From: Candidatus Saccharimonadota bacterium
GTDB taxonomy: Bacteria; Patescibacteriota; Saccharimonadia; Saccharimonadales; Saccharimonadaceae
Length of the DNA: 32,000 nucleotides
Assembly: GCA_016700015.1 (NCBI GenBank)
Contig: CP064995.1
Coordinates: 510,001-542,000 of the forward strand
Direction: 5' to 3'
Shown here piece after piece: positions 1 through 32,000 of this stretch. The position numbers and the translations under genes are program-made. Below the pieces are notes generated by a model. That model was not told the origin of the DNA. It saw only the letters and a list, made by a program, of their open reading frames with translations, and did not search any database. The first letter of the stretch is position 1. The number at the start of each line of letters is the position of its first letter.

Positions 1-150
1 TCGTGCAGCGATGCCGTCAAGCATGTCGGTCACGATCGCCACACAGTACATAATGAGTGCCGCTAGCCATAGGTGCTGCAGTATCGCGACCACTACGGTG
101 CCCGCAAGCAGCAGGCGGCAGAGCGTCAGCAGATCGGCAAAGTACTTCAT
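1..150 (-). CDS. CDP-alcohol phosphatidyltransferase family protein, first 50 codons only (gene runs off the window start)
   Basis: Not in the ORF track because it is under 60 aa. The reverse complement of 1-150 reads MKYFADLLTLCRLLLAGTVVVAILQHLWLAALIMYCVAIVTDMLDGIAAR. This is a hydrophobic helix followed by the D-x2-DG-x2-AR signature of CDP-alcohol phosphatidyltransferases. AAGGAG lies 8 nt upstream of the ATG (148-150). Confidence 0.7.
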   Translation of the reverse strand, partial: MKYFADLLTLCRLLLAGTVVVAILQHLWLAALIMYCVAIVTDMLDGIAAR

Positions 151-242
151 GGCAATAGCTCCTTGTCTCTTGTCTACGTCACGAAAATTATCTGTATTAT
201 ATCACTTCATAATTGTTATCGCAAATCAATCGTTATCCATGT

Positions 243-271
243 TTGTGTTTTATGAATAAAGATAGTATAAT
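243..271 (+). promoter_or_regulatory. Putative sigma70-type promoter for the 321-1021 cassette
   Basis: TTGTGT (243-248), a 17-nt spacer, then TATAAT (266-271), in an AT-rich spacer. The leader of about 45 nt carries GAGGAG before the ATG at 321. Confidence 0.4.
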
Positions 272-320
272 ATTGCATGATAGGGTGCCGCTGGCGCTCT
301 CGTACCAGAGGAGTGTCCTC

Positions 321-830
321 ATGAACCGTACTCACAGCCCCTTCGCATGGCTGATCGGCCTACTAGCCGCCAGCTTCATCGTGTCAGGTGTGGCGACCGT
401 CATCGCCTCCCCCAGTGGCATCAGCGTGCTCATCATACTTTGCACTGGTTTTGCATGCGTGCTAGTGTGGGCGGTAAGTCTCGATTACTACCGCAAACCT
501 CGCCTACACACATCAATCATGACAGACTTGTGGGTGATTCGCAGAAACCCAACACTTCACAAGAACTTCACGCTGAGCGATCTGGCCGAGAGCGGCAATG
601 ACGTCGCCTACATGACCCTCAAGTCCGGTGCGTCGTATCGACTCGGGCCGGTGAGCACCCTGACTGACTTCACGGCACGCGTGGGTGACCTCGTGACCAT
701 CAAGCGCACGGGTGGCATTGTGACTGGTAACTGGAGGGCCGAGGTCATCTCGGTCGTGCCGGCCGAGCTGCTGCCGCTGGCAAAAGGAACGCCCGCGCCC
801 AGCCAAGCTCCACCCAAGGCCGCATCGTGA
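321..830 (+). CDS. Hypothetical membrane protein (2 TM hairpin plus C-terminal ~110-aa domain), GC-rich cassette
   Basis: Track ORF 213-830 trimmed to the ATG at 321 (MNRTHSPF...), with GAGGAG at 309-314. Two hydrophobic helices (FAWLIGLLAASFIVSGVATVIA, ISVLIILCTGFACVLVWAVSL) precede a soluble domain and a Pro/Ala-rich tail. Confidence 0.7.
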   Translation: MNRTHSPFAWLIGLLAASFIVSGVATVIASPSGISVLIILCTGFACVLVWAVSLDYYRKPRLHTSIMTDLWVIRRNPTLHKNFTLSDLAESGNDVAYMTLKSGASYRLGPVSTLTDFTARVGDLVTIKRTGGIVTGNWRAEVISVVPAELLPLAKGTPAPSQAPPKAAS

Positions 831-1021
831 TCTGGGTTATTGTCGGCCTGCTGGCAATCGTCGTTGGCGTCGTCCTCACCACGCACGGCTTCACCATGCA
901 CATGCTCGGCTCGGGCGGCGGAGATACGTTCTCCGACCTCGGCATGGGCAAGTGGGTCATGGTACTCGGGGTTGTCATTGCGGCAACCGGAGCATGGCTC
1001 ACCCTTGCTCACGTCGGCTAA
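827..1021 (+). CDS. Small hypothetical membrane protein (2 TM, 64 aa)
   Basis: The GTG start overlaps the upstream stop (GTGA at 827-830), which suggests translational coupling. The product has two hydrophobic helices and the same GC-rich composition as the upstream gene. Confidence 0.55.
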   Translation: MIWVIVGLLAIVVGVVLTTHGFTMHMLGSGGGDTFSDLGMGKWVMVLGVVIAATGAWLTLAHVG

Positions 1022-1069
1022 CCGACACTGGCGTCTGCGCGTTCACGCGTGCAGGCGCCGTTTTCATTT

Positions 1070-1078
1070 TGCTATAGT
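1070..1078 (+). promoter_or_regulatory. Extended -10 promoter (TGcTATAGT), leaderless configuration
   Basis: TGC followed by TATAGT (1073-1078), ending exactly 6 nt before the ATG at 1085. No usable SD spacing. Confidence 0.5.
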
Positions 1079-1084
1079 AGAGGT

Positions 1085-1492
1085 ATGTCGACACTATTTG
1101 ACCACATCGCCATATGGCTGCTCGATCTCGTCAGCAGTACCAGGCGTGTCGCAGGGCTTTACCTCGCCAATTTCATATTTTGTACGCTCGTGTATATGTT
1201 TGCCGAACATGTGAGTTTGTTCGACGCTATGTGGTGGTGCATTGTCACGTGGTTTACAGTAGGATACGGAGATAATATCCCGCACACAATAGAAGGTAAG
1301 TTATTTACGATGTATGCCATTATTACGTCGCATGCACTCATTGTGCTGATTACTGCTAACTTTGTGATAATGCTGGGCCGCTACCGCAATAAACGTCATG
1401 CCCACCGTTATGACTTTTGCAAAAAACACCGTGAAGCTCTGTCCGAATCAGTCACGTGTGAGGAATGTAACTCTCCGCTATCATTTTTCTAG
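1085..1492 (+). CDS. Minimal two-TM potassium channel (KcsA/Kcv-like pore only) with Cys/His-rich C-terminal tail
   Basis: The canonical K+ selectivity filter TVGYGD is encoded at 1256-1273. It is flanked by an outer helix (VAGLYLANFIFCTLVYMFAE), a pore helix (LFDAMWWCIVTWF) and an inner helix (KLFTMYAIITSHALIVLITANFVIML). There is no RCK or voltage-sensor domain. The start at 1085 is preferred over the GTG at 1049. Confidence 0.8.
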   Translation: MSTLFDHIAIWLLDLVSSTRRVAGLYLANFIFCTLVYMFAEHVSLFDAMWWCIVTWFTVGYGDNIPHTIEGKLFTMYAIITSHALIVLITANFVIMLGRYRNKRHAHRYDFCKKHREALSESVTCEECNSPLSFF

Positions 1493-1494
1493 CG

Positions 1495-2202
1495 CTAGAG
1501 TGTAATCAGTGTGCCAACTTGTTCGCCGGCCGCTGCTCGCGCTATATTGCCTTCGGTGAGCAGCGCACAAATAATCACTGGTTTTTTGTCTTCCATCGCA
1601 AGCCCAATAGCAGCCTTGTCCATAACAGCGATGTTGGGGTTGCTCAGTGCTTCTTGGTAGCTAATTTTGTCGAATTTTCGCGCAGATGAGTCTTTGGCAG
1701 GGTCGGCGTTGTACACACCATCGACTTTGGTCGTTTTTATAACGACATCGCACTTCATTTCGAGTGCTAAGCTCAGCGCCGCGGTATCAGTAGTGAGGAA
1801 TGGTCGGCCAATACCACCACCGACTATCACCACACGACCCTTGCCAAGATGGTGCTCAGCGCGGCGATACGTGTAGCGATCAATAAATTGTTCGACTGGT
1901 ACACTACTCAGCGCCACGGTCGGCACATGCATAGCGTTAAAGATATCACTTACCACCACGGCGTTCATAATCGTCGCGAGCATACCGGTGTTATGCGCTG
2001 TCACTTCGCCAATGCCGTGGCCCGCCAGCTGTGCCCCGCGAGCGTAGTTACCACCACCGACCATTACCACTACCTGCGTGCCATTTGTTAGCAGGGGACG
2101 GATTTGCTCGGCAATCCATTTTACCCGCTCGGCATCCACGCCACCCTGTAGATTACCCTGTAATTGTTCACCTGAAAGTTTGAGGAGAATACGCTTATAC
2201 AT
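1495..2202 (-). CDS. pyrH: UMP kinase
   Basis: 235 aa. The N-terminus MYKRILLKLSGEQLQG and the overall length and pattern (VVVMVGGGNYARG, GRVVIVGGGIGRPFLTTDTAAL) are typical of bacterial PyrH. Confidence 0.93.
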   Translation of the reverse strand: MYKRILLKLSGEQLQGNLQGGVDAERVKWIAEQIRPLLTNGTQVVVMVGGGNYARGAQLAGHGIGEVTAHNTGMLATIMNAVVVSDIFNAMHVPTVALSSVPVEQFIDRYTYRRAEHHLGKGRVVIVGGGIGRPFLTTDTAALSLALEMKCDVVIKTTKVDGVYNADPAKDSSARKFDKISYQEALSNPNIAVMDKAAIGLAMEDKKPVIICALLTEGNIARAAAGEQVGTLITL

Positions 2203-2208
2203 AGTCCC

Positions 2209-2217
2209 AGTATAGCA
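2209..2217 (-). promoter_or_regulatory. Extended -10 promoter (TGcTATACT) for pyrH, leaderless configuration
   Basis: On the minus strand, gTGcTATACT ends 6 nt before the pyrH ATG (2200-2202). Confidence 0.5.
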
Positions 2218-2245
2218 CTTGTAATAAGCATTTATCGTAATGACA

Positions 2246-2274
2246 TTGCCTTTGCATAGTTTTTATTGTATAAT
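2246..2274 (+). promoter_or_regulatory. Putative promoter for lipoprotein gene 2318
   Basis: TTGCCT (2246-2251), 17 nt, then TATAAT (2269-2274). The leader of about 40 nt carries GGGAG at 2304-2308. Confidence 0.45.
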
Positions 2275-2317
2275 GGTATTAGTTCTTCGACAACCAAGTG
2301 AACGGGAGTTGTGTCTT

Positions 2318-2830
2318 ATGTCCAAGTTCCTTCGAGTTTTATCTGCCCTCCTGGCTACAGCCAGTCTGGCTGCATGTAGCGACTCGCAGTCACGGTCGCC
2401 GCGAGTTGACATCGCGACTGGACAAACCAGCACTACCATCACACGTGTCGTGCTGATCGACGGCACCCCTTGTGCCGTCATCGACACCGCCTACTCGGCT
2501 GCCGTCGGCTGCGACTGGAACAGCCGCGAAGCCACCACGGGTACAACACCCGAAGGTAGCGGTACGACAAAGGTAACGCTGGTGGTCCTTTCAAACGGTG
2601 TGCGCTGTGCCGTCATGGACACCACCGCCAAGGCGCTGGACTGTGGCTGGGGCGCCAAGCACGGCGCTCCGTCGTACGAGCCGAAAGGCGAGCGAGGTAT
2701 TCGCGTCGACACCTTCCAGTTGGGAGGCGTGACCTGTGCTGTTATGGACGGAGTGGGCGACAAGGCCGGTACCAAAGCGCTCTCGTGCGGTAGCCCCGCC
2801 GAGACCCCTACGGTCAAAACCACTCCCTGA
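2318..2830 (+). CDS. Secreted lipoprotein with three tandem Cys-pair repeat modules (GC-rich cassette)
   Basis: Track ORF trimmed to MSKFLRVLSALLATASLAAC, a signal peptide with lipobox LAAC. It contains three ~28-aa repeats: ITRVVLIDGTPCAVIDTAYSAAVGCDW, KVTLVVLSNGVRCAVMDTTAKALDCGW and IRVDTFQLGGVTCAVMDGVGDKAGTKALSCG. Confidence 0.8.
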   Translation: MSKFLRVLSALLATASLAACSDSQSRSPRVDIATGQTSTTITRVVLIDGTPCAVIDTAYSAAVGCDWNSREATTGTTPEGSGTTKVTLVVLSNGVRCAVMDTTAKALDCGWGAKHGAPSYEPKGERGIRVDTFQLGGVTCAVMDGVGDKAGTKALSCGSPAETPTVKTTP

Positions 2831-2844
2831 CAGCATGTCAAGAA

Positions 2845-2920
2845 CCACATTGGCGAGGGGACAATCCCTCGCCAATGTGGCAAACATATTTTTATGCCCG
2901 TTTACGGGTGTTTTTTATAT
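2845..2920 (+). terminator. Intrinsic terminator(s) after the lipoprotein gene
   Basis: A perfect 15-bp stem, CCACATTGGCGAGGG (2845-2859) with CCCTCGCCAATGTGG (2866-2880), is followed by CAAACATATTTTTA. A second small hairpin CCCG-TTTA-CGGG (2897-2908) is followed by TGTTTTTTA. Confidence 0.75.
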
Positions 2921-2929
2921 TCCAATTAG

Positions 2930-2958
2930 TTGCATTATTTTTAAATAAATGATATAAT
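2930..2958 (+). promoter_or_regulatory. Putative promoter for gene 3016
   Basis: TTGCAT (2930-2935), 17 nt, then TGaTATAAT (-10 at 2953-2958). The leader carries AAAGGAG at 3002-3008. Confidence 0.5.
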
Positions 2959-3015
2959 TTTACATTAAGCCACGTGACTTGTCACGCTACGAACCTACCA
3001 TAAAGGAGTGCAGCC

Positions 3016-3552
3016 ATGCTTGACTACTTGCCTTGGTTCATCGATATGTCGAACCTCGAATACTGGGCCGTCGGCATCGTGGTGGCCGTATCGATTGTCA
3101 CATCGATTGTTTGCCTCTTCTGGCTCGGCTATCTGGTCTTCGAGGCCGGCTACTACGACGACAGCCTGCTGTGGCTAAAGCGGTTGCTCGCACTCATCGC
3201 GACGATCATCGCCATCTTCATGGTGCTTTCGGGTATCAAGTCGTACGGGCTGGCATCAGATCAATACGACTATCAAGGCGCGTACCTTGACTCATCAGTG
3301 AGTACGGTGAGCAGCCTGGCGATTGTTGTCCGTCAGCCTGGTGAAGGCGCAACGGTGCTGAAAGACGGGCGTGGACCGATTGAGGTTACGGTCGCCATCA
3401 AGGGCAACAAGGGCTCGATCTCAAGTAAGGTGTATCTGTGCCGCGCAACAGAATGCTCGGGCCTCACCGTCGGTCAGCCCATCGGCTGGCTGGTGTACCG
3501 CCCCTATGGAGATGCGACCTGGCACCTATTGCCGCCCGGCGCTTCGCGCTAG
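3016..3552 (+). CDS. Hypothetical membrane protein (2 TM plus C-terminal beta-rich domain), GC-rich cassette
   Basis: 178-aa ORF with a strong SD (AAAGGAG) 7 nt upstream. Two hydrophobic helices precede a ~95-aa domain ending ...GQPIGWLVYRPYGD, reminiscent of DUF3592-type domains (weak, by eye). Confidence 0.7.
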   Translation: MLDYLPWFIDMSNLEYWAVGIVVAVSIVTSIVCLFWLGYLVFEAGYYDDSLLWLKRLLALIATIIAIFMVLSGIKSYGLASDQYDYQGAYLDSSVSTVSSLAIVVRQPGEGATVLKDGRGPIEVTVAIKGNKGSISSKVYLCRATECSGLTVGQPIGWLVYRPYGDATWHLLPPGASR

Positions 3553-3560
3553 GCGACTCA

Positions 3561-3590
3561 CCCCCTCTTCGGAGGGGGCTATTTTATCTC
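3561..3590 (+). terminator. Intrinsic terminator of gene 3016-3552
   Basis: CCCCCTC-TTCG-GAGGGGG (3561-3578) followed by CTATTTTATCTC. Confidence 0.75.
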
Positions 3591-3598
3591 AATTTGAA

Positions 3599-3637
3599 GA
3601 GGGGTGGGTGACACACAATGTGCGTCACCCACCCCTC
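3599..3637 (-). terminator. Hairpin terminator candidate for minus-strand gene 3658-3954
   Basis: A perfect 14-bp stem, GAGGGGTGGGTGAC (3599-3612) with GTCACCCACCCCTC (3624-3637), starts 20 nt after the minus-strand stop. The downstream U-tract is only moderate (TCTTCAAATT). Confidence 0.5.
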
Positions 3638-3657
3638 AAGGGTGGAGCGGGTAGCGA

Positions 3658-3954
3658 TTAGCCGAGGACCTCGGCTGCCCACTGCTCGAGCAGGAAATCC
3701 TCGAACGGGCTATCGTGCAACGCCGCCTCGACGACAACCGACAGCCAGCCGACGGCCTCGTAGGCCTGGCGCGGCTTGTCGATGTCGATCCCGTCCTCAG
3801 TGGCGTAGGCCGCCTGGTTCAGCGCGTCACGCGCCATGGCCTCGGCCAGCCTGGCCGACAAGTCAATGGCCGTGCCGTCCGGCACGTGGCGCTGCAAGAA
3901 CGCCTGCAGACTAGCGGCGGCCTCGGCGATGCTCATCATCTTGGTCAGGTTCAC
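3658..3954 (-). CDS. Small acidic cytoplasmic hypothetical protein (98 aa), GC-rich cassette
   Basis: GTG start at 3952-3954 with GAAGGAG 7 nt upstream. No TM or signal peptide, helical and acidic sequence. It has its own consensus promoter and hairpin terminator. Confidence 0.65.
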   Translation of the reverse strand: MNLTKMMSIAEAAASLQAFLQRHVPDGTAIDLSARLAEAMARDALNQAAYATEDGIDIDKPRQAYEAVGWLSVVVEAALHDSPFEDFLLEQWAAEVLG

Positions 3955-4009
3955 GTGCGTGCTCCTTCTGTGTTCGCTCCTGCGGAGGTGCAGGAAGTCC
4001 TGATATACT

Positions 4010-4038
4010 ATTATACTCCGCTTTTGTTATTTTGTCAA
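4010..4038 (-). promoter_or_regulatory. Consensus sigma70-type promoter for 3658-3954 (minus strand)
   Basis: The minus strand reads TTGACA (4038-4033), 17 nt, then TATAAT (4015-4010). Both hexamers are perfect consensus. Confidence 0.65.
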
Positions 4039-4054
4039 TTTACTATAAATACTA

Positions 4055-4083
4055 TTGACACGTTTGTAAAAATTTGCCATAAT
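4055..4083 (+). promoter_or_regulatory. Near-consensus promoter for operon 4208-6266
   Basis: TTGACA (4055-4060), 17 nt, then TGcCATAAT (-10 at 4078-4083). It lies back-to-back with the minus-strand promoter, with the -35 boxes 16 bp apart. The leader is about 120 nt. Confidence 0.6.
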
Positions 4084-4207
4084 AGTTTTTAAGATCACAA
4101 GCTGCTGATCGGGAGGGCTCCCTAGGGAGTCTTTTCGAGTGCACGCCGTGCGATCATTGACAACCCACCGAAGAAGCAACGACTCGACCCCACGGAAAGG
4201 GGGAGCT

Positions 4208-5278
4208 ATGAAGCAGCGCATCCTCGCGGTGTTGCTTGCGGTGTTCGGCCTGTTCCTCACCACCACCCCGGCCCGTGCGGCCGATGTGGTGGACGAGGCC
4301 ATCAGTGCCCTGCAGTCCACGTCTGTGTACGTGGGCAAGGGCACGGAGCGCACCGACCAGAACAGCACCGCAAACATCAACCGCGTTCTTAAGGCGGGAG
4401 ATCACATCGTGATCGTCCTGCTCCCGAAGGGCGCGACCAAGCTGACCAATGACGAAGTGGCCGCCAAGCTGCTCAACTCCCTCAAGGAGCCAAGCATCCT
4501 GGGCCTGTACGTCAATGGTGTCTTCACAGGCCACTCAAACCGCATCCCCCAGGATGAGGCGAACAAGTTGGTCGCAAGTGCAAACGCAATTGCAACCGAC
4601 CCAACCGAGAGTGCAACAATATTCGTAAGACTGGTACACCAATACCAGGCCGCCCATCCCGAGCCGACCCCCACGGTCGGTACGACAGCCGGCGGTTCTA
4701 GTACCGGCATAAACCTGCTGATGATCCTCGGTCTGCTGTGTGCTGTTGGCGGTACCTTACTGGCGATCTATGCCAGTGGCCGCCAACAGCGCTTCTCCAC
4801 CACAGACGCCGACGCGCCCATCGAAATCCGCCAGTTCACCGAACTGGCGGACAAGCTGGCTGCAGACGTCGCACAGGTGACCAACCCGCGCGACCGCGAG
4901 AACATGAGCGTCATGCTGCGCACCCTGCGCGATGTCGTCGCCAAGACACGTCGCAAGCGGCCCCAGGTCGCCAAGGTGACCGCCAGCAACCTGGCGGAGC
5001 AGCTCAACATTATGCGCACCATTGTGGGTGGGTACCTGGACAACCAGCAGTACCCAAACCTGCGTGGCGCGCGCGAGCGTCAGTCCGGCTACAGCACAGC
5101 CTTCGGCAACTTCCGCACCTTCGCGGAGGACCGGATGGCCAACTTGTTGGCCGAAGACTACGACTCGCTTACGTTCGAGATCAACCGGTGGCGTCCCATG
5201 GACGATGCTGGTGTCCCGAGCTCGCTCGACCTCCCGACGAACAACCGTTCGTCGGGCATCCACCCGCAAGACCGATAG
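4208..5278 (+). CDS. Signal-peptide protein with extracytoplasmic N-domain, one TM, and helical cytoplasmic C-domain (hypothetical; N-domain possibly TPM/Rv1476-like)
   Basis: Track ORF trimmed to MKQRILAVLLAVFGLFLTTTPARA-AD (signal peptide), with AAAGGGGGA upstream. A mid-protein TM (INLLMILGLLCAVGGTLLAIYA) is present. The family assignment is only recollection of similar actinobacterial architectures. Confidence 0.7.
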   Translation: MKQRILAVLLAVFGLFLTTTPARAADVVDEAISALQSTSVYVGKGTERTDQNSTANINRVLKAGDHIVIVLLPKGATKLTNDEVAAKLLNSLKEPSILGLYVNGVFTGHSNRIPQDEANKLVASANAIATDPTESATIFVRLVHQYQAAHPEPTPTVGTTAGGSSTGINLLMILGLLCAVGGTLLAIYASGRQQRFSTTDADAPIEIRQFTELADKLAADVAQVTNPRDRENMSVMLRTLRDVVAKTRRKRPQVAKVTASNLAEQLNIMRTIVGGYLDNQQYPNLRGARERQSGYSTAFGNFRTFAEDRMANLLAEDYDSLTFEINRWRPMDDAGVPSSLDLPTNNRSSGIHPQDR

Positions 5279-5291
5279 AAAGAGGAATCCA

Positions 5292-6266
5292 ATGAACCTG
5301 AAGCGCATCGCTGCTACCGCAGCTGTTGTCGTGGGTCTCGGCATGGCCGCGGCCTGCAGCAGCCCGCCCGCCATCACCCCCACCTCCGCCTCGTGCGGAT
5401 TCGTGGTCGGAAGCGGTACGAACGGCGCGGACCAGGCGGTCCAGGGTGTCGTGTACCCGGGGCAGAAGCTCAGCATCGACACGCGTATCCAGGTGGTGAA
5501 GTATGTCCCGTGTAACCAACGGAACTACCTTGTCACCGACGGGACGCGCAAGAACGCCAACGACCAGGTGATCGGTGACACGTTCACCGGCATCGAGGCG
5601 TTCACCAAGGACGGCACCAAGGTTCTGGTGTATGTGGGCATGTACTGGACACCAAACCAGGACCGTGACGTCATGCTCAAGTCGTTCTTCCCTCTCTGTG
5701 ACAAGTACCAGTGCTTCTCTTCAGCGAGCCAGGATGGGCGTGGAGACGTCAACTCGTCGAGCAAGGGCTGGAACGCCATGTTGGGCGAAAACGTGCCCTT
5801 CGCCATCGGGTCCGTGCTGCGCACGAGCTTGAAAGAGATGGACGACAGTGTATGGAAGACTGGTGCGAACTGGTCGACCATCAACGCTTCTCTGGCAGAT
5901 GGATTCCAGCCGGCGTTCCGTAAGATGATCGGCGCTTCAAGCGACGTCATGTGTGGGAACGGTGAGACTAGCTACTGGACGGGCACGCCCGGCCAAGGCT
6001 CCTACACCTGTGGTAAGGTTCGGTTCGAGGTGACCAACGTCATCAACGCCGACCCGAACCAGCAGAAGCTGGCGAATGAGGAGAACGCCCAGAAGCTGGC
6101 TGAGGCCGCGAACGCTGCGCGCAAGCGCGCCGCCCTGGCGGCGTACGGCACACAAGCAGACTACTGGCTTGGGGTCCAGGACTCGATCCAGAAGTGTCAC
6201 GATGCCGGCGTCAACTGCACGGTCGTCGTTGGCAACGGTGTGAGCGTCAACCCCGCGGCCAAGTAG
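5292..6266 (+). CDS. Cys-rich lipoprotein, possibly SPFH/Band-7-like fold
   Basis: Trimmed to MNLKRIAATAAVVVGLGMAAAC (lipobox), with AGAGGA 6 nt upstream. The start is 13 nt after the upstream stop, so the two genes form an operon. The C-terminal VRFEVTNVINADPNQQKLANEENAQKLAEAANAARKRA resembles the end of SPFH domains plus a coiled-coil Ala/Gln-rich tail (by eye). Confidence 0.7.
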   Translation: MNLKRIAATAAVVVGLGMAAACSSPPAITPTSASCGFVVGSGTNGADQAVQGVVYPGQKLSIDTRIQVVKYVPCNQRNYLVTDGTRKNANDQVIGDTFTGIEAFTKDGTKVLVYVGMYWTPNQDRDVMLKSFFPLCDKYQCFSSASQDGRGDVNSSSKGWNAMLGENVPFAIGSVLRTSLKEMDDSVWKTGANWSTINASLADGFQPAFRKMIGASSDVMCGNGETSYWTGTPGQGSYTCGKVRFEVTNVINADPNQQKLANEENAQKLAEAANAARKRAALAAYGTQADYWLGVQDSIQKCHDAGVNCTVVVGNGVSVNPAAK

Positions 6267-6287
6267 TTCGCTACACGGTCGCAACCA

Positions 6288-6341
6288 GGGTCGTCCTCCG
6301 TTCGGATTCATCCGAGCGGGGGCGACCCCTCTTTTTATTTC
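6288..6341 (+). terminator. Intrinsic terminator of operon 4208-6266
   Basis: A long imperfect hairpin, GGGTCGTCCTCCGTTCGGA-TTCA-TCCGAGCGGGGGCGACCC, pairs with G-U wobbles on the plus-strand RNA. It is followed by CTCTTTTTATTT. Confidence 0.7.
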
Positions 6342-6348
6342 ACGGTAT

Positions 6349-6377
6349 TTGACATTTATATAATTTATTGCTATAAT
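6349..6377 (+). promoter_or_regulatory. Consensus promoter for gene 6413
   Basis: TTGACA (6349-6354), 17 nt, then TGcTATAAT (-10 at 6372-6377). A second TATAAT sits inside the spacer (6359-6364). Confidence 0.65.
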
Positions 6378-6412
6378 AATATATAGGGAAACTTCTAGCA
6401 AAGGAGTAGGGA

Positions 6413-6859
6413 ATGACCGTCGTCAAAATCGTCGTCAAGAGGTGCTGGCTAGACTGGGCGTGGGTAATCGCCACGTTCATCGGCTGGGAACTCAGTGTGC
6501 GCTACGCTGAACAGCTGCTTGGTGGCAGCAGTGTGGCCGGCTTCATCGCAGATGCCATACTGTACACCACCTGCGTGGTGCGTGGCGTGATCGCACTCGA
6601 TCGCACCATGTTTGCGATCGTCTACGAACCACGCCAGCTGACCGTCACGGTGACGGGCAGTAAGCTTGCCACCAAGGGCAGTAGGGTGAGCTACGAGTAC
6701 CACTTTGATGGTGGCGTCGTACGAGCACCAGCGATTTCGACCGATCGTGCCTACCCGGGTGACACCGTGTCATTCTGGTACCGGCCGATCGACTTGATCG
6801 AGGGCCTCAAGGTCACCATTTACGCCCGCGCCTGGGGACATGCAGTCACCAGTGGTTAA
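6413..6859 (+). CDS. Hypothetical membrane protein (2 TM plus DUF3592-like C-domain), GC-rich cassette
   Basis: AAAGGAG sits 7 nt upstream of the ATG. The C-domain SRVSYEYHFDGGVVRAPAISTDRAYPGDTVSFWYRPIDL matches my memory of the DUF3592 pattern (Y-x-Y-x-x-x-G ... G-D-x-V-x-h-x-Y-x-P). Confidence 0.7.
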   Translation: MTVVKIVVKRCWLDWAWVIATFIGWELSVRYAEQLLGGSSVAGFIADAILYTTCVVRGVIALDRTMFAIVYEPRQLTVTVTGSKLATKGSRVSYEYHFDGGVVRAPAISTDRAYPGDTVSFWYRPIDLIEGLKVTIYARAWGHAVTSG

Positions 6860-6872
6860 TACCAGGCTCTTT

Positions 6873-6919
6873 CGCCGCTCCAATCCCGCACATGTGGGCG
6901 AGGAGCGGCGCTTCATTTT
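6873..6919 (+). terminator. Intrinsic terminator of gene 6413-6859
   Basis: CGCCGCTCC (6873-6881) pairs with GGAGCGGCG (6902-6910), with inner pairing CCCGCACA/TGTGGGCG. It is followed by CTTCATTTT. Confidence 0.65.
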
Positions 6920-6923
6920 GCGC

Positions 6924-6929
6924 TATACT
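6924..6929 (+). promoter_or_regulatory. -10 box (TATACT) for the exonuclease gene, leaderless configuration
   Basis: TATACT ends 6 nt before the ATG at 6936. There is no SD. Confidence 0.4.
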
Positions 6930-6935
6930 AGCTAT

Positions 6936-7856
6936 ATGAAACTTTATTCGTGGAATGTTAATGGTATTAGGGCCGTGCTGAGCAAAGGCTTGCTGCAGCA
7001 ATTCATCGCCGAACATGACCCCGACATACTATGCCTACAAGAAACCAAAGCCGAGCGCGGGCAGTTTGAGATTGATTTTCCCCAGTACCACGAGCATTTT
7101 TTCAGCGCCGTCAAGAAAGGCTACTCTGGCACAGCAATTTTCTCCAAGGCAAAACCGCTCAGATATATCGATGGCTTCCCAGATGAAATTATCAAAAAAT
7201 TTGGTGTGACCGGCGATAGCTACGGCGACCCAAATGCCGAAGGGCGCGTGATAGCCGCTGAGTTTGCCGACTACTGGGTGGTAACCTGCTATACACCAAA
7301 CTCAAAAGGCGACTTGTCGCGGCTTAGCCTGCGCTATGACAAGTGGGACAGGGCAGTCCTGGCGTATTTGCAGCAGCTCGAAAACGGATCATTTCTCGCA
7401 AAACTTCAAGAAAGTGCTGGCTTAGATGAAGTGCAAGGCGCAGCCGAGAAACGGACTGAGCCGTATTTGACATACGGCTCAGGAGTATCGCAGACGGCAA
7501 CGCAGCAATTCGCTAAGCCAGTACTGTATTGTGGTGATATGAACGTGGCGCACCAAGAAATCGACCTAGCAAACCCAAAACCAAATGTCGGCAAGCACGG
7601 GTTTACCAACGAGGAGCGCGAACGCTTTCAAGATTACTTGGACGCCGGTTTCGTCGATACCTTTCGTGCCGCCCATCCCGACAAAACCGAAGCCTACACC
7701 TGGTGGACACACTGGGCCAATGCCCGGGCACGCAATGTTGGCTGGCGGATTGATTATTGGCTGGCCAGCAAAACTATTGCGCCAAAGGTCAAAAACCCAC
7801 AAATTCACGCCACCGTCATGGGTAGCGACCACTGCCCGGTGAGTATAGAGCTATGA
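6936..7856 (+). CDS. xth: Exodeoxyribonuclease III / AP endonuclease (ExoA/Xth family) with an internal ~44-aa insertion
   Basis: Trimmed to MKLYSWNVNGIRA. Other family motifs seen are ILCLQETK, GYSGTAIFSK, CGDMNVAHQEIDL, WRIDYWL and GSDHCPV. Residues ~150-193 (nt 7383-7514) have no counterpart in the canonical ~250-270-aa enzymes as I remember them. Confidence 0.9.
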   Translation: MKLYSWNVNGIRAVLSKGLLQQFIAEHDPDILCLQETKAERGQFEIDFPQYHEHFFSAVKKGYSGTAIFSKAKPLRYIDGFPDEIIKKFGVTGDSYGDPNAEGRVIAAEFADYWVVTCYTPNSKGDLSRLSLRYDKWDRAVLAYLQQLENGSFLAKLQESAGLDEVQGAAEKRTEPYLTYGSGVSQTATQQFAKPVLYCGDMNVAHQEIDLANPKPNVGKHGFTNEERERFQDYLDAGFVDTFRAAHPDKTEAYTWWTHWANARARNVGWRIDYWLASKTIAPKVKNPQIHATVMGSDHCPVSIEL

Positions 7857-7868
7857 TATGATAAATTC

Positions 7869-8003
7869 ATGACGAATACGAAGCTCGACACCTACGCCGC
7901 CGAAATGGCCGCGATGCAACACAAGATCGACCGACTTGAACGCATGATTGACTACCTGGCAAAAAAGGCTGGCGTTAGCCGCGCCGTACTAGAATCCCTC
8001 TAA
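7869..8003 (+). CDS. Possible small ORF (44 aa, helical/coiled-coil-like)
   Basis: Not in the track. The translation is MTNTKLDTYAAEMAAMQHKIDRLERMIDYLAKKAGVSRAVLESL with stop TAA at 8001-8003. It starts 12 nt after the xth stop. No clear SD, so this is speculative. Confidence 0.3.
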   Translation: MTNTKLDTYAAEMAAMQHKIDRLERMIDYLAKKAGVSRAVLESL

Positions 8004-8030
8004 GCCCCACGGCGTACATCATCACTCAAT

Positions 8031-8059
8031 TAGACATGCTTTGTTAAGTGTGATATAAT
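8031..8059 (+). promoter_or_regulatory. Promoter for HAD gene, leaderless configuration
   Basis: TAGACA (8031-8036), 17 nt, then TGaTATAAT (-10 at 8054-8059). The -10 ends 8 nt before the ATG at 8068. Confidence 0.55.
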
Positions 8060-8067
8060 ATGTTGTA

Positions 8068-8799
8068 ATGACTACGCAAAAATTCGCAGCTTTTGATATT
8101 GACGGAACGCTCTTTCGGAGCGGTCTTTACCGTGAAGTCAGTTACGAACTGACCAAAATGGGCAAAGTCCCCAAGGAAATATCTGAAGCACTTACAGTCA
8201 AACACCGCGAATATCGTGACCGCCTGCACGGCAATGCATTTGAAGAGTTCGAGCGCGTACTCGTTAGTGAATTTGATGCCCTCACAACACACATAAAAGT
8301 AGCTGACTACGACGAAGCTGTGGCGAGGGTGCTGAGCAAAAAAGCTGAAAACGTGTACGTTTACACCCGCGACCTCATACGCAAGCTCAAAGACGAAGGC
8401 TATTTTCTTATCGCGATTAGCGGCTCCCAGATCGAGCTTGTCGAGCCATTTGCCATTAAATACGGCTTTGACGCATGGGTGGGGCAGCAGTGGGAACGCG
8501 GTGATGAATTTTTTACCGGCGCCATTGTCAAAACTCACACCGGCAAGGATACAATCCTCAAGCGGATGATGAAAGAGCATAATCTGACGCTAACAGACAG
8601 CATCGCTGTCGGCGATAGCAATGGCGATGTCGGCATGCTCGGAATGGTTGATCGCCCTATTGCATTTAACCCAACATTCGAACTCTATGACACGGCAATT
8701 GAACGGGGGTGGGATATCGTAATCGAGCGCAAAAACATCATCTATACTCTTGCTAAACAACATGGCAAATACGTGTTGGCCAGCGCTCAACCACATTAA
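8068..8799 (+). CDS. HAD-superfamily hydrolase (subfamily IB, phosphoserine-phosphatase-like)
   Basis: Motif I FDIDGTLF, motif II ISGS, and motif IV GDSNGDVGML, with a cap domain between motifs I and II. Confidence 0.85.
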   Translation: MTTQKFAAFDIDGTLFRSGLYREVSYELTKMGKVPKEISEALTVKHREYRDRLHGNAFEEFERVLVSEFDALTTHIKVADYDEAVARVLSKKAENVYVYTRDLIRKLKDEGYFLIAISGSQIELVEPFAIKYGFDAWVGQQWERGDEFFTGAIVKTHTGKDTILKRMMKEHNLTLTDSIAVGDSNGDVGMLGMVDRPIAFNPTFELYDTAIERGWDIVIERKNIIYTLAKQHGKYVLASAQPH

Positions 8800-8855
8800 C
8801 ATCTGTCAAGAGTTCATAAAAGTACTCACTCATTACATATGACATCAGCCAACTA

Positions 8856-8884
8856 TTGACTTTATTTATAATTTGTACTATAAT
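8856..8884 (+). promoter_or_regulatory. Consensus-like promoter for lipoprotein gene 8936
   Basis: TTGACT (8856-8861), 17 nt, then TATAAT (8879-8884). A second TATAAT lies in the spacer (8867-8872). Confidence 0.6.
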
Positions 8885-8935
8885 ACTATTTAGGACATGG
8901 AGCAACCGTTCCGTGCGCACCAAGTGGAAGAGAGT

Positions 8936-9196
8936 ATGGTAATGCGTCGTCGTATCGCAATGATCCCTGTCGTTTTCGTCGCTACCCTTGGCAGCCTGGC
9001 CGCCTGCGCCACCGGGAGTGGTACGCCCAGCTCGCCTGTCACCGCCAACCCGGATTACGTCAGCTGGCGCACATTCGATGTCAACGGCACGCCACTTTTG
9101 TGCGCGTACTACGACCGCGGCATCAGCTGCGACTGGGTCGACTATCACCTCAGGAACGGTGATCTGGCGCGGCCCAGCTCGACCGCCAAGCCGTAA
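8936..9196 (+). CDS. Small lipoprotein with one copy of the Cys-pair module (paralogous to the repeats in 2318-2830)
   Basis: Trimmed to MVMRRRIAMIPVVFVATLGSLAAC (lipobox); an alternative ATG is at 8942. The module WRTFDVNGTPLLCAYYDRGISCDW matches the G-T-P-C-A-x-x-D ... C-D-W pattern of the 2318 protein. Confidence 0.7.
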   Translation: MVMRRRIAMIPVVFVATLGSLAACATGSGTPSSPVTANPDYVSWRTFDVNGTPLLCAYYDRGISCDWVDYHLRNGDLARPSSTAKP

Positions 9197-9209
9197 TCCT
9201 TCACCCCGA

Positions 9210-9252
9210 CCCCGCGCCTCCCACACCCGGGAGGCGCGGGGTCGCTTCATTT
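9210..9252 (+). terminator. Intrinsic terminator of gene 8936-9196
   Basis: CCCCGCGCCTCC (9210-9221) pairs with GGAGGCGCGGGG (9230-9241) in a perfect 12-bp stem, followed by TCGCTTCATTT. Confidence 0.7.
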
Positions 9253-9318
9253 GGTGTTACAATAAACGCTAGAGCGCGCTCCCGCTAGAGTAATGAGCGC
9301 ATAACCTAGGAGATTACA

Positions 9319-9810
9319 GTGACAAATCGTCGCACCAAAAGCACGCTGCTCTATTTGCGGCGCAACAATGAAATTTTACTAGCGATGAAAAAGCGCAGCC
9401 ACGGCAAGGGGAAGTGGAACGGCGTCGGCGGCAAGCCTGAACCAGGCGAAGCCCTGCGTGACACTGCGATTCGCGAATGCTACGAAGAAATTGGTGTACG
9501 GGCGACTGCGCTCATAAAAGTCGCCGACCTGGCGTTCTACCAAGAACCGTTTGTCGATATGTATTCAAACATGGACGTCGAAGTGTACGAGTGCACCAAG
9601 TGGCAGGGCGAACCAACAGAAAGCGACGAAATGGCACCATGCTGGTTTACGACCAGTGATATACCTTACGACGACATGTGGCCTGACGATCAGTACTGGC
9701 TACCAGAAGTTTTGGCAGGTAACTACGTTGCGGCAGAATTCGTATTCGACAACCAGTACAAAATGATCAAACACCACCTTTCGGCATCGCCGCGCACCGA
9801 ACCTCATTAA
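9319..9810 (+). CDS. Nudix hydrolase (MutT-like)
   Basis: Nudix box GGKPEPGEALRDTAIRECYEEIGV (G-x5-E-x7-REUxEExGU). GTG start with AGGAG at 9308-9312. Confidence 0.88.
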   Translation: MTNRRTKSTLLYLRRNNEILLAMKKRSHGKGKWNGVGGKPEPGEALRDTAIRECYEEIGVRATALIKVADLAFYQEPFVDMYSNMDVEVYECTKWQGEPTESDEMAPCWFTTSDIPYDDMWPDDQYWLPEVLAGNYVAAEFVFDNQYKMIKHHLSASPRTEPH

Positions 9811-10829
9811 TACGCAACTTGCTGACTCGGACTGGCCTGCCATGTAGTGGGTCGACGATTCCGTACTGTGCGCAGCACCCGGTGGCGGCTATACAGTGCT
9901 CGAAATGACACCGTATGCAGCCCAAGTGTCACCTTTGAACCAGCGTCGATCTTTTCTGCGTCGCCATCAGTATGTAGATAGGTTTCTTGGAGCGGTATTA
10001 GCTGTTTTACCTGACCCGGCTGCACAACTGTATGCTCTGGTGGCGGTAACCAGGGCTGCGACATGAGGCGCACGATATACGGAACAACTTCAAGCGGTGA
10101 GCGACTGTGTAGCTCTGTATAGAATGCCTTGTGGTCGGCAAGCTCGACAGGAGGGTGTAAATACTGAGCTACCACGCCGCTATTAGCAATCGTGGCATCA
10201 AGAAGCGAATACACCTCACCGTGGCATTCCACTGGAAAAGTTTGTACATTTTTTAGCGTCCAGGGTAGTGTACTAAGACCATATATGTCGCGCACCCACG
10301 AAACATCATAACCAGGCCGACCACGAAAACTAGGCGATGCTATGTAGTGAGCGGTCGTCGCCATCGCTCCTATACCACTGTAAAGCGCACTCAATCGCTC
10401 AATCCTCCGCCCCTCGTATTCATAGGTTGTGCGTAGCGGCACGATGTCGACCATCGGCGCTTCTTTAATAATTTTCGACGGCTGCGCTAACATATGACCA
10501 CCGTGCAGCTGATTCGCCAGGTCATTACGATAGCCGCCCGGCAGGGGTAATAAGGTAGCATGATGAGCTGCTACCGTAGGGTCGGCCAGTGCTTCTACCG
10601 CAGTACGAGCCGTGCCGTCGCCGCCCGCCGTCACTACTACATCGCCGTAGCGCAGCGCGGCTTTTAACATTTGCGTCGTATCAGAAGGAGACGGGTAAGT
10701 TGCAAGTTCAATTACCCGGCTTCCAAAGTTCTCACGAATATCATCAATTTGCACCCCGACTGTTTCGCTGCGCGTGCTCACGGGGTTGGCAAGCACCACC
10801 ACTCGTTCAAAAGAATTCTTACTTGTCAC
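9807..10829 (-). CDS. Diacylglycerol/lipid kinase family protein (YegS/BmrU-like)
   Basis: The GGDGT motif (VVTAGGDGTARTAV) is preceded by a Rossmann-like N-terminus (VVVLANPVS). GTG start at 10827-10829. Confidence 0.8.
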   Translation of the reverse strand: MTSKNSFERVVVLANPVSTRSETVGVQIDDIRENFGSRVIELATYPSPSDTTQMLKAALRYGDVVVTAGGDGTARTAVEALADPTVAAHHATLLPLPGGYRNDLANQLHGGHMLAQPSKIIKEAPMVDIVPLRTTYEYEGRRIERLSALYSGIGAMATTAHYIASPSFRGRPGYDVSWVRDIYGLSTLPWTLKNVQTFPVECHGEVYSLLDATIANSGVVAQYLHPPVELADHKAFYTELHSRSPLEVVPYIVRLMSQPWLPPPEHTVVQPGQVKQLIPLQETYLHTDGDAEKIDAGSKVTLGLHTVSFRALYSRHRVLRTVRNRRPTTWQASPSQQVAY

Positions 10830-10835
10830 GTTAAC

Positions 10836-10857
10836 CTAGTATACACCTGTATACTAG
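10836..10857. promoter_or_regulatory. Divergent pair of TATACT -10 boxes embedded in an inverted repeat (CTAGTATA-CACCTG-TATACTAG)
   Basis: The plus-strand TATACT (10850-10855) ends 6 nt before the ATG at 10862. The minus-strand TATACT (10843-10838) ends 8 nt before the GTG at 10829. The whole intergenic region is only 32 bp. Confidence 0.5.
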
Positions 10858-10861
10858 AGCT

Positions 10862-11668
10862 ATGGATATGAGCTATTGGAAGCAGCAAGCACCAGATAAG
10901 CCGCTGTTTCCCGACATAGAGTGGAGCAAGCCCGAACAGCGCTCCCAGCGCGGCAAGCTTGGCATTATTGGCGGCAACAAGCTTGGTTTTGCAGGGGTGG
11001 CCGAAAGTTACGCAACTGCGCTGGCCACCGGAGCAGGTGAAGTCCGCGTACTCTTGCCTGATGTGCTACGCAAGGCTATTCCGGCTAGCATGACCGACGT
11101 CGTGTTTGCTGCCAGCAACCCAAGCGGCAGCCTGGCGCGTGAAGCACTCGTCGACATGCAAGCCCTGGCGCAGTGGAGTGGCGTACTACTACTGTGTGGC
11201 GACGCTGGGCACAACAGTGAAACCGCAATTGTATACGAAGACCTGCTGCGTACCTATAGCGGCCCGCTTGTGCTCACGCGCGATGCAATCGACCTGGTGA
11301 AAAACAGTAGCGAAGCCCTGGTCAACAGGCCAAACACGCTACTAGTAGTGTCGTTTGCACAGCTGCAAAAGCTGTTTCAGAGCGTCTACTATCCCAAAAT
11401 CCTCACTTTTAGCATGCAGCTACTGCAGCTGGTCGAGGCTGTCCATAAATTTACGATTACGTACCCTATTACCATCGCCGTTTTGCACCGCGACACACTG
11501 GTCGTTGCCCACGCAGGGCAAGTGACGAGCACCAAATGGGACAGCCCTATGGCCATCTGGCGCGGCACTACCGCCGCCCGCGCTGCTACTTATTGGCTCT
11601 GGACGCCCAGGCAACTACTAGAAGCGGTAAGCACCAGTCTCATTGCGTTAATATGCCATAAAATATAA
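10862..11668 (+). CDS. YjeF C-terminal-like / carbohydrate-kinase-fold protein (possible NAD(P)HX dehydratase homolog, motifs partly degenerate)
   Basis: RGKLGIIGGNKLGFAGVAESYATALATGAGEVRVLLPD resembles the N-terminal signature of YjeF_C proteins. I could not find the C-terminal GxGD nucleotide motif. Confidence 0.5.
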   Translation: MDMSYWKQQAPDKPLFPDIEWSKPEQRSQRGKLGIIGGNKLGFAGVAESYATALATGAGEVRVLLPDVLRKAIPASMTDVVFAASNPSGSLAREALVDMQALAQWSGVLLLCGDAGHNSETAIVYEDLLRTYSGPLVLTRDAIDLVKNSSEALVNRPNTLLVVSFAQLQKLFQSVYYPKILTFSMQLLQLVEAVHKFTITYPITIAVLHRDTLVVAHAGQVTSTKWDSPMAIWRGTTAARAATYWLWTPRQLLEAVSTSLIALICHKI

Positions 11669-11756
11669 TTGTTTTTTATACTATCTCGTTTACTTGTATG
11701 TCTTTTATGGTAGACTAGTGGATGGATTGTACCTTCAATTAATAGGAGTGACTGCC

Positions 11757-12464
11757 GTGGAGATTTATTGGCTTATTGGCCCTTGGCCGATCATCGGCTA
11801 TGTGGTCGCGGTGCTAACATCGTTGTTCTTCACTATAGATGCCAGCAACCGCAAAGCTTTTTTCCAGATCTTCGGGATCACGTTCATTGTGTGCGCCGTC
11901 ATTGGTAATATCGCAACAGCGCTATTTTCGTTCAACGGGCCTCAACCACGTACGGGCAGCGCCGCGGCTGCTGCTCAGAGCTTCGGTCTTGACAGTGGGC
12001 GCTCCTACCCACTAGTTATCGGTGGAATAACCGGTGGGTCATCTGGGACGGTCAGGGCGAATGCCGGGCTATTCTCGGCTCGGGCAAGCGCAGACTTGCA
12101 GCCAGCAACGGCTGTGACACTGAGCTTTACCAGCGGCAATGGCGTCGACAGTTGGATGCTTACTATCCCAACCGACAAAATCACTTTTCACCAGGACGCA
12201 TCCGCACCGGCATCGATGACGGTCATACTGACAAACGCGATGTATGGCCCGCAAGCCCGGTGGGACGACCCGATGAGTGACTGCCATTGGGGCATCTCTA
12301 ACTTGGCGATTGGGTGCGTAAAGTGGCCACTCAATCCGGAGCCACAGCTCAAGCCCGAGATCAAAAAGCTTGGTCTGCCGCCAGTCATTGCTGGTAATAT
12401 CTACCACGTCGACATTACGCTGCCGCCCGACCTGTACAACCAGGTTGCTGGTATCCGTAGCTAG
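11757..12464 (+). CDS. Hypothetical membrane protein (2 TM plus ~160-aa extracytoplasmic domain)
   Basis: GTG at 11757 is preferred, with AGGAG at 11744-11748 and 8-nt spacing. The track start at 11694 is an alternative. The two helices are IGPWPIIGYVVAVLTSLFFTI and FFQIFGITFIVCAVIGNIATALF. Confidence 0.6.
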   Translation: MEIYWLIGPWPIIGYVVAVLTSLFFTIDASNRKAFFQIFGITFIVCAVIGNIATALFSFNGPQPRTGSAAAAAQSFGLDSGRSYPLVIGGITGGSSGTVRANAGLFSARASADLQPATAVTLSFTSGNGVDSWMLTIPTDKITFHQDASAPASMTVILTNAMYGPQARWDDPMSDCHWGISNLAIGCVKWPLNPEPQLKPEIKKLGLPPVIAGNIYHVDITLPPDLYNQVAGIRS

Positions 12465-12474
12465 TGTTCGCACA

Positions 12475-12520
12475 GCCCCCGAGACCCGGGCTTTACAATA
12501 GGGTCTCTTCTTATTTGTTC
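12475..12520 (+). terminator. Weak terminator candidate
   Basis: GAGACCC (12481-12487) pairs with GGGTCTC (12501-12507) around a 13-nt loop, followed by TTCTTATTTGTT. Confidence 0.35.
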
Positions 12521-12566
12521 GACAGATTGATATAATGGGATGCGACATCACGAATAGTGTGCTGAT

Positions 12567-12653
12567 GGGCTGGTGGCGGAATTGGTAGACGCGCTAGACT
12601 CAAAATCTGGTGAGAATTATCTCGTGCGGGTTCAAGTCCCGCCCGGCCCACCA
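12567..12653 (+). tRNA. tRNA-Leu (anticodon CAA)
   Basis: Cloverleaf drawn by hand. Acceptor GGGCTGG/CCGGCCC (one G-U); D arm GCGG..AATTGGTAGA; anticodon stem CTAGA/TCTGG with loop CTCAAAA; long variable arm GAGA-ATTA-TCTC; T arm GCGGG-TTCAAGT-CCCGC; encoded CCA. Confidence 0.9.
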
Positions 12654-12737
12654 GCAAACTATTCGTACAGCACACCACCTGTTACCGCATAGGCTTTATC
12701 AGACGACTGCTGTATACTAGACAGCAGATACAATACT

Positions 12738-13919
12738 ATGCGCCCAGATGATAACCGACCAACAACGCCAATAGTGGTACCGCCGCGTCAGTCGACCAAC
12801 GGTACTGTTGATGAGCGCGGAGCGAATGAAGCCGCGGCCAATATCGTGCGCGGACAGATCGACGCGCTGTACGGCGGTGATATCACCCACAATAAGCAGC
12901 CTGGCGAAAATCTCCAGCTCGAAAACCAAGATATCGGCGTCACCAGCACCTACCAGCGTACTCACGATGAGGGGCAGCACGAAATTCAGGTGAGCGCTTG
13001 GCAAAAGTACCATTCTGCGTGGCAAAGCTACTATCAGCAGTATTATGAGCGATACTACGTTGGGCAAGTGCACGAGGCTAAGCAGTCACTTGAAGCAGGA
13101 GCCAAACAGCGCAGCGAATCAATCAGTACCGACGAAGCCATGGATGACCTGCGTTCAAAACTGCGCCAAAAGCTATCGTCACGGGCCGCTACGGTACGCA
13201 AAAGTCGACATTTTATCCCCACACTTGCGGCAATTGTTGTCATGTTAGTGTTTTTATTCTTGCAGTACAACCGCGTGCTCTTTGCCAGTGTCGAGGCTTA
13301 TGTCACACCCGGTAACATGGATCCATCAACACTCATTGTTGATCCGAGCACTAGAGTTGCCGTAGGGGTAGATCCGCGACTCATTGTGCCGAAGATTAAT
13401 GTCAATGTGCCGATTGTTTGGGACGCAATCGCAAGTGATCAGAACTCACTCAATAACGCCATGAACAAAGGTGTCGCTTGGTTCAATATGCAGGGCGCAA
13501 GCGCCAGACCGGGCCAGGTTGGCAACTTCGTCGTATCGGGCCACAGCAGTAACGATTGGCTCGATAATGGCGATTACAAATTTATTTTTGCCCGTCTCGA
13601 ACAGATCGGAGAAGGTGACGTAATTTACGTAAACTACAACAGTACTCGCTACACCTACACCGTCACCCACACCAAAGTTGTGAAGCCAACCGATGTTGCA
13701 GCCCTTGTCGAACCGACAACAAAGCCGCTCATCACACTTATTACCTGTGTGCCGCTCGGCACAGCCAACAACCGCCTACTGGTCTTTGGTGAACAAGTCA
13801 GCCCTGACCCTTCCACTGCCGCTACCTCTACGCCGCCCTCTACCGCTACCAGTACCGCCACTAAAATGCCGTCCAATTCGCCAACATTCCTACAGCGCAT
13901 CTTCGGCATTGGCAACTAG
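12738..13919 (+). CDS. Sortase family transpeptidase with ~165-aa cytoplasmic N-terminal extension
   Basis: His motif VVSGHS, catalytic LITLITCVP (TLxTC) and a downstream Arg (NRLLVFG). A single TM (FIPTLAAIVVMLVFLFLQY) sits after a Tyr/Gln-rich N-region (QKYHSAWQSYYQQYYERYY). The tail is Ser/Thr/Pro-rich. Confidence 0.85.
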   Translation: MRPDDNRPTTPIVVPPRQSTNGTVDERGANEAAANIVRGQIDALYGGDITHNKQPGENLQLENQDIGVTSTYQRTHDEGQHEIQVSAWQKYHSAWQSYYQQYYERYYVGQVHEAKQSLEAGAKQRSESISTDEAMDDLRSKLRQKLSSRAATVRKSRHFIPTLAAIVVMLVFLFLQYNRVLFASVEAYVTPGNMDPSTLIVDPSTRVAVGVDPRLIVPKINVNVPIVWDAIASDQNSLNNAMNKGVAWFNMQGASARPGQVGNFVVSGHSSNDWLDNGDYKFIFARLEQIGEGDVIYVNYNSTRYTYTVTHTKVVKPTDVAALVEPTTKPLITLITCVPLGTANNRLLVFGEQVSPDPSTAATSTPPSTATSTATKMPSNSPTFLQRIFGIGN

Positions 13920-15370
13920 TTCGTCATCGTACTGCGAACAATGTCTATACCCGCCGGTGTTGAAATAGTGGAGTAAAGATATTTATAATTTTCAGACAAC
14001 CCGACAGCAGCATCACTTGCACCACTCACTATCATTTGGCCATTTGTACCGTCAAAATCATAGTATGTGGCCGTACCACCAGCGACGGCCGCCCAGTGAT
14101 AGCCATCGATCCAGCCAACAGCCCGCGAGGGGGCAGTAGCGAGTGTGAGGCGTGAAGACTGCATGAGTTCGAGGTCGTAGCCGGCTATATGCTCACCAGA
14201 CTGCACCATAACAAAGCGATTATCACCCGGAGAATAGCGTAGTGTCGTAGCACCTGGGGCAACTGTGAATGTAGCAACGACTTTCTGATTAAGTGCGCCC
14301 GATGAATCAGTATCGGGCAGGTCTCCCTTCGAAATTGTCACGGTAGTGCCGCTAAGTGTCGTAATATAACGTTCACCAAAATAGGTGCTAGCAAGCACCT
14401 TATAGACATCACCGCCTGATGTCGATCCCAAACTCCGCGCCTTGGTGGCGCCATCTGATACATAGCCTATCGTACGTACCCCCGTCGTGTCCGGAAGCGT
14501 CGTATATGTGACACCGGTTTGGTTCGTCTGAGAAAATTCAGCGATATTGCCAACAATAGGAGCGGATAGTGTGCTGCTGGCAAGCCCTAGGCGCCGTAGT
14601 TCACGAGCGGCTGTCACCACATACACCGTACCCGGGTCACCAAACCGGTAGTCAACGGCAGCGATATCTGCCCCTGCACTTTGATTAATGTTATACATCG
14701 CATTCCCTCCACGAATATCGATCGACAGATATTCGGACTTATCCAGATAGGTATGCTGTACGATTGCGGACCGCGCCTCTTTGTCGAGGCCAACCAGGCT
14801 AAATGTTTGGGTAGTCGCATCTTCAGTTGCGGTATAAAGGCTAGTTGGTATCTGCACCTTTGTCAGTGAAGGTACATCGCTGTTGAGGGAAATAACGTAG
14901 AGTAAGGGGTTCGAAGGCTCTGCAACCACCACCATCGATTTGCGATCATAGGAAACCATACTGCTTGAAATTGTCGGTAGAGTTGCTACTGTGGTGACTG
15001 TGGGTTTCGTAGGTTTTAGCAGTGCATAGTTGAGCCACAACACCCCTCCAGCCTGTACAAAAACGTCTTTTTGCCACGAGGTATAGCCTTCTTTGGCGAT
15101 AGTAATGGTATGCTGTCCACTCATCGCCGTTATCTTGCTCGCTGTTTTGTTAGCAAGTCGAATTCCGTCAATTGTCACCACCGCACCGCTAGGTCGAGAA
15201 TCAAATTGCACTAGTCCACCTTGTTCTACCTTACCGTCATAGCGGTTAAACCGATAACCAAGCATCACGAGTGCCAAAATACCGACCACTGTAATGACAC
15301 TGAGTGCCATAAGCGTGTAGACAAAGATAAGTTGCGCCCGCTTTTGGCGTTTGCTTTTACGTCGATTCAT
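13916..15370 (-). CDS. PEGA domain-containing membrane-anchored surface protein with large beta-rich C-domain
   Basis: An N-terminal TM (LIFVYTLMALSVITVVGILALVMLGY) is followed by a PEGA-like segment (VVTIDGIRLANKTASKITAMSGQHTITIAKEGYTSWQKDVFV). After that comes ~350 aa of repetitive beta-strand-like sequence. Confidence 0.8.
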   Translation of the reverse strand: MNRRKSKRQKRAQLIFVYTLMALSVITVVGILALVMLGYRFNRYDGKVEQGGLVQFDSRPSGAVVTIDGIRLANKTASKITAMSGQHTITIAKEGYTSWQKDVFVQAGGVLWLNYALLKPTKPTVTTVATLPTISSSMVSYDRKSMVVVAEPSNPLLYVISLNSDVPSLTKVQIPTSLYTATEDATTQTFSLVGLDKEARSAIVQHTYLDKSEYLSIDIRGGNAMYNINQSAGADIAAVDYRFGDPGTVYVVTAARELRRLGLASSTLSAPIVGNIAEFSQTNQTGVTYTTLPDTTGVRTIGYVSDGATKARSLGSTSGGDVYKVLASTYFGERYITTLSGTTVTISKGDLPDTDSSGALNQKVVATFTVAPGATTLRYSPGDNRFVMVQSGEHIAGYDLELMQSSRLTLATAPSRAVGWIDGYHWAAVAGGTATYYDFDGTNGQMIVSGASDAAVGLSENYKYLYSTISTPAGIDIVRSTMTN

Positions 15371-15380
15371 ACGTACAGCT

Positions 15381-15386
15381 ATTATA
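15381..15386 (-). promoter_or_regulatory. -10 box (TATAAT) for the PEGA gene
   Basis: The minus-strand TATAAT ends 10 nt before the ATG (15368-15370). There is no SD, so the transcript would be near-leaderless. Confidence 0.4.
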
Positions 15387-15490
15387 GCCCAGGTGACTCA
15401 ACAAATGAACCCTTGCCAAACAAGCATGACGCCCCTATACTAATAGGTAAGCACGAGCGGGGTAGCTCGGGAAGAAATAATAGGAAAGTT

Positions 15491-16444
15491 ATGAGCCAAC
15501 AGACAGTTACGGTCAATGGGACGGTGTATGACAAGAAAACCGGCCTACCAGTCCGCATGGAGCGAGAAGCGCACAGTGTAAAGACGCAGCAAGCCTCGTC
15601 AGTGCATGTGTCGCTGCAAAAATCTCGCACGCTCAATCGCAAATATGTTGTCAGCAGCAAGCCGGTGATTTCACATGGTTCTCCGTCACCAGCAGTTATT
15701 CATCACAAGCCCGCTCCCACGCCACTTGTTAGTCGGAGCGAGTCGATTTCGCGCTTTGCCAGGCAATACAATAGTCAGCACCGTACGGTCAAACAAAACA
15801 CTGTTTCTGATTTTGCTCCCCGCCAGCACCCAGTAGTACGTCGCGCTGAAAATCGCATAGTAAAGCCAGACATCGCTCAAGCGCTCAAGCCCTCGCAGAT
15901 TATCAAACAAGAAGCCATCGCCGCAGCGATGGCCAAAACACCAGTCAAGCGCGGCGACAAACAACACAAAGCTACTGGTGAAAATCGTTTTGCAAAAGCC
16001 TTCAGTATTGCATCGGCATCACTTGCTCTACTACTCCTTGGCGGGTACTTTACGTACCTCAATATGCCTCAGCTCTCCACCCGCGTGGCTGCCGCGCAGG
16101 CCGGTATTAATGCCAGCTACCCGGCCTATAAGCCATCGGGCTACAGCCTATCCGGCCCCGTAGCCTACGGTCAAGGTAACGTAACAATGAAATTTGCTGC
16201 CAATTCTAGCCCTATTGCCTATACGCTCACTCAGGCAAGATCTGAGTGGGACTCCTCGGCTGTACTAGACAATTACGTCACCCCAGCGGCAGGGACGCGC
16301 TACACTACAACCAGCGCCAATGGCTTAACTATTTATACGTACGGTACTAGTGCGGCCTGGGTAAATGGTGGGATTTTATATACCATCAGCGGCAACGCCC
16401 CCTTGAGCCCTGAGCAGGTGCAGCATATTGCAACCAGTCTATAG
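15491..16444 (+). CDS. Hypothetical single-TM protein with extracytoplasmic C-domain (possibly DUF4367-like)
   Basis: Trimmed to MSQQTVTVNG, with AGGAAAG upstream. A basic/polar N-region of ~200 aa precedes the TM FSIASASLALLLLGGYFTYL. The C-domain runs YKPSGYSLSG...VTMKF...YTLTQ. Confidence 0.65.
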   Translation: MSQQTVTVNGTVYDKKTGLPVRMEREAHSVKTQQASSVHVSLQKSRTLNRKYVVSSKPVISHGSPSPAVIHHKPAPTPLVSRSESISRFARQYNSQHRTVKQNTVSDFAPRQHPVVRRAENRIVKPDIAQALKPSQIIKQEAIAAAMAKTPVKRGDKQHKATGENRFAKAFSIASASLALLLLGGYFTYLNMPQLSTRVAAAQAGINASYPAYKPSGYSLSGPVAYGQGNVTMKFAANSSPIAYTLTQARSEWDSSAVLDNYVTPAAGTRYTTTSANGLTIYTYGTSAAWVNGGILYTISGNAPLSPEQVQHIATSL

Positions 16445-16457
16445 GGGTAAGAAGCAT

Positions 16458-16877
16458 ATGAAACACAGCAAGCAACAAGTCAGCGCCGTCCATTACGCGA
16501 TATTTATCACACTCATGACCGTGCTATTTTTCTCGACAGCGTTTTTTATATTTGCAATGAGCACTTATCCTCCATCCGCTCCTGGCCCACAAACATTCTG
16601 GGGTAACCCTATCGTTGTTGCTATTTGTACTTTACTCGCTTTTCCTTTTATTATGATGATGCTTTTGCCTTTATATGAATCAATTTTTTATCACAGATAC
16701 ACCGGGCAAAGTAGGGGGCAAGACTGGTTATACTCCGCGCTATTCATAAGTTTTATTGTTGATATTGTGTTCGTTTTCTCATACAACACTAGTAGCAGCT
16801 TGTTGCAGTCGATGATCGGGCTAGTGATCTTGCAGGCCATCACGCCGCTCGCAATAGCCTTCAGTCGCATGGACTAG
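16458..16877 (+). CDS. Hypothetical polytopic membrane protein (4 TM)
   Basis: Trimmed to MKHSKQQVS. Four hydrophobic segments. It starts 13 nt after the upstream stop. Confidence 0.6.
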   Translation: MKHSKQQVSAVHYAIFITLMTVLFFSTAFFIFAMSTYPPSAPGPQTFWGNPIVVAICTLLAFPFIMMMLLPLYESIFYHRYTGQSRGQDWLYSALFISFIVDIVFVFSYNTSSSLLQSMIGLVILQAITPLAIAFSRMD

Positions 16878-16982
16878 TGGGACCGGGGGAACACAATCGG
16901 GGTAACTGGGCGTCACTAGCAACGGTATCCAGGATCGGCCGGCCAGCGCCGGGCCATCTGACGCCTGAGCGCACACTCTACT

Positions 16983-17004
16983 CCCACCCCATACCAGGGG
17001 TGGG
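16983..17004 (+). terminator. GC hairpin (terminator-like) at the end of a GC-rich non-coding stretch
   Basis: CCCACCCC-ATACCA-GGGGTGGG. The downstream T-tract is poor (CTATTCAAT). Confidence 0.3.
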
Positions 17005-17017
17005 CTATTCAATAGTA

Positions 17018-17046
17018 TTGACTTTTATTATAATATGTGCTATAAT
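17018..17046 (+). promoter_or_regulatory. Consensus promoter for acidic-protein gene 17094
   Basis: TTGACT (17018-17023), 17 nt, then TGcTATAAT (-10 at 17041-17046). A second TATAAT lies in the spacer (17029-17034). Confidence 0.65.
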
Positions 17047-17093
17047 GAAATTCAGGAATAATTCCCACTACTGAAAAGAAAAGGGGATAGCAC

Positions 17094-17501
17094 ATGAAGG
17101 GTGGCCTTTACGACGGGCTGCGGATGGACGATGATGTCCTCCCGTCCTACGACTGGGATGACATTTTGGGTTGCGCCCACCCCACTTCGTGGGACGAGCT
17201 CGAGCGATTCGAGCGGGAGGACCGAGAATGGGAAGAGAGTGATGCGTGGGATGAGCTCAACGAGCGCTCCCGCAACCTGGACCCGTACAGCACCTACTTC
17301 GAGGTGATGGCCAGGTTGGACCCCGTCGGCGACGACGAAGACCCAGTGCGGGAGTACGAGCTGTACTGCCAGCTGTCCGAGCAGGCCAGCCCTGCGGTCA
17401 ACCCGCAGGTCGTCGCTGCCTGGCAGCGCCACCTGCGCCGCGGCCGCGCTCGCACTTCGCCCTACGCGCACGCCGCGTGGGTTGCCACCATGAGTGTCTA
17501 G
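17094..17501 (+). CDS. Highly acidic Trp-rich hypothetical protein with basic C-terminus (135 aa), GC-rich cassette
   Basis: AAGGGGA upstream of the ATG. About 30 Asp/Glu in the first ~95 residues by hand count. W-acidic motifs recur (YDWDD, SWDEL, EWEES, AWDEL). The C-terminus is RHLRRGRARTSPYAH. Confidence 0.65.
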   Translation: MKGGLYDGLRMDDDVLPSYDWDDILGCAHPTSWDELERFEREDREWEESDAWDELNERSRNLDPYSTYFEVMARLDPVGDDEDPVREYELYCQLSEQASPAVNPQVVAAWQRHLRRGRARTSPYAHAAWVATMSV

Positions 17502-17513
17502 TGTGGCACTACC

Positions 17514-17567
17514 ACACCCCGTCTTGCACCACCGCCAAGTGTGGTCGCGAGACGGGGTGTTCTCTGT
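17514..17567 (+). terminator. Intrinsic terminator of 17094-17501
   Basis: An 11-bp stem, ACACCCCGTCT (17514-17524) with AGACGGGGTGT (17550-17560), has additional inner pairing. It is followed by TCTCTGTT. Confidence 0.6.
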
Positions 17568-17573
17568 TATAAT
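17565..17573 (+). promoter_or_regulatory. Extended -10 promoter (TGtTATAAT) for gltX, leaderless configuration
   Basis: TATAAT (17568-17573) ends 7 nt before the ATG at 17581. There is no SD. Confidence 0.5.
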
Positions 17574-17580
17574 ACCTATC

Positions 17581-18993
17581 ATGATAGTTCGTACTCGTTT
17601 TGCCCCCAGCCCTACCGGTTTTCTCCATGTCGGTGGGATTCGTACCGCCTTGTTTGCATTCCTGGTGGCCAGACAAGCCGGAGGCACGTTCGTTCTTCGC
17701 TTTGAAGATACCGACAAAAAACGCGAGGTACCGGGCAGCGCCGAACACTTAATCTCTAGCCTCAAAGCCATCGGCATCGAATACGACGAAGGACCAGACA
17801 TTGGCGGGCCGTTCGCACCATACGTGCAGAGTCAGCGACTCGACCATTATAAGCAGTGGGCGCAAAAGCTTATTGATGCCGGGCGGGCGTATGCCGACCC
17901 GTACACTCCAGAGCAAATCCAACGGTTTCGCGAGGAAGCACAAGCGAACAAACGGGCATTTTTGTATCGTAACTATCGCCCCGAAAACCCACCTATTTGG
18001 GACGGAACTCGTCCGCTCCGTTTTAAATCGGAACCAAAAAGCTACCAGTACCACGACGAGGTAATGGGGGATATATCGACCAGTCCCGAAGTTGTCGACG
18101 ATATTATTCTCATAAAGTCAGATGGCTATCCTACCTATAATTTCGCTCATATCATCGACGATGCAGAGATGGAAATTACCCACGTCATCCGCGGCCAGGA
18201 ATTTATTTCCAGCATGCCTAACTACCTTGCGCTTTACGAAGCGCTTGGGCTGAGCCGCCCGCTATTTGCACATATGCCGCACATTATGAATGAGCAGGGG
18301 AACAAAAAGCTCGGCAAACGTGACGGCGCAAAAGACGTGCTCGACTATATCCGCGACGGCTATTTGCCCGAAACGATGATGAGTTTTATTGCCACTATGG
18401 GCTGGAACGATGGTACGGAGCAAGAAGTTTTTACAAAGCAGGAGCTTGTCGACAAATTTAGCCTCGAACGCGTCCAGCGCAGTGGTGCTCGTTTTGATGA
18501 AAAACGGCTGTTGTGGATGAACGGGCATTTTATCCGCGAACTTTCCCTCGACGAGCTGTATGACCGAATTGAATTTTTCTGGAGCGAGAGTGCCAAAAAG
18601 GCCCCCGAAAGCTACAAAAAACAAGTACTTGCACTTGCTCACGAACGGCTCAAAACGTTGAAAGATTTGCCAGCACTGACGAGCTACTTTTTCGAAGAGC
18701 CCACCCGCGACGACACGCTCATTACTGGCAATAAACAGCTCAAAAATCTCTCACAAACTGATATTAATCATCTGTTAGAAACAGTCAAATCCGAATTTGA
18801 GAAGATTGACGACTGGAACGGCGAAACAATTCAGCAGACGCTCAATCACTTGCTCGAACTTACCGGTCAAAAACCCGGCGTGCTGTTCAGCCTCATTCGC
18901 ATTGTTACCACGTGGGCGCCCTTTAGCCCACAGTTAAACGACACCCTAGCACTGCTTGGCAAACAAACAACGCTTGCCCGCCTGAGTAAATAG
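17581..18993 (+). CDS. gltX: Glutamate--tRNA ligase
   Basis: Trimmed to MIVRTRFAPSPTGFLHVGGIRTALF (HIGH-type motif). The KMSKS-equivalent is KLGKRDG. Length of 470 aa is typical. Confidence 0.93.
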   Translation: MIVRTRFAPSPTGFLHVGGIRTALFAFLVARQAGGTFVLRFEDTDKKREVPGSAEHLISSLKAIGIEYDEGPDIGGPFAPYVQSQRLDHYKQWAQKLIDAGRAYADPYTPEQIQRFREEAQANKRAFLYRNYRPENPPIWDGTRPLRFKSEPKSYQYHDEVMGDISTSPEVVDDIILIKSDGYPTYNFAHIIDDAEMEITHVIRGQEFISSMPNYLALYEALGLSRPLFAHMPHIMNEQGNKKLGKRDGAKDVLDYIRDGYLPETMMSFIATMGWNDGTEQEVFTKQELVDKFSLERVQRSGARFDEKRLLWMNGHFIRELSLDELYDRIEFFWSESAKKAPESYKKQVLALAHERLKTLKDLPALTSYFFEEPTRDDTLITGNKQLKNLSQTDINHLLETVKSEFEKIDDWNGETIQQTLNHLLELTGQKPGVLFSLIRIVTTWAPFSPQLNDTLALLGKQTTLARLSK

Positions 18994-19022
18994 CCCTACA
19001 AATTGAAGTGGTCACATCCCTC

Positions 19023-19031
19023 TGATATACT
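19023..19031 (+). promoter_or_regulatory. Extended -10 promoter (TGaTATACT) for gene 19042
   Basis: TATACT (19026-19031) ends 10 nt before the ATG at 19042. There is no SD. Confidence 0.4.
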
Positions 19032-19041
19032 AATCATAAGC

Positions 19042-20133
19042 ATGAAACCACGGCCTCCTCATCAGCTGTTTCCGCGCCTCCACGAGTGGATCCACACGCA
19101 CCGCACGCGCACCTACGCCTTTGTAGGGCTGGGCCTTGTAGTATCGGCGGCTCTGGTCGCTGCCACGGTCTACTACCAATCACCGGTCGCAACAGTCGAC
19201 ACGACACCTATTAAAGTAGCGAATAAGCCCAAGCCTGCGCCTGTGTACTATTCGCCGCTAACCGGCCTAAAAGTCGATAGCGAAGCAGCTACCAAACAAC
19301 TAGTCACTGCCATTATGATCGAAAACAGCCCTGACGCTCGGCCGCAAAGCGGGCTCAAAGACGCCGGCATTGTGTATGAGGCTATCGCCGAAGGCGGCAT
19401 CACTCGCTTTTTGACACTCCACCAAGAAGATAAACCACAGCTGATTGGCCCGGTGCGCAGCCTGCGCATGTATTACCTCGACTGGGCGGCTCCGTATAAT
19501 GCCAGTATTGCCCATATTGGCGGTAGCGCAGCCGCACTTGGCGAGGTACGTAATGGTAATTACCGAGATATAGACCAGTTTTTTAACGCCGCTTACTACT
19601 GGCGAGCCAGCGATCGCTATGCCCCACACAACGTCTACACCAGCTTCGAAAAGCTCGATGCTCTCAACGCCAAGAAGGGTTACACTAGTTCGTCATTCAC
19701 CGGTTTTAGTCGTACCGATGGCAAAGCCAGCACCGTACCAAATGCGACATCGATCGACATGAACTTTAGCAGCACATGGTACAACACGCACTACGACTAC
19801 GACCCGGCGACCAACACCTACCTGCGCAGTATTGGCGGTGCACCAAGTGAAGATAGGGAAAAGGGTAGACTAACACCAAGTGTCGTCGTGGCACTGAAAG
19901 TTGACATGCACACCATACTCGAAGATGGCTACCGGCAATCGATTCAAACGACCGGCACCGGCACGGCTTATGTATTTCAAAATGGCACAGTCACCGAATG
20001 CACCTGGCGCAAGAACGACCGCATGTCACCGCTCGAGCTACTCGATGCGTCCGGAAAAACAATCTTACTTAACAGGGGCCAAACCTGGGTTGGTGCCATC
20101 CCAAATAGTGGTGGGAGCGTATCATGGACGTAG
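19042..20133 (+). CDS. DUF3048 (YerB-like) domain protein, membrane-anchored
   Basis: Trimmed to MKPRPPHQLF. An N-terminal TM (AFVGLGLVVSAALVAATVYY) is present. The segment AIMIENSPDARPQSGLKDAGIVYEAIAEGGITRFLTLH matches my memory of the DUF3048 core. Confidence 0.7.
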   Translation: MKPRPPHQLFPRLHEWIHTHRTRTYAFVGLGLVVSAALVAATVYYQSPVATVDTTPIKVANKPKPAPVYYSPLTGLKVDSEAATKQLVTAIMIENSPDARPQSGLKDAGIVYEAIAEGGITRFLTLHQEDKPQLIGPVRSLRMYYLDWAAPYNASIAHIGGSAAALGEVRNGNYRDIDQFFNAAYYWRASDRYAPHNVYTSFEKLDALNAKKGYTSSSFTGFSRTDGKASTVPNATSIDMNFSSTWYNTHYDYDPATNTYLRSIGGAPSEDREKGRLTPSVVVALKVDMHTILEDGYRQSIQTTGTGTAYVFQNGTVTECTWRKNDRMSPLELLDASGKTILLNRGQTWVGAIPNSGGSVSWT

Positions 20134-21701
20134 TGCCAACCCCACCACCACTACCAACACCAGCCCAAGCCCCGACAAAGCCTATACTGCTACGCGACTA
20201 TTGGCCGCGGTTTAACCGAACAGCTATGCTCATAACGGTTGTCATGCAGCTAGCAGTGGCAGTAGTGGTCGGCATGTCGCTCCTCACCGCCGGCCTCCAC
20301 ACCAACGATGCAGGGTTTTGGATTATTATCCTAGCGACTTTTCTGACGGCAACTGGCCTCAATATTCTCCTCGTCCACGAGCTGCTGCGCCCACATCATG
20401 ACCTCGTGAATGCAATTACCAGCGCTGCCGGTGAAGAACCTAACGGACCGCTCGCAACACCAAACTCGGTCAGCTACCAACGCAACGGCTTCAAGCCAGT
20501 TCTCCAGTTTGTTTACGAACTAGTTGCCGACAAAAATAAGCCATCCGCTACCTCAACACAAAATACCGACGATCTGCAACGACTATCGGCTGCGCTCGAA
20601 CATACCAAGGCAGGACTTGTCATCCTCGATGCCGATGGACACGTGCAATATGCTAACAAGCGTGCACCTATCGCTAAGGATGTAAACAACGTTCCTCAAC
20701 TCGAATTATTATTCGAAAAAGAAGGTGAGTTTGCCGCATGGCTGGCGAAGTGTCGCGAAACTGCCGTACACGACGAAAAAACCTGGCTTAGAGTACCAAA
20801 TAGAATTGTTGGCGACGAAGATCGACGGATTTTTGATGTCGCCGCCAGCTACGAAAAGGGCAGTGCGGCTGAAGTAGTACTGGTGCTGTTCGACAATACC
20901 GGCACCTACAAACCCGAAGACGACGAGCTGGACTTTATATCATTTGCCGCACACGAACTGCGTGGACCAATTACTGTCATTCGCGGCTACCTAGACGTGC
21001 TTGATATCGAGCTTGAGCAGGTGTTAGCCCCCGACCAGAAGGAGCTAATGAAGCGATTGATTGTCAGTGCCAATCGCCTGAGCGGCTACATAAACAATAT
21101 TCTCAACACTAGCAAATACGATCGTCGACACTTGCAAATTCACCTCGCCGAAGAACGACTCGGCGATATTTACGATACGATTCGCGACGATATGGCACTC
21201 CGCGCCAGCTCACAAAACCGCCTACTCAGTGTCACCATTCCGTCCGATTTGCCGACAATCGCCGCTGATCGTTCGAGCCTGAGCGAAGTTATCAGCAACC
21301 TCATCGACAACGCGCTAAAGTATAGCAATGAAGGCGGTGCCGTCGCGGTATCGGCACGACTCAAAGACCCAGCAACGGTAGAAGTGAGCATACAAGACAA
21401 CGGCATCGGCATGCCGAGCAACGTGGTCGGAAACTTGTTTCATAAGTTTTATCGAAGCCATCGTTCTAGGGAAACAGTCGCTGGCACCGGCATAGGACTC
21501 TACATTTGCAAAGCAATTGTCGAAAGTCACGGAGGCACGATAGGGGTGAGCAGTATCGAGGGCCAAGGATCAACCTTTAGCTTCACCGTTCCCACCTATG
21601 CATCTGTCGCCGACAAATTACAGGCGAATGACCATACCAACGCCGGACTCATTAAAAGCAGTGACGGCTGGATTAAAAACCATTCGCGGTTTAGCAGCTA
21701 G
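20124..21701 (+). CDS. Sensor histidine kinase (2 TM, PAS-like region, HisKA plus HATPase_c)
   Basis: H-box FISFAAHELRGPITVIRGY, N-box SNLIDNALKYS, G1 DNGIGMP, G2 GTGIGLYICKAIVESHGG. The start overlaps the upstream gene by 10 nt. Confidence 0.9.
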   Translation: MDVVPTPPPLPTPAQAPTKPILLRDYWPRFNRTAMLITVVMQLAVAVVVGMSLLTAGLHTNDAGFWIIILATFLTATGLNILLVHELLRPHHDLVNAITSAAGEEPNGPLATPNSVSYQRNGFKPVLQFVYELVADKNKPSATSTQNTDDLQRLSAALEHTKAGLVILDADGHVQYANKRAPIAKDVNNVPQLELLFEKEGEFAAWLAKCRETAVHDEKTWLRVPNRIVGDEDRRIFDVAASYEKGSAAEVVLVLFDNTGTYKPEDDELDFISFAAHELRGPITVIRGYLDVLDIELEQVLAPDQKELMKRLIVSANRLSGYINNILNTSKYDRRHLQIHLAEERLGDIYDTIRDDMALRASSQNRLLSVTIPSDLPTIAADRSSLSEVISNLIDNALKYSNEGGAVAVSARLKDPATVEVSIQDNGIGMPSNVVGNLFHKFYRSHRSRETVAGTGIGLYICKAIVESHGGTIGVSSIEGQGSTFSFTVPTYASVADKLQANDHTNAGLIKSSDGWIKNHSRFSS

Positions 21702-21706
21702 CGGAA

Positions 21707-21715
21707 TGGTACAAT
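21707..21715 (+). promoter_or_regulatory. Extended -10-like element (TGgTACAAT) 6 nt before the response-regulator ATG
   Basis: TACAAT (21710-21715) ends 6 nt before the ATG at 21722. It may give independent leaderless expression in addition to read-through from the kinase gene. Confidence 0.35.
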
Positions 21716-21721
21716 AAAGCT

Positions 21722-22126
21722 ATGGCTCTTTCTACTGTACTTGTCATCGAGGACGACCGCTTTATTGGCGAAATGTACGTCCGCAGCTTGCAACATGCAG
21801 GCTATACCGTGGACTGGGTGGTTGACGGCAATGACGGCTTGGTCGCCGCTACCGGCAAGCACTACGACGTGATTCTGCTCGATATTATGCTCCCAGAAAA
21901 GCGCGGCACCGACATATTACGCTCGCTTCGGGGTGGTGGCGTCGACAAAATCCCGGGCACGCGGGTCATCGTGCTGACCAACTTCGATCAAGACACCGAA
22001 AGCCGCATGGCGATGCAGCATGATGTCGATGCTTACCTTATAAAAGCAGAGATTACACCTCGGCGGTTACTCGAAGTGATAAGCAAGCTCGACTCTGTTG
22101 CCACCAACACGCCGCCATCATCATAG
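21722..22126 (+). CDS. Response regulator, receiver domain only (CheY-like, no output domain)
   Basis: The pattern VLVIEDD ... DVILLDIMLP ... VIVLTNF ... AYLIKA fits a receiver domain. At 134 aa there is no room for a DNA-binding domain. Confidence 0.88.
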   Translation: MALSTVLVIEDDRFIGEMYVRSLQHAGYTVDWVVDGNDGLVAATGKHYDVILLDIMLPEKRGTDILRSLRGGGVDKIPGTRVIVLTNFDQDTESRMAMQHDVDAYLIKAEITPRRLLEVISKLDSVATNTPPSS

Positions 22127-22269
22127 TAACTAGACTTTGGCCCCTGTTTTTGGTAGCATAGTACAGTACTGTTGGTACACGTACTCGTGGTCGTATCTGC
22201 TCACAGCTATGACCACTCGACTCGGAATGACAAATGAGCTACACGCATTCGTCCTTCACTCATCTTCAT

Positions 22270-22430
22270 GGTCGTATCGTCTAACGTGAGAACTGCCAGT
22301 GGCAGTTTGCAAGGGAGCCCACTCTTGAAAGCTGTGCTTTCAAAGATGTGGCGACGGGGCCGCGGAACGTGGCTAGGACATCGGGTGAGAGCTGCCGGCA
22401 AGGTGGCCGATTCCCACGGCGAATCGAACA
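22270..22430 (+). pseudogene. Degenerate tRNA-Glu-like copy interrupted by an 85-nt structured insertion in the D-loop
   Basis: 22270-22286 is identical to the first 17 nt of the intact tRNA-Glu. After the insertion (22287-22371), GCTAGGACATC (22372-22382) and CGATTCCC (22408-22415) echo the D-stem/anticodon-stem and T-loop of the real gene. The anticodon and T stems no longer pair. Confidence 0.55.
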
Positions 22431-22453
22431 TTGTCAGATATAATGTTTAGTAC

Positions 22454-22528
22454 GGTCGTATCGTCTAACGGTTAGGACATCAGGTTCTCATCCTGACAAT
22501 CCGGGTTCGATTCCCGGTACGATCACCA
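22454..22528 (+). tRNA. tRNA-Glu (anticodon CUC)
   Basis: Hand-folded. Acceptor GGTCGTA/TACGATC (one G-U); D arm GTCT-AACGGTTA-GGAC; anticodon stem TCAGG/CCTGA with loop TTCTCAT; T arm CCGGG-TTCGATT-CCCGG; encoded CCA. TATAAT at 22439-22444 lies 9 nt upstream. Confidence 0.9.
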
Positions 22529-22570
22529 AAGCAAAAACCTCTGGCCTAGGCTAGGGGTTTTTGCTTTGAT
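22528..22570 (+). terminator. Intrinsic terminator after tRNA-Glu
   Basis: AAAGCAAAAACC (22528-22539) pairs with GGTTTTTGCTTT (22556-22567). Confidence 0.6.
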
Positions 22571-22712
22571 AGCCCTTGCTAGAGAGCCAGGCCCGCAGGG
22601 TTCGATAAACCGACGAGGCGAGAGAAAAATCAGCTTGCTTACTTTTCCGAGCGAGGATGGACTATATCTTTTGATATTCCCGGTAAGTAAAGGTCGGACT
22701 TTTTTCATCTGT

Positions 22713-22800
22713 TAAAGATCAGATCTTTATTGTTCCTAGATCTTATTGCTCAGATTACCCTTACCCAGTATTTCAGTATGCATTTCGTTCCATTTCGATT
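22713..22800. repeat. Cluster of short palindromic and tandem direct repeats in the tRNA-Glu / T4SS spacer
   Basis: Palindrome TAAAGATC-A-GATCTTTA (22713-22729). Direct repeats AGATCTTTATTG (22721-22732) and AGATCTTATTG (22738-22748). Tandem TTACCC x2 (22755-22766). Tandem CATTTCGTTC/CATTTCGATT (22781-22800). Confidence 0.7.
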
Positions 22801-22812
22801 CAATAAAGTTTG

Positions 22813-22845
22813 CCAAAGTAAAACCCCTGCATTTTCATGCAGGGG
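22813..22845 (-). terminator. Intrinsic terminator of the minus-strand unit ending at 22851
   Basis: The minus strand reads CCCCTGCAT-GAAA-ATGCAGGGG (22845-22824), followed by TTTTACTTTGG. Confidence 0.75.
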
Positions 22846-22850
22846 GTGTG

Positions 22851-23564
22851 CTACGAGTCACTTTCGACTTCGTTTTCATCTTCATCTGGCGGAGCGCCTG
22901 TGCCAAGATCTTCACTGGGCGCCAGTGGCTCGACAGGGGCAACGGGCTCACTGGCCACTACAACCGCAGCAGGGAAGGACCCCAGATTCTCGAGCCGCTT
23001 CTCAATCCGTTCGAGCACAGCCAGCATTGCCACGTTTGCTTCAAACGCCAGGAGACCCAGCGTTTTTTGCTGCTGCTCAAGTGACGTTCGATACTGCTTG
23101 ATTTTGAGCAGATGCTCAACATTCATGACGTTGGGCAGCCGCTTTGACCCAACATACAGTGTCACAGTATTAAACAGGTAGTCAAGGGGACTGCGTGTGG
23201 GGGTATCGAGATTGACGTTTTCGATACTTTCCACGTCGTCCGGACTTCCCAGCACTAGGAGCAAGATGTTAGCTTTCTCCTGAATACACAGGTTGCCGTC
23301 GTGCGGGTCGCAGGTGATGTAGTTGTTGGCCCACTGCCAGTACTCACGGTACGACCATAGGACCGCAGGAAGAAAACCTCCGAGGTAGTACCAGTGAAAA
23401 CCTTGCCACAGCACCAAGACGACGAACACCATGGTGGTAGCAAGGATTACGGTCGACACCGACGAAAAGATCAGCTGCTTGACGCTCCGGCGCTCGCAAT
23501 AGGCGTTTGGAGGAGTGGACTTGTCGTGATCCCACTCCTCCAGTAGCTCAGTACTGGCCTTCAT
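22851..23564 (-). CDS. Hypothetical membrane protein (2 TM hairpin, possible bacterial PH-like domain, coiled segment, acidic Pro-rich tail)
   Basis: 237 aa. Helices are LIFSSVSTVILATTMVFVVLVLW and YYLGGFLPAVLWSY. The following ~90 aa resemble the YdbT/bPH_2 topology (weak, by eye). The tail is EPVAPVEPLAPSEDLGTGAPPDEDENEVESDS. Confidence 0.6.
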   Translation of the reverse strand: MKASTELLEEWDHDKSTPPNAYCERRSVKQLIFSSVSTVILATTMVFVVLVLWQGFHWYYLGGFLPAVLWSYREYWQWANNYITCDPHDGNLCIQEKANILLLVLGSPDDVESIENVNLDTPTRSPLDYLFNTVTLYVGSKRLPNVMNVEHLLKIKQYRTSLEQQQKTLGLLAFEANVAMLAVLERIEKRLENLGSFPAAVVVASEPVAPVEPLAPSEDLGTGAPPDEDENEVESDS

Positions 23565-23565
23565 G

Positions 23566-24000
23566 TTAGTGGATTACCTTGCCAACAGCATCAAGGATGT
23601 CCTGAAGCGAGCGGATGCCAGCGTCGACAAGATCGCGCAGCACACCGCTTGGCAGCCACTGGTAGTACGAACCTACCTCTACAAACAGTGCGATGGTGGC
23701 AAGTACCACCAGGAAGATCCCGATCGCGAAGCCAGCCGTCTTTTTGCCGCTATTCTTCATCATCAGGAACGACGCAAGAAGGAAGACGACGGTGACAATA
23801 ATGAGCTGCACGTTGCTCGATACCCAACCAGCGGGCAACGAACCGAGCATAAGCGTCGCCCCGGCGATACCAAGGAAAATCCCGAGCAGTTGCAGCACGA
23901 GGGGGCGCCCGCTTTTGTCGAGCAGAGCACGCCCGCCAAGTAGCGCCACAAGACCGACCGCTAGGCTCAAAATACCCTGAGATACATTTGCAAGGTCCAT
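23566..24000 (-). CDS. Hypothetical polytopic membrane protein (4 TM, 144 aa)
   Basis: Four hydrophobic helices. AAGGAA 5 nt upstream of the ATG. Its stop lies 1 nt from the downstream start. It has its own promoter-like TTAGAC-18-TAATAT upstream on the minus strand. Confidence 0.6.
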   Translation of the reverse strand: MDLANVSQGILSLAVGLVALLGGRALLDKSGRPLVLQLLGIFLGIAGATLMLGSLPAGWVSSNVQLIIVTVVFLLASFLMMKNSGKKTAGFAIGIFLVVLATIALFVEVGSYYQWLPSGVLRDLVDAGIRSLQDILDAVGKVIH

Positions 24001-24090
24001 GGCAGTTCCTTACGTAGTAGGGGAGATACCAGTACTACTATATTACCATTTAATTGTTATTTAGTCTAAATTATTTTAAACATAACCAAT

Positions 24091-24122
24091 GAAAAAGCCG
24101 AGGAGTTGGTTAACTCCTCGGC
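24091..24122 (-). terminator. Intrinsic terminator after the hydrolase gene (end of the T4SS-like operon)
   Basis: The minus strand reads GCCGAGGAGTT-AACC-AACTCCTCGGC, followed by TTTTTCATTGG. Confidence 0.75.
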
Positions 24123-24143
24123 GGCCGATCCGATGTTCAATGG

Positions 24144-25616
24144 CTACGGAACGAGTCCGAACTGCCGCATGAACGCTACTGGATCAACAAACGCACCATT
24201 CACTCGCACGTTGAAGTGCAGGTGAGGGCCTGTACTTGAGCCAGTGCTGCCCGAAAGGGCAATAACTTGGCCTGCAGACACTTGCTCGCCCGCACTGACC
24301 TTGACGACCGAGAGGTGAGCGTAGCCAGTGACAATGCCGCCATGGTCAATCGTGACGAAGTTGCCATACCCACCTGCGGGTCCTGCGAACAACACCTTGC
24401 CGCCGTGTGCCGCCTTCACTGGCGTTGCCATGCTTGCGGCGAAGTCCACGCCATCATGCAGTTTATACACACCTGTAATGGGGTGTACGCGCATGCCATA
24501 GGAGCTGGTGACACGAATCGAGTCGAGAGGCCAGCGCCAACCATTACTCAGACTGGCACTGGGAGCCCCGACCGAAACAGGCCGTGTAGCCGCCATAAAC
24601 GCAGACGTGGTGCTGCTCCATGAAACTGGCTGGACACTAATCGGCACGAGTGCACCACTCGCATCAATCATCTGCCCATTCCCAAGGTAGATCGCAACAT
24701 GAGTTGCCTTCAAATCTATCGGCAAGAGCTGCATTTGCGAGGACCAGTAGAGAAGGTCGCCGCGCTGCAACACCTCAAGCCATTCGCCGGAAGTACCGGT
24801 ACCTGGCTTGGCAATCGCCGCCCCGTACTGATACTGGGCACTGGCGCCAAGCGGCAGCGATATGCCCGCCATCTGATATGCCCACTGAGTAAATCCAGAG
24901 TTATCGAAGGGAGTTGTCGTTGCCCATTGGTTAGTCTTGCCTTGCTGACTGAGCGCAGCCTGAACCGCAATTTCGACCGCGGCGTTGATGCCTCCGACTA
25001 GGAATTGTGAGCAGTCGGTACTTGGAGCTTGCACACCTGGTGCGACTGCTGTGGGATCAGAAACAAATCCGGCCAGGATTTGCAAGACAGGAACTTCCCA
25101 CAAGTAAAACGTTTTCTCGTAGCTTGCTCGATTGGGTCGCTGAACCGCGATTGCTACTTCGATGAGCGGCATTGTGTCACGGTTGGCGACTTTTTCGAGC
25201 GCTTCGTAGAACTTATTTGTGGCATACACCGGGTCCAAGATCTGATCAGGCGTACCCCAGCCTTGGCTGGGCCGCTGCTGAAAGATCCCAAGACTATCGC
25301 GGTCACCCCATTTAAGGTTACGAATGTTCGATTCTTGTTTTGCCACCATCAGCGCAATCTGAATGTCGCGCACACTACGGTGCCTTGATACGCCCACATC
25401 ACGGATGATGGCGATGTTCTGTAGCTGCTCGGGCGAATTAAATCCCGGCACCGAAGGCACGGGGCCTCCGACTGCCGGCAGATAGTACGTTCCCTGTCCC
25501 TGCGTCGAGCAGTACTGCTGGGTATTCGAGAAAAACCCTGCAACACCAACAATGACCAGAACGAGCATCAAAATCGGCGTCAACAGGATAACTAGAAGTT
25601 TCTTATAGCCCTTCAT
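24144..25616 (-). CDS. Membrane-anchored three-domain cell-wall hydrolase: SLT/lysozyme-like, NlpC/P60-like, M23 (LytM) peptidase
   Basis: The N-terminal TM is followed by an SLT-like segment (ALMVAKQESNIRN...SLGIFQQRP, Glu95). The NlpC/P60-like segment is FDNSGFTQWAYQMAGISLP...GDLLYWS...THVAIYLGNGQMIDAS. The M23 domain shows HDGVDFAA, GYAHLS and GPHLHFNV. Confidence 0.85.
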   Translation of the reverse strand: MKGYKKLLVILLTPILMLVLVIVGVAGFFSNTQQYCSTQGQGTYYLPAVGGPVPSVPGFNSPEQLQNIAIIRDVGVSRHRSVRDIQIALMVAKQESNIRNLKWGDRDSLGIFQQRPSQGWGTPDQILDPVYATNKFYEALEKVANRDTMPLIEVAIAVQRPNRASYEKTFYLWEVPVLQILAGFVSDPTAVAPGVQAPSTDCSQFLVGGINAAVEIAVQAALSQQGKTNQWATTTPFDNSGFTQWAYQMAGISLPLGASAQYQYGAAIAKPGTGTSGEWLEVLQRGDLLYWSSQMQLLPIDLKATHVAIYLGNGQMIDASGALVPISVQPVSWSSTTSAFMAATRPVSVGAPSASLSNGWRWPLDSIRVTSSYGMRVHPITGVYKLHDGVDFAASMATPVKAAHGGKVLFAGPAGGYGNFVTIDHGGIVTGYAHLSVVKVSAGEQVSAGQVIALSGSTGSSTGPHLHFNVRVNGAFVDPVAFMRQFGLVP

Positions 25617-26149
25617 TGGCCACTCGACTTCTCGAAGCCAATAAACTTCCAGCCGTCACTGGTTTTTTCCCAGTACGACAAGCGTGTTACAGGGAAGGTA
25701 TTGACGATATCGCGGCCACGCTTGGTGCTCACAACAATCGTCGATTGCACCCAGACCGTTTTCTCGTCGAAATCGTGCACGAGCACAGAACTACTAAGCC
25801 CACGCTCTACTATCACAGTCACTGGCTCTGCTTGCCCAGCGTTCGACTCGTCATGTGTCGATGAGACGCCAAGCGAAGCGTATCCAGCAGGCGTACAGAG
25901 CTTTGTGAGTACCGCCGAGCGCTCAGCGCTCGGCGGAGAGTCGAGTACTTGCTCAAGTGCAAACACTTGGTCAACAATCATCTGCTTCTCGCGTAGAGCC
26001 AGCGTGTCCTCCTGGGTCGCCACGGCGGACGACACAGGAGGGGCTGGTGGCGGGGTACTTGATTCATTCGAGCTTGGCCGCAGGAAGAAGGTCAGAACGA
26101 CCACCACTAGCAACACACCTGCAAGAATCTGTCGCCAGTACCGTTTCAT
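25613..26149 (-). CDS. Membrane-anchored T4SS component candidate (VirB8/PrgL/TcpC-like: TM plus NTF2-like domain)
   Basis: The N-terminal TM (ILAGVLLVVVVLTFFL) and a Pro-rich linker precede a ~120-aa domain ending VTRLSYWEKTSDGWKFIGFE. ATGA and TGATG overlaps join it to both neighbours. The assignment rests on architecture and context only. Confidence 0.45.
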   Translation of the reverse strand: MKRYWRQILAGVLLVVVVLTFFLRPSSNESSTPPPAPPVSSAVATQEDTLALREKQMIVDQVFALEQVLDSPPSAERSAVLTKLCTPAGYASLGVSSTHDESNAGQAEPVTVIVERGLSSSVLVHDFDEKTVWVQSTIVVSTKRGRDIVNTFPVTRLSYWEKTSDGWKFIGFEKSSGQ

Positions 26150-27606
26150 CAGCGTTCTCCCTTCCTGTCCATGAGACTCTTGATTCTCGGGTCATCCATA
26201 ACCGGCCGACGGCGAAGCATACGCTCGGTCGCACCGCTTGATTGCACAAGCTTACGCATCATGGGCGGAATGTGCCACTGTAGATACAGTGGGTCACGTT
26301 CACGCGCCTTAATAATCGAGCAACCCTGGCCAAGACGTTGCGAAAGCCGAATTAAACTGTCGTCCAGCTCAAGCCCGCGCAACATATTCCAAGTTTCTTC
26401 GTTATTCGGCTGTTGGAAAATCACAAAGATATCCGTGCCGTTATAGATCTGCTCAGCATATCCCCGGAGGGTTGTACCAGGATCTCCGTACATCATGTTC
26501 GGGAGATACTGTGTTGAAGCTAATCCGATTTTGTGCGATGCCCGCGCCTTCGCGTTCTGGAACGCGTGAGCACGTGCCTGCAAAGGGTGTTGTCCTTCTT
26601 CTTGCACTTCTTCCATCACGTGAACGTGAGGAATCGCTGCAAGATCATAGTTGTTGAGCGCAGCGGTCATGGTATTGAAACGCTGCGTCTCAAAAAACGC
26701 AACTTCTGTCGGACTAAGTCCACTCATATCAAACAACGCTGCCGGCTCCGCGAGGTAATCACGAATCGACTGGCGCCCTGCGAACATGCGGCCAAACATA
26801 CCGTCGAAAATCAGAGTCAAATAGGTTGCCACCCTAAAGGCAGCCGCCTGAATCACCTGAACATCGTAGTTTGGTTCGGCCTCAAGAACCACGTCGAGCG
26901 GCTTATACAGTTCGCTCGTATCGGGATTGTCACGCTCAGTCCTATAGTGAGCAAGAAGGTGATCATCGACACGACGGTAAAATGCTTCGATATCTTCCAG
27001 GGAGATACTCCGTAGTACCCGTTCCATAAGTCGCGTGCTCAGCTGCATCGGCCTATCGCGTTTGATCACGAAGACAGCGATACGCATAGCCAGCACCTCG
27101 TCTGGGGTCAGTTGTTCATTCTTCACGAACTCTGCCCCCGTCATTGCAGTCTGCAAGATATCCCATTCGGTTCTTAAAGCAACCGGATCGAGCATCTCCA
27201 ACGACAGGTCCCTGAGAGCAATGACGTCGCAGGCCATACTCTCGACAATACCCGCCCATTCCGCAGTAGCCTCTTCGGGCTTGCGATTGTCAATATGCAT
27301 GCGCATGTCTTCAAGCTCACCAGCAGTGTCAATCGCTTGCTGAATCATTGTTGACATCGAGAACAGCTTCATCGCCGTCGTTTTACCGCTTTTCTTCAGA
27401 CCCGTAAAAACAATCTCGAGCGACTTTGTGAGGCCTGTTTTTTGGGCGAGATACGCATCGAAAGGAATGCGCCGATGCGTCCGAAGACACGTACCAAGCG
27501 GCATACCCGAAGGTTGCCACAGTGAAGGCACGATAAACGGTTGGTATGGCATAGTTGCATCCGCACCAAACGAGAATGACCGACCACGAGCCATAGTAAT
27601 CACCAT
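26149..27606 (-). CDS. virB4: VirB4/TrbE-type T4SS ATPase, C-terminal (NTPase) half
   Basis: Walker A FTGLKKSGKTTAM, a Walker B-like IPHVHVMEEV, then KIGLASTQYLPNM and a C-terminal LGQGCSIIKAR block, in the order expected for the VirB4 C-domain. The likely real start is the second ATG (MARGRSF, 27594). Confidence 0.75.
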   Translation of the reverse strand: MVITMARGRSFSFGADATMPYQPFIVPSLWQPSGMPLGTCLRTHRRIPFDAYLAQKTGLTKSLEIVFTGLKKSGKTTAMKLFSMSTMIQQAIDTAGELEDMRMHIDNRKPEEATAEWAGIVESMACDVIALRDLSLEMLDPVALRTEWDILQTAMTGAEFVKNEQLTPDEVLAMRIAVFVIKRDRPMQLSTRLMERVLRSISLEDIEAFYRRVDDHLLAHYRTERDNPDTSELYKPLDVVLEAEPNYDVQVIQAAAFRVATYLTLIFDGMFGRMFAGRQSIRDYLAEPAALFDMSGLSPTEVAFFETQRFNTMTAALNNYDLAAIPHVHVMEEVQEEGQHPLQARAHAFQNAKARASHKIGLASTQYLPNMMYGDPGTTLRGYAEQIYNGTDIFVIFQQPNNEETWNMLRGLELDDSLIRLSQRLGQGCSIIKARERDPLYLQWHIPPMMRKLVQSSGATERMLRRRPVMDDPRIKSLMDRKGER

Positions 27607-27708
27607 CCTTTGGGAAAGAGAGTTTTTGAATTGTTAAGTATCGTGAGGTGGTTATTCTTACCTCAGTATAAAAGCCGTCTTACGACCGCTCCTAAACTAA
27701 AGTAAGAG

Positions 27709-27744
27709 CTTCTTGGGAACGGGCGAGAGCCCATTCCCAAGAAG
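27709..27744 (-). promoter_or_regulatory. Strong hairpin in the spacer between the two VirB4 halves (attenuator or processing-site candidate)
   Basis: CTTCTTGGGAA (27709-27719) pairs with TTCCCAAGAAG (27734-27744), plus inner GGGC/GCCC pairing. It begins 7 nt after the upstream minus-strand stop. A second hairpin TGAGGT/ACCTCA lies at ~27641-27664. Confidence 0.5.
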
Positions 27745-27751
27745 TATTGTT

Positions 27752-29275
27752 TCACAGCAGGTTAATGCCCGTCGCGCTCCACAGTGCGCGCCATTGCTGG
27801 ACGGCACCCTTGACCGGCTTAGGACCCATACCTTTCCGCTCCATCATCTCTTCTACAATCACCATGGCGTCACGGTGTGCTTCCAGACTGGGCGACACCG
27901 TCACCCAAATCAGGTTGTAGTTTTGGAGATAGTAGTTGAGTTCTCCAAGCATACGGTCACGCGCCTCAAGACTTTCGTCACGAGCGATGGCTTCGTTCGT
28001 ACGGTACCGTCCACTCAGATACAGATCGGCTGCAGAGCGCCCAAGAGCGATGAAGCGTCCAAGAAACCGAGATTCGTTTCGCAAGTTAACAGCCTGTCCG
28101 ACTTTGGCGAATGTCCCATTGATAGGATGTCCGTCGTCGTCAAGTAGGCTGAAGCCGTCGAGGAAGTACGAGGGGTCAATGAGCTCTGGCTGCGCGGTTA
28201 CACGCGTGATGCCGATGTAGTTTCCATCGATCACCAGGTAGTCCGGGTAGCCTTCGATACGCCTCGTCATAAGATGACGACGGCTCGTGACTGTACCGGC
28301 CAGACCGGCTTGCTCGTCATCGTAATACGCCGGCATACCTACACTATCCCAGGTAGACCTGAAGAAACGTAAGGCTTCGCCGCCTGTTGCAATGTGAGCA
28401 TCATTAACGCCCCAACTTTGCAGGTCACGCTCGATACGACGGGCGGCGCGCATAATTGGGGAACGGCGAAGCGTACGCACATCTACATTATCGCCACTGC
28501 TCGTTAGTTTTTTGTTGCCCGTGGTCGTCAGTACGAGGGCCATAGTAACTTCACGCGGAAGTGTTTCATCCATATCCTGCAGCTCACCGACCAGGCGGTG
28601 CAGTGTCATGTGACGTCGCTGTCTAGGAGTCAGGTCCGCTTCGGCAATAACCGGTCTTCCATCTGCGTCCTTTACCATGCCTTCCGGCACGAAGACGTAG
28701 GGATTGACGGCCATACCAACATATTGACGCGTCAACCAAGGATTGGACGGACTCGTGCGGTAGACCCACGAAATTCCCAGTCCAGCACCCAGGTGCTCAA
28801 GACGCTTGGCAAATTCCTTGCTGCGCCGATATTGCTCTACAAGGCTCTTGGTTGTGGTACTTGCGCCGCTACCCAAAATGGGTACGGCATAAGCATCACT
28901 TGCTCCCTTGATGCGAAACAACCCTATACTCGCTCTCGACTCATCGATGATTTCGTCGACGATGAAGGGAATGGGTGGTGGTGTACCGCTCGCTTCATCC
29001 CACATCACATTCTTCTTCCGAAGTCTGAGATGAAGGTTAGCGATTCCGTCGTTTGGAATACGGTACACCCTGGTAGTGTTCGTACGGTACAGTAGTCCTA
29101 CCAGCATCAAGCTGAGCAGCCCACCGTAGGGCAAGTACCCGATTGTCATAGTAATCATGGCAATCGAGCACACCATGATTACCGTTAGCCAAATATCGGG
29201 CTCATCCATTTCGAAGTATCGCTGGCTCAACTGAGTAGGAGCCAGGATCTGCGGTGGCTTAGCACGCGTCCTCAT
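27752..29275 (-). CDS. VirB3-like TM hairpin fused to VirB4 N-terminal domain (no NTPase motifs)
   Basis: GAGGAGG upstream of the ATG. The N-terminal TM hairpin is IWLTVIMVCSIAMITMTIGYLPYGGLLSLMLVGLLY. It is followed by ~430 aa without any P-loop. It sits directly upstream of the VirB4 ATPase half. From memory it resembles actinobacterial split-VirB4 partners (SCO6880-type). Confidence 0.6.
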   Translation of the reverse strand: MRTRAKPPQILAPTQLSQRYFEMDEPDIWLTVIMVCSIAMITMTIGYLPYGGLLSLMLVGLLYRTNTTRVYRIPNDGIANLHLRLRKKNVMWDEASGTPPPIPFIVDEIIDESRASIGLFRIKGASDAYAVPILGSGASTTTKSLVEQYRRSKEFAKRLEHLGAGLGISWVYRTSPSNPWLTRQYVGMAVNPYVFVPEGMVKDADGRPVIAEADLTPRQRRHMTLHRLVGELQDMDETLPREVTMALVLTTTGNKKLTSSGDNVDVRTLRRSPIMRAARRIERDLQSWGVNDAHIATGGEALRFFRSTWDSVGMPAYYDDEQAGLAGTVTSRRHLMTRRIEGYPDYLVIDGNYIGITRVTAQPELIDPSYFLDGFSLLDDDGHPINGTFAKVGQAVNLRNESRFLGRFIALGRSAADLYLSGRYRTNEAIARDESLEARDRMLGELNYYLQNYNLIWVTVSPSLEAHRDAMVIVEEMMERKGMGPKPVKGAVQQWRALWSATGINLL

Positions 29276-29304
29276 AGTCAGCCCTCCTCAGTTGGGTTGT
29301 GAAG

Positions 29305-30519
29305 TCAAACTTCGTTGCGCTTTAGATACCCCTGAAGAGTTACCTCTTGCGGATCTCGTTCATGAGGGGCCCGCTGCGGCGGCTCGGCGTCTTCAGTAGC
29401 CACGTGGACAGCAGCCGCAACTTCAGGCTGACCAGCCACCACGGCACCGAATTCGACCGCCTTACCAGCGTTAGTGACCACTGGAGACGAGTCTGATTCT
29501 GGAGGCTTTTCAACTACGACCGTTTCCACGGTCACATCTTGGGACGTGTTGTCGCTTGGTGCTATCGGCTTAAGTGAGGCCTCTAGTGTGTCATGTGTGT
29601 GACTCTCCACCTCGGGGCGGTTTGTCACGTCGGAATCGGTGTGACCCTCAACCTTCGATCGGCTCTTTCCGCCTGCTGCGCGGCTCACGTACTCCTTGCT
29701 AAGAGCATATAGACCGTAAACCGCTGCAAACGTCAGAAGGCTCATAACAATCGCGAGAACAATCTTAAGGACGACATTGTCGACGCCGACTGAGATAATT
29801 TGTCCCATTCTTCGAAAGAAAGCGACGACAGTGTCACCTGCCAAGTAGGTAATCACCCACAAGGCAACTGCACCGCGCCAAATCTTTCTGCCGATTTCAC
29901 CAAAACTAAGCGTTCCGGCGGCACCCATGATGCCGGCCGCCATCATGATTCTTCCGACGGCAAACGCGATGACTAGGCCGACAATGGCAAGAAGAATGAA
30001 CAAGTAGACAAGATGGAACCCGAGCGCCACTGGCCCCGGGTCCAACTTTGGGAAGGGCATACCGCTCGCATCGGACGGGATCGAGCTGGGGCCAATCTTG
30101 TTAACCGCCTCTGTCAGTCCAACCTTCATGCTGAGCACATAGGTATTGATCTTCCACATCGGTACTGCGAAAGCTCCGGTGAGAAGTACGGCAATACCAA
30201 TTTGCGGAAGCTTGTCAAGGACACGCCCCCACAGGAAAATCGCGAGACATACGGCGCAGAAAAACACATTGAACGCGACATAGTTAGAAAGGGGCCAAAC
30301 TTGCTCAAACATTGTCTGAGCCCAGTCGGCGTGTCCCAGCAATTTTGCCGGCTCGGTAAGGGCGGTGCTGATGAAGTTGTTTAGCTTCGTACACCACTCC
30401 CACACACTTTCGGACCATCCTTCAGTAGGATCGAGAGGGTTTGCCGGGGTGAATGCCGTAAGCAATAGCACGACCGGAAGCACTCCAGCTATGCCTAGCT
30501 TGCGCCTTGACCATGCCAT
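29305..30519 (-). CDS. Polytopic membrane protein, VirB6/TrbL/PrgH-like candidate, with ~130-aa acidic C-terminal tail
   Basis: There are 6-7 hydrophobic helices after a signal-like N-terminus. AAGGAG upstream of the ATG. It lies between the small 2-TM protein and VirB3/4, as in T4SS operons. Confidence 0.55.
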   Translation of the reverse strand: MAWSRRKLGIAGVLPVVLLLTAFTPANPLDPTEGWSESVWEWCTKLNNFISTALTEPAKLLGHADWAQTMFEQVWPLSNYVAFNVFFCAVCLAIFLWGRVLDKLPQIGIAVLLTGAFAVPMWKINTYVLSMKVGLTEAVNKIGPSSIPSDASGMPFPKLDPGPVALGFHLVYLFILLAIVGLVIAFAVGRIMMAAGIMGAAGTLSFGEIGRKIWRGAVALWVITYLAGDTVVAFFRRMGQIISVGVDNVVLKIVLAIVMSLLTFAAVYGLYALSKEYVSRAAGGKSRSKVEGHTDSDVTNRPEVESHTHDTLEASLKPIAPSDNTSQDVTVETVVVEKPPESDSSPVVTNAGKAVEFGAVVAGQPEVAAAVHVATEDAEPPQRAPHERDPQEVTLQGYLKRNEV

Positions 30520-30535
30520 TTCAGTACTCCTTATC

Positions 30536-30580
30536 TATCAAAAAGTGGAGAGGGGCCGACGGCAAAACGCCGCCGACCCC
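30536..30580 (-). terminator. Intra-operon terminator/attenuator after the small 2-TM gene
   Basis: The minus-strand RNA reads GGGGUCGGCGGC-GUUUU-GCCGUCGGCCCC, a 12-bp stem with 2 G-U pairs, followed by UCUCCACUUUUUGAU. On the plus strand the same positions would be C-A mismatches. Confidence 0.6.
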
Positions 30581-30587
30581 GAACTTA

Positions 30588-30905
30588 CTAACAGCCCGCG
30601 CCAGGCAATAGGTTGGTGTTTGCCGCAAGCGCCGTCGCCACGACAATCATCAACAGCGAAATCCCAATCCCCTTCAAGAGAACAGGGATCTTCTTCGAGA
30701 AAGCCAAGGGGATACCGATGGCAAACGCGATGACGATGAGGATCTTGCCGACCGTCACCGACGTACCGAAGATCTCACCCGCGAGCAACTTGAAGGTTGG
30801 CTTCAGGCTATCCGCGACGCCGCACTGCGGCGTGATCACATCGGCCGGCAGTCCTGCCAGCTGTGTCTGCACATGGGCCGCAGCCCAAATCGTTGGAGAG
30901 AACAT
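30588..30905 (-). CDS. Small membrane protein with two C-terminal TM helices (VirB2/TrbC pilin-like or PrgF-like candidate)
   Basis: 105 aa, with AAAGGA upstream. The hydrophobic pair is GKILIVIAFAIGIPLAF and GIGISLLMIVVATALAA. Position and size fit a T4SS minor/major membrane subunit. I recognised no sequence motif. Confidence 0.45.
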   Translation of the reverse strand: MFSPTIWAAAHVQTQLAGLPADVITPQCGVADSLKPTFKLLAGEIFGTSVTVGKILIVIAFAIGIPLAFSKKIPVLLKGIGISLLMIVVATALAANTNLLPGAGC

Positions 30906-30920
30906 GGTTGTCCTTTCGGG

Positions 30921-32000
30921 TCAGTACTCGTCGACGACGAGTGGGGCGGGTTCTTTGAAATCGTCCGGGACAGTAATGCCCTGGGCGCGTGCTGACTCTT
31001 CGAAAATCGCCACAGCGATAGCCAAGAAGTCACGGGCAGTACCCTGGTCAATCTCATTCAGATCGACCGGTGCCACGTCTTCACGAGCGATATACGGATC
31101 AAACCGAACAGTCAGTCCAGTACCAGCCCACTTGGGGACAGCTGGCGCATTAGCGTCTTGGACCTGTGCTCGAGTGAGTTCTTCGAAATCAACCGGTGGG
31201 TCACTGGGTCGAACTCCTGTCACCACAACAATCGAACGACGAACCTTTTCGCGCGTCGAGATCTTCTCCCCTGGTAGTGCCGAAGCATCAGCAAGCCGAG
31301 AAGTGCCGTCATGGTGGTCTGTATTGTAGCCGGCCATGGTCTTGGTGAGCGTTTGTAGCGAGATAGGTGTCGGGGCCATGCCCACAAACACCAGTACGTC
31401 GCTAAAACGCGTCGCTGCCACCGGCACGCTGCCAAACTCGACATTGTCATTACCGTGATCCAGGACGATCATGCCGGTGCTTTGGTAGAGCCCGCGCACG
31501 AGCGCAGTGAACTGATCGGTATTGTAGTTACCGGCATCCACCACAACGCTATTGGCGTCTTCGCTGACAATCCCCAGCCCGTGAGGGGTAATGGGAATAT
31601 ACGGCGAAAGCGCACGATAGGTGTTGAGCGATCCGATATCCTTGTTCAACTTACCAACCGGCAACATCGTCCGGACATCAATCCCTGCCATGATGGCCAG
31701 AGTACTGGTAGCCGTGTTGAGCGTCGCCGGCATGATGACGCCATTGATACGCGTCTTCTCGGTCACCGATGATGCGACATAAAGTCCCACCGTCGACTTG
31801 CCACCCGACTTGATGTTACAAAACGACACCACGGGACGAATCCCAAAGTTCGTCAGCAACCGCAAGCGATTGGTAAACCGCTCAGTCTGCGCAGCCTCTT
31901 GCGCCACGCGTGCTTCCTCATAACGGGCAGCCCAGAACTTCTGGAACGTGGCAAGTTCAGCAGCATTCAGCTGACGCACCAGCGGCTTCTTGACACGCAA
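30921..32000 (-). CDS. P-loop NTPase, ParA/MinD-like (atypical Walker A), 5' end probably beyond the window
   Basis: The ORF is open to the window edge, and the first codon at 32000 is TTG, not a proven start. VVSFCNIKSGGKSTVGLYVAS resembles a deviant Walker A with signature Lys. A Walker B-like segment GMIVLDHGND is present. Confidence 0.5.
   Translation of the reverse strand: MRVKKPLVRQLNAAELATFQKFWAARYEEARVAQEAAQTERFTNRLRLLTNFGIRPVVSFCNIKSGGKSTVGLYVASSVTEKTRINGVIMPATLNTATSTLAIMAGIDVRTMLPVGKLNKDIGSLNTYRALSPYIPITPHGLGIVSEDANSVVVDAGNYNTDQFTALVRGLYQSTGMIVLDHGNDNVEFGSVPVAATRFSDVLVFVGMAPTPISLQTLTKTMAGYNTDHHDGTSRLADASALPGEKISTREKVRRSIVVVTGVRPSDPPVDFEELTRAQVQDANAPAVPKWAGTGLTVRFDPYIAREDVAPVDLNEIDQGTARDFLAIAVAIFEESARAQGITVPDDFKEPAPLVVDEY

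Follow-up and report, generated by a model that had tools for sequence, protein, structure and literature searches.

GC-rich envelope-protein genes around the pyrH-xth junction of a Saccharibacteria genome: a candidate replacement-type flexible island

What accounts for a series of GC-rich genes scattered among lower-GC core genes in a Saccharibacteria chromosome? The window, a 32,000-nucleotide stretch, lies in the closed 1.01-Mb metagenome-assembled genome of a Candidatus Saccharibacteria bacterium, an environmental member of the Saccharimonadales. An earlier note, made from the letters alone, had described eight GC-rich single-gene cassettes gained one by one, possibly from high-GC actinobacterial hosts. 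Our analysis identifies an island that is real but fairly ordinary, and not eight separate host imports. With about even confidence, we read the region as a flexible genomic island of the replacement type, supplied from a phage-linked pool of high-GC genes.

Layout and base composition of the GC-rich units

The GC-rich units are scattered over 17 kb among the core genes pyrH, xth, HAD, Nudix and gltX. They are listed below with the two core genes that anchor the main slot; promoter scores are matches to the sigma-70 consensus.

c1a, 321-830, plus strand: SD-led 169-aa membrane protein with two N-terminal TM segments and a C-terminal soluble domain; GC 0.60, GC3 0.71.
c1b, 827-1021, plus strand: 64-aa 2-TM ORF whose start overlaps the end of c1a by 4 nt in a different frame, followed by a hairpin terminator (1029-1060, 14-bp stem and T-run); GC 0.62, GC3 0.77.
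pyrH, 1495-2202, minus strand: UMP kinase, left anchor (Pfam AA_kinase, 1e-31; annotated QQS21448.1).
c2 unit, 2246-2911, plus strand: promoter-like site (2246-2274, 10/12), ORF 2318-2830, hairpins at 2845-2880 and 2894-2911, the latter listed as terminator; 170-aa lipoprotein with lipobox LAAC and three Cys-pair repeats; GC 0.62, GC3 0.68.
c3 unit, 3016-3578, plus strand: ORF 3016-3552 (178-aa 2-TM protein with a C-terminal domain), terminator 3561-3578; GC 0.58, GC3 0.73.
c4 unit, 3599-4038, minus strand: perfect promoter TTGACA-17-TATAAT (4038-4010), SD, ORF 3954-3658 (98 aa, pI 4.3), hairpin 3637-3599; divergent to c5a; GC 0.67, GC3 0.90.
c5a unit, 4055-5278, plus strand: promoter (4055-4083, 11/12), 125-nt leader, ORF 4208-5278 (356 aa); GC 0.62, GC3 0.79.
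c5b unit, 5292-6330, plus strand: ORF 5292-6266 (324 aa), terminator 6318-6330, co-transcribed with c5a; GC 0.62, GC3 0.82.
c6 unit, 6349-6859, plus strand: perfect promoter TTGACA-17-TATAAT (6349-6377), SD, ORF 6413-6859 (148-aa membrane protein); GC 0.59, GC3 0.73.
xth, 6936-7856, plus strand: exodeoxyribonuclease III family, right anchor (Pfam Exo_endo_phos, 4e-27).
c7 unit, 8856-9244, plus strand: promoter (8856-8884, 11/12), ORF 8936-9196 (alternative start 8897), 16-bp perfect hairpin terminator 9207-9244; small LAAC lipoprotein with one Cys-pair repeat resembling those of c2; GC 0.62, GC3 0.74.
c8, 17094-17501, plus strand: SD-led 135-aa acidic ORFan (pI 4.4) just 5' of gltX; GC 0.65, GC3 0.83.

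Most cassettes appear, from their sequence signals, to be promoter-SD-ORF-terminator units, with SD motifs upstream of c1a, c2, c3, c4, c5a, c5b, c6 and c8, and the unit-opening core genes look leaderless. The xth start is likely ATG 6936 rather than 6840; alignments of its relatives begin at about residue 27-33, and a -10-like TATACT ends 6 nt 5' of that ATG. The near-consensus promoters, SD leaders, hairpin terminators and envelope or small acidic products described in the earlier note were recovered, and the terminator it had missed after 321-1021 is present at 1029-1060. Its eight units are compositionally distinct, but they hold ten ORFs, as 4208-6266 comprises two genes and 321-1021 two ORFs, and the upper end of its 57-78% GC is overstated at the gene level (GC 0.58-0.67).

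Computed per gene, GC3 is 0.68-0.90 in the ten GC-rich ORFs and 0.47-0.655 in the 24 other window genes (GC 0.43-0.56), with no overlap between the sets (Mann-Whitney U = 240/240, p = 3e-6, a descriptive value only because the set was picked by GC). The excess sits at third positions (GC3 0.77 vs 0.57), while GC1 is the same (0.60 vs 0.58) and GC2 slightly higher (0.48 vs 0.42) in the cassettes; it is an excess at synonymous positions, and it ends at the ORF boundaries. Most spacers are AT-rich (0.36-0.47), and two that hold GC-rich terminator hairpins reach 0.58-0.59. The tetranucleotide comparison proposed in the earlier note did not separate the cassettes: their base-composition-normalised z-scores correlate with those of the core at r = 0.51, against 0.60 +/- 0.06 (minimum 0.48) for size-matched core subsamples, so that this signature does not clearly mark them as foreign.

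These values bear on our main rival explanation, which corresponds to the distinct mutational pressure offered as an alternative in the earlier note. It holds that these are native, fast-evolving surface genes in which a gene-specific force, and not foreign origin, keeps GC3 high, either GC-biased gene conversion (gBGC) in a recombination hot spot or synonymous selection for mRNA stability or expression. We consider it unlikely, though worth retaining. A tetranucleotide signature that does not differ significantly from the core agrees with it, as does the fact that every affected gene encodes an envelope or small protein. However, regional gBGC would not spare the spacers, and ribosomal and translation genes adjoining the module described below in low-GC Saccharibacteria have a background GC3 of 0.24-0.35, so that highly expressed genes do not favour high-GC3 codons. 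A point against our own flexible-island reading is that accessory genes are not GC3-rich in general across 80 Saccharibacteria loci.

A conserved module and its phage relatives

The genes c4, c5a and c5b constitute one conserved module at the functional heart of the island, and the view of single-gene cassettes gained one by one is not supported. The c5a product is, as modelled (AF2 pLDDT 84), a bitopic membrane protein: a signal peptide precedes an extracytoplasmic alpha/beta domain, the TM helix spans 168-193, and the cytoplasmic part is a 4-helix bundle that appears distantly akin to XpaC (PF10112). This family has 152 representatives among 1.84 billion proteins; PF10112 is matched by nine of 50 members (best 1.4e-6), whereas the window's own c5a lies below every Pfam threshold, PF10112 included. 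Its TPM-like assignment consists of one weak Foldseek match, to 2kpt, and PADLOC returned nothing besides a weak sub-threshold Cas8b match of c5a (E 0.0016, 16 bits). For c5b (pLDDT 75), the model shows an SPFH/Band-7-like fold and a long helix; the product is a disulfide-rich lipoprotein with an AAAC lipobox, its Cys22 is invariant across the family and further Cys residues are conserved. Foldseek matched it to Band-7/SPFH viral proteins (down to 1e-11) and to HflK/C, prohibitin, erlin, flotillin and stomatin (2e-7 to 1e-4), with 44 PDB matches at <=1e-3, and only ten homologues occur in an indexed set of 5.8 billion proteins.

In Enterococcus faecium, XpaC and TelA influence both daptomycin binding and the phospholipid microdomains of the membrane (PMC6811118), and envelope-stress operons include Band-7 and TPM-domain partners (PMC11237479). 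The module may act in envelope integrity or membrane organisation, as a device comparable to XpaC-TelA and Band-7/TPM systems. In such a device, c5a would span the membrane, pairing outside with an SPFH-type scaffold made of c5b, a lipid-anchored, disulfide-stabilised protein on the outer face of the membrane, and making contact inside with TelA and/or c4, the divergent gene whose small acidic product is cytoplasmic.

The three genes occur together in L094, L105 (with TelA), L106 and L107, L numbers denoting related loci, genomes and contigs. Divergent c4 homologues lie upstream of c5a in L094 (81% identity), L105 (54%, phmmer 4e-27), L107 (49%) and L106 (43%). The c5a-c5b pair is found in L081, L084 and L086, and L090 has the order c5a-TelA-c5b'-c5b; in some relatives TelA thus separates the two genes of the pair. 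In L105, TelA comes after the c5a orthologue, which bears PF10112. In other Saccharibacteria the module lies mostly beside xth, sometimes with TelA: in L106 and L105 it stands between pyrH or smpB and xth, in lineages with only 66% pyrH identity, and in L107 about 2.3 kb 3' of xth. Large actinobacterial phages also have the pair, which in Mycobacterium phage Myrna is gp222-gp223; the c5a HMM matches gp222. The c5b protein matches PHROG 31970 (2e-29) and proteins of Mycobacterium phages Myrna (gp223), Phabba and ScoobyDoobyDoo, with 28-31% identity to gp223 and its relatives. To this extent the actinobacterial connection suggested in the earlier note is supported. Homologues are also found on the IMG/VR contig L097 and the phage-like contig L088; FtsH on L084 argues for a cellular genome there. 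Module GC3 compares with its surroundings as follows.

L105: 0.79-0.91, against 0.42-0.51 in the immediate core flanks.
L094: 0.79-0.86, against about 0.6 in flanks or neighbours.
L081, L098, L099 and L101 (c5b only): 0.61-0.67, against 0.23-0.41 in flanks or neighbours.
L106: 0.58-0.70, similar to flanks or neighbours (nearly ameliorated).
L084, L086, L088, L097 and Myrna: equal to background, on 59-66% GC contigs.

For the native-gene explanation, several lineages have the module in synteny at pyrH/smpB-xth, and its GC3 stays at 0.8-0.9 even though core synonymous sites between lineages are saturated. Against it, GC3 is near background in L106, where the module occupies this slot too, and homologues are in compositional equilibrium in phage and phage-like DNA.

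The pyrH-xth slot, exchange and origin

The pyrH-xth spacing is 20-92 bp in 12 of 20 related species and 0.4-2.3 kb in the other eight. In the window it is 4.7 kb, filled with GC-rich genes; L094 has about 5 kb at this place and L106 has 2.9 kb. L091/L093, L092/L094 and the window, close relatives of one another, differ in what the slot holds. Units c1a/b, c2, c3, c6, c7 and c8 are species- or genus-restricted surface or membrane ORFans, comprising Cys-repeat lipoproteins, 2-TM proteins and acidic proteins, and six of the ten GC-rich ORFs have no homologue beyond the genus. Amino acid identity of c1a is 82% in L091-L095 and 30% in L078; c3 is kept at the same position in L092/L094 (64%, dN/dS 0.12), and c6 is 50% identical in L094. 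Only the same-species strain L102 has c1b, and only L102/L103 have c2, the position of which holds an unrelated 135-aa gene in L092/L094. L103 has c7, while L094 lacks the whole HAD-c7-Nudix stretch. The 90% cluster of c8 has a single member, and no homologue was found in the loci compared, phages or IMG/VR. As the earlier note supposed, the genes are accessory: c1b-c8 were undetected by tblastn or HMM in the xth-centred loci (<=10 kb of flank per side) of 80 other Saccharibacteria species.

With a metagenome-assembled genome as the source, one could suspect a chimera from assembly or binning, or ORFs called falsely in non-coding GC-rich DNA. Such an artefact is extremely improbable: the arrangement was seen again in assemblies produced independently, with other samples and pipelines (L102/L103, at 97% nucleotide identity, and L092/L094/L095), orthologues of the island genes have dN/dS of 0.12-0.60, and the c5a and c5b structure models are confident.

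The same recurrence weighs on the model of the earlier note, in which eight or more single genes were inserted independently and recently from actinobacterial hosts. Actinobacteria are the hosts of cultivated Saccharibacteria (PMC10633639), a GC3 of 0.7-0.9 is like that of actinobacterial coding DNA, LAAC-type lipoproteins fit such a source, and the c5a N-terminal domain has weak relatives that are extremely GARP-rich, as is typical where genomic GC is very high. Nevertheless, the 97%-identical strain has every cassette, and none is therefore new at strain level. The earlier note had named conserved synteny with unchanged composition as what would speak against acquisition, and part of this pattern was found in genus-level relatives, where c3, c4, c5a, c5b and c6 are collinear and c4, c5a and c5b have similarly high GC3. 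For none of the cassettes was a homologue demonstrated in an actinobacterial genome; among named relatives there are only phage genes, at about 30% identity. The AT-rich sigma-70 promoters with SD leaders are unlike what high-GC actinobacterial DNA would bring. Direct acquisition from these hosts is not shown, and we judge this model improbable.

We hold it equally doubtful that the region is a degraded Saccharibacteria prophage or integrative element with the GC-rich genes as surviving morons. Two gene families match PHROGs (besides c5b, c7 matches PHROG 3641 at 8.6e-6 and c2 does so weakly, at 0.0024; c2-c7 paralogy is weak, E 4e-4), c5b occurs on phage and phage-like contigs, and the promoter-ORF-terminator layout with deviant composition is classical moron architecture. 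Yet neither the island nor its surroundings contain an integrase, a structural or replication gene, a tRNA or an att-like repeat, and core genes separate the units, which do not form a single block. PADLOC gave only the weak Cas8b match, and the remaining eight ORFs had no other phage match. The lack of mobility machinery, tRNAs or flanking repeats at the island edges also counts against the flexible-island reading, as does a plasmid search with the island genes that gave no homologue.

Exchange between strains and species is visible in the divergence data. Between the window and L094, core pS is saturated at 0.67-0.78 (0.67-0.71 for Kch and pyrH, beside c1a), whereas it is 0.28 for c1a, 0.44 for c4 and 0.45 for c5a. 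Against the same-species strain, positions 2250-6000 are 99-100% identical at the nucleotide level, compared with 95% for pyrH, 94% for xth and 85% for c6. The c5b proteins are 35% identical between genomes with 67% identical c5a, and the c5b tree does not follow core relatedness. Lower synonymous divergence than in the flanks, allele replacement and mosaic identity point to recombinational exchange; clear mosaicism also speaks for the native-gene explanation, and an island divergence lower, rather than higher, than that of the flanks speaks against it.

In the flexible-island reading that we favour, the ancestral pyrH-xth junction, along with a few junctions nearby, would serve as slots for short, autonomously transcribed envelope-protein genes. 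The GC3 excess would have been carried along with these genes through origin in, and ongoing exchange with, a higher-GC phage-linked mobile pool. After entry, homologous recombination at conserved flanks may have passed them between strains and between species of Saccharibacteria; natural competence is documented in Saccharibacteria (PMC10633639), and homologous recombination diversifies replacement flexible islands (PMC4033161). As a counterpoint, a slot shared down to 66% pyrH identity could mean long vertical residence. Amelioration would stand at different stages in different lineages, and the high GC3 of some distant lineages does not fit simple amelioration unless alleles have been repeatedly replaced.

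Composition and organisation of the GC-rich genes

The window belongs to the closed 1,011,181-bp genome of a Candidatus Saccharibacteria MAG (proteins QQS21445-QQS21465; locus tags IPM09_028xx-029xx) and has a mean GC content of 53.4%. Ten GC-rich ORFs, which we call cassettes (c1a, c1b, c2, c3, c4, c5a, c5b, c6, c7 and c8), show a per-gene GC of 0.58-0.67 and a GC3 of 0.68-0.90, against 0.43-0.56 and 0.47-0.655 in the 24 other genes, with zero overlap between the two groups. In a 300-bp sliding profile, peaks of 60-67% GC fall exactly where an earlier note had placed GC-rich units. The excess is synonymous: pooled third positions hold 46% C and 32% G in the cassettes versus 30% C and 26% G in the core genes, while GC1 is equal in both groups and GC2 is slightly higher in the cassettes. 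Intergenic spacers are mostly 36-47% GC. The composition-normalised tetranucleotide signature did not clearly set the cassettes apart (r of 0.51 versus 0.60 +/- 0.06 for size-matched core subsamples). Given the synonymous excess and this unremarkable signature, the anomaly is essentially confined to codon third positions.

The note had counted eight units; all are GC-rich, but two are compound, and 321-1021, said to lack a terminator, has one. The promoters, terminators, SD leaders, lipoboxes, transmembrane (TM) segments and acidic pI values that it claimed were all confirmed. The features of the main slot and its surroundings are:

321-1021, overlapping c1a and c1b
1029-1060, hairpin with T-run
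1495-2202, minus strand, pyrH
4010-4083, back-to-back consensus promoters of c4 (minus strand) and c5a
4208-5278, c5a
5292-6266, c5b
6936-7856, plus strand, xth

Three of these genes, the divergent c4 together with c5a and c5b, form a module that is treated below. Among the remaining units, c2 and c7 are LAAC lipoproteins with a common Cys-pair repeat (three copies versus one; E 4e-4) and weakly match PHROG 3641; c1a, c3 and c6 are small membrane proteins, each with a C-terminal soluble domain, and c3 and c6 have no detectable relationship to one another; c1b is a 64-aa ORF with two TM segments, and c8 is an acidic singleton. None of the non-module units matched Pfam, NCBIfam or PADLOC. Sequence searches of NCBIfam, PADLOC, Rfam and the PDB gave nothing credible for c2, c4 and c8, PHROG gave no match for c1a, c1b, c3, c4, c5a, c6 and c8, tblastn against phages with the concatenated cassettes and with c7 gave no match, and neither c8 nor c2 matched IMG/VR. 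The apparent restriction of c1a, c2, c3, c4, c6, c7 and c8 was judged from 90% clusters, about 108 fetched loci, and phage and IMG/VR scans.

A variable slot between pyrH and xth

We listed 80 loci centred on xth, taken from other species of Saccharibacteria with at most 10 kb of flank per side, a set from which the nearest species may be missing. pyrH adjoins xth in 20 of the 80 loci listed, separated by 20-92 bp in 12 of them and by 0.37-2.3 kb in 8; the gap in the window is 4.7 kb. None of c1b to c8 was detected in the loci listed by tblastn, phmmer or family HMMs, and c1a has one weak relative among them. Contigs of closer relatives were obtained through the 90% cluster of pyrH. In three genus-level relatives with pyrH 92% identical (L092, L094 and L095), c3, c4, c5a, c5b and c6 are collinear between pyrH and xth, an unrelated 135-aa gene takes the position of c2, and the two contigs that extend past xth (L094 and L095) are without HAD-c7-Nudix. 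Two further relatives with the same pyrH (L091 and L093) have wholly different slot content, including other single genes with a GC3 of 0.85-0.88. Slot content thus varies. A strain of the same species (L102/L103, 97% nucleotide identity) has every cassette that falls within its contig span, the position of c8 lying outside that span. By this presence/absence comparison the GC-rich genes are genus-level residents rather than strain-level novelties. After xth, this strain has 808 bp more than the window, an insertion of two genes with ordinary GC (window 7857-7878 versus L102:12924-13847 and L103:5976-6899) that code for a 180-aa protein with no Pfam match and a 112-120-aa coiled-coil, DUF2730-like protein.

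Divergence is uneven along the locus. Between the window and L094, pS is 0.67-0.78 (saturated) in core genes, and 0.28 in c1a, 0.44 in c4 and 0.45 in c5a. Compared with the strain of the same species, identity is 99-100% over positions 2250-6000, 95% in pyrH, 94% in xth and 85% in c6. Between genomes with adjacent c5a copies 67% identical, the c5b copies are 35% identical, and a neighbour-joining tree of c5b conflicts with core relatedness. The island edges have no integrase, tRNA or att-like repeat (the only tRNAs in the window are at 12567 and 22454), Pfam revealed no recombinase domain, and there are no flanking direct repeats of at least 23 nt; the longest repeat, of 22 nt, is intragenic, and none lies at the island edges. 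Saccharibacteria are naturally competent (PMC10633639). Taken together, the pS contrast, mosaic identity, tree incongruence, competence and lack of integrase, tRNA and att sites fit a replacement-type flexible genomic island (fGI), with homologous recombination as the mechanism suggested by the mosaic identity.

Two other classes were rejected: an integrase-mediated island, ICE or prophage for want of an integrase, a tRNA target and flanking direct repeats, and integron gene cassettes because the units share no repeat family, each has its own promoter and there is no integrase.

Like the replacement fGIs of aquatic prokaryotes (Lopez-Perez et al. 2014, PMC4033161), the locus is a core-flanked slot, the same in relatives that differ in its content, with exposed envelope products and no integrase or att site; diversity in those islands comes from homologous recombination at the flanks, with mosaic identity and allele replacement (PMC4033161). 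Unlike them, the window island is tiny (about 5 kb plus satellites), consists of mono- or bicistronic units rather than glycosylation clusters, holds GC3-rich genes, and has kept c4, c5a and c5b rather than replacing them. In the concept of Hendrix and Juhala, a phage moron is an autonomous promoter-SD-ORF-intrinsic terminator unit of deviant composition, inserted between adjacent genes. c2, c3, c4, the bicistronic c5a-c5b, c6 and c7 resemble morons in their own promoter and terminator and in their deviant composition; they differ in lying within a cellular chromosome, amid pyrH, xth, HAD, Nudix and gltX, and not in a prophage. Matches to phage families among the units are strong for c5b and weak for c2 and c7. 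As it stands, the locus is a well-behaved flexible island with moron-like units, not a novel type of system, and pyrH-xth offers a concrete, comparable hot spot.

Some variation lies in or near the core genes themselves. xth encodes about 306 aa, compared with 264-277 aa in L094 and three more distant relatives (L105, L106 and L107), and its Pfam alignment spans 295 residues over a 225-position profile, so that the window copy has a lineage-specific internal insertion; its start is most likely at 6936, and its N-terminal part is a patch of low identity (86%) between the two strains. Immediately upstream of c8 lies an AT-rich ORFan (16428-16877; GC 0.43, no Pfam match) with a homologue in only one of the 80 species loci listed, and the starts of g15221 and gltX are closer by about 0.6-1.7 kb in several relatives. 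This makes 16428-17093 a second small variable slot. Isolated GC3-rich genes (0.72-0.88) also occur amid ordinary core genes in relatives (L091:566-1210, L091:2701-3228 and L105:5101-5937), with further ones upstream of xth in L005, L006, L008, L019, L054 and L058; most are predicted membrane or secreted proteins, namely DUF350, a VWA lipoprotein, alpha/beta-hydrolase-like proteins and ORFans.

The c4-c5a-c5b membrane module and its phage relatives

What the locus brings to light is a conserved but uncharacterised membrane module of three to four genes, which has predicted folds and relatives in phages; the fourth gene is TelA (PF05816), which lies between c5a and c5b in L105 and L090. The gene orders are:

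L105: smpB, c4-like (minus strand), c5a (PF10112), TelA (PF05816), c5b-like, xth
L106: pyrH, c4-like, c5a, c5b, xth
L107: xth, DAGK, g10862-like, c4-like, c5a, c5b
L090: c5a, TelA, c5b paralogue, c5b

The c5a model (pLDDT 84) comprises a signal peptide, a compact alpha/beta outer domain, a single TM helix and a cytoplasmic four-helix bundle. An exhaustive HMMER search gave about 152 representatives of the family. PF10112 (XpaC / Halogen_Hydrol) is matched by 9 of 50 family members (best 1.4e-6); the window copy itself has no match at E <= 0.1, and the L105 orthologue has a precomputed one. The outer domain had one weak Foldseek match, to 2kpt (TMt 0.59, prob 0.93, E 0.56), which we take to be a TPM domain; neither the window copy nor the family members matched PF04536 in Pfam. 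Against the PADLOC defence models c5a gave nothing credible, the single match being a 16-bit one to Cas8b, and neither c5a nor c5b matched plasmids.

For c5b, ten homologues were found in an indexed set of 5.8 billion proteins, and on their contigs a c5a homologue lies immediately upstream. In the AF2 model (pLDDT 75), an SPFH alpha/beta core fold is followed by a long C-terminal coiled-coil helix (255-304), and an N-terminal lipobox provides the membrane tether. Foldseek returned 44 PDB matches at <=1e-3 (HflK/C 7vhq at 2e-7; prohibitin, erlin, flotillin and stomatin to 1e-4) and 22 viral Band-7/SPFH matches (best 1e-11), all with low TM-scores of 0.35-0.5; Band-7 proteins are common in phages. 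c5b thus resembles membrane-tethered SPFH/Band-7 scaffolds such as HflK/C, stomatin, flotillin and prohibitin. It differs from them in being anchored by a lipobox rather than a TM helix, in its many conserved cysteines (lipobox Cys22 and several others are invariant in the family), and in matching no Pfam family at E <= 0.1, PF01145 (Band_7) included; NCBIfam gave no match either.

Two known systems offer partial parallels. In Firmicutes, an XpaC-type protein with a cytoplasmic helical domain adjoins TelA, as in L105 and L090; in Enterococcus faecium, the two proteins together influence daptomycin binding and phospholipid microdomains, a role that concerns the organisation of membrane phospholipids and the tolerance of agents that act on membranes (PMC6811118). 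Unlike that pair, the window copy is without TelA, which was either lost or never there, and c5b follows c5a directly; c5a adds a signal peptide and an extracytoplasmic alpha/beta domain, its PF10112 similarity is marginal, and its constant partners are an SPFH-fold lipoprotein and a small acidic gene in divergent orientation. The second parallel is with PSP-type envelope-stress operons, in which Band-7 and TPM-domain proteins are recurrent partners, e.g., B. subtilis ydjFGHL (PMC11237479). Here too the partner of c5b is bitopic, with an outer domain that may resemble TPM; unlike ydjFGHL, the module is without a PspA or NfeD partner. From these likenesses we infer a trans-membrane scaffold or envelope-integrity device, with presumed interactions among its members.

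The XpaC-like/SPFH-lipoprotein module also occurs in mycobacteriophages. c5b matches PHROG 31970 (2e-29) and is 28-31% identical to proteins of the Mycobacterium phages Myrna (gp223), Phabba and ScoobyDoobyDoo. In Myrna, gp222-gp223 have the gene order of c5a-c5b: gp223 matches the c5b HMM at 1.5e-92 (30% identity) and gp222, annotated 'membrane protein', matches the c5a HMM at 4.8e-9, so that a mycobacteriophage has the gene pair too. The phage version differs in its shorter gp222 (234 aa), in that no c4-like gene was noted, and in its setting, the 164-kb genome of a lytic myovirus.

As minor observations, a very GARP-rich distant relative was found on a 2-kb contig, and in L107 (1-3205) c4-c5a-c5b has nearby genes of tellurite-resistance type, for a vWA-TerF-like protein and for a VWA lipoprotein, which echo the TelA association. 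SPFH proteins HflK/C regulate FtsH; on the high-GC contig L084 (4087-5985), an FtsH gene lies about 3 kb from a c5a-c5b pair, possibly of interest or a coincidence, and this FtsH matches the cellular type.

Origin of the high GC3 and expression signals

In nearly every Saccharibacteria genome examined the GC3 of the module exceeds that of the host, by very different margins:

L105: 0.79-0.91, immediate core flanks 0.42-0.51
L094: 0.79-0.86, neighbours about 0.6
L081, L098, L099 and L101 (genomes of 41-46% GC): c5b 0.61-0.67 versus 0.23-0.41
L106: 0.58-0.70, near background

Its composition equals the background in phage or phage-like DNA of 59-66% GC (Myrna, the IMG/VR contig L097 and the phage-like L088) and in the contigs L084 and L086; the GC3 of Myrna gp222-gp223 (clustered with Phabba and ScoobyDoobyDoo) is 0.90. 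GC3-rich accessory genes are no general Saccharibacteria trend among 1383 ORFs from the 80 loci, where orphan ORFs are merely more heterogeneous in GC3, in both directions.

The units also differ in expression signals. SD leaders precede the GC-rich cassettes and internal operon genes, whereas unit-opening core genes, with starts placed by alignments and motifs, look leaderless: a -10-like hexamer (TATACT, TATAAT, TATAGT or TACAAT) stands about 6-9 nt before the start codon. A literature search for leaderless mRNAs in Saccharibacteria gave no paper. The leaderless-looking starts are:

1085, Kch
2202, minus strand, pyrH
6936, xth
8068, HAD
10829, minus strand, DAGK
10862, g10862
15370, minus strand, PEGA
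17581, gltX
21722, response regulator

DAGK (minus) and g10862 (plus) are divergent and about 32 bp apart (10829-10862), and a palindrome, TAGTATACA..TGTATACTA, gives each a -10-like box.

We favour as the source a higher-GC, phage-linked gene pool, followed by lineage-specific stages of amelioration and allele replacement, because the GC excess is bounded by the ORFs, homologues in high-GC phage DNA are compositionally at equilibrium, the bias is missing from translation genes beside the module in low-GC hosts, and the units come with a consensus promoter, SD leader and terminator of their own, unlike the leaderless-looking core genes. The main rival is a gene-specific force, such as biased gene conversion or synonymous selection, that keeps GC3 high where the genes reside; in its favour are the long-lasting synteny of the module, a tetranucleotide signature that is unremarkable, and recombination, which is evident. 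Direct, separate acquisition from actinobacterial hosts, as first proposed, is unsupported, since the searches identified no homologue in an actinobacterial genome and several of the 'cassettes' are one module. The original observation is thus real, and its interpretation is borne out in part only, as an island with a module rather than as separate host imports.

A broader extension of the phage-linked source seems to us rather improbable: that the trans-envelope module (XpaC-like c5a, lipid-anchored SPFH scaffold and sometimes TelA) is common to environmental Saccharibacteria and to large phages of their actinobacterial hosts, that a GC3 of 0.8-0.9 in episymbiont genomes of 51-55% GC records an ongoing gene flow from host virome to episymbiont, and that the module might shield the epibiont membrane where it meets the host, or from phage. 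If the phage link did reflect gene flow, episymbiont evolution would be tied to the virome of the hosts. A linked oddity is that imported genes would have SD leaders, and the native genes that open units look leaderless.

Atypical islands tend to be AT-rich; this locus, with accessory genes GC-richer than their host genome, shows the reverse. Saccharibacteria live attached to other bacteria and have very small genomes, so that functions in survival and at the host interface are best sought among the few accessory genes that they keep and exchange. Elsewhere in the window, 24144-32000 (minus strand) is a run of large same-strand genes, a fused NlpC/P60 and M23 peptidase (24144-25616) and then four of 360-507 aa with no Pfam match; the run could be an operon for envelope or secretion functions, as yet uncharacterised.

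Follow-up and report, generated by a model that had tools for sequence, protein, structure and literature searches.

Layout of the gene cluster

The 32-kb stretch analysed here (the window) ends in nine co-oriented minus-strand genes, denoted g1 to g9 in the direction of transcription, which extend from 22851 to past 32000 according to the ORF list and the arrangement in relatives. The original prediction had described seven genes at 24144-32000. While the minus-strand open reading frames were found at those coordinates, the count rose to nine with two membrane-protein genes, g8 (23566-24000) and g9 (22851-23564), which follow the hydrolase gene g7 and are syntenic in close relatives. The tight packing described earlier was confirmed from the ORF ends and starts: neighbouring frames overlap by 4 nt at 25613-25616 and share base 26149 within the TGATG of 26147-26151.

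The cluster is divided into three units, each bounded by a hairpin. Terminator-like hairpins on the minus strand were located between the two halves of a split VirB4 (27744-27709, 16-bp stem), after the hydrolase gene (24097-24122, 11-bp stem followed by TTTTTCATTG) and after g9 (22845-22824). The "clean terminator" originally placed beside a tRNA-Glu gene is the hairpin at 24122-24097, which is present but is one of three, and the tRNA-Glu (22454-22528) lies 1.6 kb from it and ~0.3 kb past the last terminator. Between two strains, the position of the hairpin at 24097-24122 coincides with a drop in identity from ~99% to ~70%.

When the window's proteins were searched against Pfam and NCBIfam, the type IV secretion-like core was not seen, and the hydrolase (M23 and NlpC/P60) was the sole recognised product; the window copies of g2, g3, g4, g5 and g6 had no match in Pfam, NCBIfam or PDB sequences. 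Transmembrane (TM) predictions for the 105-, 404-, 507- and 178-aa proteins agreed with the topologies proposed earlier, including the two TM segments of the 105-aa protein. Of the nine products, eight are anchored in the membrane or exported; the set includes a peptidoglycan hydrolase.

A VirB4 ATPase divided between g4 and g5

g5 (26149..27594, minus strand) encodes a soluble protein of 481 aa, whose start is probably at 27594 (MARGRS...), as in all homologues. The motifs GLKKSGKT, VHVMEE and ASTQ, expected in the product of 26149-27606, were located there. They correspond to Walker A (GLKKSGKT), Walker B (HVHVMEE) and the STQ motif, which are accompanied by R355 and by a helical insertion at residues 147-270. 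Among 72 family members, K75, E333 and R355 did not vary; for Q366, in the STQ motif, this held in a closer alignment of 21 sequences. The whole family comprises 304 clusters at 50% identity, all of ~490 aa. Searching PDB with the family profile, we obtained the VirB4 C-domain 4ag5 with an E-value of 1.1e-11 in two collinear stretches. The AF2 model of g5 (pLDDT 91.2) likewise gave 4ag5/4ag6 as the best Foldseek match in PDB (E 1.9e-11, TM-score 0.69-0.70), with DndH-C, HerA and TrwB behind, and hhalign aligned the protein with residues 424-789 of the VirB4 of pXCEL01. Judged by its profile and model, g5 is the predicted C-terminal RecA-type ATPase of VirB4, with the catalytic residues all intact.

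The Foldseek matches following VirB4 include the DndH/DptH C-domain and HerA defence complexes, and a PDB profile match to DptH was also obtained (E 2.4e-4), as would be the case for an anti-phage defence or other non-secretory system based on a HerA/DptH-type ATPase. Such a system is the least probable of the explanations that we considered, considering that VirB4 was the best match in both sequence and structure, that PADLOC returned nothing beyond a weak P-loop match, that no nuclease, SIR2 or similar partner was found in the cluster, and that nearly all of the products are anchored in the membrane or exported, with a wall hydrolase among them.

The 507-aa product of g4 (27752..29275, minus strand) was predicted to form an N-terminal TM hairpin followed by a cytoplasmic domain. 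We compared its family with an alignment of 10 actinobacterial plasmid VirB4 N-domains using hhalign, which gave a score of 37.5 (P 8.9e-4, 149 columns), a modest match with an HHalign probability of 23% that covers only the last ~150 residues of g4. In this alignment, residues 338-491 of g4 correspond to VirB4 244-399. The controls scored 14-16 for reversed alignments, at most 20.7 for 25 block shuffles and 16-18 for unrelated alignments. Furthermore, the conserved C-terminal motif of g4, ALWSATxGINLL, is similar to ELWWAMQPGIS in pXCEL01 VirB4. The comparison indicates that g4 is a candidate membrane hairpin joined to a VirB4 N-terminal-domain homologue, making it the N-terminal half of a divided VirB4. 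The original prediction, which would fall if the products of 27752-29275 and 26149-27606 had no similarity to VirB4, is supported by hhalign for the former and by the 4ag5 profile and Foldseek for the latter. As for the VirB3-like hairpin said to be fused to the N-domain, both the hairpin and the N-domain were recovered, whereas VirB3 was not confirmed by sequence, so that the VirB3 label is given by topology and position only.

The two halves were then placed on the full-length protein. Residue 491 of g4 aligns with VirB4 399, which puts the end of g4 (507) at ~415, and residue 13 of g5 aligns with VirB4 424, which puts the start of g5 at ~416. Since the end of g4 and the start of g5 map to adjacent VirB4 residues, the two genes appear to result from a clean gene fission.

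The g4-g5 intergenic region (27595..27751, minus strand) is conserved and contains the hairpin at 27744-27709 and a second one at ~27707-27656; the minimum free energy of the region is -66.3 kcal/mol (z = -7.3). The box TTAACAAT (27637-27630) precedes the ATG of g5 by 43 nt. A hairpin-bearing gap of 100-280 nt is present 3' of g4 in all nine of nine loci, and a strict TTAACAAY occurs within 75 nt upstream of g5 in five of the nine, compared with a background of 0.032 per kb. The region is probably an attenuator/terminator combined with an internal promoter, and the strong hairpins together with the conserved TTAACAAY box would probably set the expression levels of g4 and g5 apart.

The hydrolase and the other core components

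g7 (24144..25616, minus strand) encodes an exported three-module peptidoglycan hydrolase of 490 aa, which begins with a conserved domain marked by the motif QESN...GIFQQ and continues with NlpC/P60 (Pfam E 1.3e-13) and then M23 (E 4.8e-32). It had been described as an SLT/P60/M23 hydrolase, of which the P60 and M23 parts hold while the "SLT" module has no match in Pfam or NCBIfam; this module is conserved and also occurs in actinobacterial T4SS hydrolases. In the plasmid search, the best full-length matches of g7 were all hydrolases of actinobacterial T4SS clusters. Compared with the pXCEL01 hydrolase by BLASTP, M23 was 43% identical (E 6e-24) and the N-module plus P60 29% identical over 300 aa (E 5e-20), in a permuted order. 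The hydrolase domains differ between syntenic loci, where VanY, CHAP, VldE or Exo_endo_phos+M23 were found. g7 fills the VirB1-type role.

g1 (30921..32000, minus strand) is a ParA/MinD-like (SIMIBI) ATPase gene truncated by the end of the window, with the C-terminal 359 of 514 aa inside; its full length was obtained from a 100%-identical contig, where the protein starts with an N-terminal TM hairpin at aa 54-94. The family profile matched Soj/ParA/FlhG/MinD structures (best E 1.8e-6), in line with the ParA-like P-loop assignment made before, and Pfam AAA_31/CbiA was found in five of eight members. While the family conserves a deviant Walker A, NxKGGxSKT, and a DxGN motif, the loop of the window copy, NIKSGGKST, is one residue short of the consensus, and g1 may therefore not hydrolyse ATP in this lineage. 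ParA-family proteins are partners of envelope machines, as VirC1 in the Agrobacterium T4SS, TadZ/CpaE in Tad pili and FlhG in flagella. Like these, g1 is a SIMIBI/ParA-type ATPase encoded with a putative trans-envelope machine, which it presumably positions or licenses, and the matches of its profile to Soj, FlhG/FleN and MinD are common ground with them. Unlike them, g1 has a TM hairpin of its own in this lineage and a long N-terminal region that varies, and the Walker A loop of the window copy is shortened.

g2 (30588..30905, minus strand) encodes a 105-aa protein with TM helices at 41-59 and 75-93 and a basic loop. The window copy has no Pfam match to pilin families. Two of its seven positional orthologues match T4SS_pilin PF18895 below threshold (E 2.2e-4 and 1.2e-3), and a TrbC/VirB2 match (E 2.2e-3) was found among the positional orthologues. 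A conserved Cys follows the leader (P..C), and the sequence ends in PGAC. Based on these sequence features, g2 is probably a VirB2-like pilin.

The remaining two core genes were named from their topology and position. g3 (29305..30519, minus strand) encodes a 404-aa polytopic protein with five to six TM segments and a C-terminal acidic tail of ~135 aa, and the family is kept in all syntenic loci. The TM segments and acidic tail of the VirB6-like protein proposed earlier are thus present, while Pfam, PDB-profile and hhalign comparisons linked it neither to VirB6/TrbL nor to the membrane protein of pXCEL01; VirB6-like denotes position and topology only. g6 (25613..26149, minus strand) encodes a bitopic protein of 178 aa in which an N-terminal TM is followed by a linker rich in Pro/Ser/Thr and by an alpha+beta domain of ~120 aa. 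Its sole PDB-profile match, a designed cortisol-binding protein that we take to be built on an NTF2 scaffold, was insignificant (E 0.37), and hhalign gave no similarity to TcpC of pXCEL01 or to the 205-aa protein. The single TM of the proposed NTF2-like VirB8-type protein is there, the NTF2/VirB8 relationship was not found by sequence, and g6 is a VirB8-like/NTF2 candidate by topology and position only.

Probable chromosomal fixation, relation to known systems and possible role

Relaxase, coupling protein (T4CP) and integrase domains were absent from the region in Pfam and NCBIfam searches. As originally stated, no such gene is in view, and this also holds across the rest of the window and 6.8 kb upstream; within 22 kb on one side and 6.8 kb on the other, neither these genes nor att repeats were found. 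The cluster is syntenic in nine independent loci whose neighbours are housekeeping genes (secE-nusG-rplK/rplA, a class I (Tyr/Trp-type) aminoacyl-tRNA synthetase, G6PD), with the gene order retained down to ~20-30% protein identity. All nine genes are under purifying selection, with dN/dS of 0.025-0.16 against UBA669. Considering the synteny, the housekeeping neighbours and the low dN/dS (0.03–0.2), the cluster appears to be a fixed chromosomal system.

These observations bear on a reading in which an integrated conjugative element, or what remains of a decaying one, inserted beside the tRNA-Glu and the cluster is its transfer module. In favour of this reading, the cluster has the components of monoderm conjugative T4SSs, its hydrolase finds its closest relatives on actinobacterial plasmids, and it adjoins the tRNA-Glu and a strain-variable island from 22782. 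Nevertheless, we regard an inserted element as highly improbable. Besides the conserved synteny, the selection and the missing relaxase, T4CP, integrase and, in the same flanks, replication gene, the tRNA-Glu 3' end has no second copy, other loci are not associated with a tRNA, the GC content of the operon is the same as in its flanks, and tblastn of g5, g4 and g1 against 72,556 plasmids gave no match.

The monoderm-style T4SS-like operon proposed originally is upheld by the 4ag5 profile, the Foldseek top match, the controlled hhalign comparison and the seamless fission point. We consider it likely that the genes encode a compact type IV secretion-like apparatus, very diverged and fixed in the chromosome of an environmental Saccharibacteria lineage; the homologues found carry the names Ca. 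Saccharimonas/Saccharibacteria. In Patescibacteria, chromosomal T4SSs that lack a relaxase occur widely, and S. epibionticum requires its own for epibiotic growth (PMC12102498, PMC10633639). While such systems are already published, the gene content and sizes of this operon differ from the described Southlakia system.

The canonical Patescibacteria/Saccharibacteria T4SS, SEML1_0006-0019 (Wang et al. 2023 PMC10633639; Quinonero-Coronel et al. 2025 PMC12102498), is, like the operon, chromosomal and VirB4-centred, belongs to a monoderm epibiont and has neither a relaxase nor a coupling protein next to it. Each encodes a VirB4-N-domain-like protein directly before the ATPase as well as a polytopic membrane protein and a VirB2-like pilin, and in each the cell-wall hydrolases lie downstream. 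In S. epibionticum, VirB4 has 612 aa and an N-region of its own, the TrsD-like protein has 293 aa and PrgI (PF12666) 300 aa, and there are further proteins of 998, 1088 and 1113 aa and six PF18895 pilins. In contrast, the operon has no PrgI (PF12666) match, one sub-threshold pilin and no ~1000-aa proteins, its ATPase is a bare C-domain after full fission in place of the 612-aa VirB4 plus TrsD, and it additionally carries a ParA/MinD-like ATPase anchored in the membrane and ends in two hypervariable genes. The operon could still be a highly diverged version of the canonical system, with g4 as a PrgI-TrsD fusion and g5 as VirB4. In the published arrangement, TrsD and PrgI stand beside VirB4, with hydrolases downstream and VirB2-like pilins near (PMC12102498), and at one syntenic locus (L012) the g4 hairpin (106 aa) and soluble part (391 aa) are two genes resembling PrgI and TrsD. 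We consider this unlikely, as the sizes and contents differ strongly, canonical components are detectable by Pfam or KEGG while those of the operon are not, the fission fits seamlessly on full-length actinobacterial VirB4, and the structure-based annotation of S. epibionticum ML1 places the VirB4-type (e4ag6) domain in SEML1_0008 only.

The actinobacterial plasmid T4SSs (MPF_FATA-like; for example Xylanimonas pXCEL01, Rhodococcus pBD2, Arthrobacter pAL1) have three hydrolase modules homologous to those of g7 and a VirB4 collinear with g4 plus g5, and a polytopic protein and a small protein of ~200 aa adjoin their hydrolase as in the operon. They carry a single 856-aa VirB4 (Pfam AAA_10), TcpC (PF12642), a 743-aa membrane protein and an FtsK-like ATPase, whereas the operon is chromosomal and vertically conserved; its VirB4 is split and its hydrolase permuted, it gave no TcpC match, and it lacks FtsK/T4CP but includes a ParA-like gene. 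In pGO1/pSK41 (MPF_FATA subclass), TrsD-TrsE also place a VirB4-N-related protein directly upstream of the VirB4 ATPase (PMC12102498); TrsE has the full-length VirB4 architecture and TrsD, compared here by description, is an extra copy, whereas g4 and g5 are complementary halves.

As the DNA-transfer genes are absent from the cluster and the flanks covered, the role of the apparatus is probably host-cell interaction rather than conjugation, and host-directed action is the published view for Patescibacteria T4SSs (PMC10633639, PMC12102498). In one related locus (L007), the operon has a T4CP-like gene 3 kb away, so that a distal coupling protein is possible. The missing relaxase and T4CP would also suit a Ced/ComB-like importer that brings DNA or nutrients, such as host nucleic acid, into the epibiont through the VirB4-type ATPase, a polytopic channel and small membrane proteins. 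Saccharibacteria lack nucleotide synthesis. VirB4-based importers are known in archaea (Ced) and Helicobacter (ComB) (PMC12102498, PMC12857230), and one syntenic locus (L008) has a nuclease/phosphatase domain (Exo_endo_phos) fused to its hydrolase gene. However, CedA/CedB or ComB components were not among the similarities that came up here, saccharibacterial competence has been assigned to type IV pili and ComEC, with comEC dispensable for growth, in PMC10633639 as summarised in PMC12857230, and the sequence carries no sign of transport direction; we hold an importer to be rather improbable.

For a host-directed secretion-like apparatus, g4 would anchor the g5 hexamer and dock it at the membrane, and g3, possibly with g6, would provide the membrane channel and wall-spanning scaffold. 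g7 would open peptidoglycan, either its own or that of the host, g2 may build a short pilus or conduit, and the membrane-anchored ParA-like g1 may position or license the assembly. The cargo would be proteins or other macromolecules, not plasmid DNA, passing between the epibiont and an actinobacterial host.

The strain-variable g8-g9 cassette may serve as a specificity or exclusion-type module. Its first gene, g8 (minus strand), encodes 144 aa with four TM segments and matches Pfam TcpE below threshold (E 0.0096; 16.8 bits, where the cutoff is 29.9). The second, g9 (minus strand), encodes 237 aa with an N-terminal TM and an acidic C-terminal region and has no Pfam match. Compared with a related strain (L001), g8 is 74% identical at the amino acid level, whereas g2-g7 are at least 99% identical, and g9 is 72% identical with dS of ~0.9 and dN/dS of 0.21. 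TATAAT-like boxes are located 5' of g8 in several loci.

Operon layout and the proposed two halves of VirB4

Nine co-oriented genes, denoted g1 to g9, lie on the minus strand: g1 (30921 to beyond 32000), g2 (30588-30905, 105 aa), g3 (29305-30519, 404 aa), g4 (27752-29275, 507 aa), g5 (26149-27594 or 27606, 481 or 485 aa), g6 (25613-26149, 178 aa), g7 (24144-25616, 490 aa), g8 (23566-24000, 144 aa) and g9 (22851-23564, 237 aa). The full length of g1 (514 aa) and the calling of the nine genes together are based on identical and near-identical contigs. The original prediction, which was largely correct overall, described a seven-gene operon; these minus-strand ORFs are present and their stop/start overlaps agree with the ORF coordinates, but the set was incomplete, with g8 and g9 omitted. 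Terminator-like hairpins follow g4 (27744-27709, 16-bp stem), g7 (24122-24097) and g9 (22845-22824), and a tRNA-Glu (22454-22528) lies on the strand opposite to the operon. The GC content of the operon (0.52-0.56) is the same as that of the remainder of the window. When g1-g9 were searched as single sequences against Pfam, NCBIfam and PDB, nothing but the hydrolase g7 gave a match. Apart from the tRNA, an Rfam scan of the region gave only one match, to a group I intron and below threshold, in the g9/tRNA-Glu spacer (22638-22849, minus strand; 21 bits versus a gathering score of 50, E 0.075), which is most likely due to chance.

Homologue searches yielded no more than 4-6 close relatives, also when an alignment served as query, and a related-locus search with the close alignment found two loci among genomes and two among metagenomes. 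By an exhaustive profile search, the g5 family comprises 304 clusters (50% identity), almost all with proteins of 460-510 aa. No match was obtained when plasmids were searched by tblastn with g5, g4 and g1. Across a 72-member alignment of the family, the Walker A residue K75, the Walker B residue E333 and R355 do not vary, and the same holds for the STQ-motif residue Q366 in a closer alignment of 21 sequences. Compared with the PDB, the family profile matched 4ag5, the C-terminal domain of Thermoanaerobacter VirB4 (E 1.1e-11), in two collinear stretches either side of a helical insertion. The AF2 model built on the 72-sequence alignment had a pLDDT of 91.2 and superseded a model from only 7 sequences, which was unusable (pLDDT 53). 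Its best Foldseek matches in the PDB were 4ag5/4ag6 (E 1.9e-11, TM 0.69-0.70), followed by DndH-C, HerA and TrwB/Cagβ. Considering that both the profile and the model match 4ag5/4ag6 best, g5 is a free-standing VirB4 C-domain, as had been proposed for an ATPase half at 26149-27606, and there is strong evidence that it is the VirB4 C-terminal RecA-type ATPase of a type IV secretion system (T4SS), with Walker A, Walker B, arginine and glutamine motifs. Curated VirB4 HMMs of Pfam (CagE_TrbE_VirB, AAA_10) and NCBIfam did not match g5 of the window, and Pfam AAA_10 touched just 2 of the 72 family members, weakly.

In the g4 product, a single hydrophobic hairpin at the N-terminus is joined to some 430 aa of cytoplasmic sequence, and this product showed no similarity to Pfam and PDB sequences, either as a single sequence or as a profile. 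The possibility that g4 is a degenerate copy or paralogue of g5 was rejected. By way of the g7 hydrolase, which led to actinobacterial plasmid T4SS clusters, we gathered and aligned ten VirB4 N-domains. When the g4 family alignment was compared with this alignment by hhalign, a score of 37.5 was obtained (P 8.9e-4, 149 columns) with g4 338-491 corresponding to VirB4 244-399, whereas the controls scored 14-16 for reversed alignments, at most 20.7 for 25 block-shuffled alignments and 16-18 for unrelated alignments. The match arose only with the ten-sequence alignment; hhalign of g4 against the single VirB4 of pXCEL01, a Xylanimonas plasmid with an actinobacterial T4SS cluster, gave nothing, nor did comparison with the small proteins upstream of VirB4. 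Furthermore, columns 414-451, at the tail of the VirB4 alignment, correspond to the initial 45 columns of the g5 family, and g5 residue 13 aligns to VirB4 residue 424. By extrapolation, the last residue of g4 falls at about VirB4 415 and the first residue of g5 at about 416. The conserved C-terminus of g4, ALWSATxGINLL, also resembles ELWWAMQPGIS at the same position in the pXCEL01 VirB4. Based on the hhalign matches, the adjacent endpoints and the likeness of the C-terminal motifs, we read g4 and g5 as a clean fission of VirB4 with a seamless junction, with strong confidence for g5 and moderate confidence for g4. As to g4 itself, the sequence comparison modestly supports the earlier suggestion that it is a separately encoded VirB4 N-terminal domain, and the "VirB3-like" label of its hairpin is putative, by topology only.

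In one related locus (L012, 2709-4191), the g4 equivalent is spread over two genes, one for a TM hairpin protein of 106 aa and the other for a soluble protein of 391 aa, owing either to an additional fission or to a frameshift. The split recalls the PrgI+TrsD arrangement of canonical systems.

The g4-g5 gap (27595-27751, minus strand) is the sole sizeable intergenic gap in the operon. It is kept at 100-280 nt in all nine loci compared (L001, L006-L010, L012, L013 and L015) and opens with very strong hairpins, that of the window having -66 kcal/mol and z = -7.3. In five of these nine loci, the 75 nt preceding the ATPase start contain a TTAACAAY box, compared with a background of 0.032 per kb. 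Judged by these features, the gap looks like a putative attenuator together with an internal promoter or regulator site. Boxes similar to CTTAACA were also seen upstream of g1.

Remaining components of the operon

The g1 profile matched Soj best (E 1.8e-6), with longer alignments to FleN/FlhG and MinD, and a deviant Walker A motif, NxKGGxSKT, is conserved in the g1 family. With this motif and the similarity to Soj/MinD, g1 is predicted to be a ParA/MinD (SIMIBI) ATPase, in agreement with its ParA-like label. The g1 of the window lineage carries a TM hairpin. Its P-loop, NIKSGGKST (31300-31330), is one residue shorter than the family consensus NxKGGxSKT, as is the P-loop in the related locus L008, and g1 proteins with the short P-loop may be non-catalytic scaffolds.

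The small protein g2, with its leader-like N-terminus, its basic loop and its pair of hydrophobic helices, is a candidate for the VirB2-type pilin, an optional T4SS component that Patescibacteria systems typically have. Of seven positional orthologues, two matched T4SS_pilin (PF18895) and TrbC/VirB2 (PF04956) below the gathering score, and g2 of the window matched neither. In g2 and its orthologues, one Cys lies right after the leader (P..C) and another at the extreme C-terminus (PGAC); an end-to-end disulfide could imitate the head-to-tail cyclisation of VirB2/TrbC pilins. As for g3, which has an acidic tail, its 5-6 TM segments and position fit a putative VirB6-type channel protein, while Pfam, PDB-profile and hhalign comparisons found no similarity to VirB6 and hhalign against the 743-aa membrane protein of pXCEL01 gave nothing. 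The bitopic g6 consists of an N-terminal TM segment, a linker and a small alpha+beta domain. It had been proposed as a VirB8-type, NTF2-like candidate; its profile had no significant match in the PDB, and hhalign against TcpC or the 205-aa protein of pXCEL01 gave nothing. Among PDB sequences, the profiles of g2, g3 and g4 likewise had no significant matches.

The product of g7, predicted as an SLT/P60/M23 hydrolase, contains M23 and NlpC/P60 domains according to Pfam, and its N-terminal module is conserved and has no Pfam match. All three modules are common to the T4SS hydrolase of pXCEL01, in permuted order. By its domain content, g7 is the predicted VirB1-type cell-wall hydrolase of the cluster, and its link to actinobacterial plasmid T4SSs hints at host-to-parasite gene flow. 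Among relatives, the hydrolase slot is domain-variable (M23+P60, VanY, CHAP+P60 or VldE). In L008, the hydrolase (10493-12955) is an 820-aa protein with an Exo_endo_phos (nuclease/phosphatase) domain fused to M23, and a separate 338-aa Exo_endo_phos gene is present in the window at 6840-7856, 16 kb from the operon.

Chromosomal setting, strain variation and mobility genes

The gene order is the same in nine independent loci, down to about 20% g5 identity. The shared order begins with a ParA-like protein, a small TM protein, a polytopic protein, a protein of about 500-590 aa and the ATPase, and continues with a protein of about 180-210 aa, the domain-variable hydrolase and variable small membrane proteins. 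The neighbours of the nine loci are housekeeping genes, and PAS-kinase or MMPL neighbours are common to several of them. In L010 (3832-14800) and L011, the whole operon lies between rplK and rplA, and in L015 (16729-17630) it is close to secE-nusG, so that its place is within one of the best-conserved strings of genes in bacteria. Comparison of the nine genes with UBA669 gave dN/dS values of 0.025-0.16. The annotatable rest of the window is housekeeping or envelope related, comprising by Pfam GluRS, a two-component system, a sortase, a PEGA protein, an amino-acid-kinase-family protein, a DAG kinase, HAD and Exo_endo_phos. The 6.8 kb past the window end, taken from a 100% identical contig (L002), encode a 170-aa protein, an MMPL transporter, an M50-like protein and a PAS histidine kinase. 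The operon is a fixed chromosomal system and not a mobile element.

No relaxase domain was found in the operon, in 20 other Pfam-scanned ORFs of the window (several of which had no match) or in the ORFs checked up to 6.8 kb upstream, and no coupling protein of the VirD4, TcpA or FtsK type and no replication protein was found in the window or the 6.8 kb upstream. Nor was an integrase found there. These genes had been noted as missing from the visible sequence, and this now holds upstream as well. A second tRNA-Glu 3' end (at most 2 mismatches) was found neither in the window nor in L001, L002, L003 and L005, and there is no tRNA at the operon in the remaining loci. The reading as a conjugative element or ICE, which had been set out as the ordinary explanation, was rejected, as the sequence searched has no relaxase, coupling protein, integrase or att repeats. 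A HerA/DptH-type defence system was likewise rejected since PADLOC made no defence-system assignment; for all nine proteins it returned nothing except one weak local P-loop match (VakA, E 8.5e-4). A T7SS was considered and rejected. In L007, a 920-aa DUF87/TrwB_AAD_bind protein is encoded 3 kb from the operon (14594-17356, minus strand). Its best PDB match is TrwB, weakly, and this T4CP-like ATPase resembles SEML1_0293 of Southlakia epibionticum; no equivalent gene was seen near the operon of the window.

Compared with L001, a 95%-identical strain, the window shows 98-100% identity over g1-g7 and only 66-76% over g8-g9 (23000-24100), with 72-74% amino acid identity and dS of about 1; the identity returns to 96% at 22800-23000. 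The g8-g9 pair is a hypervariable cassette swapped by recombination, beginning at the post-hydrolase terminator. In ICEBs1, exclusion genes follow the hydrolase, and by analogy the cassette may recall these genes, which is speculative. Just past g9, homology between the two strains stops at 22782 (window 22529-22782; L001 16500-18259), and L001 has DUF5677 and SEC-C-motif genes in place of the tRNA-Glu and response regulator of the window. This is a strain-variable island on the tRNA side of the operon.

Relation to known systems and proposed role

Relaxase-less chromosomal T4SSs related to MPF_FATA have been described as near-universal in Patescibacteria (PMC12102498; reviewed in PMC12857230). 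Saccharibacteria are host-dependent, and S. epibionticum, the sole species amenable to genetics, requires its T4SS to grow epibiotically (PMC10633639). Close homologues come, by their annotation, from MAGs of Candidatus Saccharimonas or Saccharibacteria. The canonical locus of S. epibionticum (SEML1_0006-0019) encodes a 612-aa VirB4, a 293-aa TrsD-like protein, a 300-aa PrgI, proteins of 998-1113 aa and six PF18895 pilins. In gene sizes and Pfam content, the window operon differs from this type, which has a VirB4 of about 600 aa, PrgI (PF12666), an array of PF18895 pilins and VirB6-like proteins of about 1000 aa. In the structure-based annotation table of S. epibionticum ML1, the VirB4-type (e4ag6) domain appears only in SEML1_0008, and we found no description in the literature of a split VirB4 or a second such system in this phylum. 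For the VirB4 halves, the ParA-like protein and the hydrolase, the evidence supports a T4SS-like reading, with the VirB6, VirB8 and VirB3 roles being putative, and the operon is a compact and strongly diverged new form of an already known type of system.

In the proposed mechanism, g4 would hold a g5 hexamer at the membrane, the channel and scaffold would consist of g3 and g6, g7 would open the peptidoglycan, g2 would provide a short conduit, and g1 would place or license assembly. The lack of a relaxase and T4CP argues against conjugation, and the role is most likely protein delivery to, or macromolecule exchange with, an actinobacterial host. The main functional alternative is that the machine imports DNA or nutrients. 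A host-directed T4SS is already held in the Patescibacteria literature, so that the functional idea of the original prediction corresponds to the current view and is not new.

Tentatively, and with the balance tilting against it, we propose that environmental Saccharimonadia possess a second, so far undescribed family of envelope machines based on VirB4, which would be distinct from the canonical Patescibacteria T4SS and domesticated from the conjugation apparatus of their actinobacterial hosts. Its hallmarks would be the clean division of VirB4 between two genes, a ParA-like positioning ATPase anchored in the membrane, one VirB2-like pilin capable of a disulfide bridge, and a fast-exchanged, two-gene terminal cassette setting host or partner specificity, and it would be wholly missed by standard HMM surveys. 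About 300 sequence clusters carry the system, unseen by Pfam, NCBIfam and possibly CONJscan. If this is indeed a second VirB4 machine of much smaller size, the number of T4SS-like systems in the candidate phyla radiation would be higher than current HMM-based censuses show. It would also offer a minimal nine-gene monoderm system from which to learn which parts are indispensable, and a natural case of VirB4 fission with the membrane-docking half apart from the ATPase half.

Away from the operon, window positions 3000-7000 contain long ORFs overlapping on both strands (e.g. 4139-5278, 5022-6266 and 4757-5482), none with a Pfam match, and form the highest-GC stretch of the window (0.58-0.61).
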